DNA from: Heptranchias perlo
Lineage: Eukaryota
DNA: 64,000 bases
Direction of reading: 5' to 3'
Assembly (NCBI RefSeq): GCF_035084215.1
Contig: NC_090366.1
Coordinates: 10,478,001-10,542,000, forward strand
The position numbers and the translations under genes are program-made. The notes under the pieces were generated by a model that was not told the DNA's origin, made no database searches, and saw only the letters and a program-made list of their open reading frames with translations. Position 1 is the stretch's first letter; each line of letters opens with the position of its first letter. Shown here piece by piece: positions 1 through 64,000 of this stretch.

Positions 1-2160
1 ACAAAGGAAATTACGAAAGTATGAGATGCGAGTTGGCAAGGATGGATTGAGGAACTTTACTAAAAGGGATGACGGTGGATAGGCAATGGCTAATATTTAA
101 AGAACGTGTGCAGGAATTACAACAATTATTCATTCCTGTCTGGTGCAAAAATAAAACAGGAAAGGTGGCTCAACCGTGCTTACAAAAGAAATTAGGGATA
201 GTATTAGATCCAAAGAGGAGACATATAAAATTGCCAGAAAAAGCGGCAAGCCTGAGGATTGGGAACAGTTTAGAATTCAGCAAAGGAGAACAAAGAGATT
301 GATTAAGGGGGAGAAAATAGAGTATGATAGTAAATTAGTATAGAAACTGAGTGTAAATGCTTCTATAAATATGTCAAGAGAAAAAGATTCGTGAAGATTA
401 GGTCCCTTGCAATCAGAAATGGGGGAAATTATAATGGGGAACAAAGAAATGGCAGAACAATTAAACACCTACTGTGTTCTGTCTTCACAAAGGAGGACAC
501 AAATAACCTGCCAGAAATGGTAGGGAACCAAGGGTCTAATGAGAGGGAGGAACTGAAGGAAATCAGTATTAGTAAAAAAATAGTGCTCGGGAAATTAACG
601 GGGCTAAAGGCTGGCAAATCCCCAGGGCCTGATAATCTACATCCCAGAGTACTAAAGGAGGTGGCCCTGAAAATAGTGGATGCATTGGTGATCATCGTTC
701 AAAATTCTATAGACTCTGAAACTGTTCCTACAGATTGGAGGGTGGCAAATGTAACCCCACTATTTAAAAAAGGAGGGAGAGAAAAAACAGGGAATTAAAG
801 ACCAGTTAGCCTAACATCAGTAGTGGGGAAAATGCTCGAGTCTATTATAAAGGATGTTATAACAAAACACTTGGAAGGCATTAACGGGATTGGACAAAGT
901 CAGCATGGGCTTATGAAAGGGAAATCATGCTTAACAAATCCACTGGAGTTTTTTGAGGAGGTAACTAGTAAAATAGATAGGGGAGAACCAGTGAATGTGG
1001 TGTACTTGGACTTTCAGAAGGCTTTTGATAAGGGCCCACACAAGAGGTTAGTGTGCAAAATTAAAGCACATGGGATTGGGGAAATATGCTGGCATGGATT
1101 GAGAATTGGTTGACAGACAGGAAATGGAGAGTAGGAATAAACGGGTCTTTTCCAGGTGGCAGGCAGTGATTAGTGGGGTACTGCAGGGGTCAGTGCTTGG
1201 GCCCCAGCTATTCACAACATATATCAATGATTTGGATAAGGGAACTGAATGTAACATTTCCAAGTTTGCAGATGACACAAAGCTGGGGTGGAACGTGAGC
1301 TGTGAGGAGGATGCAAAGAGGCTCCAATGTGATTTAGACAAGTTGGGTGAGTGGGCAAGAACATGGCAGATGCAGTATAACGTGGATAAATGTGAGGTTA
1401 TCCACTTTGGTTGTAAAAACAGAAGGACAGATTATTATCTGAATGGTAATAGATTGGGAAAAGGGGAGGTGCAACGAGACCTGGGTGTCCTTGTACACCA
1501 GTCGCTGAAAGCGAGCATTCAGGTGCAGCAAGCAGTTAGGAAGGCGAATGGTATGTTGGCGTTCATTGCAAGAGGATTTGAGTACAGGAGCAGGGATGTC
1601 TTACTGCAGTTATACAGGGCCTTGGTGAGACCACATCTGAAGTATTGTGTGCAGTTTTGGTCTCCTTATCTGAGGAAGGATGTCCTTGCCATGGAGGGAG
1701 TCCAGGACTGACGTATGAGGAGAGATTGGGTCGACTAAGCCTATATTCTCTAGAGTTTAGAAGAATGAGAGGTGATCTCATTGAAACATATAAAATTCTA
1801 ACAGGACTAGACAGACTAGATGCAGGGATGATGTTCCCGATGGATGGGAATACATAACCAGGGGTCACAGTCTCAGGATACGGGTTATGCCATTTAGAAC
1901 TGAGATGAGGAGAAATTTCTTCACTCAGAGGGTGGTAAACCTGTGGAATTCTCTACCACAGAAGGCAGTGGAGGCCAAGTCATTAGATGTATTCAAGATG
2001 GAGATAGATATATTTCTTAATGCTAAAGGGATCAAGGGATATCGGGGAAAAGCGGGAACAGGGTACTGAGTTAGACGATCACCCATGATCATTTTGAATG
2101 GCGGAGCAGGCCCGAAGGGCCGAATGGCCGACTGTTGCTCCTATTTTCTATGATTCTATG
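1..2160 (+). mobile_element. CR1-clade LINE, degenerate ORF2 (reverse transcriptase) plus 3' UTR; cut by the window start
   Basis: ORFs 391-798, 823-1113, 1106-1711 and 1887-2069 give CR1 RT motifs (KSPGPD, YLDFQKAFD, QGSVLGP, FADD, YCVQFWSP) broken by stops and frameshifts. Ends in the TTCTATGA TTCTATG tail at ~2145-2160. Confidence 0.95.
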
Positions 2161-5100
2161 AAATACAAAGAGTGTGTGGGAGGGAGAGGGACAGCCCAAT
2201 AGATCGAGTATACAGACAATGTGTGTGTGTGAGAGAGAGAGAACCCAACAGGCACAGAGTAGGCAGAGAGTGTGTTTCAGAGGGAGATCCCAACAGATAC
2301 AGAGTATACAGAGAGAGAGTGTGTGAGAGAGAGAGAAAACCCAACAGGCACAGAATAAGCAGAGTGTGAGAGACGGAGGGAGTGCCGAACAGACAGTGAG
2401 TTTATAAGGAGTGTGTGTGTCAGAGAGGGAGTGTCCACAGGCACAGTGTATACAGACAGTATGTGTGAGAGAGAGAGGATAACAGACACAGGTACACAGA
2501 GTGTGTTTGAGAGTGTGAGGACAACAGACACACATTATAGACAGACAGTGAGAGAGGGAGCAACACACAGACTGGGAAAATCTGAGAGAGAGAGAACGAG
2601 AGAGTAAAATATAGAGAGTGAGAGAAAATCCGATGCATATTATATATATATATATATATAGATAGATAGATAGAGAGATACATCAGTTGAGACTAACAAA
2701 CTCAACAAAGGCCGGGCGGGAACTGCACCTTTTCTGCACTGAGTGGTGCAGTATAACACCGGGTGAGATCAGCTAATTCACCACGGGCCAGGGTTGGAGC
2801 AGGGGCCTTGCCTGCTCTGTGTGGGGATCAGTTGCACACAGGGTTAGAACAGCTAATTCACCATAGGTCGAGGGTGGAACCTGGGCAGTTCCTGCGCTGT
2901 GTGGGGCTGAGTACCGCACCCCGTTGTGATGAGATAACAGCACAGGGTGGGGATGGAACCTGGGCCCGTTCTGCTCTGTGTGTGACTCAGTACAACACAG
3001 CGTGAGAACAGCTACCTCAGCAGAGGCGTGTGATGGATCCTGGGACCCGACGTGCACTGTGCTTATGACTCACTACAAACTGGGTATGTTCAGCTGAATC
3101 AGCGCAGGCCGGACTGGATCCTAGGCCTTTCCCGCTCTGTGTTCGGCGCAGCACCCAGTGGGACTGTGAGAGTGAGAGAGAGCTGAACAGACACAGTGTA
3201 CACAGATACTGTATATGTGAGCGAGAGGGAGAGCCCAACAGGCACAGAGTATACAGATTGTGTGTGAGAGAGGGAGAGAATAACAGACACAAAGTATACG
3301 GAGAGTGTGTGTGAAAGGGAAACGATAACAGATACAAAATATACAGAGAGTGTGTATGAGAGGGACAGGATAACAGACACAAAGTATACAGAGAGTGTAT
3401 GTGTGAGAGAGAGCGAGAGCCCAACAGACAGAGTATACAGCGAGTGTGTGTGCGAGGGAGAGGGAAAGCCCCTCAGACACCGTGTATACCGAGAGTGCGT
3501 GTGGGTGAGAGAGGGGCAGCCCAACAGGCAGTGAGTATATAGATACTGTGTGTACGAGGGAGAGGGCGAGCCCAAGAGACACCGTGTATGCAGCGGGTGT
3601 GTATGTCTGAGGGGGAGAGCTCAACAGACACAGAGTATTCAGAGAGCGTGGGTGTGGGATGGTGAGGATGACAGACACAGGGAACACAAAGAGTGTGTTT
3701 GCGAGGGAGCGCCCAACTCACACAGCATATACACAGAGTATGAGGGAGAGGGAGAGCCCAACAGATACAGAGAGACAGCGAGAGTGAGAGAGAGAGAGCA
3801 ACAGACAGACAGGGAAATACTGAAAGAGGGAGAGAGAGAAAAACATAGAGAGTGAGAGAATATGCGATGCATATTTTATATATTTAGAGAGAGAGAGTAG
3901 CACTCCGGGTAAGATTAACAAACTCATCACAGGCAGCGTGGGAACTGGGCCTTTTATGTTCTATCTCAGTGGCTCAGTACAACACCGGGTGCGATCAGCT
4001 ATCTCAGCACAGGCCGAGAACGGAGCCTGGGCCCTTCCTGCTATGGGTCGTGCTCAGACATACATCGGTTGAGATCAGTTAATTTACCATAGGCTCCGAT
4101 TGAGCCTGGGCCATGCCTGCTGTGTGTGTGATTCAGTTCCAAACCAGGTGAGATCAGTTAATTCATCAAAGGCTGAGGGTGGAAACTGGGCCTTCCTGCT
4201 CCACGTGGGGCTGAGGAACACACGCCATTGTGATAAGATAACAGCACGTGTCGGGCATGGAGCCTGGGCCCTTCCTGCTCTGTGTTTGTGACTCAGAACC
4301 AGACTGGGTGAGTTCAGCTAAATCAGCACTGGCTGGGATGGATCCTGTTCCGTTCCCGCTTTCTGTGGGGCGCAGTACCTAGTGGGGCTCTGATAACAGA
4401 AACAGAGTATGCAGAGATTGTGTGTGAGAGAGATAGGGAGAGGCCGACACAAACGGAGAATAGAGAGAGTATATGTTCGAGAGAGAGAGAGATAGCCGAA
4501 TAAACACAATGTATACAGATTTTGTGTGTGAGAGGGAGAGGATAACAGATACACAGTATAGAGAGAGTGTGCATGTGAGAGGGAGAGCCCAACCGACAAA
4601 GAGTATAGAGAGTGGGTGTGAGAGGGAGAGGATACAGAGAGAATGTGTGTGAGAGATAGAGGATAACAGACACAAAATATAGAAAGAGTGTGTGTAAAAG
4701 GGAGAGGATAACAGACAAGGAGTATACAGATACTGTGTGTGAGAGAGTGAGGATTTCAGAAACAGAGTATACAGAGGGGGTGTGTGCGAGAGAGAGAGAG
4801 AGTGAGCCCAAGAGACACAGTGTCTGCAGACAATGTGTGTGTGTGTTTGTGTGTGTGAGGGAGCGAGCTCAACAGACACAGAATCTTCAGAGGGTCTGGG
4901 TGTGAGAGGGAGAGGATAACAGACACAGAGTATTCAGAGAGTGTTTGTGAGGAGAGCCCAACAGATACTGAGCATACAGAGAGACGGCGAAAGTGAAAGA
5001 GGGAGCAACAAACAGAGAGGGAAATTCTGAAAGAGAGAGAGAGAGTAAAATATAGAGAATGAGAGAGTGTACGGTGCAAATTATATTTATTTCGAGAGAG

Positions 5101-8100
5101 AGAGTGCCACTCCGGTGGAGATTAACAAATTCACCTCTGGCCTAGTGGGAACTGGGCCTTTTATGCTCTGTCTCAGTGGCTCAGTACAACACTGGGTGAG
5201 ATCAGCTATCTCATCACACGCCGAGAACGGAACCTGGGTCCTTCCTGCTTTGTGTGCGTCACAGGCATACATCTGTTGAGATCAGCTAATTTACCACAGG
5301 CTGCGATTCAGCCTGGGCCATGCCTGCTGTGTGTCTGATTCAGTACCAAATAGGGTGAGAACGGATAGTTCATCAAAGGCCGAGGGTGGAAACTGGGCCT
5401 TCCTGCTCCAAGTGGGACTGAGTAACACACACCATTGTGATAAGATAACAGCACGTGTCGGGCATGGAGCCTGGGCCCTTCCTGCTCTGTGTTTGTGACT
5501 CAGTGCCAAACAGGGTGAGTTCAGCTAAATCAGTACAGGCTGGGATGGACCCTGGGCTGTTCCCGTTCTGTATGGGGCGCAGTACCTAGTGGGGCTGTGA
5601 AAGCAGAAACAGAGTATGCAGAGATTGTTTGTGTGAGAGATAGGGAGAGGCCAACAGAAACGGAGAATACAGACAGTATGTTTTCAAGAGAGAGGGAGAG
5701 AGATAGCCGAATAGACACAGTGTATACAGATATTGTGTGTGAGGTAGAGGGCAACAGAAACAGAGTATACAGAGAGTGTGTGTGTAAGAGGGAGAGGATA
5801 ACAGACCAAAGTACACAGTGTGGGTGTGAGAGGGGGAGAACCCAACAGACACAGAGTATACAGATACTTTGTGTCTGAGCGACAGAACTCAACAGACACA
5901 GAATATACACCGTGGGTGTGAGAGGGAGAGGATAAGAGACACGAAGAATACATAGAGTGTGTGTGATAGAGGGGAAGAGCCTAACAGACATAGAGTATAC
6001 AGTGCGGGTGAAAGGGAGAGGATAACAGAAACTGGGTATACAGAGAGAATGAGTGTGAGTTAACATTCACAGTGTATACAGATATTGCGTGTGTGAGAGA
6101 TAGGGAGACGCCAACAGAAACAGAGTATACAGGGCGTATGTATGGGAGAGAGAGAGAGAGACAAACAGACACATTATGTACAGATATTGTCTGTGAGAGG
6201 GAGAGCCCAAAAGAAAAGAGGGTGTGTGAAAGAGGGAGAGGATAACAGACACAAAGTATACAGAGCGCGTATGAGAGCGGTAGAGGAAAGAAGACACAAA
6301 TAATACAGAAAGTGTGTGTGAGAGGGAGATGATAACAGAAGCAGAGTATACAGAAAGTCTTTGTGTGAGAGAGGGAGAGTCAAATAGACACAGAGTACAC
6401 AGATACTGTATGTGTAAGGAAGAGGACAACAGACACAAAATATACAGAGTGTTTGTGAGGAGGAAAGGATATCAGAGACAGAGTATAGAGTGAGTGAGTG
6501 CGAAGCGAAAAGCCCAACAGGCACAAAATATACAGAGTGTGTGTGAGAGAGGGAGAGGACAACAAACGTAAAGTATACAGAGTGTGTGTGGGAGGGAAAG
6601 GATAATATGCACAGCGTATACAGTAAGTGGGTGTGAGAGTGAAAGCCCATCGGACAGAGTGTATACAGTGAGGGTGTGAGAGGGAGACAACAACAGACAC
6701 AGAGTATTCAGAGTGTGTGTGTGTGAAGGAGAGGGCAACAGACACAAAGAATATACAGATACTGTGTGCGAGAGAGAGGTCGATCCCAAGAAACACAGTG
6801 GGTGCAGAGAGTGTTTGTGTGTGAGGGAGAGAACTCAACAGATAGAATCTGCAGGGAGTGTTGGTGTGGGAGGGAGAGGATAACAGTCACAGGGTACACT
6901 GATAGTGTTTGTGAGAGGGAGAGCCCAACAGACACAGAGTATACAGATTCAGCGAGTATGAAAGGGGGAGCAACAAACACATGGTGAAATTCTGAAAGAG
7001 AGAGAGTAAAATATAGAGTGAGAGAGTATACGGTGCATATTATATATATTTCGAGAATGTACCATTCCGTGGGAGATTAACAAACTCAACTCTGGCCGAG
7101 TGGGAACTGGGCCTTTTATGCTCTGTCTCAGTGGCTCAGTACAACACTGGGTGAGATCAACTATCTCATCACAGGCCGAGAACGGAGCCTTGACCATTCC
7201 TACACTGTGTGCGGCTCAAACACACATCGGTTGAGATCAGCTAATTTAACACAGGCTGCGATTCAGCCTAGGCCATGCCTGCTGTGTGTGTGATTCAGTT
7301 CCAAACTGGGTGAGAACAGATAGTTCATCAAAGGCCGAGGGTGGAAACTGGGCCTCCCTGCTCCACGTGGGGCTGAGTAACACACGCCATTGTGATAAGA
7401 TAACAGCACGTGTCGGGCATGGAGCCTGGGCCCTTCCTGCTCTGTGTTTGTGACTCGGAACCAAACTGGGTGAGTTCAGCTAAACCAGCACAGGCCGGGA
7501 TGGGTCGTGGGCCGTGCCCGCTCTGTGAGGGGCGCAGTACCCAGTGGGGCTTCGATAACAGAAACAGTGTAGACAGATATTGCCTGTGTGATAGATAGGG
7601 AGAGCCCAACAGAAACAGAGTTTACAGAGAGTATGTATGAGAAAGAGAGAGCCGAACAGACACATTGTATACAGATACTGTGTGTGAGTTGGAGAGCCCA
7701 ACTGACACATAAATTTACAGAGAGTGTGTGAGAGGGAGTGGACAACAGATACAAAGTATATAGTGTGTGTGAGAGAGAGAGGGGGGGAGAACCCAACAGA
7801 CACAGAATATACAGAGAGTGTGTGAAAGGGAGAGGGCAACAGACACAAAGTATACAAAGAGTGTTTGTGAGGAGGAGAGGATAACAGACACAGAGCTTAC
7901 AGTGTTCGTGTGAGAGAGAGAGGACAACAGACACAGAGTATACAGAGAGTGTATAAGAGAGGGAGAGGACAACAGACACAGAGTATACAGAGTGTATGAG
8001 GAGGAAAGGATAATAGACACAAAGTGTACAGTGAGTGGGTGTGAGAGCGAAAGCCCAACAGACACGGAGCATACAGTGTGGGTGTGAGAGGGAAAACCCA

Positions 8101-9291
8101 ACAGACACAGTGTTTACAGAGAGTGTGTGCAAGAGGGAAAGCCCAACAGACACAGGCCGTACAGTGTGGGTGTGAGAGGGACAGGATAATAGTCACAGAC
8201 TATGCAGAGTGTGCGTGAGAGACGGGGAGAGGCCAACACAAAGTGCTTATATAGTGTGTATGAGAAGGAGAGCTCAACAGACACAGAGTATACAGAATGT
8301 GTGTATGAGAGACGGCGACTCCAGCAGACGTAGGGTATATACAGTGTGCGTGGGAGGGAGAGCCCAACAGACACAGAGTATCCAGAGTGTGTGTGTGAGA
8401 GGGAGAGCCCAACACACACAGCATATACAGAGAGTGTTTGTGAGAGGGCAGCACACACAGAGTATACAAATACTGTGTGTGTGAGAGAGAGAGTGAGACC
8501 CCAACAGACACCGAGTATACAAATACTGTGTGTGCGAGAGAGAGGGCGAGCCCAAGAGACAAAATGGATGCAGAGAGAGTGTGTGTGCTGGAGAGAGCTC
8601 AGCAGAGCATAATATTCAGAGGGTGAGAATGTGAGAGGGAGAGGAAAACAGACACAGGGTGCGCAGGGAGTGTTAGTGAAAGGGAGAGCCCAACAGACAC
8701 AGAGTGCACAGAGAGACAGCGAGAGTGAGAGAGAACAACAGAGAGGGAAGTGCTGAAAGAGAGAGAGAGTAAATATAGAGAGTGAGAGACTAAACGATGC
8801 ATATTATATATATTTCGAGAGAGAGAGGGTAATACTCCGGGGCAGATTAACAAACTAACCACAGTGGGGTGGGAATTGGGTCTTTTATGCTCTGTCTCAG
8901 AGGCTCTGTACAACACCGGGTGAGATCAGCTACTTCAGCATAGGCCGAGAACGGAAACTGGGCCCTTCCTGCTTTGTGTGAGACTCCGACACACATCGGC
9001 TGAGATCAGCTAATTTACAACAGGCTACTGAGTAACACACGCCATTGTGATAAGATAACAGCACAAGCTGGGCATGGAATCTGGGCCCTTCCAGCTCTGT
9101 GTTTGTGACTCAGTACCAAAGTGGGCAAATTCAGCTGAATCAGCACAGACCGGGTTCGATCCTCGCCCGTTGCCACTCTGTGTGGGGCTCAGTACATTAC
9201 CGAATGAGATCGGCTGCTTCTGCACAGACCAGTTATGGAGTCTGGGCCCTCTCTGCACTGTATACGTTACTCAGAACCAAACTGGGTGAGA

Positions 9292-10670
9292 TTTTTTTTA
9301 TTCATTCACGGGATGTGAGCATCGCTGGCAGGGCCAGCATTTATTGCCCATCCCTAATTGCCCTTGAGAAGGTGGTGGGGAGCCGCCTTCTTGAACCGCT
9401 GCAGTCCGTGTGGTGAAGGCTCTTCCACGGTGCTGTCAGGAAGGGAGTTCCAGGATTTTGACCCAGCGACGATGAAGAAACGGCGATATATTTCCAAGTC
9501 AGGATGGTGTGTGACTTGGAGGGGAACGTGCAGGTGGTGTTCCCATGCACCTCCTGTCGTTGTCCTTCTAGGTGGTAGAGGTCGCGGGTTTGGGAGGTGC
9601 TGTCGAAGAAGCCTTGGCGAGTTGCTGCAGTGCATCCTGTGGACGGTACACACTGCAGCCACTGTGCGCCGGTGGTGTAGGGAGTGAATGTTTCGGGTGG
9701 TGAATGGGGTGCCAATCAAACGGGCTGCTTTGTCCTGGATGGTGTCGAGATTCTTAAGTACTGTTGGAGCTGCACTTATCCAGGCAAGTGGAGAGTATTC
9801 CATCGCACTCCTGACTTGTGCCTTGTAGATGGAGGAAAGGCTTTGGGGAGTCAGGAGGTGAGTCACTCGCCGCAAAATAGCCAGCCTCTGACCTGCTCTT
9901 GTAGCCACAGTATTTATGTGGCTGGTCCAGTTAAATTTCTGGTCAATGGTAACCTCTAGGATGTTGATGGTGGGGGATTCGGCGATGGTAATGCCATTGA
10001 ATGTCAAGGGGAGGTGGTTAGATTCTGTCTTGTTGGAGATGGCCATTGCTGACACTTGTCTGGCGCTAATATTACTTGTCACTTATCAGCCCAAGCCTGA
10101 ATGTTGTTCAGGTCTTGCTGCATGTGGGTGTCGAATGCTTCATTATCTGAGGCTTGGGAATGGAACTGAACACTGTGCAATCATCAGCAAACGTCTCCAT
10201 TTCTGACCTTATGATGGAGGGAAGATCATTGATGAAGCAACTGAAGATGGTTGGGCCTAGGACATTGCTCTGCGGAACTCCTGCAGCAATGTCCTGGGGC
10301 TGAGATGATTTGGCCTCCAACCACCTTTGTACTAGGTATGGCTCCAACCAATTGAGAGTTTTCTCCCTGATTCCCATTGACTTCAGTTTTATTGGGGCTC
10401 CTTGATGCCACACTCGGTCAAATGCTGCCTTGATGTCAAGGGCAGTCACTCTCACCTCACCTCTGGAATTCAGCTCTTTTGTCCATGTTTGGGCCAAGGC
10501 TGTAATGAGGTCTGGAGCTGAGTGGTCCTGGCAGAACCCATACTGAGCATCGGTGAGCAGGTTATTGGTGAGTAAGTGCCGCTTGATAGCACTGTTGATG
10601 ACACCTTCCATCACTTTGCTGATGATTGCGAGTAGACTGATGGGGTGGTAATAGGCCGGATGGGATTTCA
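9292..10670 (-). mobile_element. Non-LTR retrotransposon (CR1/L2-group LINE), 3' portion, inserted in the satellite
   Basis: Minus-strand ORFs 10108-10671 (ALDIKAAFDRVW, GVPQSNVLGP, FADD) and 9354-10082 (RT C-terminal region). The 3' tail reads GGGCAATTAGGGATGGGCAATAAATGCTGG...TGAATGAATAAAAAA on the minus strand. Confidence 0.92.
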
Positions 10671-10671
10671 T

Positions 10672-10930
10672 GGATCATAGAAATGTTACAGCATGGAAGG
10701 AGGCCATTTGGCCCATCTAGTCCGTGCCGCCTCTATGCAAGAGCAATCCAGCTTGTCCCACTCTCCCACCCTTTCCCCATCGCCGTGCTTTTTTTTTTCT
10801 TTCAAGTACTTATCCAGTTCCCTTTTGAAGGTCATGATTGAATTTGCCTCCACCACCCCCTCGGGCAGTGAATTCCAGATCCTAAGCAATCGCTGTGTAA
10901 AAAAGTTTTTCCTCATGTGACCTTTGTGGC
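10672..10930 (-). mobile_element. CR1 LINE 3' fragment
   Basis: ORF 10686-10916 (MRKNFFTQRLLRIWNSLP) plus CR1 3' UTR and tail. Confidence 0.88.
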
Positions 10931-12042
10931 CAGGATAGACCTGGGCAATTTTCAGCTAACTCAGCACAAACCGAGGATGGGTCCTGGCCCTTTCCTGCTC
11001 TGTGTGGCTCAGAACCACACCGGGTGAGGTCAACTAATTCAGCACAGGCCGACGATGGAATTTGGGCCCTTTCTGCTTTGTTTATGACTCACTACGAAAC
11101 GGGGTGAGATCATGTAACTTATAACAGGCCGTGATTGAGCCTGGGCTCTGCATAGTTGTTGGTCTCAGTACCACGCCAGGTGAGATCAGCTAATTCTGCA
11201 GAGGCCGCCGATGGAGCGTGGGCCCTTGCTGCTCCAAGTAGGGCTGATTACCACATCCCATTGTGATTTAATAACAGCACAGTCTGGGGATGGAACCAGG
11301 TGCTATTCGGCTGTGTGTGTGAATCAGCGGCACACGGGGTGAGATCAGTTATCCAAGCACAGGACGAGGGCAGAGCCTGGGCCCTTGCTGCTCCATTCTG
11401 GGCTGAGTAACACACCCCATTGTGATAAGATAACAACACAAGCCGGGCATAGAGCCTGGGCCCTTCCTGGACTGTGTTTGTGAATCAGTACCAAACTGGG
11501 TGAGTTCAGCTAAATCAGCACAGGGCGTGATGGGCCCTGGGCCGTTCCCGCTGTGTGTGGGACTCAGTACCACACCGGGTGAGATCAGCTAATTTAGCAC
11601 AGCCCATTGGTGGAGTCTGGGCCCTCCCTTCTCTGTGTGTGACTCAGTACCAACATCAGCAAACACAACACAGGCCGGTGAAGAATCCTTGCGCCCTCCT
11701 GCTCTGCGTGGCTCAATACCACACCGTGTGAGATCAGTTAACTCACTACAGGCCTGATTTGACCCAGAGACCTTGTCTGCTTTGTGGGACTCAACGCCGA
11801 AACAGGAGCACAGGCCAGGGATTGAAACTGGAATCTTAGTGCTGCATGTGTGGCCGAATACCCCACCCCATTGTAATTAGATTACAGCACAGGCCCCTGA
11901 TGGAACCTGGTGCAATTCTGCTCTGTGCGTGACTCAGTACCACACCGGGTGAGATCAATTATCTCAGTACAGGCCGGCGATGGTACCTGGGCCCTTCCTG
12001 CTCTGTGCATGTAACTCACAACCAAATTGGGTGAGTTCAGCT

Positions 12043-12260
12043 ACCCAGAGAGTGGTGAGAATGTGGAAATCGCTACCACAAGGAGCAGTTGAGACAAATG
12101 GCATAGACACATTTAAGGGGAAGCTCGGTAAGTACACGTGGGAGAAAGGAATTGTAGGTCATGCTGATAGGTTTAGATGAAGAGGGATGGGAAGAGGCTC
12201 GTGTCAAATATCGGTTGGGCCGAGTGGCCTGTTTCTGTGCTGCTCATTCTATGTAATTCT
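12043..12260 (+). mobile_element. CR1 LINE 3' fragment ending the satellite
   Basis: Translates TQRVVRMWKSLPQGAVE, followed by GGGCCGAGTGGCCTGTTTCTGTGCTG...TTCTATGTAATTCTA tail. Confidence 0.85.
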
Positions 12261-12958
12261 ACGTATTTTCTTTCCTTCCCCCTTCCTCTGATGCTGGAAT
12301 TCCTTTCCATTGACCCTCGACACTTTCCAGTGTCTTACCGAAGTCACCATTTTCCCAGTATGGGCTGAGCGCATCAATGTCTATTTGCTATTCGACCGTG
12401 GGGGAATCACGTTAGAACGCCTCTCTTGCGTTCACCAGCCCACGTCTACTTCTCAGCGGCGATCATTGGCTAGCGATCAGGAGGGAGCTCACTGGCTGAT
12501 GTGCCTGTCTTTCTAGCCTGCGAATTCTAAACTAAATAATAATTAAAATATGTATTAAAAGGCAAATGATCGTAGGCGGCTGCAAAACGTAAAGTAATAG
12601 TTGAAATGGAACGCGAGGGGCCACGGTGGAAGGATGAAACGAAACTAATTAAAGTGGAGGTAAAATCTTAAAATCAGCCCAACCTCGATTTTTGGATTTG
12701 CCACTCGCAGCGTGCCATTGAAATCAGTTGCAATGAAAATCGGGCCTTTTCTGTAATGGGCCGCCTATGATGCCACCAGCCTAAATTAGATCATTGAACT
12801 GAAAACAGGCAGGATAAAATTAGTACCCTTTCAATGGTAAATGACTGAAGGAGAAGTCTTTTTTTTTTAAATGTTGTCAACATAATTTTGGGTTGTTAAA
12901 TCTGTGACATGATTTATGTTTGCTGGGCTGCATTAAATCCAGTAAAGTGAAAGCAGTC

Positions 12959-13044
12959 TGTTTGTTCAAATGACTGTGACTAACGTCAGTAACGATGTTG
13001 CATAATTGTCTCACTGGAGACGTCACTCAAGTATATATCAGGGA
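12959..13044 (+). promoter_or_regulatory. Putative core promoter of GPCR paralogue 1 (block conserved in all three paralogues)
   Basis: TGTTTGTTCAAAT...TAATTGTCTCACTGGAGA...CAAGTATATATCAGGGA. The TATA-like element at 13032 is ~80 nt upstream of ATG 13111. Alignable to 46485-46571 and 60881-60965. Confidence 0.7.
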
Positions 13045-13110
13045 CACTTTGTACTGTATCACCGTGCATGTCCCTGACCCGTTGTCTCCACCACCTGAAT
13101 CTAACAGAAA

Positions 13111-16100
13111 ATGCATGAACCAGTAAAGGGTGCGGTTTACGCCATTTATTATCCAGTTCTTGCAGCTGTTGGTGTTCCGGGTAAGTCATTCTGCAGTTTG
13201 TTCATTATGTAAGTAAGTGTTTAACTCGTTCACGTCTCTTGCCGTGTATGTTATGTATATAGAATTACATCGAATGTACAGCACAGAAACAAGCCATTCG
13301 GCCCAACTTGTCCATGCCGGCGTTTATGCTCCACACGAGCACCCTCACACCTCTCTTCATCTCACCCTATCAGCATATTCTTCGATTCCTTTCTCCCTCA
13401 TGTACTTATCTAGCTTCCTCTTAAATGCATCTATGCTATTCCTACAACTATTCCATCTGGCATCGAGTTCCACATTCTAACTACTCTCAGAGTAAAAAAG
13501 TTTCTCCTCAGTTCCCTGGTAGACTTATTAGTAACTATTCTATATTTGTAGCCCTTAGTTTTTGTCTCCTGTACAAGTTGAAACATCCTCTCTATGATGA
13601 ACCTATCAAACCCTTAAAGACCTCTATCAGGTCATCCCTCAGCCTTCTCTTTTCTAGAGGAAAGAGCCCCAGTCTGTTGAATCTTTCCTACTAGCTGTAA
13701 CCTCTCAGTTCTGGTATCATCCTTATGATTTTTTTTGCACCTTCTCCAGTACCTCTATATCCTTTTTATAATAGGGAGACCAGAACTGTGCACAATACTC
13801 CAAGTTGTGCTTTAACTTCTATCTTGATGCATTTGCCACAGTCAACCCTTCAGTGCTACTCGTGACATCAACACCAACATGGAAAGGCAATCGTGACAAT
13901 AACGGAAGGACATGATATGGGAGCAATAAGATCCGACAATGTCATCACTCACAGCGACTTCCAGGCTCATGGTGAGCAGTTTAGTGGAAATCACTCCAGC
14001 TGATTGCAAACAGACAGCATCAGAGAAGAAATGCTTTAAAACTGCGTGCAGTTGCATAAAGATATTTCACTCCAAAACTAATGTAAAAGCTATTATGAAT
14101 TCCGCTTCCGCCGTTATCTCTGGTAGTTTATTTCATGCCCAAACACCTCCAGCCTAAAAGAATCCTAACTTTTCCCGTGGTTTTTTGGCAATGATTTTAA
14201 ATTGTTGTCCTATGGTTATCCCACTCCTCCACCAGTAGAAATAGTTTCGTTTGTCCCCTTATATACCATATTGAAACCTCTCAAATTTATGAACACTTCG
14301 ACCAGATCTCCTCCTAAACTTCCCTATTCTGGTGAAACCGCAGTGTCAGCCTGGATTGTGCGCTCGGGTCTGTGGAATGGGCCTTTGAACCCAGGACCAT
14401 TTTGCTCCGGGGCGAGAGTGCTGCCACTGAGCCACGACTAAGGCCATGAACTGTTTGATTTTGCAGGAAATTGCGCAGAGCTGCGAGGCAACGTTCTCCG
14501 CAGCTCCTGCGAATTAAATTAACGAAAATGCTTACAGCTGGGTCTGTGGTGTTGAATTGCTTGAATTTGAACTTTAAGAAAAGATGCGCTATCAGCCCTG
14601 ACTCTGAGCAGCGTGAATTGCCGCAAGGCTGGAAAAGTGTGTGAGGAGAAGACACGCCTACAAAATCTGTCAGAAAGAGAAGTCCCGCCCACAGATTCAG
14701 GCTGCATTGCTCAAGCAGGCAAGCAGAATTCATCCATTAAAAGTTAGTATTCTGGATGTCATTGTAAACAAAAAATTAAATTGTTTTGTGTAAAAAGCCA
14801 AAGAAATAATTTAACTAAATTAAAGAGGCAGAAGGGAAAAGAGTTTTTTTTTAATTTAAAATAATTTAATGACCAAAAACTGTTAAAATAAGGAGTAATA
14901 TGAGACTTCACATTTTTAAAAGTTCATTTATAATTGTTTGGCAGTCATTAAGACTTACTGCGCTATTAAAACTTAGATTAGACCTGGTATTTTTAATCAT
15001 ACCTATTTGGTGGCGTAATTAGTTACTTTCCAGCTGGGCAAATAATTTGCCACTTCTCCATCCAATGATTTCTCTGATTGCAGCGTGCGATGGCCCTTTA
15101 ATTCGAAGCTGTCATATCGCCGGCAAACCAGTAGGAACAAGTTCCGGATTTCCGCGTATCACTGTGCATGTGTTAACGTGGGAACTTGCTTCTTTAATTC
15201 GCCGCTAAAAACGGAAATCGCTGTTAAGCTCCTCCGTTATTTAAGGAGCGATTTCTGCCCCAATATGTTTTACAGCCGCCAGTTCATGTAGTGCCAATGG
15301 GAGCATCTACGTGAACACATTGCTGGTCCAGTGTGGCAAATAAATGTTCTACTGTAGCATTTTTCATCCTCAGCTGATATGTTGATAGGTTGGGAGGAGG
15401 CTCCTGTGGAGCATTAACACCCGCATGGACCTATTGGGCCGCACGGCCTATTTCTGTGCTGTAAAATTCTTTGTAATTCTATGAAAGAAGCTCCAGGTTC
15501 TCCTGCATGCTTTCTACAGCTAAAGCCACACATCCCGGGTATCATGTTAGTGAATCTCCAGCTTGCCATCGGGAGCATAACTGGCGTTGCGGATTCCAGA
15601 AACTGCACGATTTCCATTTCTACCGACTTCAATGGCACGCCGCGCGTGATATATTGGAAAATCGCGATTGCACTGATTTTAAGTTTCGACCTCCATTTTA
15701 ATTAATTTCGTTCCATCCTTCCTCCCCCTTATTCCATTTTACTTTATATTTATCAGTCACCTACCATGCTTTTATTTCTCTTATTGTGCACATTTTAAAT
15801 ATTTAGTTTTATTTTGAAACTAACCTCAACTGTCCGTCGGAAAACTGACACGATCGGTTGCATCGCTCGTTTTACGCCCCGCCTGATTTTGCACATGATT
15901 GACATGAATGGAGTGGTGTATTGGGCTGGGTGTAAAACCGGCCTTCCACTCGATAGGGTGGTCCTGCCGCCCGGCGAGTTAGGTTAAAATTATCCCTTTT
16001 CAGTCACCAGAAAGCGACCGTGTCGGCGGATGCGTTTGTTTCCCTTCCATTGATGCAGTTATGAAACTTGGAACTTCAGGCAAAATCCTGCGAATTGATA

Positions 16101-17046
16101 CTTTCTGCTGGGAGTCTAGTCAGTAATTTTCTTCTATCTTGCAGTTAACATAATGGCGATTGCGATCCTGTCCCGGGGTAAGTGCGGTCTCTCCAAATGC
16201 ATCACTCACTATCTGGTGGCCATGGCTGTAGCCGATCTGCTGGTCGTCATCATCGGTGTGATATTAAACCGGGTCATTGGCATTTACCTTCCAGTTAGCG
16301 CCTTGTCCATTACTCCGGTGTGCCGTCTTAAAACGGTCTTAGTTTATGCATCCAGAAACTGCTCTGTCTGGTTAACAGTCGCTTTCACCTTTGATCGATG
16401 CGTTGTCATCTGTTGCCAGAAGCTAAGAACGACATATTGCACCATGAAAACGGCAGCTGTGGTTGTTGGCACGGTGTTTGCTCTGAGCTATTTGCAAAAT
16501 ATCCCCTGGTACTTTGTACTTGAACCTGTGTACTTTATTAACAATGTACCAATGTATTGCGGCATCAAATCTAGTTTTTATATATTAGCTACGTGGATAG
16601 CATTTTCGTGGATTAATCATATATTAACACCGTGCCTTGCAATTTTACTTATTTTATTGTTCAACGTGCTGACAGTAAGACATATATTAGCGTCCAGTAG
16701 AGTCCGCCGGGCACTGAGGGGCATTAACAGTGCTGAATATAACATTGATCCGGAGTTGGAGAGCCGAAAAAAGTCCATTATTTTACTCTTCAGTATATCC
16801 GGAAGTTTCGTCATGTTATGGGCAACATATACAGTTCATCACCTATATTACCGAATCACAACCACTTATGTCTATACAGGTTACAACGACCCTGTCTTTA
16901 TTCTTCAAGAATCCGGACATATGCTTCTCCTTTTGAGCTGCTGCACAAACACGTGCATTTACGTCGTGACCCAGAATAAATTCAGGGAAGAGATGAAGAA
17001 TGTAGTGAAATATCTGCTGGCACTGATTGTCAAATTCGTGAAATGA
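13111..17046 (+). CDS. Class A orphan GPCR, GPR139/GPR142-like paralogue 1; join(13111..13180,16145..17046), ~323 aa
   Basis: Exon 1 encodes MHEPVKGAVYAIYYPVLAAVGVP, then G|gtaagt. Acceptor ttgcag| at 16144, phase 1, continues [17 protein letters not shown]. Seven-TM pattern with AMAVADL, FDRC, PMYC and NTCIY. AATAAA at 17205. Confidence 0.92.
13258..13810 (-). mobile_element. CR1 LINE 3' fragment in the GPCR1 intron
   Basis: ATAGAATTACATCGAATGTACAGCACAGAAACAAGCCATTCGGCCC is the reverse of a CR1 tail; degenerate RT C-terminal coding follows. Confidence 0.85.
14338..14438 (-). mobile_element. tRNA-derived SINE head fragment
   Basis: Minus strand TGGCTCAGTGG (A box) ... GGTTCAAAGGCC (B-box-like); similar to the head of the SINE at 27748-28182. 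Confidence 0.6.
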
Positions 17047-17864
17047 CGAAAAGAACCAAAGATCCCTTAATATTCAGAATTCAGATCTTCATCTCTTCCC
17101 ACCCATGAGATTTCTGCAATGGGGAAAAGGGCGTTGCCTTGTAGTTATATCACACTGGGATTAGTTTTGTTTGCTGATGCTTTACGTTTGCTCGACGTGT
17201 CTTAAATAAACCGACTCGATTAAAACAGCCCCGCTACAACTCAGTGGTAAGCAGCAAGGATGGTATCGGTTGATTACGTTGTGCTGTGGGCGCAAGGGTT
17301 TCTCAAGAAGGCATAGTGTGATGTGTTAGTAAATGGTTCATAATTGAAATACTTCTGCCTATGTGAATTTTATTATAATCAGCACAGCCGAAGAAAAGAA
17401 AATGAGGTTTAAAATAATCCAGGTGGTTGAACGTAATATTAACGGTAAGGCAGTTGTACTCCCTGTGTTGAAATTCGTCATTCTGATGGGTTCCAAAGCA
17501 ATCTATCGAGAAATACGCATCAACAGAGTTCACCTTGTCTAATGCTGACTACTCAATCTTTCCCGCTGGGATAGGCTCTTCATAGTCAAACCCAGGAAAC
17601 GTAGCTGTGGGTTGGTCTCTTTCTGAAATACCCGCACCATGGGCTCAATTTTAGCGGGGAATTGGGGGTGCGTTGCGGGCGGGGGTGCTCCGAAAATCGG
17701 GGAAATCCCAGTTCGGGTTCGGAGCCCGGCTCCAACTCGCCGACTTCCGAGTTCCCCACGGACGCACCTGTGTGCGCGCAGGCGTCCTGAATACGGAAGT
17801 GCCGGCGGGATGATAGTTAAAGAGCCAAATGTACCTCATTGAGCTGCTTAATGCACTTACTTCT

Positions 17865-18000
17865 GACAAATGTAAGGAGTCTTACAACACCAGGTTATAG
17901 TCCAACAGTTTTCAAATAAAACTGTTGGACTATAACCTGGTGTTGTAAGACTCCTTACATTTGTCCACCCCAGTCCATCACCGGCATCTCCACATCATGG
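17865..18000. mobile_element. Penelope-like terminal fragment forming a perfect 48-bp inverted repeat
   Basis: 17865-17912 is the exact reverse complement of 17918-17965 (loop CAAAT), followed by CACCCCAGTCCATCACCGGCATCTCCACATCAT. The Penelope assignment is from recognition only. Confidence 0.65.
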
Positions 18001-18314
18001 TTACTTGTGACAGATTACGTACTTAGAACGATTTTTAAACTTACCTGGGCGGCTTGCCCACCACCTCTTATTCACACCTGATGAAACCAGGGGTGAAGGG
18101 CCAGATCAGGGGGAGTGGGAGTCAGCAGCGTAGTTCCTTGGTTATGTTTTTAATGAGTCATCCCTCGTTGTTGCACACTTATAACTAACGCCTTATATAT
18201 AGAATCGTATGAGCATAATTTTATCGGGGGTGCTGAGGAGGGGTGGGAGGGATTCCTGACGGGAAACCCATAAGTCTTTACGGTTTTGACGTGTTTTTTT
18301 GATGGTTTCCCGCC

Positions 18315-18725
18315 CTGGGGTTGTTCTCCTTGGAACAGAGAAGGTTGAGAGGAGATTTGATAGAGGTGTTCAAAATCATGAAGGGTCTAGACAGAGTAGA
18401 TAGAGAGCAACTGTTCCCATTGGAGGAAGGGTCAATAACTAGAGGGCATAGATTTAAGATGATTGGCAAAAGAACCAAAGGTGATATGAGGAATAACTCC
18501 TCAGGTTAGGATCTGGAATGCACTGCCCGAGGGGGTGGTAGAGGCAGATTCAATCATGGCCTTCAAAAGGGAACTGGATAAGTACTAGAAAGGAAAAAAA
18601 AATATAGGGCTACGGGGATAGGTCGGGGAGTGGGACTAACTGGTTTGCTCGTGCATAGAGCTGGCGAGGACTCGATAGGCTGAATGGCCTCCTTCCGTGC
18701 TGTAACCTTTTATGATTCTATGATT
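18315..18725 (+). mobile_element. CR1 LINE 3' fragment
   Basis: ORF 18321-18509 ([19 protein letters not shown]); tail TTTATGATTCTATGATT. Confidence 0.9.
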
Positions 18726-19582
18726 GAATGGAATTGATTGACAGGCTGGCCTCAGTCGGACCGGGGAAGAGGAAGGAAGAGCACTTGAACAGGTAGGAGT
18801 TGGATGAGAGGGGTGGGGTCATCAGGGGTCGGGAGTCATGTGGGTGCCGGGGGTCATCGAGGGGGTCAATCATCGGGGGTCATTGAGGCATCAGTCATGG
18901 CAGGGTAGGGGGAGGTAAGTCATCGGGGGGTCATCGGGTGGTCAGTCACGGGGGGGATGAGGTCAATCATCGGGCAGTAATCGGGGTGGGGGGGGGGGGT
19001 GGTAGTTGTTAGACACCGGGGCGGGCTCAGACATCTGGGGTTTATAGGGTGGGGGCTCAGTAATCGGAAGGGGTCTCAGTCATTGGACGGGGGCTCAGTC
19101 ATTGGAGGACCAGGGTCGGGGGTCATCAGGGGGCTCGGACATTGTTGGGGTTGGAGATCGTGTGGGTGTCAGAGATCGTGGGTTGGGGTCGGACATCGAG
19201 GGGGTGGTCGCTGCACGTAGGCTTGTTGGGCCTGGAGGAAGCACTCATGCTTCTCTGGGCCCACAAGCAGAGCTATAAAGGCACTTACCTGCAGTTTCCG
19301 ACCTTCTCACCTCCTCTCACATGGCGTGAAGGGGAAGGCCCGGGAATACCGGCTCCCAGGGGTTAAAAGCAAAAAAACTGTCAAAATGGAGACCCGCAGC
19401 CTCGTTGAAAGCTTTTGCTGACTGACCCGCCCCCTAAGAGCAGGTGAGTCACCCGCCCCTCGTCCCATCTCTGCTAATACGGATGTGGGCGTGTTGGAGA
19501 AGGGTTGGGGTCGTGTTTTAGATTTTTACCATTTTTACTGCCCCCCAACCCACCCGATTTTTCCTATTTAATATTATGCCAA

Positions 19583-19900
19583 TAGAATCTTAGAGTGATA
19601 CTGCAGAGTAAGAGGCCATTCAGTCCATCATGCCTGTGCTGGCTCTTTGAAAGAACTATCCAATTAGTCCCTCTCCCCTGCTTTTTCCCCATAGCCCTAA
19701 TATTTTATTTTATTTTCAAATATTTATCCAATTCCCTTTTGAAAGTTACTATTGAATCTGCTCCCACCACCCTCTCAGCAGTGCAATCCAGATCACAATA
19801 ACTCGCTGTGTATTTTTTTTTCCTTATGTCACCTCTGGTTCTTTTGCTAATCACCTTAAATCTGTGTCCTTTGGTTACTGACCCTTCTGCCACTGGAAAC
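19583..19900 (-). mobile_element. CR1 LINE 3' fragment
   Basis: Minus-strand translation LFPVAEGSVTKGHRFKVISKRTRG...[10 protein letters not shown]. Confidence 0.85.
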
Positions 19901-20529
19901 AATTCTATAGCTTTTAGAATACAATGTTCTAAATAATATTTTAAAAATAAAACTTTTGTTCGATCCATTTCTACAAAACAGACAATATTCACTGTTTTTA
20001 TATATGTATATAGACGTATACATTTTTATATATATATATATCACTCGAATTGCAATGTTCCCACACTTCTTAGAATGGACTTGATTTTAACACTCTGCAG
20101 AAAGCAAAGACACAAGAAGATGTATAAATGTACTTGTGGACACACAGGAACATTTTGTGAAATGCCCATCAGGATCAGGGAGCTCCGTTCATAAAAACAC
20201 TAATCACAAGGACGTTTCTAAAGGTCTGCAGGGATATCCAATTCTGGTATCCATAAATTTTCATTACCTAAGGGGTCTATTGTGAGAATGGCAACAATAT
20301 AAATTCCTTCAGGATAGGCAATCAGTCGGACATTGGCGCCAGATATATTCGCGGCGCCCCCTGATGGTGGGACACAGAGTATTTCTGATGTTGGCTGCAA
20401 ATCCATCACGTTGGTTCTCGCCTGGGATACGGGTCTTGGACCAATACAACTTAGAAAGAGGGAAATAAAAAAGTTATAATAAATTAAACCTGCAAAAAAT
20501 AAGGATAAACCTATCCTATCCTAAAATTA

Positions 20530-20665
20530 TAAATCTGACGAAGGATCTGCACGTTGGACATCAACTGATTTGTTTTCTTCACAGATGATAACTGACCTGT
20601 TGTGTGTTTTCAGCATTCTGCGTTTTTATTTCATATATCCAGCATCTGCAATTTTCTTCATTTTT
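20530..20665 (+). mobile_element. Degenerate Penelope-like terminal repeat
   Basis: CTGACGAAGG...CACAGATG...TGACCTG...CAGCATT...TTTTTATTTCA...CCAGCATCTGCA resembles 42235-42335; the hammerhead GAAA core is lost. Confidence 0.55.
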
Positions 20666-20788
20666 ATCTAAAATATCAATTACGTGTAGCTAGAAGGGTG
20701 AGGTGAAGCTGTCACTTGTGTGTCACTTGATTAATTGAAATAATTGTTGTTTGTGGCTGCTGCGTTGATGAACAAAATAAGTGACTGT

Positions 20789-21300
20789 GGCCTCAATTTT
20801 AACCAGGAAGAACGGGTCGGTTGGGGTAGGGGGCATTAAGAATTTAAAAAATCTACACCCGACTGTAACCCGCGTCCAACCCACGCACTTTCGGTGTTAA
20901 CAGAGGCAGGAGGAGGGGCGGGCGCCCAACCAGACCTACCAGGAGGCGGGTAGTCACTGAAAGCTTTCAAAGAAGCTGCGGGCCTTCATTTTTATAGTTT
21001 TTTTAAATTTTTAACCCCTGGAGGCCGGGATTCCCTTCTACTTCAGGCCCCCAGACCCAACACACCCACCATGAGCGATGCCCCCCTCACAATGAATCCG
21101 GACCCCCGATGACTCCGGACCCCTGGTGACTCCCGATGATTCCAGTCCGCCGATGACTCCTGACCCCCAGATGTCTCCCGACCCCCGATGACTCCAGACC
21201 CCCCCCCCCCATGTGACTCCCGACCCCCGTTGACTCCCGACCCCCCAGATGACTCTCGACCCCGACTCTCAATGACACGCGACCCCCTCCCAACCCCCTA
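20789..21300 (-). mobile_element. Partial copy of the Harbinger-like non-autonomous element, inverted relative to 17640-19580
   Basis: Starts GGCCTCAATTTT; reverse-complement similarity to 19330-19580; C-rich repeat CCCCCGATGACTCC at 21070-21290. Confidence 0.5.
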
Positions 21301-21601
21301 TTTCCTTTAACGTGTATTCATTTTTTGCTAATTACACCTATAAAATCTTTCAAAGCTTTACAATTATCTGCGTCTTTCTGCAATCGATGTTCATACAAAC
21401 TGCCCTAGATAAGATACAACCGCTGTGCAAACTATGCATCCGGTGCTTGCTAGCTTGCGGTTGCAAGTTTCTATAGCAATGCGCTTGACGCAAGCAATCG
21501 CTGGTTAATTTTCACAAGAGCTGACACTGCTCCGTTCACACAACTACAGAGGCTGCGCAGAGTCCACGTCGGGTGCATGCCGCTGGATAAAGGGAGCGAG
21601 G

Positions 21602-21665
21602 ATGTTAGAGTCCGGGCAGATTATCCTGCTTTATAAGATGCTGCTGTGCCAAATCGTTCTCAATG
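21602..21665 (+). CDS. Ig receptor exon 1 (leader / signal peptide)
   Basis: MLESGQIILLYKMLLCQIVLN then G|gtaaga; hydrophobic, phase 1, fits the IgV exon. Confidence 0.65.
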
Positions 21666-22920
21666 GTAAGACATGTGCAAGAAATGTGCAAGAAAATGTG
21701 CAAGAAAATCAAAAAGTTAGTATGCAGGTGCAGCAGGTGATCAAGAAGGCCAACGGAATGTTGGCGTTTATTGCTAGGGGGATAGAATATAAAAACAGGG
21801 AGGTATTGCTGCAGTTATATAAGGTATTGGTGAGACCGCACCTGGAATACTGCATACAGTTTTGGTGTCCATACTTAAGAAAAGACATACTTGCTCTGGA
21901 GGCAGTACAAAGAAGGTTCACTCGGTTAATCCCGGGGATGAGGAGGCGGACATATGAGGAGAGGTTGAGTAGATTGGGACTCTACTCATTGGAGTTCAGA
22001 AGAATGAGAGGTGATCTTATTGAAACATATAAGATTGTGAAGGGGCTTGATCGGGTGGATGCAGTGAGGATGTTCCCAAGGATGGGTGAAACTAGAACGA
22101 GGGGGCATAATCTTAGAATAAGGGGCTGCTCTTTCAAAACTGAGATGAGGGGAAACTTCTTCACTCAGAGGGTGGTAGGTCTGTGGAATTTGCTGCCCCA
22201 GGAAGCTGTGGAAGCTACATCATTAAATAAATTTAAAACAGAAATAGACAGTTTCCTAGAAGTAAAGGGAATTAGGGGTTACGGGGAGCGGGCAGGAAAT
22301 TGGACATGAATTTAGATTTGAGGTTAGGATCAGATCAGCCATGATCTTATTGAATGGTGGAGCAGGCTCGAAGGGCCGATTGGCCTACTCCTGCTCCTAT
22401 TTCTTATGTTCTTATGTTCTTACATGTAATGCAAGTTGTTTTTCATAGGTACTAAGGGGGAAATTTCGTGCTCACAGTCAAAATGCCACAAGTAACAAAT
22501 TATGTCGAACTGCGACTTGAAACTGACGCCGTAGTATGGGGGGACCAATGAAATATATGATCACTGAATGTTTTTAAATTCTGGCGTTATACTGCTGGGT
22601 GTTTTCCTGTCCGATAAACTCCTATGTTAAAATTCGCCATATTTTAAAGGAAAATATGCAGCCGTGGGGATTGGGCAGGTTTTTCCTGCTCAATTTTATT
22701 TCTGCTGTTTTAATATATATCAAAGAATCATACAGCTGAGAAGGAGGCCATTCGGCCTATCGTGCCTGTGCCGGCTCTTTGAAAGAGCTATCCAATTAGT
22801 CCCACTCTCTGCTCTGCCCCCAAAGCGCTGCAAATTTTCTCCCCTTCAAGTATGTATCCAATTCCCTTTTGAAATTCACTATTGAATCTACTTCCACCAC
22901 CCTTTTTGTGCACTTTATAT

Positions 22921-22952
<32 letters not shown>

Positions 22953-25900
22953 TGCAATTAACATTCACGACAGAATAACATTGCAATCGGTACATAGGAC
23001 AGGAAGAGAGAAGCATAGACTGACTGGGGTTTGCGAGGACAGAGAAGGAAAGTGAAAAATAGTGAAAAACAAGCAGAAACAAAGGTAAATCAGAAAGAAA
23101 AATAAGAGTCGCAAAACCGCGGTACAAGTGAAGTAAGAGTGATGGGAAGATTAATCGAGAATTGTAACAATACAAAGAATGAGTGTGAGAGAATCATAGA
23201 TTAATCAGATTAGAAGAAAAAGGTCTGTGTGCCCTGATCGCGTGCTTTTTTCTGAACCTAAATGTCTATCAGATGGAACATATCCCGCCGCAAAGAACGT
23301 CATCAATGTAAAGTGAAATTGTTAGTTGACCACGCGAGGCGTTTTGAACTGACCCCAAGGAACTGCGCTCTCACCGTGGTGATTGCCAGTGGAAAATCTT
23401 AGTGAGCTACAGGCAGCTTTTTGTGAGCAGATACATAGGCATGGCATAGATATATTTTACCATTAGTAATTCTACAGTTGAACATCTTTAATCTTAATGT
23501 AGTTAATGAAAAGCGGAGTGCATTTCAAAACTAGGTTACAATATTAGGGCAGAACAATAATCATAATTTAATTGGTTGCAATATTTTGTGTTAAAATATA
23601 TTTTGAACGGTTCAGTAACAAAAATGTGTAAGTAACAATTGTCCATCGTTGAAGGTAGCGGAAGAAGTTAATAAAGCTATTTAAAAATACCATACGGGAT
23701 TCTTAGCTTTATAAATAGAGACATAGAGTACAAAAGCAAGGATGTTGTACCGACCCTTCATATATGACTGGTTAGGCCTCAGCTAGAGTAATGTGTCCAA
23801 TTCTGGGCACCAAATTTTAGGGAGGAGGTCAAGGCCTCACGGAGGGTGCAGAGGCGATTTACTAGAATGGTACCAGGGATGAGGGACCAGTTATGTGGAG
23901 AGACTGGAGAAGCTGGGATTGTTCTCCTTACTTCAGAGAAGGTTAAGGTCAGATTTAATAGAGGTGTTCAAAATGATGGGTTTTGATAGAGTAAATAGAG
24001 AGAAACAGATTCCACTGGCAGGAGGGTTGGTAACCAGAGGAATCCAGATTTAAGATAATTAGCAAAAGAACCAAGAGGAGATGAGGAGATTTTTTTACGC
24101 AGCGAGTTTTTATATTCTGGAATGCAGTACCCGAAAGGATGGTGGAAGTAGATTCAATAGTGACTTCCAAAAGGAAACGAAGAAGAAAGGGGGATTGAAA
24201 ATATGGTTCATCATGGGTGGGATTTTTCAGGATGGGGTGATGATGGTGGTTTGCAAAGAGCCAGGGACATAAAGGGATAGGGTACCATTTGCAATGTCAG
24301 CTAACATGGGGCCAGTTCAAGAGGCATGGGGTTGCGTTCAAGAGAACAGGAGGTGGATCTCATGGTCAAGATGAACTCGGGGAGGACATGGTGGGAGGTA
24401 GGAGAGCAACCAAAGAAAGCTCCAGCATCAGGAATATGGTAGGGGAGCCTACATAAGTTTTGGTTCGGTGGGCAAGGGGAAGGGGACTAGCAGCAGAGGC
24501 AGAGGAATAAATTATTTGAGTTTTAGCGACAGAGAAATCCATGGGCTCTTTGGACTTGTTGTTGGAGGTGAGGATGGATGGGGCAAGTAAGAGGCGTTTA
24601 AGGAGCCGGTTGGAAGTGGAGAAAACGAGCCGGCGTTATCTTTGATATCGAGACTTACCCAAGGCGGCTTCAAGCCTTGAAAGGGAATTGGAGAGTTGGA
24701 CAGCAGAGGATTAGCGATGGACTAAGGTAGTGATGAGGGGGCTAAAGAACCTAGTTGGGGAGAAATGAAACGTCCCATGACTGGGTCGGGAATGAAATAG
24801 GAAAGAAGGGCCTGAGAGGGGCCAAAAGAGAATTGGAAGATGGAAGGGATGGGCTCGGGTCTGCAGCGGCAGCCAAAACGTGGTCGCAAATGGGCACAAC
24901 GATTATTCATGTTTTGTAGGCGTGCAACAGATTAGGAGAGACATCGCCCGGTTGTTAAACAGAGGACAGAGAGAAGGCATTCTGAGAGTGTGCGAATTTA
25001 AAATCTGTGCTCCGGTGATGGGATGAAGTTGACTTGCAGACAGGGCGGAGTCCGCTTGGAGCATTGGCAAAGCAGTCCAAATCCAGTGACCGTCGTGGAG
25101 AGAGAGTTTACATCTAGTGACTGTTCGAGAGGCAGTGTGTCAGTGGGCGCACTGCTGGAGGTTATCCAATGGAAACAGAGGGCCAAGTAGGAGTGGAAGT
25201 CGACTTCTGATATTCCTCTCACTCCATTTATTCCCTTTTACCCTGACTATTCTTCCCAGTTCTCGTTTTTATTCCTTCCATCCTTCCTTGTTTTTTATAT
25301 TTCTCCTCTCATGCTCCTTATTTCATCTTCTGCATAACGCACTCTTTTTTTTTTCTCTTGCATACATTCTGGCGTCTATTTGGAATTTGCTTGCCGAGTG
25401 TAAAGCTGGCGGTATGTGTTGGCCGCCAATTATAGAAGTCGTCCGATTTCTATTCCCATTCTAGTTTTACAGCTGGGTGGCAAGTTAAAAATCGGCCCAC
25501 CACTTCTCTGTCTCCAACTTCCCTTTCACTTTGTTGCTGTCTGTTTCTCACGCACGCGCTGTCTTTTACCCTAAACAGTAGGACTTGGCAGCCTTGAGGG
25601 CTTGTCTTCTAGAACTGGTAAGGAATGTTTTGTTTATATAAACCTTCATTGAATTAGCATTCGCTCTTCTTGAATTCCCAGCGTTCAGACTCCATTTTGA
25701 GGACATATTTATGCTGAACCGCCATTTAGAGGACATATTTAAAGCCATATTTAGGGAATTGTGCCGATAGCGTTAAGCATCGATTGTGCAAAGAGCAGAA
25801 AGGAAAATCTGTAATGGAAGATCAATTGCCCCTTAGGGAACCCGCCGAATTTTCTTTCCTTAATTTCAACGTAAGGAAAATCAGATCGGTCCTGTTAGCG

Positions 25901-28900
25901 TTATGCACTCCTCCTCGCCAAATATTGCTTTCTGCGCTATGCCCGGGCGTATGCTTAACGCCGAAAGAAAGAAAGGATGAAATAAAGACAGAAAGAACAA
26001 AGGAAAGAAAGGAAGGAAGGATGAAAAAAGACTTGCATTGAAACAGAGCCTCCTACGACCTCAGGACGTCCCAATTTACAGCCAACAAAGTACTTTTGAA
26101 GTGTAGTCATTGTCCAGGCAGTAAATACACAAAGCCACCCAGTATGCCTTGCACCAAAGTTTCATATCATATTATAAAGTTGGAAAATCATCCTTCGTGC
26201 CTGAAATTAGAAGTTTCAATTTAACTAAAATGAACATAATATCAAATTTAAGCAGTTGTATTCTCCATTGATCGATATCAAGAGATAATTACATTTTCAA
26301 GGGAAACACTGAAAATGTGCGACCTGCAAAAAAAAAATGAACTCATTATCCTCGCTCTCTTTCTTTCTCTATTACAGATCCATTTGTCATCAGGACAAGA
26401 GAACATCACGTGACTGGAGTCCTCGGAAAATCGGTTTTATTGTCCATTAGCCAAGTCTCAGGAGTACCAATACAGAAAATCACGTGGGATAAGGGAAGTT
26501 ATAGATTTATAAACTGCCGGAAGCATGCTCCTTGCAAAATATTCGGGGAATATCAAAAGCGTGTAGAATGTTTCCCCGATTGCTCCTTAAAGCTCTTAGA
26601 CCTGCAGACCAAAGACAGCGGCGTCTATCACGCAACAGCCGTGGCCACTGATGGTCAGATCAGATATCAATCTGTTTATTTAGATGTTTCTGGTAAGTAA
26701 TATTGTTTTCTATTGGTTAGGCCGTTTATGAAACGCACAGTAATCTATAACCATGTTTAAAAATGATCGAAGTCAAATTACATATATCCACGTGTAGGTT
26801 TCCTGCTAGCATGTCCATCTCGACTATTTAGATGCTCTCCTGGACGGCCTGCATTCCCCCACATTCTTTAAACGTCAGCTCGTCTGCAATTCTGCTGCCC
26901 CTAACCTATTCCACAATAAGACATGCTCACCTATCACCACTGTACTTATTGATTTGCTTTGGCTCCCCCGCCTCAAATTTTAAATATTCATCTTTATGTT
27001 TGAAGGCCTTCATGTTCTCGCTTCCCTATCATTGCAACATCCTCCAGCCGTACAACACCAACTCACTCCCTGTAGCCCCCCGCCCACCCCCACTCGCCAT
27101 TGGCGACAGTGTCTTCAGTCAGCTAAGCACTGTGTTCTGGAATTCCATCTCTAATCCACTCCTCTTCTGGGCCTCCCTATCCTTCTTCAAGACCCTCCTT
27201 AAAACCCACCTGCTTGACGTCACAGAACGCCGATTTGCATATTGAAAGAGCCTGGAGTGTGACTCAGGAAGGCGCACCGGCCGCCCAGCGATAAGCCCTG
27301 GCGAATATATCATCGGCTACAGCTTGGGCTGGAACCGGGCGATACGCCGTTCCCCACTAATTTTGGCGGCGCTACCGCCCTGTTGCAGCCGGGCAGGATG
27401 CTTCAAAATCTCCTACAATGCTTACTGGTTATGTGCGTAACTTTAGATGGCCTCAAAGTGATTGGGGGGTGCATGAAACCGGCTGAAACCACCCCCTCTC
27501 CCTGCTCCGTGCCCAACAACTCCTAATATTTCATTTTTTGTTTCGGTATCCATTTTTCCTTCTGATGATACCTCTGAAACCGATTTTTCTCCGTTAAAGG
27601 CGCAATATAAATGCAAGTTGTAGTTAGCTGGAAAGCTGAAAGACGAGTCCCGAGATATTCGCACTTTTCCCCAAGACGATTGTTTTTCACCTTCGAGGCT
27701 GGACACACTTTTGGAATTTGGCACAAACACTATAAAGGAAAAAAGGCTTGCATTTGTATAGCGCCTTTCTCAACCTCGTGACCTCCCAAAGCGCTTTCCA
27801 TAGTCAATTAAATACTTTTGAAGTGTAGTCACTGTTATAATGTAGGAAACGCAGCAGCCAATTTGTGCACAGCAAGCTCCCACACACAGCAATGAGATAA
27901 ATGATCAGGAATATGTTTTACTGATGTTGTTTGTGGGATACATATTGGTCAGTACACTGGGTAGAACTCCCCTGCTCTTCGAAATAGTGCGATGGGATAT
28001 CTGAGAGGGCAGACAGGGCCTCGATTTAACTTCTCGTCGGAAAGTCGACACCTCCGACTGTGCAGCACTCCATCAGTACTGCACCGGTGCGTATCCGCCT
28101 AGATGCTCTGCTCAAGTCTGTGGAGTGGGATTTCGACTCAAAACCTTCAGGCTCAGAGGCAAGAGTGCGACCAATTGAGTGAGCACTGCCACCATGCTCT
28201 TAGCTGAGCAGTTCAGTGCACAGTACAATTCCTCCAATTAAGCTGAACATGGATCTCTGAAGCACACTTCACACTTCAGACGCCCCGCCCCCACTTCTCT
28301 CTAAAGAGTACCATTGTGCAACGTCACAACGGAAGTGACAGGCACAAAAAAAACGCCCAATGGAAATAGAATAACTTATTAATGAAGCGGAAGCCAGCTG
28401 AACCAGGTTCCGCCCCAAATTCGTCCCCCCTCCCCTTTTCGCGCTACATTTGACCCCTAACCTCCTTCCGATCTCAAGAATTTCGATGCCTTTAAGCTTC
28501 CTATTTCCTATTTTCTGCTCTGAACAGGAACAGGTATGCGATTTGGCTAGTATCCATCAGGCAAAATCATCCACTATATTTATGATACGGTGAAGCATAG
28601 CCACCATAGGAGTGCATACTCCTGGATTTGCTAAATGCATATTGTAGATCAGCGTTTATTTTGTTGTATGAAACAATTTGATTTAATAATTGTTGCACAG
28701 TTTACTGCTTCATATAAGAGGCAAGGAGAGGAATGGGAAAGTTGCCTCCCACTGGGTACATGACCACCTCTGATAAACCTACAGGAGAGGCGAGGAGCAA
28801 GCCAAGTCATTGAAAAAAAAATCAACTGTTTGTTTTACAGTTCCAGTTTCCCCTCCCAAAATCGCAGTCTACCAGGATAATTCGAGTGTCCACCACAGTT

Positions 28901-31900
28901 TGACTTTGACTTGCAACATTGGTGAAGGAAGCTTGCCTCAGTTTGTTTGGCGGAAGGACAAGCAACAGCTCGCAGGCGGCCTCAGGTTTCTCTTAACGAA
29001 CGGCAACCGCAGCCTGTCGATTCGAAACTTTACCAACTCGGACTGCGGGACTTACACCTGCATAGTTCGAAACGGCATCAGCAAGAAAGAAACTACACGG
29101 GCATTGTTTGGTGAGTATATTATCGGGCATAAAAAGTTCATGCCAATAATTAACGTGCAGCTCATTGAGGGATATGGCAGCATTATGGTTGTGATATTGA
29201 ACTAGTCATCCAGAGGCCTGGATGGATATTCCAAAAATTGGGAGTTCAAATCCCACCATGACAGTTTGATCATTTAAATTCAATTAAGAAAATACTAGAA
29301 ATAAAAAGCTCGTATCAACAAAGTGACCATGAAACTGTCGGATTGTCGTTAAAAACCCAACTGGTTCACTAATATCCCTCTAGAAAAGGAAACCTGTCAT
29401 CCTTACTCAGTCTGGCCTCAGCCACACATCGTGGTTGACTCCATTGCCACACCATCGTGGTTGACTTCGAACTGCCTTCTGAGGTGGCCTAACGAGGCCC
29501 TCAGTTGTATCAAACCTGCTACCAGCGGTTCAAGAAGAAGGCCCACCACCACCTTCTCAGGGCAACTAGGGAGTGGCAGTATGTGTGGACTTTTAAAGCA
29601 ACACCCACATCTCGAGAATGAATTATTAAAGGAAGGAAGCAGCATGATCACTATGTGTAGGGACAGCACAAATATCCTCATGTGGTTTCCTCTTTTGCTT
29701 TAACTAGAGAAATCCAAATCCGTTATTTTTGAATAGATTTGCGATTTTGCTAGAACGACCAACCGTATGAGATCTTAGCGACGGTTTTGTTTGGGGATAA
29801 ATTCCTCTTAGTGTTAGCGCTAAAACGGGCGATTTTCTTTTCCATTGACTTCAAAAGCACGGGTTGAGAGGCTGCCCGGGCGAGCAGGCATTATGTCATC
29901 CTGAGAAAGGACAGGATGTGTCTCTCCCATGGAGCCAATGCCACTCTCACCCGGCTGCGCCTCAGCACTCCCACTGCTCTGGGGGACAAACGATTTCGGC
30001 AGTGATGAAGCACTCTTCATTCCCTATTCAGGCTCTCCTTCTGCTTTGAATGAATGAGGAAATTAGGTGGTCAAAAATAGGTCTCAAGCAATTCTTCTTC
30101 CACTGTCCGCTATTTTAGTACCAATATTTGTTTGAAATAAAGGTCCTGAATGGCTCTGTACTAATTTCGCACAGGTCTTCAAGTTGATAATTGTTATTTA
30201 ATGTAATACTGTCAATACCAAATTCCCTCTCTTTAACTTACAGGTGAAGACGACTCAAAATGTGAGATTTCAAATTACCTGATTACAATAATCGCTGTGG
30301 CTATTTGCGTGGTAGGGTTGGGATTAGTCATTAACTTCATCAAAAAATGTGTGAATTCCCGTACAGGTAAATGAAGTCACGATATTGAATTTATCAGAAT
30401 CAGTTCATAATCTATTATAATATTACCTTTGGTGAAGAAATGATTGGTCCATGTTAATAATTCTCTGCTTTTCCCGCAAGATAGAAATACGGACCTGGTT
30501 CACTTGGATCACAGGTATGGGAATAATTTAGACTATTTGAGGTTCATTTGAACCTAACTCGCAGGGCAGGAAACCCATAAGCAGTAGAATGTGTATTGCG
30601 TTCTTTTGAATTTTGGGATCCGTTTGATATACAAAAATACTGTTTTTTTCTGACATATATATTTCTTTGACAGATAGGTGGATATATTCTACCATCACAA
30701 ACTTAATGATATAATTGAAATTAGTAATAGTAATTAATTTAGTGTTTCGAAATCTTTGTAAAAATAACAGCATGGCAAGCAGTTGTTTTAAGTTTCTTTG
30801 AATTCGAGAGATGTTCACAGTTGAATTTCGTTCCATGTATCTGAACGTAATTATTTATTATTTCAGTCGTAGCATTTTTAAGTTAAGGTGTGATTGCGTG
30901 CTTAATGGTGCATTTTATCGTCCTCAGCTCAAACCCAGCTGTGCACGGACAAAAGCAGCAGAGGTGAGAATCGGTTATTAAATCACAAATCAATGAAATT
31001 GAGAGCGAAAGATTTAGTGTTATTGCCTTGGGTTCCAATCTTAAATTAAGGCAAATTGTGTCCAAATTGTATTCTCAGAAAACAACACAAGACCATCCCA
31101 GGACCCTCCCAACAACGGAATGGGTATGTTAAGTATAATCCAGTTCAGCAGTAGTGCTTATGATTGCTTGTCCGTGTAAAGAGACAACATTAAAGTATAA
31201 ATAGCAAGCATCAATAGCCAGAGTTAAAGCTCTATCTGTTTCCTGTTGAAATCTAATTGTTCGAAGTCTAATCCAGTGATGAACTGGATGCACTGGGTGG
31301 TTATTTATAAGACATCGATCTATCTATCATCTATCTACCTATCTATCTATCATCAATTCATCATCTATCTATCATCTATCATCTATCTGTTCATCTTTCT
31401 ATCTATCATGTCTGTTTGTCTGGCTTTATGTCTGTACCGTTGTTTGTCTTGAAATAGACAGAACCGCAGTGAGGAAAGCACAGGAGAAACGACGGAGGGA
31501 AACAAAAGATAAATTATGAAAATAAAATGAACAGGAAAAAGCTAGAACAACGCAAAAAGATTTAGACAGCTACAAGCAGAGCAGTGGAGCAAGATAGAAT
31601 ATACAAAAAAACATGACTTTAAAATGTTCTTTATTCTGTTTTAAAATGTGATTATCCACTAAACTGCACATATATGATAAAGTGCAGTTACCAAAATTGC
31701 TTCTATTATTCCTGTTTTGTCTTCCCAAAGAGTTGAGCAGAACAATTATCATTGTAAGAATCGTAAGAAGGGAGAACTTCAATAAGATTTCCCAACATCT
31801 ACTTACAAAAGATTACACTATTCATAAGCTATATCATCGCGAATGCTGCAGTAAAGTTTTGAAACATTCTGTGATTTATTTTCTTTACTGTGTCAATTTT

Positions 31901-34900
31901 TTTTTTTTAAAATCACATCATAATTAAATGTCTTTGCAGATGACGAAGTTATATTCTCCCTCTCCCAGCACGCTATCGTGTTAAAGTTACGATTCAATAG
32001 GCAGTGTCCTATTCGAAATTATTGTTTCACCAAAACCTCAAAACTGTGTAACATCCCTCTTTAATTCCCTTTACACTTCTCATCATACTATAGCTCTTAA
32101 AGGCTCTTGAAATCCAACTTCCATGTCAGATAATATCGACATCTTGATTCAACCTTGGAACTGCTCAGCATCTGAGCCCATAATTCTCTATTTTGCCCGT
32201 GATTTCCCTTTTGCATTCTCTGTGCAAAACTGCAACTTTGCAAGAGAAATTCTGAGGGAAAAAAGCTCTTCACTGTTAAAGTTGGCCTCCCCATTCGACC
32301 TATTAGTATCACCGTAATAGAGACCATATCTGTAATATTGCTAATTTGAGATGTAAAGGTACTTTCCAAAGAGGATGAACATATCCTGCCTGCTCCGTTT
32401 AGCACGTAATGTGATAGCCACCTTCTTTTAAATAATGTTATAGCCTGTAAGTGAGGCTATTATTAGGAAAACACAAGGCGCTTTCTCTCTCTCTCGCTCT
32501 ATCTCGCTCTTACTATCTTTCCTCGTTTTCTCACTTCTTCTTAACATCTGCATGTACACAGTTCACACGCCCACTGTCGATTGTGGGGATTTTTGAAGAT
32601 GCATAATGACTATTTTTAGTAGTACAGGTTCATACCGATTCGATGCATTACTAGCACCTTACTTTCACTCAGACAGCAGCGCCAAGGACATTTTATCGTT
32701 ATACTAAAACCATTGAGATTAATTATTTGTTTTTGGTATTTTTCTAACCAGGAGGGGAAATCCTCAACGAACCGGACAGAATCGACGTGAGTAGCTTTTC
32801 CACATTATTCCTGAAGAATAACAATAGATTATTTTGCATATTGCCCTATTCTTAAGTGTGGGTATATTCTATCGAAATATGTAGCTTGCAATATTTCTTG
32901 CAGAATATATGAAATACATCTGTTTTTGATGTATCACACCGTTTTGGGTCAAGCGAAATCAAAACACTGACGAATTCATTTCCTATATAGTTTGCATGTT
33001 AATGCGACATATATAGTCCATGACCAATTCCACCTTCATGAGCACGAGTGTGAATATTATACCGATTGTCACATCAAGTTACATGTTCAAAATTAGTTAA
33101 CCGAAGGAAACATGGCTTGTGAAAAATCTGATGAAAATGCATGAACATAACAGTTTACGGTTCCATAAAGGTTTGCTTTGATTGAAGCTAGCAGTGTTTC
33201 CAAATTTTATGAACCCGTAGCACATTACAAGTTACTTTGGGTTTGTAGAGAGACGTGTTGAGTATTTTTACATAGCTCATCACACTTTAGTAGCCCTATG
33301 CTTTGAGAATTCAGAGAAGCAAGATCTTCCCTGAATCTCTATTATTTCCAAAGCAGTTAGGCACCAGCTCGTGCTTCTTATTTATGCATCATCTCCATTC
33401 ATCAGAGCAGCAACGAAAATGTAACTTAAAGCAAACACCTGCCAAAATTTGAAGTAAACTGTGATTGGGATCAAACACGGTGCATTCCTGCAATCCAGCC
33501 CATGGGGCATCCAATGGGAAAGATTCCTGTCTCCTCCAACCACCACCACATCCACTCCCCCCATCGCCACCCTCGCCAATCGTCTAAGGAAGGCTTCAGA
33601 CAGCGCTAGAAAAGCACGGACAAGGGAGGAAAATGTGAGCAGAACAAAGCCCACACGCACCGAGATAGAATATATTACTTTCATCAACTGATTAAGCATC
33701 GAATTCTCATTCAGTTTTGCACAGATGTATGGCACAAGAGGCAGATACCGTGTAATATAAGTCAGGGTCAATGTGGTCTCCTGGACTAGGTTCGATCGTC
33801 TAAAGGGATCGCAAAGAGTTGGTTCAGATTGTTTCCCCTAATTGCCCTGGGTTTTATCTGTTTCTTGCCTCTCCCAGGAGAGTACATGCGTTCGGGTGGG
33901 TGGGGAGTGACTGTATAGTGATGTACAATGCATCAGGACTGTCTGGTGATGTACAATGCATCAGGACTGTCTGGTGATGTACAATGCATCTGGACTGTCT
34001 GGTGATGTACAATGCATCAGGACTGTCTGGTGATGTACAATGCATCAGGACTGTATGGTGATGTACAGGACTATATGGTGATGTACAATGCATCAGGACT
34101 GTATGGTGATGTACAGGACTATATGGTGATGTACAATGCATCAGGACTGTATGGTGATGTACAATGCTTCAGGACTGCATGGTGATGTACAATGCATCAG
34201 GACTGTATGGTGATGTACAATGCTTCAGGACTGTATAGTGATGTACAATGCTTCAGGACTGCATGGTGATGTACAATGCATCAGGACTGTATGGTGATGT
34301 ACAATGCTTCAGGACTGTATGGTGATGTACAGGACTATATGGTGATGTACAATGCATCAGGACTGTATGGTGATGTACAATGCTTCAGGACTGTATGGTG
34401 ATGTACAGGACTATATGGTGATGTACAATGCATCAGGACTGTATGGTGATGTACAATGCTTCAGGACTGTATGGTGATGTACAGGACTATATGGTGATGT
34501 ACAATGCATCAGGACTGTATGGTGATGTACAATGCATCAGGACTGTATGGTAATGTACAATGCATCAGGACTGTATGGTGATGTACAATGCATCAGGACT
34601 GTATGGTAATGTACAATGCATCAGGACTGTATGGTGATGTACAATGCATCAGGACTGTATGGTGATGTACAATGCATCAGGACTGTATGGTGATGTACAA
34701 TGCTTCAGGACTGTATGGTGATGTACAATGCATCAGGACTGTATGGTGATGTACAATGCATCAGGACTGTATGGTGATGTACAATGCATCAGGACTGTAT
34801 GGTGATGTACAATGCATCAGGACTGTATGGTGATGTACAATGCATCAGGACTGTATGGTGATGTACAATGCATCAGGACTATATGGTGATGTACAGGACT

Positions 34901-35582
34901 ATATGGTGATGTACAATGCCTCAGGACTGCATGGTGATGTACAGGACTGTCTGATGATGTACAATGCATCAGGACTGTCTGGTGATGTACAATGCCTCAG
35001 GACTATATGGTGATGTACAGGACTGTCTGGTGATGTACAATGCCTCAGGACTATATGGTGATGTACAATGCCTCAGGACTATATGGTGATGTACAGGACT
35101 ATATGGTGATGTACAATGCATCAGGACTGTATGGTGATGTACAGGACTATATGGTGATGTACAATGCATCAGGACTGTATGGGAAAGGCTGGATTCTCCA
35201 GTTGGTGATTTCCTGTCCAACATTTCCGTGTGTTGGTAGTGGTTTCACAGGACACATTAATCAAGAGCTTTCTGAGTTAAGGCCTTTGGGTATTGGGCAG
35301 TGCTTGCGTAGGCAGTGGGGAACTGAGGTCAAGATTATAAAATGCTATATTATAACATGTTACTGATTCTCGGAAGGTAAAATGTATCTCAGATGGCCTG
35401 GTACTGTGGCACTTAAGTATCTTTTGTTCATTTTGCAGATGGAATACGAGTCTAATGGAGACGGAGGCGTTCGATATGTCTCCATGTATTTCCTGGGGAG
35501 TGGGTACCGGCCCGACCGAATTCAAGAACAAGAGGACGAGGGGGAGGATGGCTTTGAATATTCTTTGATTGCCTGTCGTTGA
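21602..35582 (+). CDS. CD2/SLAM/CEACAM-like Ig-superfamily type I membrane receptor; proposed join(21602..21665,26378..26692,28841..29110,30244..30366,30481..30514,30928..30963,31079..31123,32752..32786,35251..35327,35439..35582), ~380 aa
   Basis: All proposed introns are GT-AG and phase-compatible (1,1,1,1,2,2,2,1,0); total 1143 nt, open to TGA. Leader, IgV, IgC2, TM and the last exon are well supported. The cytoplasmic mini-exons, especially 35251-35327, are weaker. Confidence 0.75.
21673..22421 (+). mobile_element. Young 5'-truncated CR1 LINE
   Basis: Uninterrupted RT C-terminal frame to 22309, (TTCTTATG)n tail, and a candidate target-site duplication ACATGT at 21671-21676 and 22422-22427. 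Confidence 0.95.
22725..22905 (-). mobile_element. CR1 LINE 3' fragment
   Basis: AGAATCATACAGC...GGAGGCCATTCGGCC is the reverse of a CR1 3' UTR. Confidence 0.8.
23640..24175 (+). mobile_element. Degenerate CR1 LINE fragment
   Basis: TGTGTCCAATTCTGGGCACC (CVQFWAP) and ATAGAGGTGTTCAAAATG (IEVFKM) motifs with stops. Confidence 0.85.
26378..26692 (+). CDS. Ig receptor exon 2: N-terminal IgV-like domain without the canonical B-F disulfide
   Basis: Polypyrimidine tract plus ttacag|. Translation includes VTGVLGKSVLL...ITWDK...YQKRVE...SLKLLDLQTKDSGVYHA...VYLDVS, then G|gtaagt; 315 nt, phase 1-1. Confidence 0.9.
26850..27215 (+). mobile_element. L2 LINE 3' fragment
   Basis: Degenerate ...FKYSSLCLKAF...VFWNSI...FKTLLKTHL; same family as 62320-62870. 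Confidence 0.7.
27748..28182 (-). mobile_element. tRNA-headed Deu-domain SINE (SacSINE1/AmnSINE1-like) with L2-type tail
   Basis: Minus strand: tRNA-like head, central GTGCTGCACAGTCGGAGGTGTCGACTTTCCGACGAGAAGTTAAATCGAGGCCC...GAAGAGCAGGGGAGTTC, and tail AAAGGCGCTATACAAATGCAAG. Confidence 0.8.
28841..29110 (+). CDS. Ig receptor exon 3: IgC2-like domain
   Basis: ttacag| VPVSPPKI...LTLTCNI...FVWRKD...SLSIRNFTNSDCGTYTCIVRNGIS...LF, then G|gtgagt. Canonical C-W-C; sequons NSS, NRS and NFT; 270 nt, phase 1-1. Confidence 0.92.
29170..29630 (+). mobile_element. tRNA-derived SINE sharing its 3' tail with the LINE at 9292-10670
   Basis: B box GAGTTCAAATCC at ~29242; central AAAAACCCAACTGGTTCACTAAT; tail GCGGTTCAAGAAG...CACCACCTTCTCAGGGCAACTAGGGA. 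Confidence 0.8.
30244..30366 (+). CDS. Ig receptor exon 4: stalk and transmembrane segment
   Basis: ttacag| GEDDSKCEISN-YLITIIAVAICVVGLGLVINFI-KKCVNSRT, then G|gtaaat. Hydrophobic run followed by a KK stop-transfer signal. Too short for the ORF track. Confidence 0.88.
31315..31410. repeat. Degenerate (TCTA)n microsatellite
   Basis: Direct inspection. Confidence 0.85.
33905..35181. repeat. Minisatellite of 28-bp units with interspersed 20-bp deletion variants
   Basis: GGACTGTATGGTGATGTACAATGCATCA (28 bp) and GGACTATATGGTGATGTACA (20 bp), highly homogeneous over ~1.3 kb. Confidence 0.97.
35439..35582 (+). CDS. Ig receptor terminal exon with cytoplasmic tyrosine motifs
   Basis: Strong acceptor cttttgttcattttgcag|, then MEYESNGDGGVRYVSMYFLGSGYRPDRIQEQEDEGEDGFEYSLIACR*. 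VRYVSM and FEYSLI resemble ITIM-type motifs. Confidence 0.72.
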   Translation: MEYESNGDGGVRYVSMYFLGSGYRPDRIQEQEDEGEDGFEYSLIACR

Positions 35583-35949
35583 GAACTAAAACAGTGTGAA
35601 ATTATCTCAGTTCATTGTGTTCCTTAATAGAGATGGATAAAACGATTCAATAGGTTGCTACGGTATCTCATCAGGTGTGGAACCTAGCCCCAAATGCACC
35701 CCAGATTCATGGGATGAAAGTTTTGTTTCTGTAGGTTGAAATGCTACTTGGTTTACGTGCTCTGGCCTTAACCAGTGAACATCAGACTGTACCAAGCAAT
35801 GCCCATAATAGTGCACCAGCAAGGGGCATGCACAGCCGCCATTAGATGGCTGTTTTTTTTAAAATAGAAACATTTGATCAGTTCAACAATGGGGTCCCTT
35901 CTGAGTTGACTCCAAACAAACATTGAGAAATAATGCTATACAAATATTA

Positions 35950-36259
35950 TTCTTTACCCAGAGAGTGGTTAGAATGTGGAACTCACTGCCACAAGGAGTG
36001 ATTGAGGCGAATAGCATAGATGCATTTAACGAGGAGCTAGATAAACACATAAGGGAGAGAGTAATAGAAGGTTATGTTGATAGGGTGAGATGAAGTAGGG
36101 AGGGAGGAGGTTCGCGTGGAGCATAAACATCGGCATGGAGCAGTTGGGCCGAATGGCCTGTTTCTGTGCTGTACATTCCATGTAATGCGTGGAGCATAAA
36201 CATCGGCATGGACCAGTTGGGCCGAATGGCCTGTTTCTGTGCTGTACATTCCATGTAAT
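35950..36259 (+). mobile_element. CR1 LINE 3' fragment with a tandemly duplicated 73-bp tail
   Basis: FTQRVVRMWNSLPQ coding; 36114-36186 is repeated at 36187-36259. Confidence 0.9.
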
Positions 36260-37021
36260 ATTAGCGTACTGGCGCCCAACGGATCCTTTATCCGGTATTT
36301 TAAGGGCAGCATTAACTCATTGAAATAAAACGTCCTAAAGCTTTTTCTAAAATAGCATAGAAAGGGATTTTGTACAAACCCATTCTGCTCTGCTACCTCA
36401 ATGTACGCACATTGCAATGTCAAAGCCTCTGTCGGCGGGGTAGCATTCCTGTGTCAAACCGAAGCCACAACTGGCTTGGGAGCTAGGAATTTATAAAGGG
36501 AAAAGAAAGCAAAATAAAGTAGCATTACCTGGGACTGACCCTATTAACAAGAAGAAATGGTGGGGGGTATTAAAGATGCCAACCGCAGGGGAGGTTTTAT
36601 ATACAGCATATGTACCGTTCATTGTCGATAAGAAATAAATTGCTTTGAAGTGAATATTTTTCAGGTACAACTCAGTTGTGCGTGGCCAATTTATAATGGA
36701 CATATCAAAAATATAAACTAGAATTCTTAAAAAAAAAATCTGTAATTTCCTAAGGAGCAGCGTCCTGCCTGTTGGACCAATATGGATTTGAATATACCGT
36801 GGAGATAATATAGATGATAGATTTCCGTGGGTGCAAAGATAACACATGTTAATTGAAAATTGTATATGTATATATGTAAAGCAGGGGTTTACAGATTATC
36901 AAATTCTGCTGCGATATCCCACAGCGCCTGGTGGATGCCCCGTTTTGACTGCCTAATTTGTTCTTAATCTAGCCCAACTAGAACAGTGTTGGTAGGAATA
37001 TTCAGCGTGGAAGACGGGACT

Positions 37022-39130
37022 TGGGGTAGAAATTTGTCTTGCGTGTCACAACGGCCGCCCGTTATATTTCAAAAAAAAACTGAATGGGGGTTAAATTGGT
37101 TAACCCCCGAAAACGGGCGCTGGGATCGCAGTAGGTAATGAACCGGAGCCCGTTGGTTGCCATACAGGCAGCATGTGATGTTTTAAATGATTGCTGCCTG
37201 CTGCCTGCCGCCAGCACTACCTGCGCTGCACCCATCAGCAGGAGACCCGGTATTCCGAGTGGCTCGCGCTTCTTAAAGGGAACCTACACATCTTAAAGGG
37301 GAGGTGCATGGTGGCTGCAAGGAGTGTTGGGAGCAGTTTCAAAACTGAATCTGACACTTTGAGGAATGGCTGAACGTGGAGATCTTGGCGCAAGTGGTGG
37401 AGAGAAGGAGGGACACCCTGTATCCGCAGCGGGGCAAGAGGCACCCCAGACACATGCTCAAGAGGCAGTGGGAGGAAGTAGCAGAGGAGGTAAATGCCAG
37501 GAGCATAGCTCCAAGAACACGGATGCTGTCCAGGATAATTTTAATGATTTAACACCAGTTGTCAAGGTGAGTGAGTTCAAATTTCAAGTGGCAAAGCGTC
37601 ATCCACTGCTCAATTCACTGCACCCCCCACCCACCCCCATCACCCACCATCACCCACCTGCCAACAATCTCTTTCAATTAATACTCTACCATTTAAATTA
37701 TATGCTTTATCTGACCCCCACACATTACCACTGTTGCAAGTCTCACACCCACAACTCACAGTTCACACACACTGGTAGCTATTCAACCATGACAGCCACA
37801 TCACCCAAACATCTTACAGAACACTCACTGACACACTTCCCTCTTTCTTGCAGGAGAAAGTGGCACATAAAAGGAGGCAGAAAGAAAGAACAGGAGGAGG
37901 ACAAGCACGCCCACATATCTTAACTCTCATAGAGAATACAGTGCTGGCCATCATTAGAAGGGCCAATTGTGAGGCCATGGCCACTGACGGTGCTGGAGCG
38001 ATCGCTTTGTCATTTCAGATACCCAAGAACTGGAACATTCCCAGTCAGAGGAGGCAGAGGAAGAAGACAAGGATGTTGAAGAGACACCATCACTCGATCT
38101 TACACTCGCAGCCACCAGCCCGGAGACTGACACTACGTGTACTTTAGAGGCTAAGATAGAGAAGGGATCTGCACGTGGTGAGACACCAGGCACAAGTGTG
38201 CAGGAGCCAGGGTGGGGGGGAAAGGATACCGCAGGTGCCAGTTCACTGGTGGGTGAGGTCGCACACCAGATCTGCTGCAGAGGATTCAGATGATGACTTC
38301 GATGCGCCAAGCTACAGAAGAAGGCTGATGGGCCTACACAACCTAATTCTTGGAGTACTGGGAAGCCTGCCAGAAAGCCTGCGCACAATGTCAAGGAGCA
38401 TAGAGGAGCCCAGCTCCAACTTGGAACAGGGCTTTGCGCAGAGCTTGGAGCCCATCCTTTCCAACATGGAACGGGTGGTCACCTCCATCAGCGCACCTGT
38501 GGAACCCACCATGATGCAATGTCTGATGACCAGTGTCAAAGCATCCATTGCAGAAAAAACATCTGCGATCAAAGATCTGACTGCTGCATTTGGAGATCAG
38601 ACTGCTGCCTTGGAAGCTCGGACTCCTGCTATCGTGGCTCTGAGTCCACTGATGAAAGGGTCCAGCAATCTGTTCTCCAACAGATCACCAGGATTGCTGA
38701 GGCACCGCCACTGGAGAGTGGTAGTGAAGCCATGGAAGACGACCAGCTGTCCTCTCTCAGGAAGACAGCATTCCTGTTCCCACCCCTGCCACTCCGCTAA
38801 TGCCCTTGCTGTTGCAAGTCAGCCAGCCAGCCCAGACTGCTGCAGCCCAGGCCGACATGAGTAAGCCTGGAGCTGGGCCCTCTCGGCCCAGAGCCGCTCG
38901 AGGTTATCCTCCAAGGCCATCTGCAGTGTCTTCAATTGAAGGTTAGCTGCCATCTACCACCCATGCTCCAGCCATTGGGGATGCACCTCAAAGGAGCACT
39001 AGGAAAGATAAAGACGCGAAAGGCAGACATTAAGGGGGATGCACATGGGTGAATAGTGTCACTTTGTTTGCAAAATTGCATGTATTAATTTATAAATGTG
39101 CATTTGAATTTGCATTTGGTGGTGTTTTTT
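37022..39130 (+). mobile_element. PIF/Harbinger transposon relic with a decayed Myb/SANT-like DNA-binding gene
   Basis: From ~37374: VEILAQVVERRRDTLYP...QWEEVAEEVNARSIAPRT (frameshift) FNDLTPVVK|gtgagt at 37566; cag| at 37853 then EKVAHKRRQKERTGGG. Begins with the GGGGTAGAAATT terminus seen on local MITEs. Confidence 0.8.
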
Positions 39131-39189
39131 ATTTCTGCAATGAATTGAGGGAGGAACCAATGTTGAATCATAGGGAGGACGATTTGATG

Positions 39190-39482
39190 GGCCATTTCAG
39201 AGGGGAATTAAGAGTCAACCACGTTGTTGTGGAACTGGAGTCACATGTGGGCTATACCGGATAAGGACGGCAGGTTTCCTACCCTAAAGGATATTAGTGA
39301 ACCAGTTGAAGTTTTATTGGAATCCAACTGCTTCATGGTCATTTTTACTGATAGTTCAAGAATTTTAAAAACTGAATTCAGAGTCTCAAACTGCTGTGGT
39401 GGAATTTCGACAATTGTTCCTTGATTTATCAGTCCAGCCTTTGGATTATTAGTTCAGTATTAGAACCGTTACACTACTGCAC
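39190..39482 (-). mobile_element. SINE fragment, same family as 29170-29630
   Basis: Reverse complement of the CAACTGGTTCACTAATATCCTTTAGGGTAGGAAACCTGCCGTCCTTA core. Confidence 0.75.
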
Positions 39483-40614
39483 TGAACACCATTGATTTGG
39501 TATTATTCATACAGGCTGTGAATTTATTGCATCATGATATTTGTGCAAGTTTACTTTGCATCAAATTGATTGCGGCAGTTTTTCTAAAGGCACTGGATAC
39601 ATTACAACACAATGGACTACACATGGAGCAAGAAAATGAGAAAAAACGAGTTTAAATAATTACAATCGTACAGTTATAGAATCAGATCCTGTTTGGTGTG
39701 GACGTTATTGGCGATTTCAATCGATCTTGCAGTCAATCCGGTGCCGTGTGAAAGCCCTTACTCTCGACACAGCTTGCACTGTGACTGGCTCCGTCCTCTG
39801 TCTTAGGGACATATTACGCGTTATTAGCAGTCATGGACCCTTCTATAGGCAGCATGGATATAATACATTTTCCCCAGTTATTAAGAATTTAAGATCAGAA
39901 TGAGTATTTACTAAGTGATTATTTTGCTTGTTACAACGCTGAGGGTAAAGAAATCGTGCTTTATTAGAGTTTTCAGTTTAAGAAATTAAGTTGAGTGTAT
40001 ATTTACCAACTGACTAATATATTTCACTAATCTATTTTAGAACCTTTATAGTTAGAGATTCAAGCTTTGTTCGATGTTGACGATTTACTTGTATCCGAGA
40101 GGCACTAGAGGAGCGCCTTCAAGTACACTGGCGTTTATTCACACCATGGTCACACGGTGGAGTAAATCTTAGCCTCTAAAAAAACCATTCAGTGTCCTTT
40201 CTCAGCCACGTTGTTTCCGCACAGAGTAGACGCCCACGCCCAGACCGACTGGGTGTTACATTTGCTCTGCAAGACAAAGGGTCATTTCACGCCATCGCCT
40301 TTCAAAGCGGATGTCCTTGTGGTGCGACAGTGCCATGGAGGGGGGAGGGGGCGGAGGAGGGGAAGCCAATGGTGCCTTTGTTTTACAATTCCCAATCAGC
40401 CCATCAGCTCACGTGTCTGTGCTGTCAATACGACGCAGCCATGATATTCCGGCGTAGGAATTCGACCTGGGCGGTAGCGCAAAACGGGCGGTAACGCATG
40501 GGCCGCCTGTTATACGCCCCGTCCGATATTCATTTGCATTGCAGTCTCTCAGAAATTACAATAGCAACTGTACAAAATATTGGGAGTGTACCACTTGGTT
40601 TGAAATACCGAATT

Positions 40615-43600
40615 TCAAAATAGAATGTTACCATTAACTAATTTAGACATGAGTGTAAACGGATATTTCACTGAATGTTTGAACTCCTCTCTGAACTTGG
40701 TCTGAATCACTGCATAAATACACGTGTTGGTGCAGCAACTTAAAAGGAGAAGCAAGTATCCAGCTTCTTGAAGGACATAGAGAGGGTCATTGTTTCCTGT
40801 GTAAGTGTAAGAATTTGTAATTCGGAAATATAAATAATGTACGGTAAAAGTCATCCACAAGAGAACGAAACTGCCTGATATAGTAAGAAGTAAAATGATG
40901 GATTTTCTTCGATTTTCCATTTCGGGATCACTCCCACCTTCGACACAATTCTTACCACGGAGAGCTTTGCGGACTCTACTTGTCACTAAAATAAATCTCA
41001 CGGTGATTGCATTCAGCAGCAAAATCAAAATTAGGGGCACAAACGGGGTTAAAATATGAGTGAGGTACGAAAATGCGATCCACGGAGGCGTTTTGTAAAA
41101 GCTAAATTTGAAGTTGCAGTACCAGGGTACATTGTTAATGAAATATAAAGGTTCTAATGCAAAGTACCAGGGGATATTTCGTAAACTGCTGAGCGCAAAC
41201 ACCGTTCCCACAACCCCGCCTGCCATTCTCTCGGTGCAATATTTGTTTTTCAGCTTCTGACAGCAAATCGCCACATAGCGATCAAAGGTGAAAGCGACTG
41301 TCAACCAGACGGAACTGTCTTTGGCGGCGTAAACCAGGACGCTTTTCAGAGCGCACACTGGAGTGATGGACAGGAAGCCAGCTGGGAAATAAACGGCGAT
41401 TATTCGATTCAACAACACACTAGTGAGAACGACCAGCAGATCCGCTACAGCCATGGCCACCAGGTAGCAAGTGATGCATTTGGAGAGACCGCACTTTCCT
41501 CGGGATAGGATCACAATCGCCATTATGTTACCTGTCAAGAAAAGGATTTTTTTTTTAAAAAAAGCATTACTGGTCAATCGCTCAGAAAAAAAGCATCAGT
41601 GTGGCAGAGAATTGGGTCCAGTGCCACAAACACTCCTTCCAGGTGAAACAGCGATTTACTTGTACTTCTTTCAGATTAGTATACTGTATTGGCTGCTCAC
41701 AATGCGGTCTCCTCCACAATGGGGGGACCAAACACAGACGGGGTAATCGCTTTGCTGAACACCTCTGGTCTGTCCGCAAGCGTGACCCTGACCTGCCGGT
41801 CGCTTGCCATTTTAACTCTACGTCCCACTCCCACTCTGACCTCTCCGTCCTCGGCCTCTTACACTGTCCCAATGAAGCTCGAGGAATAGCATCTCATCTT
41901 TCGATTAGACACTTTACAACCTTCCGGACTCAACATTGATTTCAATAACTTCAGATCATAACCACTGCTCCCATTTTTTTGTGGGACTGCAGATGCTGGT
42001 AATGGTTCCGCTGTTGTCATTTACAGCTCCTCTAGACCCATTCCTTGTTTTGTAACTTGTCCCATTATCAACCTCCTTGCCTTGCACCATCATCCCCTTT
42101 GTCATTTAATCACTCCCACCCTCCACCCTATCAGAGACCTCCCCTTTTGGTCTTTCCTCCCCTCCCCTCCCTTTCCTCCTCCTTTTCCCTGGTTCTGTAC
42201 TTGCTTATTAACTGTTAACTCTTTAACTTCTTCCAGTTCTGACGAAAGGTCTTCGACCTGAAACGTTAACTCTGTTTCTTTCTCCACGGGTGCTGCCTGA
42301 CTGACTGAGTGTTTCCAGTGTTTTCTGTTTCTCTATCAATTTGGCGGGATTTTGTGCGAACTGAAGCGGGTTGAAATTCATCTTGGCGATAGGGCAAAAT
42401 GGGCGGTAACTATGGGCCGTCTGCTATAAGCTCACCCAATATTTGGTTCAAATTTAGAACAATATCGGGTGGGGTGTATAATGGGTGCAATCCCACCCAT
42501 GACCAATATCTACCCTAAGAGTTTTGTTTACATCCAGCAATGAATATCATTCTCTTTATTTTGCAACTGGATTTCATTTGAAAACCAGTGTTTTCTAGTG
42601 AAATCCAGGTGCAAAATAAAATGTCAATAGTTAACAATAAAGAAGCAAAAGGCGACCAACGAATATGAAGCAACATTCTGACAGAAATCGGGACAGAACG
42701 AACAGTCACTTGGACAAGTGTGGGTTGATTAGGGAAACCCAGCACGGATGTGTTAAAGGCAAATCGTGCTTAGCTAAATGATAGAGAGTTTTGATGAGAA
42801 AATAGAGAGAGGAGATGAGGGCAATGCAGCTGATGTGGTGTACATGGACTTTCAAAAGGCGTTTGATAAAATGCCGCATGGAAGGCTTGTCATCAAGATT
42901 GCGGCCCATGGAATAAAGCTGGCAGTAGCAACATGGATACAGAATTGGCTAAGTGACAGGAAACAGAGAGTAGTGGTGAACGGTTGTTTTTCAGACTGGA
43001 GGGAGGTGTACAGTGGTGTTCCCCAGGGGTCGGTGCTGGGACCACTGCTTTTCTTGATATATATTAATGACTTGGACTTGGGTGTGCAGGACACAATTCA
43101 AAATTTGCTGATGACACAAAATTTGGAAGGGTAGTGAACAGTGAGGAGGATAGTGATAGACTTCAAGAGGATATAGACAAGCTGGTGGCATGGGCGGACA
43201 GGTGGCAGATGAAATTTAACGCAGAAAAATGCGAGGTGATGCATTTCAGTCAAACATGAGGAGAGGCAATATAAACTGGAGGGCACAACTCTAAAAAAGG
43301 TACAGGATCAGAGAGATCTATGGGTATATGTGCACAAATCGTTGAAGGTGGCAGAGCAGGTAGAGAAAGTGGTTAAAAAAGCATACAGGATCCTGGATTT
43401 ATAAATAGAGGTATAGAGTACAAAAGTAAGGAAGTCATGATGAACCTTTATAAAACACTGGTTCGGCCACAACTGGAGTATTGTGTCCAGTTCTGGGCAC
43501 TGCACTTTAGGAAAGATGTCAAGGCCTTAGAGCGGGTGCAGAAGAGATTTACTAGAATGATTCCAGGGATGAGGGACTTTAGTGACGTGAATGGACTGCA

Positions 43601-46403
43601 GAAGCGGGGGTTGTTCTCTTTGGAACAGAGACGGTTGCGAGTAGATTTGATAGAGGTATTCAAAATCATGAAGGGTTTAGACAGAGTAGATAGAGATAAA
43701 TTGTTCCCATTGACGGAAGGGTCAAGAACCAGAGGGCATAGATTTAAGATTTTAGACATGAGGAATAACTTTTTACACAGCGAGTGGTTAGGATCTGGAA
43801 TGCACTGCCCGAGGGGGTGGTGGAGGCAGATTCAACCATGGCCTTCAAAAGGGAACTGGATAAGTACTTGAAAAGAAAATTTTGCAGAGCTACGGGGATA
43901 AGGTGGGGGAGTGGGACTAGCTGGATTGCCGGCGCGGATTCAATGGACGGAATTGCCTCCTTCGTGCTCTAACCTTTCTGTCATTCTATGATTCTATTCA
44001 ACATTAAATGATAAGGCGCAGTAGGAAGGTACTGAAATCAATTCAAATGCACGCGGAAGCTCGACCATAAAATTAGGGATAGCAAACTAACTTACTGAAG
44101 AGCTAATTTGAATCCTGCAACGATGCAGTGATTCTAATACAATCGAAAGGAATCGATCACAAATTAGAACTACATAAAAGGTAAGGAATAACGAATGCGC
44201 GATTAATAAGCTGAATAAAATAAAACATAACACGGAACGTTGATGCATTTATCGAATAGCAGAGCGGGAAATGTAAAAAATGCAGACACCGAGCCCCAGC
44301 GGTAAGAGTGACGTTCCACGGGATCGACAGTGGTCGGTCCGAGCACAATAGGTTGAGACCGGTTTTTGCATTTGGAAATTTCAAGTGGGGGAGGAATCAG
44401 CTGAGAAGACTGACAGGAGGAAGAAGTCCGATCCTTGAAAAATCTGGGCACGGTCCTTTGGGGTGAAGTGAAAGCAGCTAATCGACAAAAAGATCATAGG
44501 AATTGCTGGGCCAAAAAAAATCCAAGGTCCGCTTAGTTTACCTGCTCCCATCCTGGTTCTCGCATGATGCAAAGATAAGGAGCTGTTCACCAATCATATC
44601 AATCAATCTCTATCAATTAGTCTCCAACAAAGTCCAACTGTTATCACAATGAGACTCAGGGTTAGAAAATCATTTTTTGGTGGGAGCGCAAAACGGACGG
44701 TACCACATCGTGCGCCTGTTATACGTCCGATATTCAGCCCTCTTGACTTCAATGGAGCTGAAAATGTGACTGTGTCTATAACAGACCTCCCGATGCGATA
44801 CCGCCGGTTTTGCGCTATCAAAGACAAATTTCTAGCCCTCAATGTATTAAAGGTAGAGAATTGCAACGTGGGAGTTCCTAATCTTGCTCCCCTATTCTCT
44901 GATGCCTGCTGGAAAGTATGTATTTGTGGAAAAGGGATAAGGCTAACAGCGGCTCATCGGCGATGGCCTCCGTGGTCAAGCCTCTGCTCACTGATCTTAT
45001 TCAGGCTCACACATAAAATTGAGCCCCCTGGTCCAGGGCTGATAGATTCCACGGAACAGCAGCAGCAAAATATAGAGGAGGAGGAATAAACCAGAAAGTA
45101 AGAAACCTCCTAGTCATGCACCACTCTTCAAATCATGTGATGGCACCGCTGCCAGTCGGATACCAATTGGAATATTTCAAAATATATGGACATAATTGCA
45201 GCAATAAAATCTCACTGGTCGCGGCCAGTGGGTAAACTTCTCCACCATGATGCATGTTCTGAAACTCGGTCCTAAGTACATAGCGTCAAATATAGCAACA
45301 TGCAATGATCTAATCTTACTGGATATCATTGTGATTTCCGCTCACGTTATAATCAGCTGCAATCTTTTCAACCACAGTGCAGCAGATAAATCTGGAAGTT
45401 TGAAAGATTTGTGATGGGTAAAGGTATCAACGGCTATGGATCAAAGCCAGGTAAATGCATTTGAGTTTCAGATGTGCCATGGTCTGATTGATTGACTGAA
45501 CAAGCTCTCGGGGCTGAATGACTACGTCTGTTCCCTTGTCCCTAACTTACTGTCAGCGCTTAAGACTCCCATGTCAATGTCCTCTCTTTCTTACTGTAAG
45601 GCAACCGTTAATGCCTTGATTGTGCGAGGGGAGACGCCTCCATTAAAAGAGTAGAGAGAAGAATCTGGTACGAAAGGGGTTTGTTATTAACCCTAATTTT
45701 AGGTTAACCTCATAGTCAAAACAAGAAACAAAGATACCTGGACCTGATTGAGTCGATTTAATAAAGGATTACAATTTACTTCAAACCAATCATTTGGAAT
45801 AAGTGCTTTTCATTGGAACTCTGAAACCCAGAACCATTTTATTCCGATGTGTAAAATACAAAACTAAAAATACTTACGGCAACCCTTTCATGAAAGCACC
45901 TTCTTGAATCGAATTCCTTAGCTTACATTCTGAGACGTTTAAGCGTAAGTTTGTCAAACATTAGAACTCCCGTATCACCTATGTAATATCATTATCATCA
46001 GCTACACTGGTGTATTTTAATTGTATGACCAAGCGCAATGCCTAGGTCAGGATAGGAGATTGCAAATCGTTGGCAGAATCAGAATAAGCCTGAATCATTT
46101 GTCCGTATTGGAGGAACACCAAACTTTATCAAATCAATCATATAAAATAAACAGTATTGTGTTATTATATCTTGTCAATTGGACGTAGATTCGCGAAAGA
46201 AAAATGACAGCAAAGATTATTCTGTAGCAAGCTTAGAAAGTCAGGTAGGTTTTCATACTGAATACGCAGCAAAAACAATCATTAGTTGAACAGCTGTTTG
46301 AATAATGAAGAATTTGACAGCGTAATTACTTACCCGGAATACCGACAGCAGCAAGAATAGGATAGCAAATAGCATAGACCAGGCCATTCGCTGGTTCATG
46401 CAT
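40615..46403 (-). CDS. Class A orphan GPCR, GPR139/GPR142-like paralogue 2; complement(join(40615..41531,46334..46403)), ~328 aa
   Basis: Exon 1 encodes [23 protein letters not shown], then G|gtaagt. Acceptor ttgacag| gives [17 protein letters not shown]. Motifs FDRY, PWYC and NTCIY. The ORF-track N-terminus [10 protein letters not shown] is intronic. Confidence 0.92.
41610..42338 (+). mobile_element. Penelope-like element 3' part (GIY-YIG endonuclease plus terminal repeat)
   Basis: ORF 41601-41939 [37 protein letters not shown]...PVACHFN matches the PLE-type GIY-YIG pattern; followed by a pyrimidine-rich UTR and a hammerhead motif. Confidence 0.9.
42235..42271 (+). ncRNA. Minimal type I hammerhead ribozyme motif (Penelope-associated)
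   Basis: AGTT-CTGACGA-A-AGGTC TTC GACCT-GAAA-CGTT-AACT: stem I AGTT/AACT, CUGANGA core, 5-bp stem II, GAAA, palindromic ACGT stem III. Confidence 0.7.
42715..43996 (+). mobile_element. CR1 LINE 3' half
   Basis: ORFs 42778-43134 ([19 protein letters not shown]) and 43437-43871; tail TTCTATGATTCTAT. Confidence 0.95.
44658..44839. mobile_element. Palindromic MITE (Harbinger-type); related copies at about 12680-12800, 15840-15997, 40450-40545, 42368-42515, 48836-48990, 55390-55497, 58470-58580 and 59170-59322
   Basis: Termini AGGGTTAGAAAAT / ATTTCTAGCCCT; internal GCGCAAAAC / GTTTTGCGC inverted arms around TTGACTTCAATGG. Confidence 0.7.
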
Positions 46404-46484
46404 TCTCTGTCAGAAAGAATGTCATCTGTTCATGCTAGAATCTCCGTCCGGCTCTGACGTGTGCTTTATGAGTTATTCGAAGGT

Positions 46485-46571
46485 TCACTAATATATGCTT
46501 GAAGGAAGCCCCGAGTGAGACAATTAGTTAACATCATCAGTGATATTAGTTAACAGTTATTTGAACAAACA
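46485..46571 (-). promoter_or_regulatory. Putative core promoter of GPCR paralogue 2
   Basis: Minus strand TGTTTGTTCAAAT...CTAATTGTCTCACTCGGGGCTTCCTTCAAGCATATATTAG, ~90 nt upstream of ATG 46403. Confidence 0.7.
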
Positions 46572-46689
46572 AACCGTGGAAGGCGCTGTCATATTTAATC
46601 CAGTTATGTAACCATATCTATATCAATATTAAAATCCATCTACCCACCTGTCTACGTGTATATCTATCTATGTATATAGCTTTCTACCG

Positions 46690-48296
46690 GTGGCAAGAAA
46701 TATAATGGAATCCTTATTCAAAGATGTAATAGAAAAACATCTAGAAACCAAGTCCAGGTCATTAATACATATCTAAAAGAGCTGTGGTTCTAATGCTGAC
46801 CCCTGGGGAACACCACTTTATTCGTCCCTCTAGTCTGAAAAAACAAATGTTCAGCACTGCTCTCTGCTTTCTGTCCCTTGGTCAATTTTGTATCCATGCT
46901 GAGAGTGTCCCTTTAATCCCATGGGCTTTAATTTTGCTAAATTGTCTATTATTTTATCAAATGCCTTTTGAAAGTCTGTAGACACGACATCACCCGCACT
47001 ACCCTCATCAACCCTCTCCATTAATAAAGAATAGTCAGCATGGATTTCAAAAGGAAAGATCATGCTTGGCCAATATTATTGAATTATTTGAAGAAGTAAC
47101 AGAAAGGGTAGACAAGGTTAATGCATTAGATGTAATATATTTGAACATTCAAAAAGCCTTCGATATGGTACGGCATAGTAAGCTCATGAATAAGATCAGA
47201 ACATGTGGAGTCAGGGGACAAGTAGCAAAATGGATAACAAGCTGGCTACAACACAGCAAACAGAGAGTAGGGGTTAAAGGTGGTTACTCAGACTGACAAA
47301 AGGTGGGAAGTGGCGTTCCACAAGGATTAGTGATTTGGACTCGGGAATCAGAAGTGCAATTTCAAAATTTGTAGATGACACCAAATTGGGGGTATAGTTA
47401 ATACTGGAGAGGACTGAGACAAAACACAGGAAGATATTAATAAACTTGCAGAATGGGTGTGTAATTGGCAAATGAATTTCAATATAGATAAGTACGAGGT
47501 GGTATACTTTGGTAGGAAGAATAAGGAGGCTACATATCCTTGGAAAATAAGAGCCTAAATGGGGTAGAGGAGCAGAGTGATCTGGGGGTATAGATACACA
47601 AAACACTAAAAGTAGCGACGCAGGTTAATAATGCCGTAAAAAGGCAAACCAAACACTGTGGTTCATTTCTAAAGGGATAGAATTCAAAACCAGAGAAGTT
47701 ATGTTAAACTTGTATAAAACTTTGTTTAAACCACACTTGGGGTATTGTGAACAGTTCTGGCCTCCACATTAAAAAAGTATATAGAGGCACTGGAGAAGGT
47801 GCAAAAAAATTACTTGGATGATACCACAACTGAGAGGTTATGATTGTCAGGAAAGATTGAACAGGCTAGAGATTTTTTCGTAAAAAAAGAAGAGTGAAGG
47901 GTGACCTGATAGAGGTCCTTAAGATTATGAAAGGGTTTGATAGGGTAGACGTAGAGAAGATGCTTCCACCCGCGGAGGAATCCAGAACTAGGGGCCATAA
48001 ATATAAGATAGTCATTGATAAATCCAATAGGGAATTCAGGAGAAACCTCTTTACCCAGAGAGTGGTTAGAATGTGGAACTCGCTACCACAGGGAGCAGGT
48101 GAGGCGTGTAGCATAGATATATTTAAGGGGAAGCACACGATAAACACACGAGGGGGAAAGGAATTGAAGGGTATCTTGATAGGGTTAGATGAAGTAGGGA
48201 GGGAGGGAGGGGGCTCCTGTGGAGCATCAACGCTGGCATGGACCTGATGTGCCAAATGGCCTGTTTCTGTGCTGTACATTCTATGTAATTCTATGT
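46690..48296 (+). mobile_element. Degenerate CR1 LINE with an antisense CR1 RT fragment inserted at ~46750-47020
   Basis: ORFs 47066-47296 and 47894-48247 (+) and 46851-47063 (-) all give CR1 RT peptides; tail TTCTATGTAATTCTATG. Confidence 0.9.
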
Positions 48297-49927
48297 TTAT
48301 ATATATATATATATATATCTGTGCGTGTGATGGGGGTGGTAACGGTGGGGGGTGGGGGGAGTTGGGTGAGATCGAGAGAGAGAGAAATATTATCAGATTA
48401 CTTCAGGTGCCCAATAAAACTCTGTTCAGTTCAGGCATGTGCATAATCCATCCCTACGAGATACTCCACGTCTGAGACGAATCTGGACTCATGGTTAAGC
48501 AGAACAGCTCAGGTTACATAGCTTTGGCCTGAGTCTGAGGTGGCCACCGGCGATTTTAGTGGAGTCAGGGTCAGCTACATACAGGTGTTTGGATCAGCTG
48601 AACAGAACGACAGTAAGCTGGAGGACGTTACAGCAAATACACGTTTCACTGTACGTGGGGTATTTTTGTAAATGAATGAAAGCATGCAATCAACGGAAGA
48701 GGTAACGATAAACGTGGTCTCCATACAAGTGTAAGCTGAGCCCTTCCTTCCTATATAGGTAAATAATGAAGGGGACGAGCTAACGAGGGAACCCTAAAGT
48801 AGACCAGCGTAGATCGTGTGTAGATTGGAGTCAAAGGGGCATAAATTCATCAATGGGCAGCCCGTTTTGCACTCCGCCAGATTCGTTTTCCATTGGCCCA
48901 ATGGAAAAGAAAATCAGTCGCAGTGTCAAACAAGTGGTTGATGCGCTTTCGCCCGTTTTGCGCTGCTGTCCAAGACCAATTTCACGCCCATTAAATCCAC
49001 CCTCTGCCTGCCTGTCCCAGTGGTTCCGATGGAGATATATGATTCCGTGACATTAACGACAGAAAGCGCGATTAATGTATAGGGATTTTCTCAGGCGTTG
49101 TATTGGCAAATATTTCTTCCCCAAGCAGTATTGCGTGTAGCGTATTTGTGACACGATTTGCTGCTGGGTCGCCCTGTTAGAGATTAAGATTGAGAAATAA
49201 TAAGGAAGAACACTTTACGCGAAATTATGTTCCATTTTCTAAGATTATTTCTGCAGTTTATGAACCTTAAAATTGAAAGACTGAGTGTCCCTGTTGCACA
49301 GGCCGGGTGCAACCTGCTTCTAGGCTAATCTTGCACATGTTTAACCTTAGACTCGCTTTATCACGCTAAATTGGAGATCCAATACCGTTGTTTTAGGGCC
49401 TTGGCTCCTTATGTGTCATGTTGACTCGAAAACATCAATGTTTTCCTGTACAACTCGATACCACAATACGTCGGAATGGAGACTGAGAGTAGGAGTTCAG
49501 GAGGGCGATGTAATAACCTTTTTAGCTAAGCTTGGAAGCAAGCCCATTGTTCGGTGAGTTGGGAGATAGAGAAGGAAGCCATCTGGAGGGTTCAGCTGTG
49601 GTGAGTGTATCTTCTGCTGCAAAGCATCCAAGAATTCATCCTTGGCATACAGATGCAGGTGCTGCCTTTGTCTGTAATATTATAATGTTTCACATTCCTA
49701 ACAATTTTCAGCCCCAAAAAAGGGACACGTGTCTTGCTTATTGCAGATTCATGAATTAATGTATACTCCCCGCGTTACAGTTTAATTGTATTGTATCTGT
49801 TTGCAGGCAGTGTAGCTGTACTTGCTGACCGGTTTAAAGGGAAACTCCACCGTGATAATCGAGGCACGGAAGATAATTTTAGAAATTTCGCCACCAATGC
49901 CTGTAAAAGTAAAGATCTTTTTGTGCT

Positions 49928-50282
49928 GTAGAATCATAAATGATACAGCACAAAAAGAGGCTCTTCGACCCATCGTGCCTGTGCTGGTTCTTTGCTGGAT
50001 CTATCAAATTAGTCCCACTGCTCTTTCCCAGTAGCCCTGCATTTTTTTCCCTTGAAGTATTCATCCAATTCGCTTTACTATTGAATCTGCTTCCGCCACT
50101 CTTTCAGGCAGTGCATTCCAGATCACAACAACTTGTAAAAAGTATTTTCCTCATCTCCCCCTCTGGTTCTTTTGCCAATCACCTTAAATCTGTATCCCCT
50201 GGTTACCAATCCTTCTGCCACAGGAAAGAATTTCTCCTTATTTCCTCTATCAAAACCATCCATGGTTTTGAACACCTCTATC
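49928..50282 (-). mobile_element. CR1 LINE 3' fragment
   Basis: ORF 50123-50329 (IEVFKTMDGFDRG...TRGYRFKVIGKRTRG). Confidence 0.85.
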
Positions 50283-50871
50283 GATTCGAAGAAGTGTTTA
50301 TAGAGAGAAAATTGTTGCATTGAAAGCAAAAAGGATTAATCGGTGGGTTAATAGTTCAGGGCTTGCTAATTACATATTACAAATTGCATAGTCTCCAGGA
50401 CAGACACAGGCCATTCGGTCCAACTGGCCTATGCCGCTCTTTATGCTCCACATTATCCTCCTCCCTTCCTCTTTAACCCTTTCGGCATAACCTTCTATTC
50501 CACTCTGAAAAGTTAAGGTCACAGCTAAGAAATTAAATTAAATTAAATGAATGTCGGAACTTTATTCAGAAGCTAACTGGTGAGAATTTAGACGAGGAAA
50601 GGGAAACTCATCACAAGATTCTCGGAAAATATCCATGTCGGCTCAAGTAGAGTAATTTATAAATCTAGATTTACTCCACGAGAATGAGCAATTTCGAACG
50701 CAAAGTGTAGCATTGGATTGAAAAATGCAAACCATTCTCCAGCTTCATTTTCAGATGCAGTCGCCAACTGCTCATATCCCTGCCGGAATAGATAATGATT
50801 TGTATTTTTATCCTGATGAAGGAGATGTCTTTCCTCGGTTTTCTGAGAAGCAGCTAATCCCGCTGCTCACT

Positions 50872-51152
50872 CCAATTCCCGCAGACCCTGTGCTCAGTCT
50901 CATTCCCCCAGACCTAGTGCTTAGTCCCATTCTCCCACACCTGGGGCTCAGTCCCACTCCCCCAAACACGGTACCCAGTCCCATTCCCCCGGACCCAGTG
51001 TTCAGTCATATTCCCCCATACCGGGTGCTCAGTCCCATTCCCTCAGACCAGGTGCTAAATCCCATTCCCCGAGCCCGGTGCTCAGCCTCACGCCCACTGA
51101 CCTGGTGTTCAGTCTCATTCCCCCCGACCTGGTGCTAATCCCCATTCCCCCA
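50872..51152. repeat. 27-bp minisatellite, ~10 diverged copies
   Basis: Unit like CCAGACCTGGTGCTCAGTCCCATTCCC; translates as PPDxVLSPI repeats in ORF 50725-51138. Confidence 0.85.
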
Positions 51153-51179
51153 TCTCCCTTATCAGCGCGCGATACTGAA

Positions 51180-54100
51180 TGCTCGGCCCAGTTTTAATAC
51201 CTGAAGCCGGGGTTATGTAGTCCAGAGGCAACAGCCTCTCCACTCGCTGGAGACGTGAGAATGTTAACTGTGCACAAGAAAGAATTAGAGCATGAGATAA
51301 AGAATGGGGTGTGTATAATCCGTCAAGCGGAAATAAAACAACCTGAACAGTGCTCAAAACATGGTAAGGAAATGATGGATTTTGTGCAGGAGGGCGACAG
51401 ATTATTATCAGCCGTTTCACAGCAGACAGAGGATGTGAAGGAGTTACGTTAAAAAAAACACTCTGGGGTAGCCACGCCAAGTGTAACAAAATAATTAGGG
51501 AAAAGAAAGGTAAATTAATGGTCCACAAGGCTATTACCGGGGCCTTCGCCACACCAGGCTTGGATGAAACACCAACTCTGACCAATGCCCCAATGACACT
51601 GATAACATCGTGGGTGTTACACAAACCCACGTCTTCTGAGCTAGTAAACCAAATAACAAATCAGGTGGGCCAAAGTAAACCTAAGGTTTAAAATCAGTAG
51701 CGAATGGGCTTAAGTAGAAAACTTCAAAATTTGACAATTGTTTTTTAGAGAAAAAGGCTAAAAGGAAAAGGCTACAGGATTTTTTTTGTCTTCAGTGTAT
51801 TGTCTGTTTACAAATGTGTGTGAATGTTCGCTTTTCGGTGCTGCTGGCTGCGGTTGAGTCTGACCCCTTCCCAGTCTGCAGTGTTAATCTATTGAAGTCC
51901 TTAGCTTAATTAACATTAAGACTGAACAAGCATTTCAATCTTTGTTTTAGCAGCAGAACCGAGATTCTCCTCAGTTATATTGAGTAAATTTACAGTTATG
52001 GCTAGGTGTGCTTGAAGAAAGAGCAAGATGAAAATTACTTGTAATCTAATGGGTATCTTGTAAGCACGTGCTGTCTTTTTTTTATTAACTTGATGTACAT
52101 ATATAAAAATATGCATACACACGCATATGTGTATATATACATATATGCATGTATGTGCTATTTGAGATATTGTATCCCTTTGTTTTTGAGTCTGTACTAA
52201 TTGGAGTAATTGAGTCAAGCTAACCTGAGTTTTCACACTGAGAGTCTGATCAAATTCTTAAATTATGAATACCTATTTTCAGGGACTGGCCACCACCGAA
52301 AACTGATAAGTAAATTATGTGAACAATCTCTGGTACGTGACATGGGACTGTCATGTAACAATTCACATTTCTGAGTTCATCACTCATGAAAGGGAATCAA
52401 TAATCTTAGCTATATCAGAGCAAATACTAGTGAATTGTTCAGTATAAATAAGGTGACTGAAGTTGTGTTAAATATCGGAGAACTCCAATGCAGTTGATAT
52501 CTAAAAAAAACTAGTTAAATAGAAGGCATTAATTAATTACAGCTTAAAGTTGTGCCCCCAAAATGCTGGGACATTTGAGGTAGTCCTGCTGCATCTCGTT
52601 TTGTTTCTTTGTAAAGAAATTAGAACAGTTAATTCATGCTGGAAGAAATTGGATTATGTTTGGTAACGAATAATACCCTTTGGAATCTTGTCACTGACCG
52701 GGACCCCAAGGGACCCGAGTCCATGAAAGTTCTGGAGGGTCTTCTGCCATCTCTATGGCAACAACTGGAGACATCTTCCGATTGGACTGTACCGACTGAA
52801 ACCCAAGTCAAAATACTTCAACGCTTGCACCAAAGAATTAATAAAATAAGGGGTATTGAACACATCTCAGCTACAAATGTGGATAAATGAATTAACAAAA
52901 ATTGGGGTTTAATCTGGCATATTTGAAGGTATATCCTTTTATGCACTAGAGATAAGGCTAGAAAACATTACTTTTCATTTTAAATGAGATGAAAAAACGA
53001 AATCCTTTCTTCCCCAACAGGATTGTGTTACAGAGCGATGCATAATTAGGATGATAATGATGACATATCCAATCAACTAATGGTTTTTGCTCGTTTGATC
53101 AGATCTTAAACTCCGAAGGTTGCAACTGTTCAATTTTGGAAACCTTCCACTTAGTTAGTTAAACAGTCGCTTAATGTAGCAATGTTACGAATTGGGAAAA
53201 CGTTTGTGCCTTTACGGATAATGTTTGAAAATTGTCTTTGCACGTTAAAAACGATCAAAGGTGAGTTGTCTGGATCCATTTAAGCTGTACTTTATTTAAC
53301 AATATTCGTATACACTTGATTGGGAAAATCATATCTATGACTTTAATTGTATCATCATCGCGTGCAAGTTTTATTTTACATTAACTTGAATGCAGCAAAG
53401 TTTATCATTTCCCAAGGACGCATTATACCAACATTCAATGCAGAAAGAGTCAGAAAAGAGTAAAAGAGAGTTTGGAGAATTACAAAGTGTCCTTTTAAAC
53501 CAATTCCAACTCTTTCAAATCACTGTTTCTTTAAATTTATTGGCATGTATCAAGTCTGCAACGGCTGTTGCGGTGGATGACTCCATCCGCAAGACTTTTT
53601 CAAAGTTTGCACAACCATGACAGGAATTCAATTCTTACTTCTATGTTCCCAAGTCATTAAGAAATTAAGATTAGATCTTCAAGTCTGCTTGAATATTTAC
53701 TAATCAAAATTATGCTAATTTGCAATGCTGAATGTAAGGACATCATGCTCTTCTGGAGTATTTTTCAAGTTTCAGGACTCAAGTGGATGGCCCAAGTTTT
53801 GTTTTCGGCAGACATCAGAACAATATCATCAAGTGCCACTGCATTATGATAAGGCGAGGTGAAGCTTCGCCTCTGAAAGACCCATTCATTTCCCTGTATC
53901 AGATTCCAACACAAATTGCTTGAAGGGGGGAACAATGCCATGACGGTTAGCTCTTAAGGAAACTGAAAGCACTCCACATACTGAGTGTATGAGGTACACA
54001 GAGGCAAATTGTACCACCAATTGGGGTCTAAAATCAAAGCACTAGGTGATCATAGGTGATAATAGTAAATTTTATGATAACCAGAACCAAGGGGTCAGGG

Positions 54101-54400
54101 GAACAGGACACCTGAGTACATCTGCGAGCAACATACATCACCTGGGAAAAACGCACCAAGGGATGCCAATCAATAATGAATGCACAATCTGGTGGAAATC
54201 AGGAATCACGAGATTAGTTCATTAAAAGCTTTCTCATGGAGATGGTTGTGTCTTTGCCTATACTGAACAATGAGAAGAATGCACTTTATACATTTTATAG
54301 CCTAGCCACTGAAACATTGGGACCATGAAGTGGGAGATTCTCGTCAAAGACCTCCAGGTACCCCCCGCCCCCAGCCCTGAACATTTGAGCAGTTAGCCTG
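51180..54400 (+). mobile_element. Possible highly decayed LTR-retroelement/ERV relic (gag-like pieces)
   Basis: Coding-like fragments: a coiled-coil at 51255-51452 continuing by frameshift into SHAKCNKIIREKKGKLMVHKAITGAF, and 52636-52890. No diagnostic catalytic motif or LTR pair seen. Confidence 0.3.
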
Positions 54401-54434
54401 AAAGCACAGGCATTGCTTGTAATTGATGTCACGT

Positions 54435-55260
54435 GTGGCATAATCGTGTTTAACTAAATTGATTGAGTTCTTTGATAAAGTAACAGGGAGGCCTGATGAG
54501 GGTAGTGTGGTTGATGTTTTCTATATGGACTTTCAATAAGCATTTGGTAAAGTACCACATAATCGACTTGTAAGCAAAATTAAAGCCCATAGGATTAAAG
54601 GGGCAGAGGCAGCGTGGATACAACATTGGCTAAGGGACAGAAAGCAGAGAGTAGTGATGAACGGTTGCTTTTCAAACTGAAGGAAAGTATACAGTGGTGT
54701 TCCCCAAGGGTCGATATTAGGACCACGATTCTTTTGATATATATTAATGACCTGGAGTTGGATATGTTATTTCAAATTGTGCAGATGGCACGACACTCAG
54801 AAATATAGTAAACAGTGTGGAGGATAGTGACAGACTTCAGGAGGACATAGACAGACTGGATAGATGGGCAGACACATGGCAGGTGAAATTTAACGCAGAG
54901 AAGTATGAAGTGATACATTTTGGTAGGAAGAATGAGGAGAGGCAATATAAACTAAGGGGCACAATTTTAAAGGGGTGCGGGGACAGAGAGACCCTGGGGG
55001 TGTATCTGTACAAATATATTAAAGTGGCAGGACAATTTGAGAAAGCTGTTTAAAAAGCATATGGGAATCTGGACCTTATTAACACAGGTGGAAGCAGATT
55101 CAATAATAACTTTCAAAAGGGAATTGGGTAAATACTTAAAGGGAAAAAATACAGCGCAATGTGGAAAAAGCAGGGGTGGAACTAATTGGATAGCTCCACG
55201 AAAGAGCCGGCACAGGCAAGATGTGCCGAATGGCCTCCTTCTGTGCTGTATGATGCTATG
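54435..55260 (+). mobile_element. CR1 LINE fragment with an internal deletion
   Basis: YMDFQ*AF and SGVPQGS motifs; ORF 54817-55053 ([25 protein letters not shown]). Confidence 0.88.
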
Positions 55261-55537
55261 ATAATATGATACCACGGTGGTGTGTGCAGATGCGACATGT
55301 TGCATGTCAGCAAACCAGTATGCAGAATACATGATAAAGATACACTAAAAAAAGAGTCTCCGATATGTCCAATCACGTTAACAACACGATTACATGGAGT
55401 TGAAGTCAATGGAATTAAAAATCGGGGAATATTTAAAACGGGCTGCTGATTCACCATCATCTGTTTTAAACTGTGGCACGAAGTCCAGATCTACCCATAG
55501 AATACAAAAGGAAGGATGCCATGCTAAATCTAAATTA

Positions 55538-56005
55538 CTGGCTCGGCCTCGGATAGAGTATTGTGTCCAATTCTGGACACCAAACTTTAGGATGGATGTC
55601 AAGGCCTTGGAGAGGGGGCAGAGGAGATTTCCCAGAATGATACCAACGATGAAGGGCTTCAGTTATGTGGAGAGACTGGAGAAGCTGGGATTGTTCTCCT
55701 CGTATCAGTGAGGGTTATGGGGAGATTTAGCAGAGATGTTCAAAATTATGAAGAGCGTTGATTTACTAGATAGGGAGAATTTTTTTTCTCTGGCAATCGG
55801 TAACCAAAGCGCACAGATTTAAGATAATTGGCAAAAGAGTCTGATGGGAAATTAAGAGGTGTTTTATACCACAGCGAGTTGTTATGATCTGGCATGCACT
55901 CTTTGAAAGGGTGGCGGAAGCAGCGTCAATGGTAATTTTCAAAAGATAATTGGATAAATACTTCAAAAGGAAGACTTTGCAGGGCTATTGGGTACGATGG
56001 GAGGT
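55538..56005 (+). mobile_element. CR1 LINE 3' fragment just downstream of the GPCR3 stop
   Basis: RPRIEYCVQFWTPNFRMDVKALERGQRRF in ORF 55394-55711. Confidence 0.88.
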
Positions 56006-56059
56006 GTGTACCCAATTTGAGATGCCCCACCCAATTAGCAAGTCTCTTTTTATTTTGTA

Positions 56060-59000
56060 CTATTTAAATAATTTAGCAATTAACATCAGTGGATATTTTG
56101 CTAAGTTCTTCAGCTCCTCTCTGAATTTAGTCTGAGTCACTGCATAAATACACGTGTTTGTGCAGCAACTCAACAGGAGAAGCATATACCCGGCTTCCTG
56201 GAGGATGTATACAGGGTCGTCAGAACCTGAGTAATTATAAGTGTTCGTCATTCGATGATATAAGTAATGCACAGCAAACGTCATCCACAAGAGTATAAAA
56301 CTGCCTGATATAGTAAGAAGTAAAATGATAGATTTTCTTCGATTCTCCATTTCGGAATCATTCTCCTTTTCACCGTTTTTCTTGCCGAGGAGAGCTTTGC
56401 GGATTCTATTGGCCACTAAAATATGCTTCACTGTCAGTAGGTTGAATAGTGAAATCAAAATCAATGGAACGAACGGGGTTAAAATATGGTTAAGGTAAGA
56501 AAACGCTCTCCATGCGGATGAAGTATAAAAGCTAGATTTGAAGGTACAATACCAGGGTACATTGTCAATTGTATACAGAGATATAAATGCAAAGTACCAG
56601 GGGATATTTCGTAAACAGCTCAGGGCAAACACCGTTTCTATAACAACGGCTGCCGTCCTCTCGGTGCAATATTTGTTTTTCAGCTTCTGGCAGCAAATCG
56701 CCACATAGCGATCAAAGGTGAAAGCGACCGTTAACCAGACTGAACTGTCTTTGGTGGCATAAATCAGGGCAGTTTTGAGTCGACACAGCGGCGTAATGGA
56801 CAGGAAGCTAGCTGGAAAATAAACGCCAATTATCCGACTCAATACCACACTAGTGAGAACGACCAGCAGATCCGCCACAGCCATGGCTACCAGGTAGTAA
56901 GTGATGCATTTGGAGAGACCGCACTTCCCACGGGATAGGATCACAATCGCCACTAGGTTAACTATAGGAAAGAAAAAAACAGACTACAATTATTGGCTAG
57001 CCTATCAGCAAAAGCGTCAGTTAGGCAGGAATTTCGTTAAATGTTACAGTTAGGTTGGTAAGTCGAGCAACGATTATCTCATTTCTTCATCGATATTAGT
57101 AATGTCTAGTGAATGTAAAAATTCAAAAGAATTTAAAAATAAGGATGCATTAGTTCCACCGAGTAAATCATAGAATCATAGAAAGGTTACAACACGAAAG
57201 GAGGCCATTCGGCCCATCGAGTCTGCGCCCGCTCCATGCAAGAGCAATCCAGCTAGTCCCAATCTCCCGCCTTATCCTCGTAGCCCTACATTTTTTTTCC
57301 TTTCAAGTGCTTATCCAGTTCCCTTTTGAAGGCTATGATTGAATCTGCCTCCACCACCCCCTCGGGCAGTGCATTCCAGATCCTAAGCAATCGCTGTTTA
57401 AAAAAAGTTTTTCCTCATGCCACCTTTGGTTCTTTTGCCAATCACCTTAAATCTATGTTCTCTGGTTCTTGACCCTTCCGCCATTGGGAACAGTTTCTCT
57501 CTATCCATTCTGTCTAGACCCTTCATGATTTTGAACACCTCCATCTAATCTCCTCGCAACCGTCTCTGTTCCAAGGAGAACAACCCCAGCTTCTCCAGTC
57601 TATCCACGTAACTAAACTCCCTCATCCCTGGAATCATTCTAGTAAAACTCTTCTGCACCCTCTCTAAGGCTTTCACATCTTTCCTTTAAAGTGCGGTGCC
57701 CAGAACGGGACACAATACTCCAGCTGTGGCTGAACCAGTGTTTTCTAAAGGTTCATCATGACTTCCTTGCTTTTGTACTCTATGCCTCTATTTATAAAGC
57801 CCAGGATGCTGTATGCTTCTTTAACCGCTTTCTCAACCTGTCCTGCCACATTCAACGATTAGTGTACATATACCCCCAGGTTTGTCTGTTCCTATACCCC
57901 TTTTAGAATTGTGCCCTTTAGTTTGTATTGTCTCTCCTCATTCTTCCCACTGAAATGTATCACCTCGCATTTTTCTGCGTTAACTTTCATCTGACCAGCC
58001 TGTCAATTTCCTCTTGAAGTCTATCACTAGCCTCCTCACTGTTCATTACACATCCAAGTTTTGTGTCATCTGCATACTTGGAAATTGTGCCCTGTACACG
58101 CAAGTCCATTGTAAAACAATACTTAAAGTGAAACATAAGTTGAACATGAATGAGCAGCAATCAATTGAAATTAATGATTAATAAAATAAGGAATTTAAAA
58201 TGGATGAGAACGTACCAGAGTTCAATATAACGTTTAACAACCATAAATGAATTCTGCAATAAATTAGTGCATTGAATGGAATAAATACTGAATCAGATAC
58301 TGAAAGAAAACAATGAAAGTAAATAATGATGGATGTAGGATGCCTAAATGGAATATGCTAGAACAGGTTCAATATGAACATAGCTATCGCATAAGAAAGT
58401 CGAGAATAATATTTTTTTAAAATCACAAAACATTGGTCTTGGCAGATGCAAACAAGAGCGAGATTGTGTAGTTACCAGAATCAGACTGGGTGCGGTAATG
58501 CAAAACGGGCGGCAACACATCGGCTGATTTGGAGCTGGATGGCTGACCGGGTGTATTGCAAACAGGCAAATTTGTCCCCTGGTGTACCGTATCGAGGGTG
58601 GATCTCATCCACGGGTGACAGACGTGATCCCTGTTCCCCCGATGCCTGCTGGTGAGATCAGTGCGTGGAAATAGGACGCGGGCCCAATACCTGACTCGGC
58701 AATTGTCGAGGCTGGCCCCTAAAGATTGAGCAGTCTGCCCAAGGGCTGGTGCTTCCCATAGAATGGCTCGGAGGGTTGTGAGGCTGGAGAAAGCTCTATC
58801 GTAGTTTGTGATTGAAGTAGACAGCGTGTCAACATTTAGGAATGCTAGCTAAATTGGTGTTAGGGAATTGGAAATTAAAGGGGTATGAATGCAAGGCTGG
58901 AATGTGCGATTAGGACTACTGCTCACGTGGGATATAAATGCCAACAGAGACTAATTTGCTAACCTTGCTTTACAGTCTACAAAACTTAGGTTTTGGAGTA

Positions 59001-60806
59001 TAATAATCTGATGTAACAGAATACAGTTTTCCGTGCATCCTATACTGAATCCTGCTGTAAACATCTGGGATCATTTTCAATAAGGGGCAGCAGCCTAGCC
59101 TGGAAATTCCCCGAAGCCGCAAGGAACCAAAACATTCTCGGGTTGGGGGTTTGCCTTGGGGGTGTGAACAAAGGCCGCTATCGTAACGTATCGGCCGCCA
59201 GTTATACGCCCCATCCAATATTCAGTTCTAAAGCAGTCAATGGAATCGAATATTGAGCGGGGCGTGTAACGGGCGTTGGGATACCGCCCGATTTTCGCTA
59301 ACGCCCAAGAGGAATTTCTACCTAAATATTAGATAAAACAAACCACCCGAAATAAATTAGATTCAATATGTTTTAACCACAAAAATACATATTTAAATTC
59401 AGATACGCAAAAGACACAATCAAATAAGAACATAAGAAATAGGAGCAGGAGTAGGCCAATCGGCCCCTCGAGCCTGCTCCACCATTCAATAAGATCATGG
59501 CTGATCTGATCCTAACCTCAAATTTAAATTCATGTCCAATTTCCTGCCCGCTCCCTGTAACCCCTAATTCCCTTTACTTCTAGGAAACTGTCGATTTCTG
59601 TTTTAAATTTATTTAATGATGTAGCTTCCACAGCTTCCTGGGGCAGCAAATTCCACAGACCTACCACCCTCTGAGTGAAGAAGTTTCTCCTCATCTCAGT
59701 TTTGAAAGAGCAGCCCCTTATTCTAAGATTATGCCCCCTAGTTCTAGTTTCACCCATCCTTGGGAACATCCTTACCGCATCCACCCGATCAAGCCCCTTC
59801 ACAATCTTACATGTTTCAATAAGATCGCCTCTCATTCTTCTGAACTCCAATGAGTAGAGTCCCAATCTACTCAACCTCTCCTCATATGTCCGCCTCCTCA
59901 TCCCCGGGATTAACCGAGTGAACCTTCTTTGTACTGCCTCGAGAGCAAGTATGTCTTTTCTTAAGTATGGAGACCAAAACTGTATGCGGTATTCCAGGTG
60001 CAGTCTCACCAATACCTTATATAACTGCAGCAATACCTCCCTGTTTTTATATTCTATCCCCCTAGCAATAAAAGCCAACATTCCGTTGGCCTTCTTGATC
60101 ACCTGCTGCACCTGCATACTAACTTTTTGATTTTCTTGCACTAGGGCCCCCAGATCCCTTTGTACTGCAGTACTTTCCAGTTTCTCGCCATTAAGATAAT
60201 AACTTGCTCTCTGATTTTTCCTGCCAAAGTGCAGGAATGTGATCCTCCAAAATCAGTTAAACTGATGAAAGGGAAGGTGGTAAACCATCCATGGGGCAGC
60301 AGGTTGGAGCAGTTTAGCTGGCGTATTTCGACTGACCTGTCAAGGCAATTTGGATAGATACGCATTGTGCTCGCTTTTCCCAGTTTGTACAACATTTTTC
60401 ACCCAGTGAATTTCAATTTTATGCGGCTACCACTATGCATGACTCCACACGAAAGATTGTAAGTCATTGGTGGAGGAAAATAAAACGGTAGCACTGTTTA
60501 CGTCGGAGAGGCAAATATTATCACATCAATAACATGTAACTTTCAATAACAAAATATGAACTTAGTGAATATTGTTGGTTCGTGACACATTGTTGTTTAC
60601 ACCCCTATTACAGAAGAGATGGTTATTTAGCAAATACATGAACACAGTGAGAATATGTTACTGAAAACGCTGCAATTGAGCATAAAAATTAAACAGTGAT
60701 TTTGGTAATGAAATATCTAATGCAATAATGACCTACCTGGGATTCCGACAGCGCCAAGAACAGGATAGAAAATAAGATATACTTGATCTGTTACTGGTTC
60801 ATGCAT
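56060..60806 (-). CDS. Class A orphan GPCR, GPR139/GPR142-like paralogue 3; complement(join(56060..56961,60737..60806)), ~323 aa
   Basis: Exon 1 encodes MHEPVTDQVYLIFYPVLGAVGIP, then G|gtaggt. Acceptor cctatag| gives [17 protein letters not shown]. Motifs FDRY, PWYC and NTCIY. Confidence 0.92.
57166..58108 (-). mobile_element. CR1 LINE 3' portion in the GPCR3 intron
   Basis: AATCATAGAATCATAGAAAGGTTAC tail; reverse complement of the family at 42715-43996. Confidence 0.92.
59424..60235 (-). mobile_element. Young 5'-truncated CR1 LINE, near-identical to 21673-22421
   Basis: ORF 59530-60141 matches the CR1 part of ORF 21602-22309 except at six residues; same TTCTTATG tail. Confidence 0.95.
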
Positions 60807-60880
60807 TTTCTGGCAGAAGCGATGCCTCTGTTTGTCCTGGAGACCGCAAATGCCACATGCTCTTTGAAACAGCCAAGAGA

Positions 60881-60965
60881 TCCCTAATATATACTTGAGG
60901 GAAGTCTCCAGTGAGGCAATTAGGTAACATCATTACTGATGTAAATGAGGCATTTGAACAAACAA
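60881..60965 (-). promoter_or_regulatory. Putative core promoter of GPCR paralogue 3
   Basis: Minus strand TGTTTGTTCAAAT...ACATCAGTAATGATGTTACCTAATTGCCTCACTGGAGACTTCCCTCAAGTATATATTAGGGA, ~85 nt upstream of ATG 60806. Confidence 0.7.
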
Positions 60966-61064
60966 ATTGGAACAAGTGCTTATTATTGTTCAATTCAATA
61001 CAAAATATCTAAATGATGTTGAAAAGTTTTAAATACCAAATACAAGTTTGTCACGACATTCTTC

Positions 61065-61368
61065 ATGAGCCATGCAGAGCAAGAAGGTCCCTGGTTTAAT
61101 CCCTGACTTGTGCTAACTCAGCTGATCTCAGCTACCTTTAGCACACCATTATCCAGAAGAAAGCAGGGAACTCTCCCCTGACTTCAGTCAACATTACTCC
61201 CACATCAAATGCATAGTGAAACTGATGATTTATATAATTTTCTGTTTAGATACCTTGTCCTGCCACGTTTGCCTACTTAACCGCAGCGACTCGACTTTGG
61301 AAAATGGTTGTGATGCGTTTTGCGACATGCGTGGAGGTGATAAGGCACTATATGAATGCAAATTATTT
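61065..61368 (+). mobile_element. Old SINE (tRNA-like head, Deu-like body, L2-type tail) whose head matches the satellite monomer
   Basis: Head CAGAGCAAGAAGGTCCCTGGTTTAATCCCTGACTTGTGCTAACTCAGCTGATCTCA; body GAAGAAAGCAGGGAACTCTCCCC; tail AAGGCACTATATGAATGCAA. Confidence 0.65.
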
Positions 61369-61419
61369 CTTTATACAATTGCTGTAGCAATGGGAAAGAC
61401 TCTTCTGAGATTAGTTGGG

Positions 61420-63495
61420 AGTCGGCAGTCCACTAAAGACTGTATTGGTCCATTGAAGGACTCCTTAGAACAGATTTAAATTGACTCCCAAAGTATGACA
61501 GTGGTGTACATGATTAGTTAGCACTAGTCTTCACCCCACTAGACAATACTCAACTGCCACTTATAGGTTCGATGTAGATTACAAAATTGTAAATATTAAA
61601 ATAACTGAGGATATCATTTTAGACAGAATAAGGTACGTTGAAATATATTGAACTGCTAGTCCGGGAATGGTTGTGATTTGCAAGGCCCAATCTTTAACAA
61701 CTCACTAGACTCTTGGATTGTTCCCTTAGATTGGGACTCGCTTCTGTCTCAGCAGATTGAATGCCTGAGTGAATCCCTTCCCAGACACGAAATTCCAATT
61801 TTCGAAAGACGTGGGCGGGGGGGGGGGGGGGGGCCGCGGGGTTCAGATCCAAGGAATTCTAGGGCCATTAGTCTGACGTCAGTATTAGGAAAGATGTTTC
61901 ATGGGCTCATAAGAGATGCTCATTGTGATCACCTGGATAGAGGATTCATCAGAGACACGCAATTCGGCTTCTGGAAAAGAAGGTCATGTCTTACTAATTT
62001 GTTATAATTTTCTGAAGAAGGGGCTAGTTAGTGGATGAGAGTTTCCCAGTAGATATTGTCTACTTGGATTTTCAGAAAGCTTTTCAGAAGGTTCCTCACA
62101 ATAGATTAGTCTACAAGCCATATCCTTGTGGAATCTGTGGCAAGTTACTACACTGGATTAAGAATTGGCTGCATTCCTGTAAGCGGGAAGTTGTTATTAA
62201 TAGCTCTAGATTTCCTTGGAAGACAGTTGCCAGTGGTCGCTCACAGGGATTACTGTTAGGTCCATTTCTTTTCACTGTCTTCATAAATGACCTGGAAATA
62301 GGATGTTACGTCTGAACTCAATGGTCTCCTGACCGGCCTTCCACCTTGCACCCTTCGTAAACCTAAGCTCATCCAAAACTCTGCTGCCTGTTTCCTAACT
62401 CGCACCATGACCCATTCACCCATCACCCCCTGTGCTCGCTGACTTGCATTGATTCCCGTCTAGCAACGCCTCAATTTTAAAATTATCATCGTTGTTTTCA
62501 AATCAATCCATGGCCTCGCCCTCTCCCTATCTCTGTAACCTCCTCCAGCTCTACAACCCTCTGAGATCTCTGCGCTCCTCCAATTCTGACCTCTTGTGCA
62601 TCCCCTTTTTTCATCGCTCCACCACTGGTGGCCGCGCCTTCAGCCAACCAATCCCTAAGCTATGGAATTCCATCCCTGAACCTCTCCACCTCTCTACCAC
62701 TATCTCCTGCTCTATGACGTTTCTTAAAACGTTCCTCTTGAAAAAGCTTTTGGTCAGTAATATCTCCTTATATGGCTCGGTGTCAAATTGTGCTTGATAA
62801 TCGCTCCTGTGAAATGCCTTGGGATGTTTTACAATGTTAAAGGTGCTTCATAAATGTAAGTTATTGTTGCTGGAATGGTCTGCAAGTTTGCTGATGACAC
62901 TATTATTTGTGCAAGTGTTAGGATTGTGAAGGAGTACAAATTTATTCAAGCAGACCTCGATGCACCGGGAGAATGATTCAAACTGGTAAATGGTATTTAC
63001 CATATAAAAGTGCAGCGTTATGCATTGGAGCAGCAATGGACCCCACGTCCGCTTATACTTTATATGGAACAGAAATCGGTTGAGAGAGAAAAGGATCTTG
63101 GCATTATTATTATAATTATTTTAAGGTCCATGATCAATGCCGAAAAGCCATAGCCATGCAAATAGGCTTTTAAGGTTGTATTAAAAACGATTCAATGTAA
63201 AACAAAGCACATCATTTTGTCTTTGTAAAGACCTTGGTTAGACCACATTTAGAATCATGCTCCCAGTTTAGATCCCCTCATATGCTGGGTGATATACAGG
63301 GATTGGAAAAGGCTCAGGAAAGCAACGAGATTCGATCCCGACTTAAACAGCCTTACTTATTCAGATAGGGTTAAAAGGCTAGGTTTATTCACTTTACAGA
63401 TGGCCTTGGATGATGATAGAAGTCTATTAAATAGTTAAAGGACTAGATTGCTATCCTATTGATACATTATCTCAATTTGATAGAGTCGAGAAGGA
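61420..63495 (+). mobile_element. Old CR1-clade LINE ORF2 relic, split by an L2 insertion
   Basis: ORFs 61678-62007 (RAISLTSVLGK, QFGF, SCLTNLL) and 62031-62315 (YLDFQKAF, FINDL); resumes at ~62880 with KFADD. Confidence 0.85.
62318..62870 (+). mobile_element. L2 LINE 3' fragment
   Basis: KLIQNSAA...PLRSLRSS...GGRAFS...LWNSIP...FLKTFL coding; tail GTTAAAGGTGCTTCATAAATGTAAGTTATTGTTG. Confidence 0.85.
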
Positions 63496-63499
63496 AAGG

Positions 63500-63970
63500 T
63501 TCGTGTACATAAGAGGCTATCCTTATCATGAAAGATTGAACATGCTGGAACCCTTTTCTTTAGAATAGAGAAGGCTGAGAGGTGACCTGATGGAGGTCTT
63601 TAATGTAATGATAGGGTTTGACCGGGTAGGCGTAGAAAAAAAGTTTCCACATGTGAGGGAATCCAAAACTAGAGGTCATCAATGTAAAATAGTCGGTATC
63701 AAATCAAATAGGAAATTCAGGAGAAACTTCTTTACCAAAGAGTGGTAAGAAGGTGGAACTCGCTACCGCAAGAAATAATTGAGGCAAAGAGCAAAGATGC
63801 ATTTAAGGGGAAGCTAGGTAAGCACATGAGGGAGAAATGAATAGAAGGATATCCTGGTAGATTTAGATAACATAGGGAGGGAGGAGGTTGGTGTGGAGCA
63901 TAAATGTCCTCATAGACCAGTTGGGCCGAATGGCCTGTTTCTGTGCTGTAGTTCCGATGTAACTTGATGT
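63500..63970 (+). mobile_element. CR1 LINE 3' fragment
   Basis: RRLRGDLMEVF...FRRNFFTQRVVRRWNSLPQ coding and GGGCCGAATGGCCTGTTTCTGTGCTGTA 3' UTR. Confidence 0.9.
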
Positions 63971-64000
63971 ACAACGGTAGGGCTAGGTTAGATTTTAGAC

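Follow-up and report, generated by a model that had tools for sequence, protein, structure and literature searches.

A probable TATA-type proximal promoter shared by three GPR139-like receptor genes of the shark Heptranchias perlo

What is the function of a short block of DNA that recurs ahead of three paralogous G-protein coupled receptor genes, and in which cells would it act? The window analysed here (the whole stretch of DNA under study, 64,000 nucleotides from Heptranchias perlo) contains three such genes, referred to below as A, B, and C. Their coding parts were located as follows.

13111-13180, + strand: gene A, coding part of exon 1 (23 codons plus 1 nt)
16145-17046, + strand: gene A, exon 2; the exon-2 part is identical to P0001, and the protein has 323 aa
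46334-46403, - strand: gene B, coding part of exon 1
40615-41531, - strand: gene B, exon 2; the whole protein of 328 aa is identical to P0010
60737-60806, - strand: gene C, coding part of exon 1
56060-56961, - strand: gene C, exon 2; the whole protein of 323 aa is identical to P0011

In each gene the coding part of exon 1 runs for 70 nt from the ATG to a GT donor, and the frame of exon 2 lies 3.0, 4.8, and 3.8 kb downstream of exon 1 (A, B, and C, respectively). The joined proteins are intact and 66-75% identical to one another; 7tm_1 was the only Pfam match in all three. P0001, P0010, and P0011 are NCBI models from Heptranchias perlo named "probable G-protein coupled receptor 139". A protein search returned 1,671 proteins at E 0.001 or better among 4,803 candidates. 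The best 120 of these 1,671 relatives comprise 118 with shark or ray names and 2 without a name; 27 of the 120 are labelled Heptranchias perlo, and a first exon of the same (MHEP) type opens 73 of them. The NCBI model P0001 starts gene A from another first exon (13917-13971, +), which is absent from all 120 of the best-matching relatives. We doubt this exon because it lacks a counterpart there and because contigs from a related organism, described below, splice 13111-13180; it is probably wrong or minor.

A block of 81-84 bp was found ahead of each first exon.

12959-13041, + strand: putative promoter block of gene A
46571-46488, - strand: putative promoter block of gene B
60964-60884, - strand: putative promoter block of gene C

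The initial annotation had described such a block ahead of all three paralogues, and all three copies were recovered, with its ends off by 1-3 nt. The upstream placement was confirmed, but the distance to the ATG, given as 80-170 nt, is 70-168 nt by alignment, and the spacer after TGTTTGTTCAAAT, given as 8-11 nt, is actually 11, 12, and 9 nt. Pairwise identity of the blocks is 65/83, 69/81, and 66/81 (78-85%), with z of about 15-16 relative to shuffles. Of the 81 ungapped columns 59 are invariant, whereas 100 random triples gave 11.4 on average and never more than 20. A search of the 64-kb window with the block profile gave exactly three matches (E 1e-23 or better), each preceding a first exon; the next match had E = 4. 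A dispersed repeat unlinked to these genes had been named as the finding that would undo the promoter claim. Since the profile matches only three places and gives no copies away from the three genes in the 64 kb, the block is not a dispersed repeat within this window. No Rfam matches were detected in the window. A pattern scan of metagenome contigs produced two matches; neither was accompanied by the remainder of the block or by a first exon, and these were taken as chance.

Conservation of the block was compared with that of 4-fold degenerate sites of the same genes, which are pairwise identical at 58/100, 54/98, and 70/105 positions (55-67%). The block exceeds these sites in each pair (Fisher p 0.003, 1e-5, and 0.017). 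In the three-way comparison 59/81 columns of the block are invariant vs 38/83 of the 4-fold sites (p 3.5e-4), a contrast that is inflated somewhat by block edges picked by eye. The question of whether conservation exceeds the neutral level, raised with the original claim, can thus be answered positively, and the sequence on both sides of the block is at the neutral level. Along the 5' region the invariant fraction is 0.25 and 0.33 before the block, 0.73 in the block, 0.39 from the TATA-like box to the predicted start, 0.42 in the 5' UTR, 0.64 in coding exon 1, and 0.51 in the first 80 nt of the intron. The counts for the upstream 85 nt (26/78), the TATA-to-start spacer (7/18), and the 5' UTR (20/48) are at or below the neutral 38/83, and the block is better kept than coding exon 1 (45/70 invariant).

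Repeats are inserted within about 200 nt of the blocks, none of them inside a block (12625-12757 and from 13254 in gene A; from 46748 in gene B). Because of these insertions the far flanks are a poor control, and their alignments (z near 0) were excluded as a neutral yardstick. It had been stated that the sequence around the genes is mostly not alignable; this is partly owing to the inserted repeats, and it does not apply to the first ~80 nt of the intron. The intron start is partly conserved past the donor in genes A, B, and C (39/77 invariant, z 5-6; 13181-13260, +, in gene A). It contains a forkhead-like word in gene A, and could act as a further element in regulation or splicing.

Similarity of this kind could also be a leftover from duplication, or from a recent gene conversion of a 5' cassette, without special function. 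The copies do share descent, the histories of exon 1 and exon 2 may differ, and with 4-fold sites still 55-67% identical some alignability is expected. However, linked sequence on both sides is at the neutral level, and the exon-1 4-fold sites (identical at 5/11, 5/10, and 5/8) are similar to those of exon 2, so that no conversion tract is seen. The differences in the block are, moreover, distributed over all three copies (4, 10, and 7). The neutral-like neighbours and the exon-1 4-fold identity make a recent conversion of the whole cassette unlikely, and leftover similarity in general is, in our view, very improbable as an explanation of the block.

The elements recognized in the block and in the region leading to the ATG are listed below; the assignments to factor classes and the starts are predictions.

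12959-12971, + strand: gene A, invariant 13-mer with a forkhead-like core, spanning roughly -102 to -90 relative to the predicted start
12983-12998, + strand: gene A, inverted repeat of 6-4-6 form, imperfect here but perfect in gene C
13003-13008, + strand: gene A, homeodomain-type site TAATTG, invariant
13011-13020, + strand: gene A, O/E-like 10-mer, 2 bp after TAATTG, 8/9 of TCCCyngrga
13032-13038, + strand: gene A, TATA-like box TATATAT, with an invariant TCAAG just before
13059-13061, + strand: gene A, invariant TCA, with the predicted transcription start at 13061
46526-46521, - strand: gene B, TAATTG
46518-46509, - strand: gene B, O/E-like 10-mer
46497-46491, - strand: gene B, TATA-like box
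46469, - strand: gene B, predicted start
60922-60917, - strand: gene C, TAATTG
60914-60905, - strand: gene C, O/E-like 10-mer
60893-60887, - strand: gene C, TATA-like box
60865, - strand: gene C, predicted start
13095-13113, + strand: gene A, acceptor-like UTR end
46420-46401, - strand: gene B, acceptor-like UTR end
60822-60804, - strand: gene C, acceptor-like UTR end

The homeodomain word TAATTG and the word TGTTTGT, both proposed earlier, are present and invariant in all three genes as predicted sites; the core of the 13-mer is one that we take to be forkhead-like. This word alone shifts its position among the genes, by 3 nt. The inverted-repeat pattern, of which GATGTT is the invariant right arm, is restricted to the three blocks in the window, and CTCACT, TCAAG, and ATATAT are further words invariant in all three. 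No indel occurs between the inverted repeat and the TATA-like box, and TAATTG starts 29 nt before the box in every gene. The boxes read TATATAT, CATATAT, and TATATAT (A, B, and C); the strict 8-mer TATAWAWR was matched in none of the three. The A of the invariant TCA sits 29, 28, and 28 nt after the start of the box, and 28-29 nt is the usual TATA-to-start distance. Transcription starts were therefore predicted at 13061, 46469, and 60865, implying 5' UTRs of 50-66 nt. None of the three blocks contains an AP-1 word or a full CRE; a half-CRE and an E-box occur but are not common to all three. All three 5' UTRs end in a pyrimidine run and CAG, 3 nt before the ATG. The same word, in translation, also precedes the start in the more distant family models P0101, P0006, and P0016, which suggests a UTR end conserved family-wide.

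Transcript evidence was sought in seven sequencing runs presumed to be RNA (none is so recorded), of which four were compared with 12300-18200 and four, three of them shared, with 12890-13249; the shares of the runs are not used here as a measure of tissue or level. Runs X2, X3, and X5 are three samples of one study of a different organism (organism B), about 94% identical in exon 2. In all three, exon 1 letters run directly into exon 2 letters; a single contig covers both exons in X2 (1229 nt) and in X3 (1238 nt), with matching record length and depth. Judged by their sequence, these contigs come from a close homologue of gene A in spliced form. Their genomic 5' ends fall at 13079 (X2), 13099 (X3), and 13082 (X5), or 18, 38, and 21 nt past 13061. 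Such contigs cannot map a start, and they never enter the block. The X2 and X3 contigs carry extra 5' letters, which we recognized as what is presumably library adapter; no upstream exon is then seen in these two runs. The contigs of all three runs read through the acceptor-like CAG ahead of the ATG. The spliced contigs favour the MHEP first exon over the NCBI exon at 13917 and are compatible with a start near 13061. Run X1, the best holder of gene A, and run X4 have no contig over exon 1; neither this absence nor the missing cover over the block was read as silence. In X1 one contig (15825-16173) runs from the intron into exon 2 and the next one starts precisely at the edge of exon 2, a pattern hinting at an unspliced form of gene A as well as another joined form.

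The same evidence bears on the alternative that transcription truly starts far upstream, the block being intronic or enhancer-like and the CAG before the ATG a splice acceptor. Such an arrangement would suit the pyrimidine-rich stretch that ends in this CAG in all three genes, and some automatic models do extend the protein upstream. In contrast, the contigs of all three informative runs pass the CAG and continue to 13079-13099 without a foreign 5' exon, and the TATA-like box and TCA stand at promoter spacing. We regard a far-upstream start as very improbable; a neutral remnant and an intronic element, even taken jointly, remain unlikely. The upstream extensions of five automatic protein models were also back-translated and searched for promoter words, and none scored above shuffles (p 0.19-1.0).

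Based on the constraint above the neutral level, the fixed geometry, and the contigs that use the adjoining first exon without entering the block, we consider it highly probable that the block is the TATA-type proximal promoter of three paralogous GPR139-like shark receptor genes. The earlier suggestion that the genes of a receptor multigene family share a proximal promoter, maintained by selection, is supported by both the constraint and the start-region evidence. In such a promoter the TATA-like box is predicted to set the start at the conserved TCA, 28-29 nt on. A homeodomain protein would bind TAATTG, and a second factor would bind the adjoining CTCACT-containing word; the best named candidate is an EBF-like protein at a weakened half-site. 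A forkhead factor may bind the upstream 13-mer. The bound factors, held at a fixed helical distance from TBP, would then activate the paralogues in a common cell type. For this cell type a chemosensory neuron is our leading guess, held at less than even odds.

The identity of this cell type was approached through known receptor promoters. Mouse odorant receptor (OR) promoters are enriched for O/E sites (246/314 within 200 nt), homeodomain sites, and TATA boxes, and the O/E consensus has been given as TCCCyngrga (PMC3247239, Table 1). The shark block is similar in having homeodomain, O/E-like, and TATA elements no more than 200 nt from the start (Young et al., 2011, PMC3247239; PMC12547500), and it likewise fronts a clustered GPCR multigene family. 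Unlike the mouse promoters, it has a broken O/E core and an additional forkhead-like 13-mer and inverted repeat, and in the shark genes the first exon is coding and carries only a very short 5' UTR. Scored on the consensus rather than on the full matrix, the O/E-like words (at about -50) match 8/9, 7/9, and 8/9 specified positions. In all three, A occupies the third position of the core (TCAC for TCCC), and two of the three variable positions of the word fall on the degenerate n and r of the consensus. A score of 8/9 in any of three registers is reached by 198 of 127,970 random window positions (0.15%), and 7/9 by 1.6%. The joint homeodomain and O/E-like score is reached by 3 of the 161 homeodomain-type sites in the window, which are the three blocks; here the threshold was set after seeing the sites, the motif was chosen after looking, and the three copies count as one evolutionary event. 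The O/E likeness noted in the initial annotation is therefore above chance at the level of the window, but with a mismatched core and a gap of 2 bp instead of 1 bp.

A closer arrangement of the two sites is known from the mouse Greek Islands, where the composite consists of two sites 1 bp apart (PMC11643329). The Sfaktiria probe, the only composite sequence compared here, is TAATTG, one base, and then an Ebf 10-mer (PMC5608512). It has been reported that the composite tolerates changes within its pyrimidine and purine runs and degenerate Ebf halves, that it is impaired by a 2-bp insertion (PMC5608512), and that it marks distal enhancers, not promoters (Monahan et al., 2017, PMC5608512). All three shark genes have the TAATTG hexamer of the Sfaktiria probe, followed, as in the composite (PMC5608512; PMC11643329; PMC7804114), by a pyrimidine-then-purine 10-mer. 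In contrast to the composite, the pattern of four pyrimidines, two free positions, and four purines is matched at best at 7/8 in any register (gaps 0-4) in all three genes; the 1-bp register agrees with the consensus at 3/8 bases, and the best register common to the three genes has a gap of 2 bp. The core mismatch and the 2-bp spacing place the block outside the mouse composite motif. On its letters, the block resembles a homeodomain-plus-partner module but does not belong to the composite family in its defined form. On the antisense strand of the donor region of genes B and C (46323-46340 and 60726-60743, +) there is a homeodomain hexamer followed after 1 bp by a weak O/E-like 10-mer (7/8 of the pattern, 5/8 exact); it is not kept in gene A and is probably a by-product of the donor sequence. 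Conserved promoter regions among receptor paralogues have also been described for mouse V1R subfamilies (Stewart and Lane, 2007, PMC1955453), where transcription starts within the conserved peak; conservation there covers about 1 kb vs about 85 bp in the shark.

The encoded proteins were compared with receptors of known structure. By sequence search, GPR139 chains are the top two of three matches among solved structures (E 3.9e-9). Human GPR139/GPR142 (PDB 7vug, 9m42) resemble the shark proteins in being this best match, in lending the GPR139 name to the automatic annotation, and, by alignment, in lacking the proline of NPxxY; they differ in that the match is distant only and that the shark set is a many-gene family. 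The fold search did not single out GPR139 (ranks 26 and 49); its matches are peptide and chemoattractant receptors generally, and no odorant receptor is among the matches listed. Signature motifs of OR and TAAR proteins (those in TM3, TM6, and TM7) were found in none of the 120 relatives, and the short PMY word in 8/120. The shark genes further differ from vertebrate OR genes in an intron-split coding region and in matching 7tm_1 only. By these features, genes A, B, and C are not odorant receptors. Variability is higher in the extracellular than in the intracellular halves of the helices (1.33 vs 0.77 bits, from 86 and 95 columns of 120 sequences; p 5e-7, with columns that are not independent and helices placed on a model whose mean pLDDT is 79.6). 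A variable outer face is common among class A GPCR families and names no tissue.

It is conceivable that the block is a genuine olfactory promoter of the Lhx2/Ebf type and that the family represents an overlooked smell-receptor repertoire, sparsely expressed and with one gene per neuron. The homeodomain site abuts the O/E-like word at -58 to -41 and is accompanied by a TATA box, as in mouse OR promoters (PMC3247239), the mouse composite can accommodate degenerate Ebf halves (PMC5608512), and the family is large, with a variable outer face. This possibility is weakened by the departure from the composite in spacing and core and by the lack of OR and TAAR motifs in the 120 proteins. In addition, the catshark work describes olfactory neurons that are apparently nearly all microvillous and ORs that are not expressed (PMC10116579), so that an OR-type programme cannot be assumed. 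We consider this reading doubtful.

A functional promoter for non-olfactory cells (leukocytes, brain or neuroendocrine cells, or gut or skin sensor cells) has a chance only somewhat short of even. Factors of the forkhead, homeodomain, and EBF classes also act outside the nose, and the CTCACT word may be read by another factor, e.g., a Pax paired domain. Among the invariant elements the strongest is the forkhead-like 13-mer and not the O/E-like word, the fold matches are to peptide and chemoattractant receptors in general, and mammalian GPR139 is found mainly in brain and pituitary (PMC6443882). By itself, however, this explanation does not account for a homeodomain site lying next to an O/E-like one. 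GPR139/142 subtypes have been catalogued in bony fish, with sharks unmentioned in the accessible portion of that catalogue (PMC6504862), and GPR139 is likewise unmentioned in the main text of a catshark paper (PMC11979771). A literature search, with most subscription journals outside its scope, returned no paper describing the shark and ray family or its promoter.

A more speculative reading, and one we think rather unlikely, is a fifth, unrecognised chemosensory repertoire of sharks and rays derived from a GPR139-like ancestor. Its genes would use a compact homeodomain-plus-EBF-type promoter joined to a TATA box in olfactory neurons, possibly with one gene per cell. If true, this would overturn the view of the shark nose as depending on a few dozen V2Rs. 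Expression of the family in olfactory neurons would resolve the discrepancy between the large noses of sharks and their small known receptor repertoire (PMC10116579).

As a promoter, the block is ordinary in kind, being a case of paralogues retaining control sites. What makes it useful is the access it gives to a very large, little-studied family of shark and ray receptors: the block is usable as a short genome-wide query that pairs first exons with receptor bodies, has already corrected the automatic model of gene A, and offers a predicted start site together with four separate sites for mutation. New in this study are the neutral-site test, the predicted start and its invariant TCA, the spliced first-exon contigs, and the failed composite-spacing test.

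Several other features of the window were observed. A 45-bp satellite forms a long tandem array at 2185-8715, and an 80-bp tandem array (10952-12043) ends about 900 nt before the gene A block. A 28/20-bp minisatellite of 1.27 kb occupies 33909-35182. Two LINE 3' fragments (21698-22415 and 59424-60141) lie in opposite orientation and are 97.9% identical over 718 nt; the LINE appears to be a recently active element. Open frames of 167-234 aa were found at 37363-38864 (+) and 29187-29995, with no Pfam match in the two that were scanned. They have a diverged inverted partner 9 kb away and are possibly a decayed DNA transposon.
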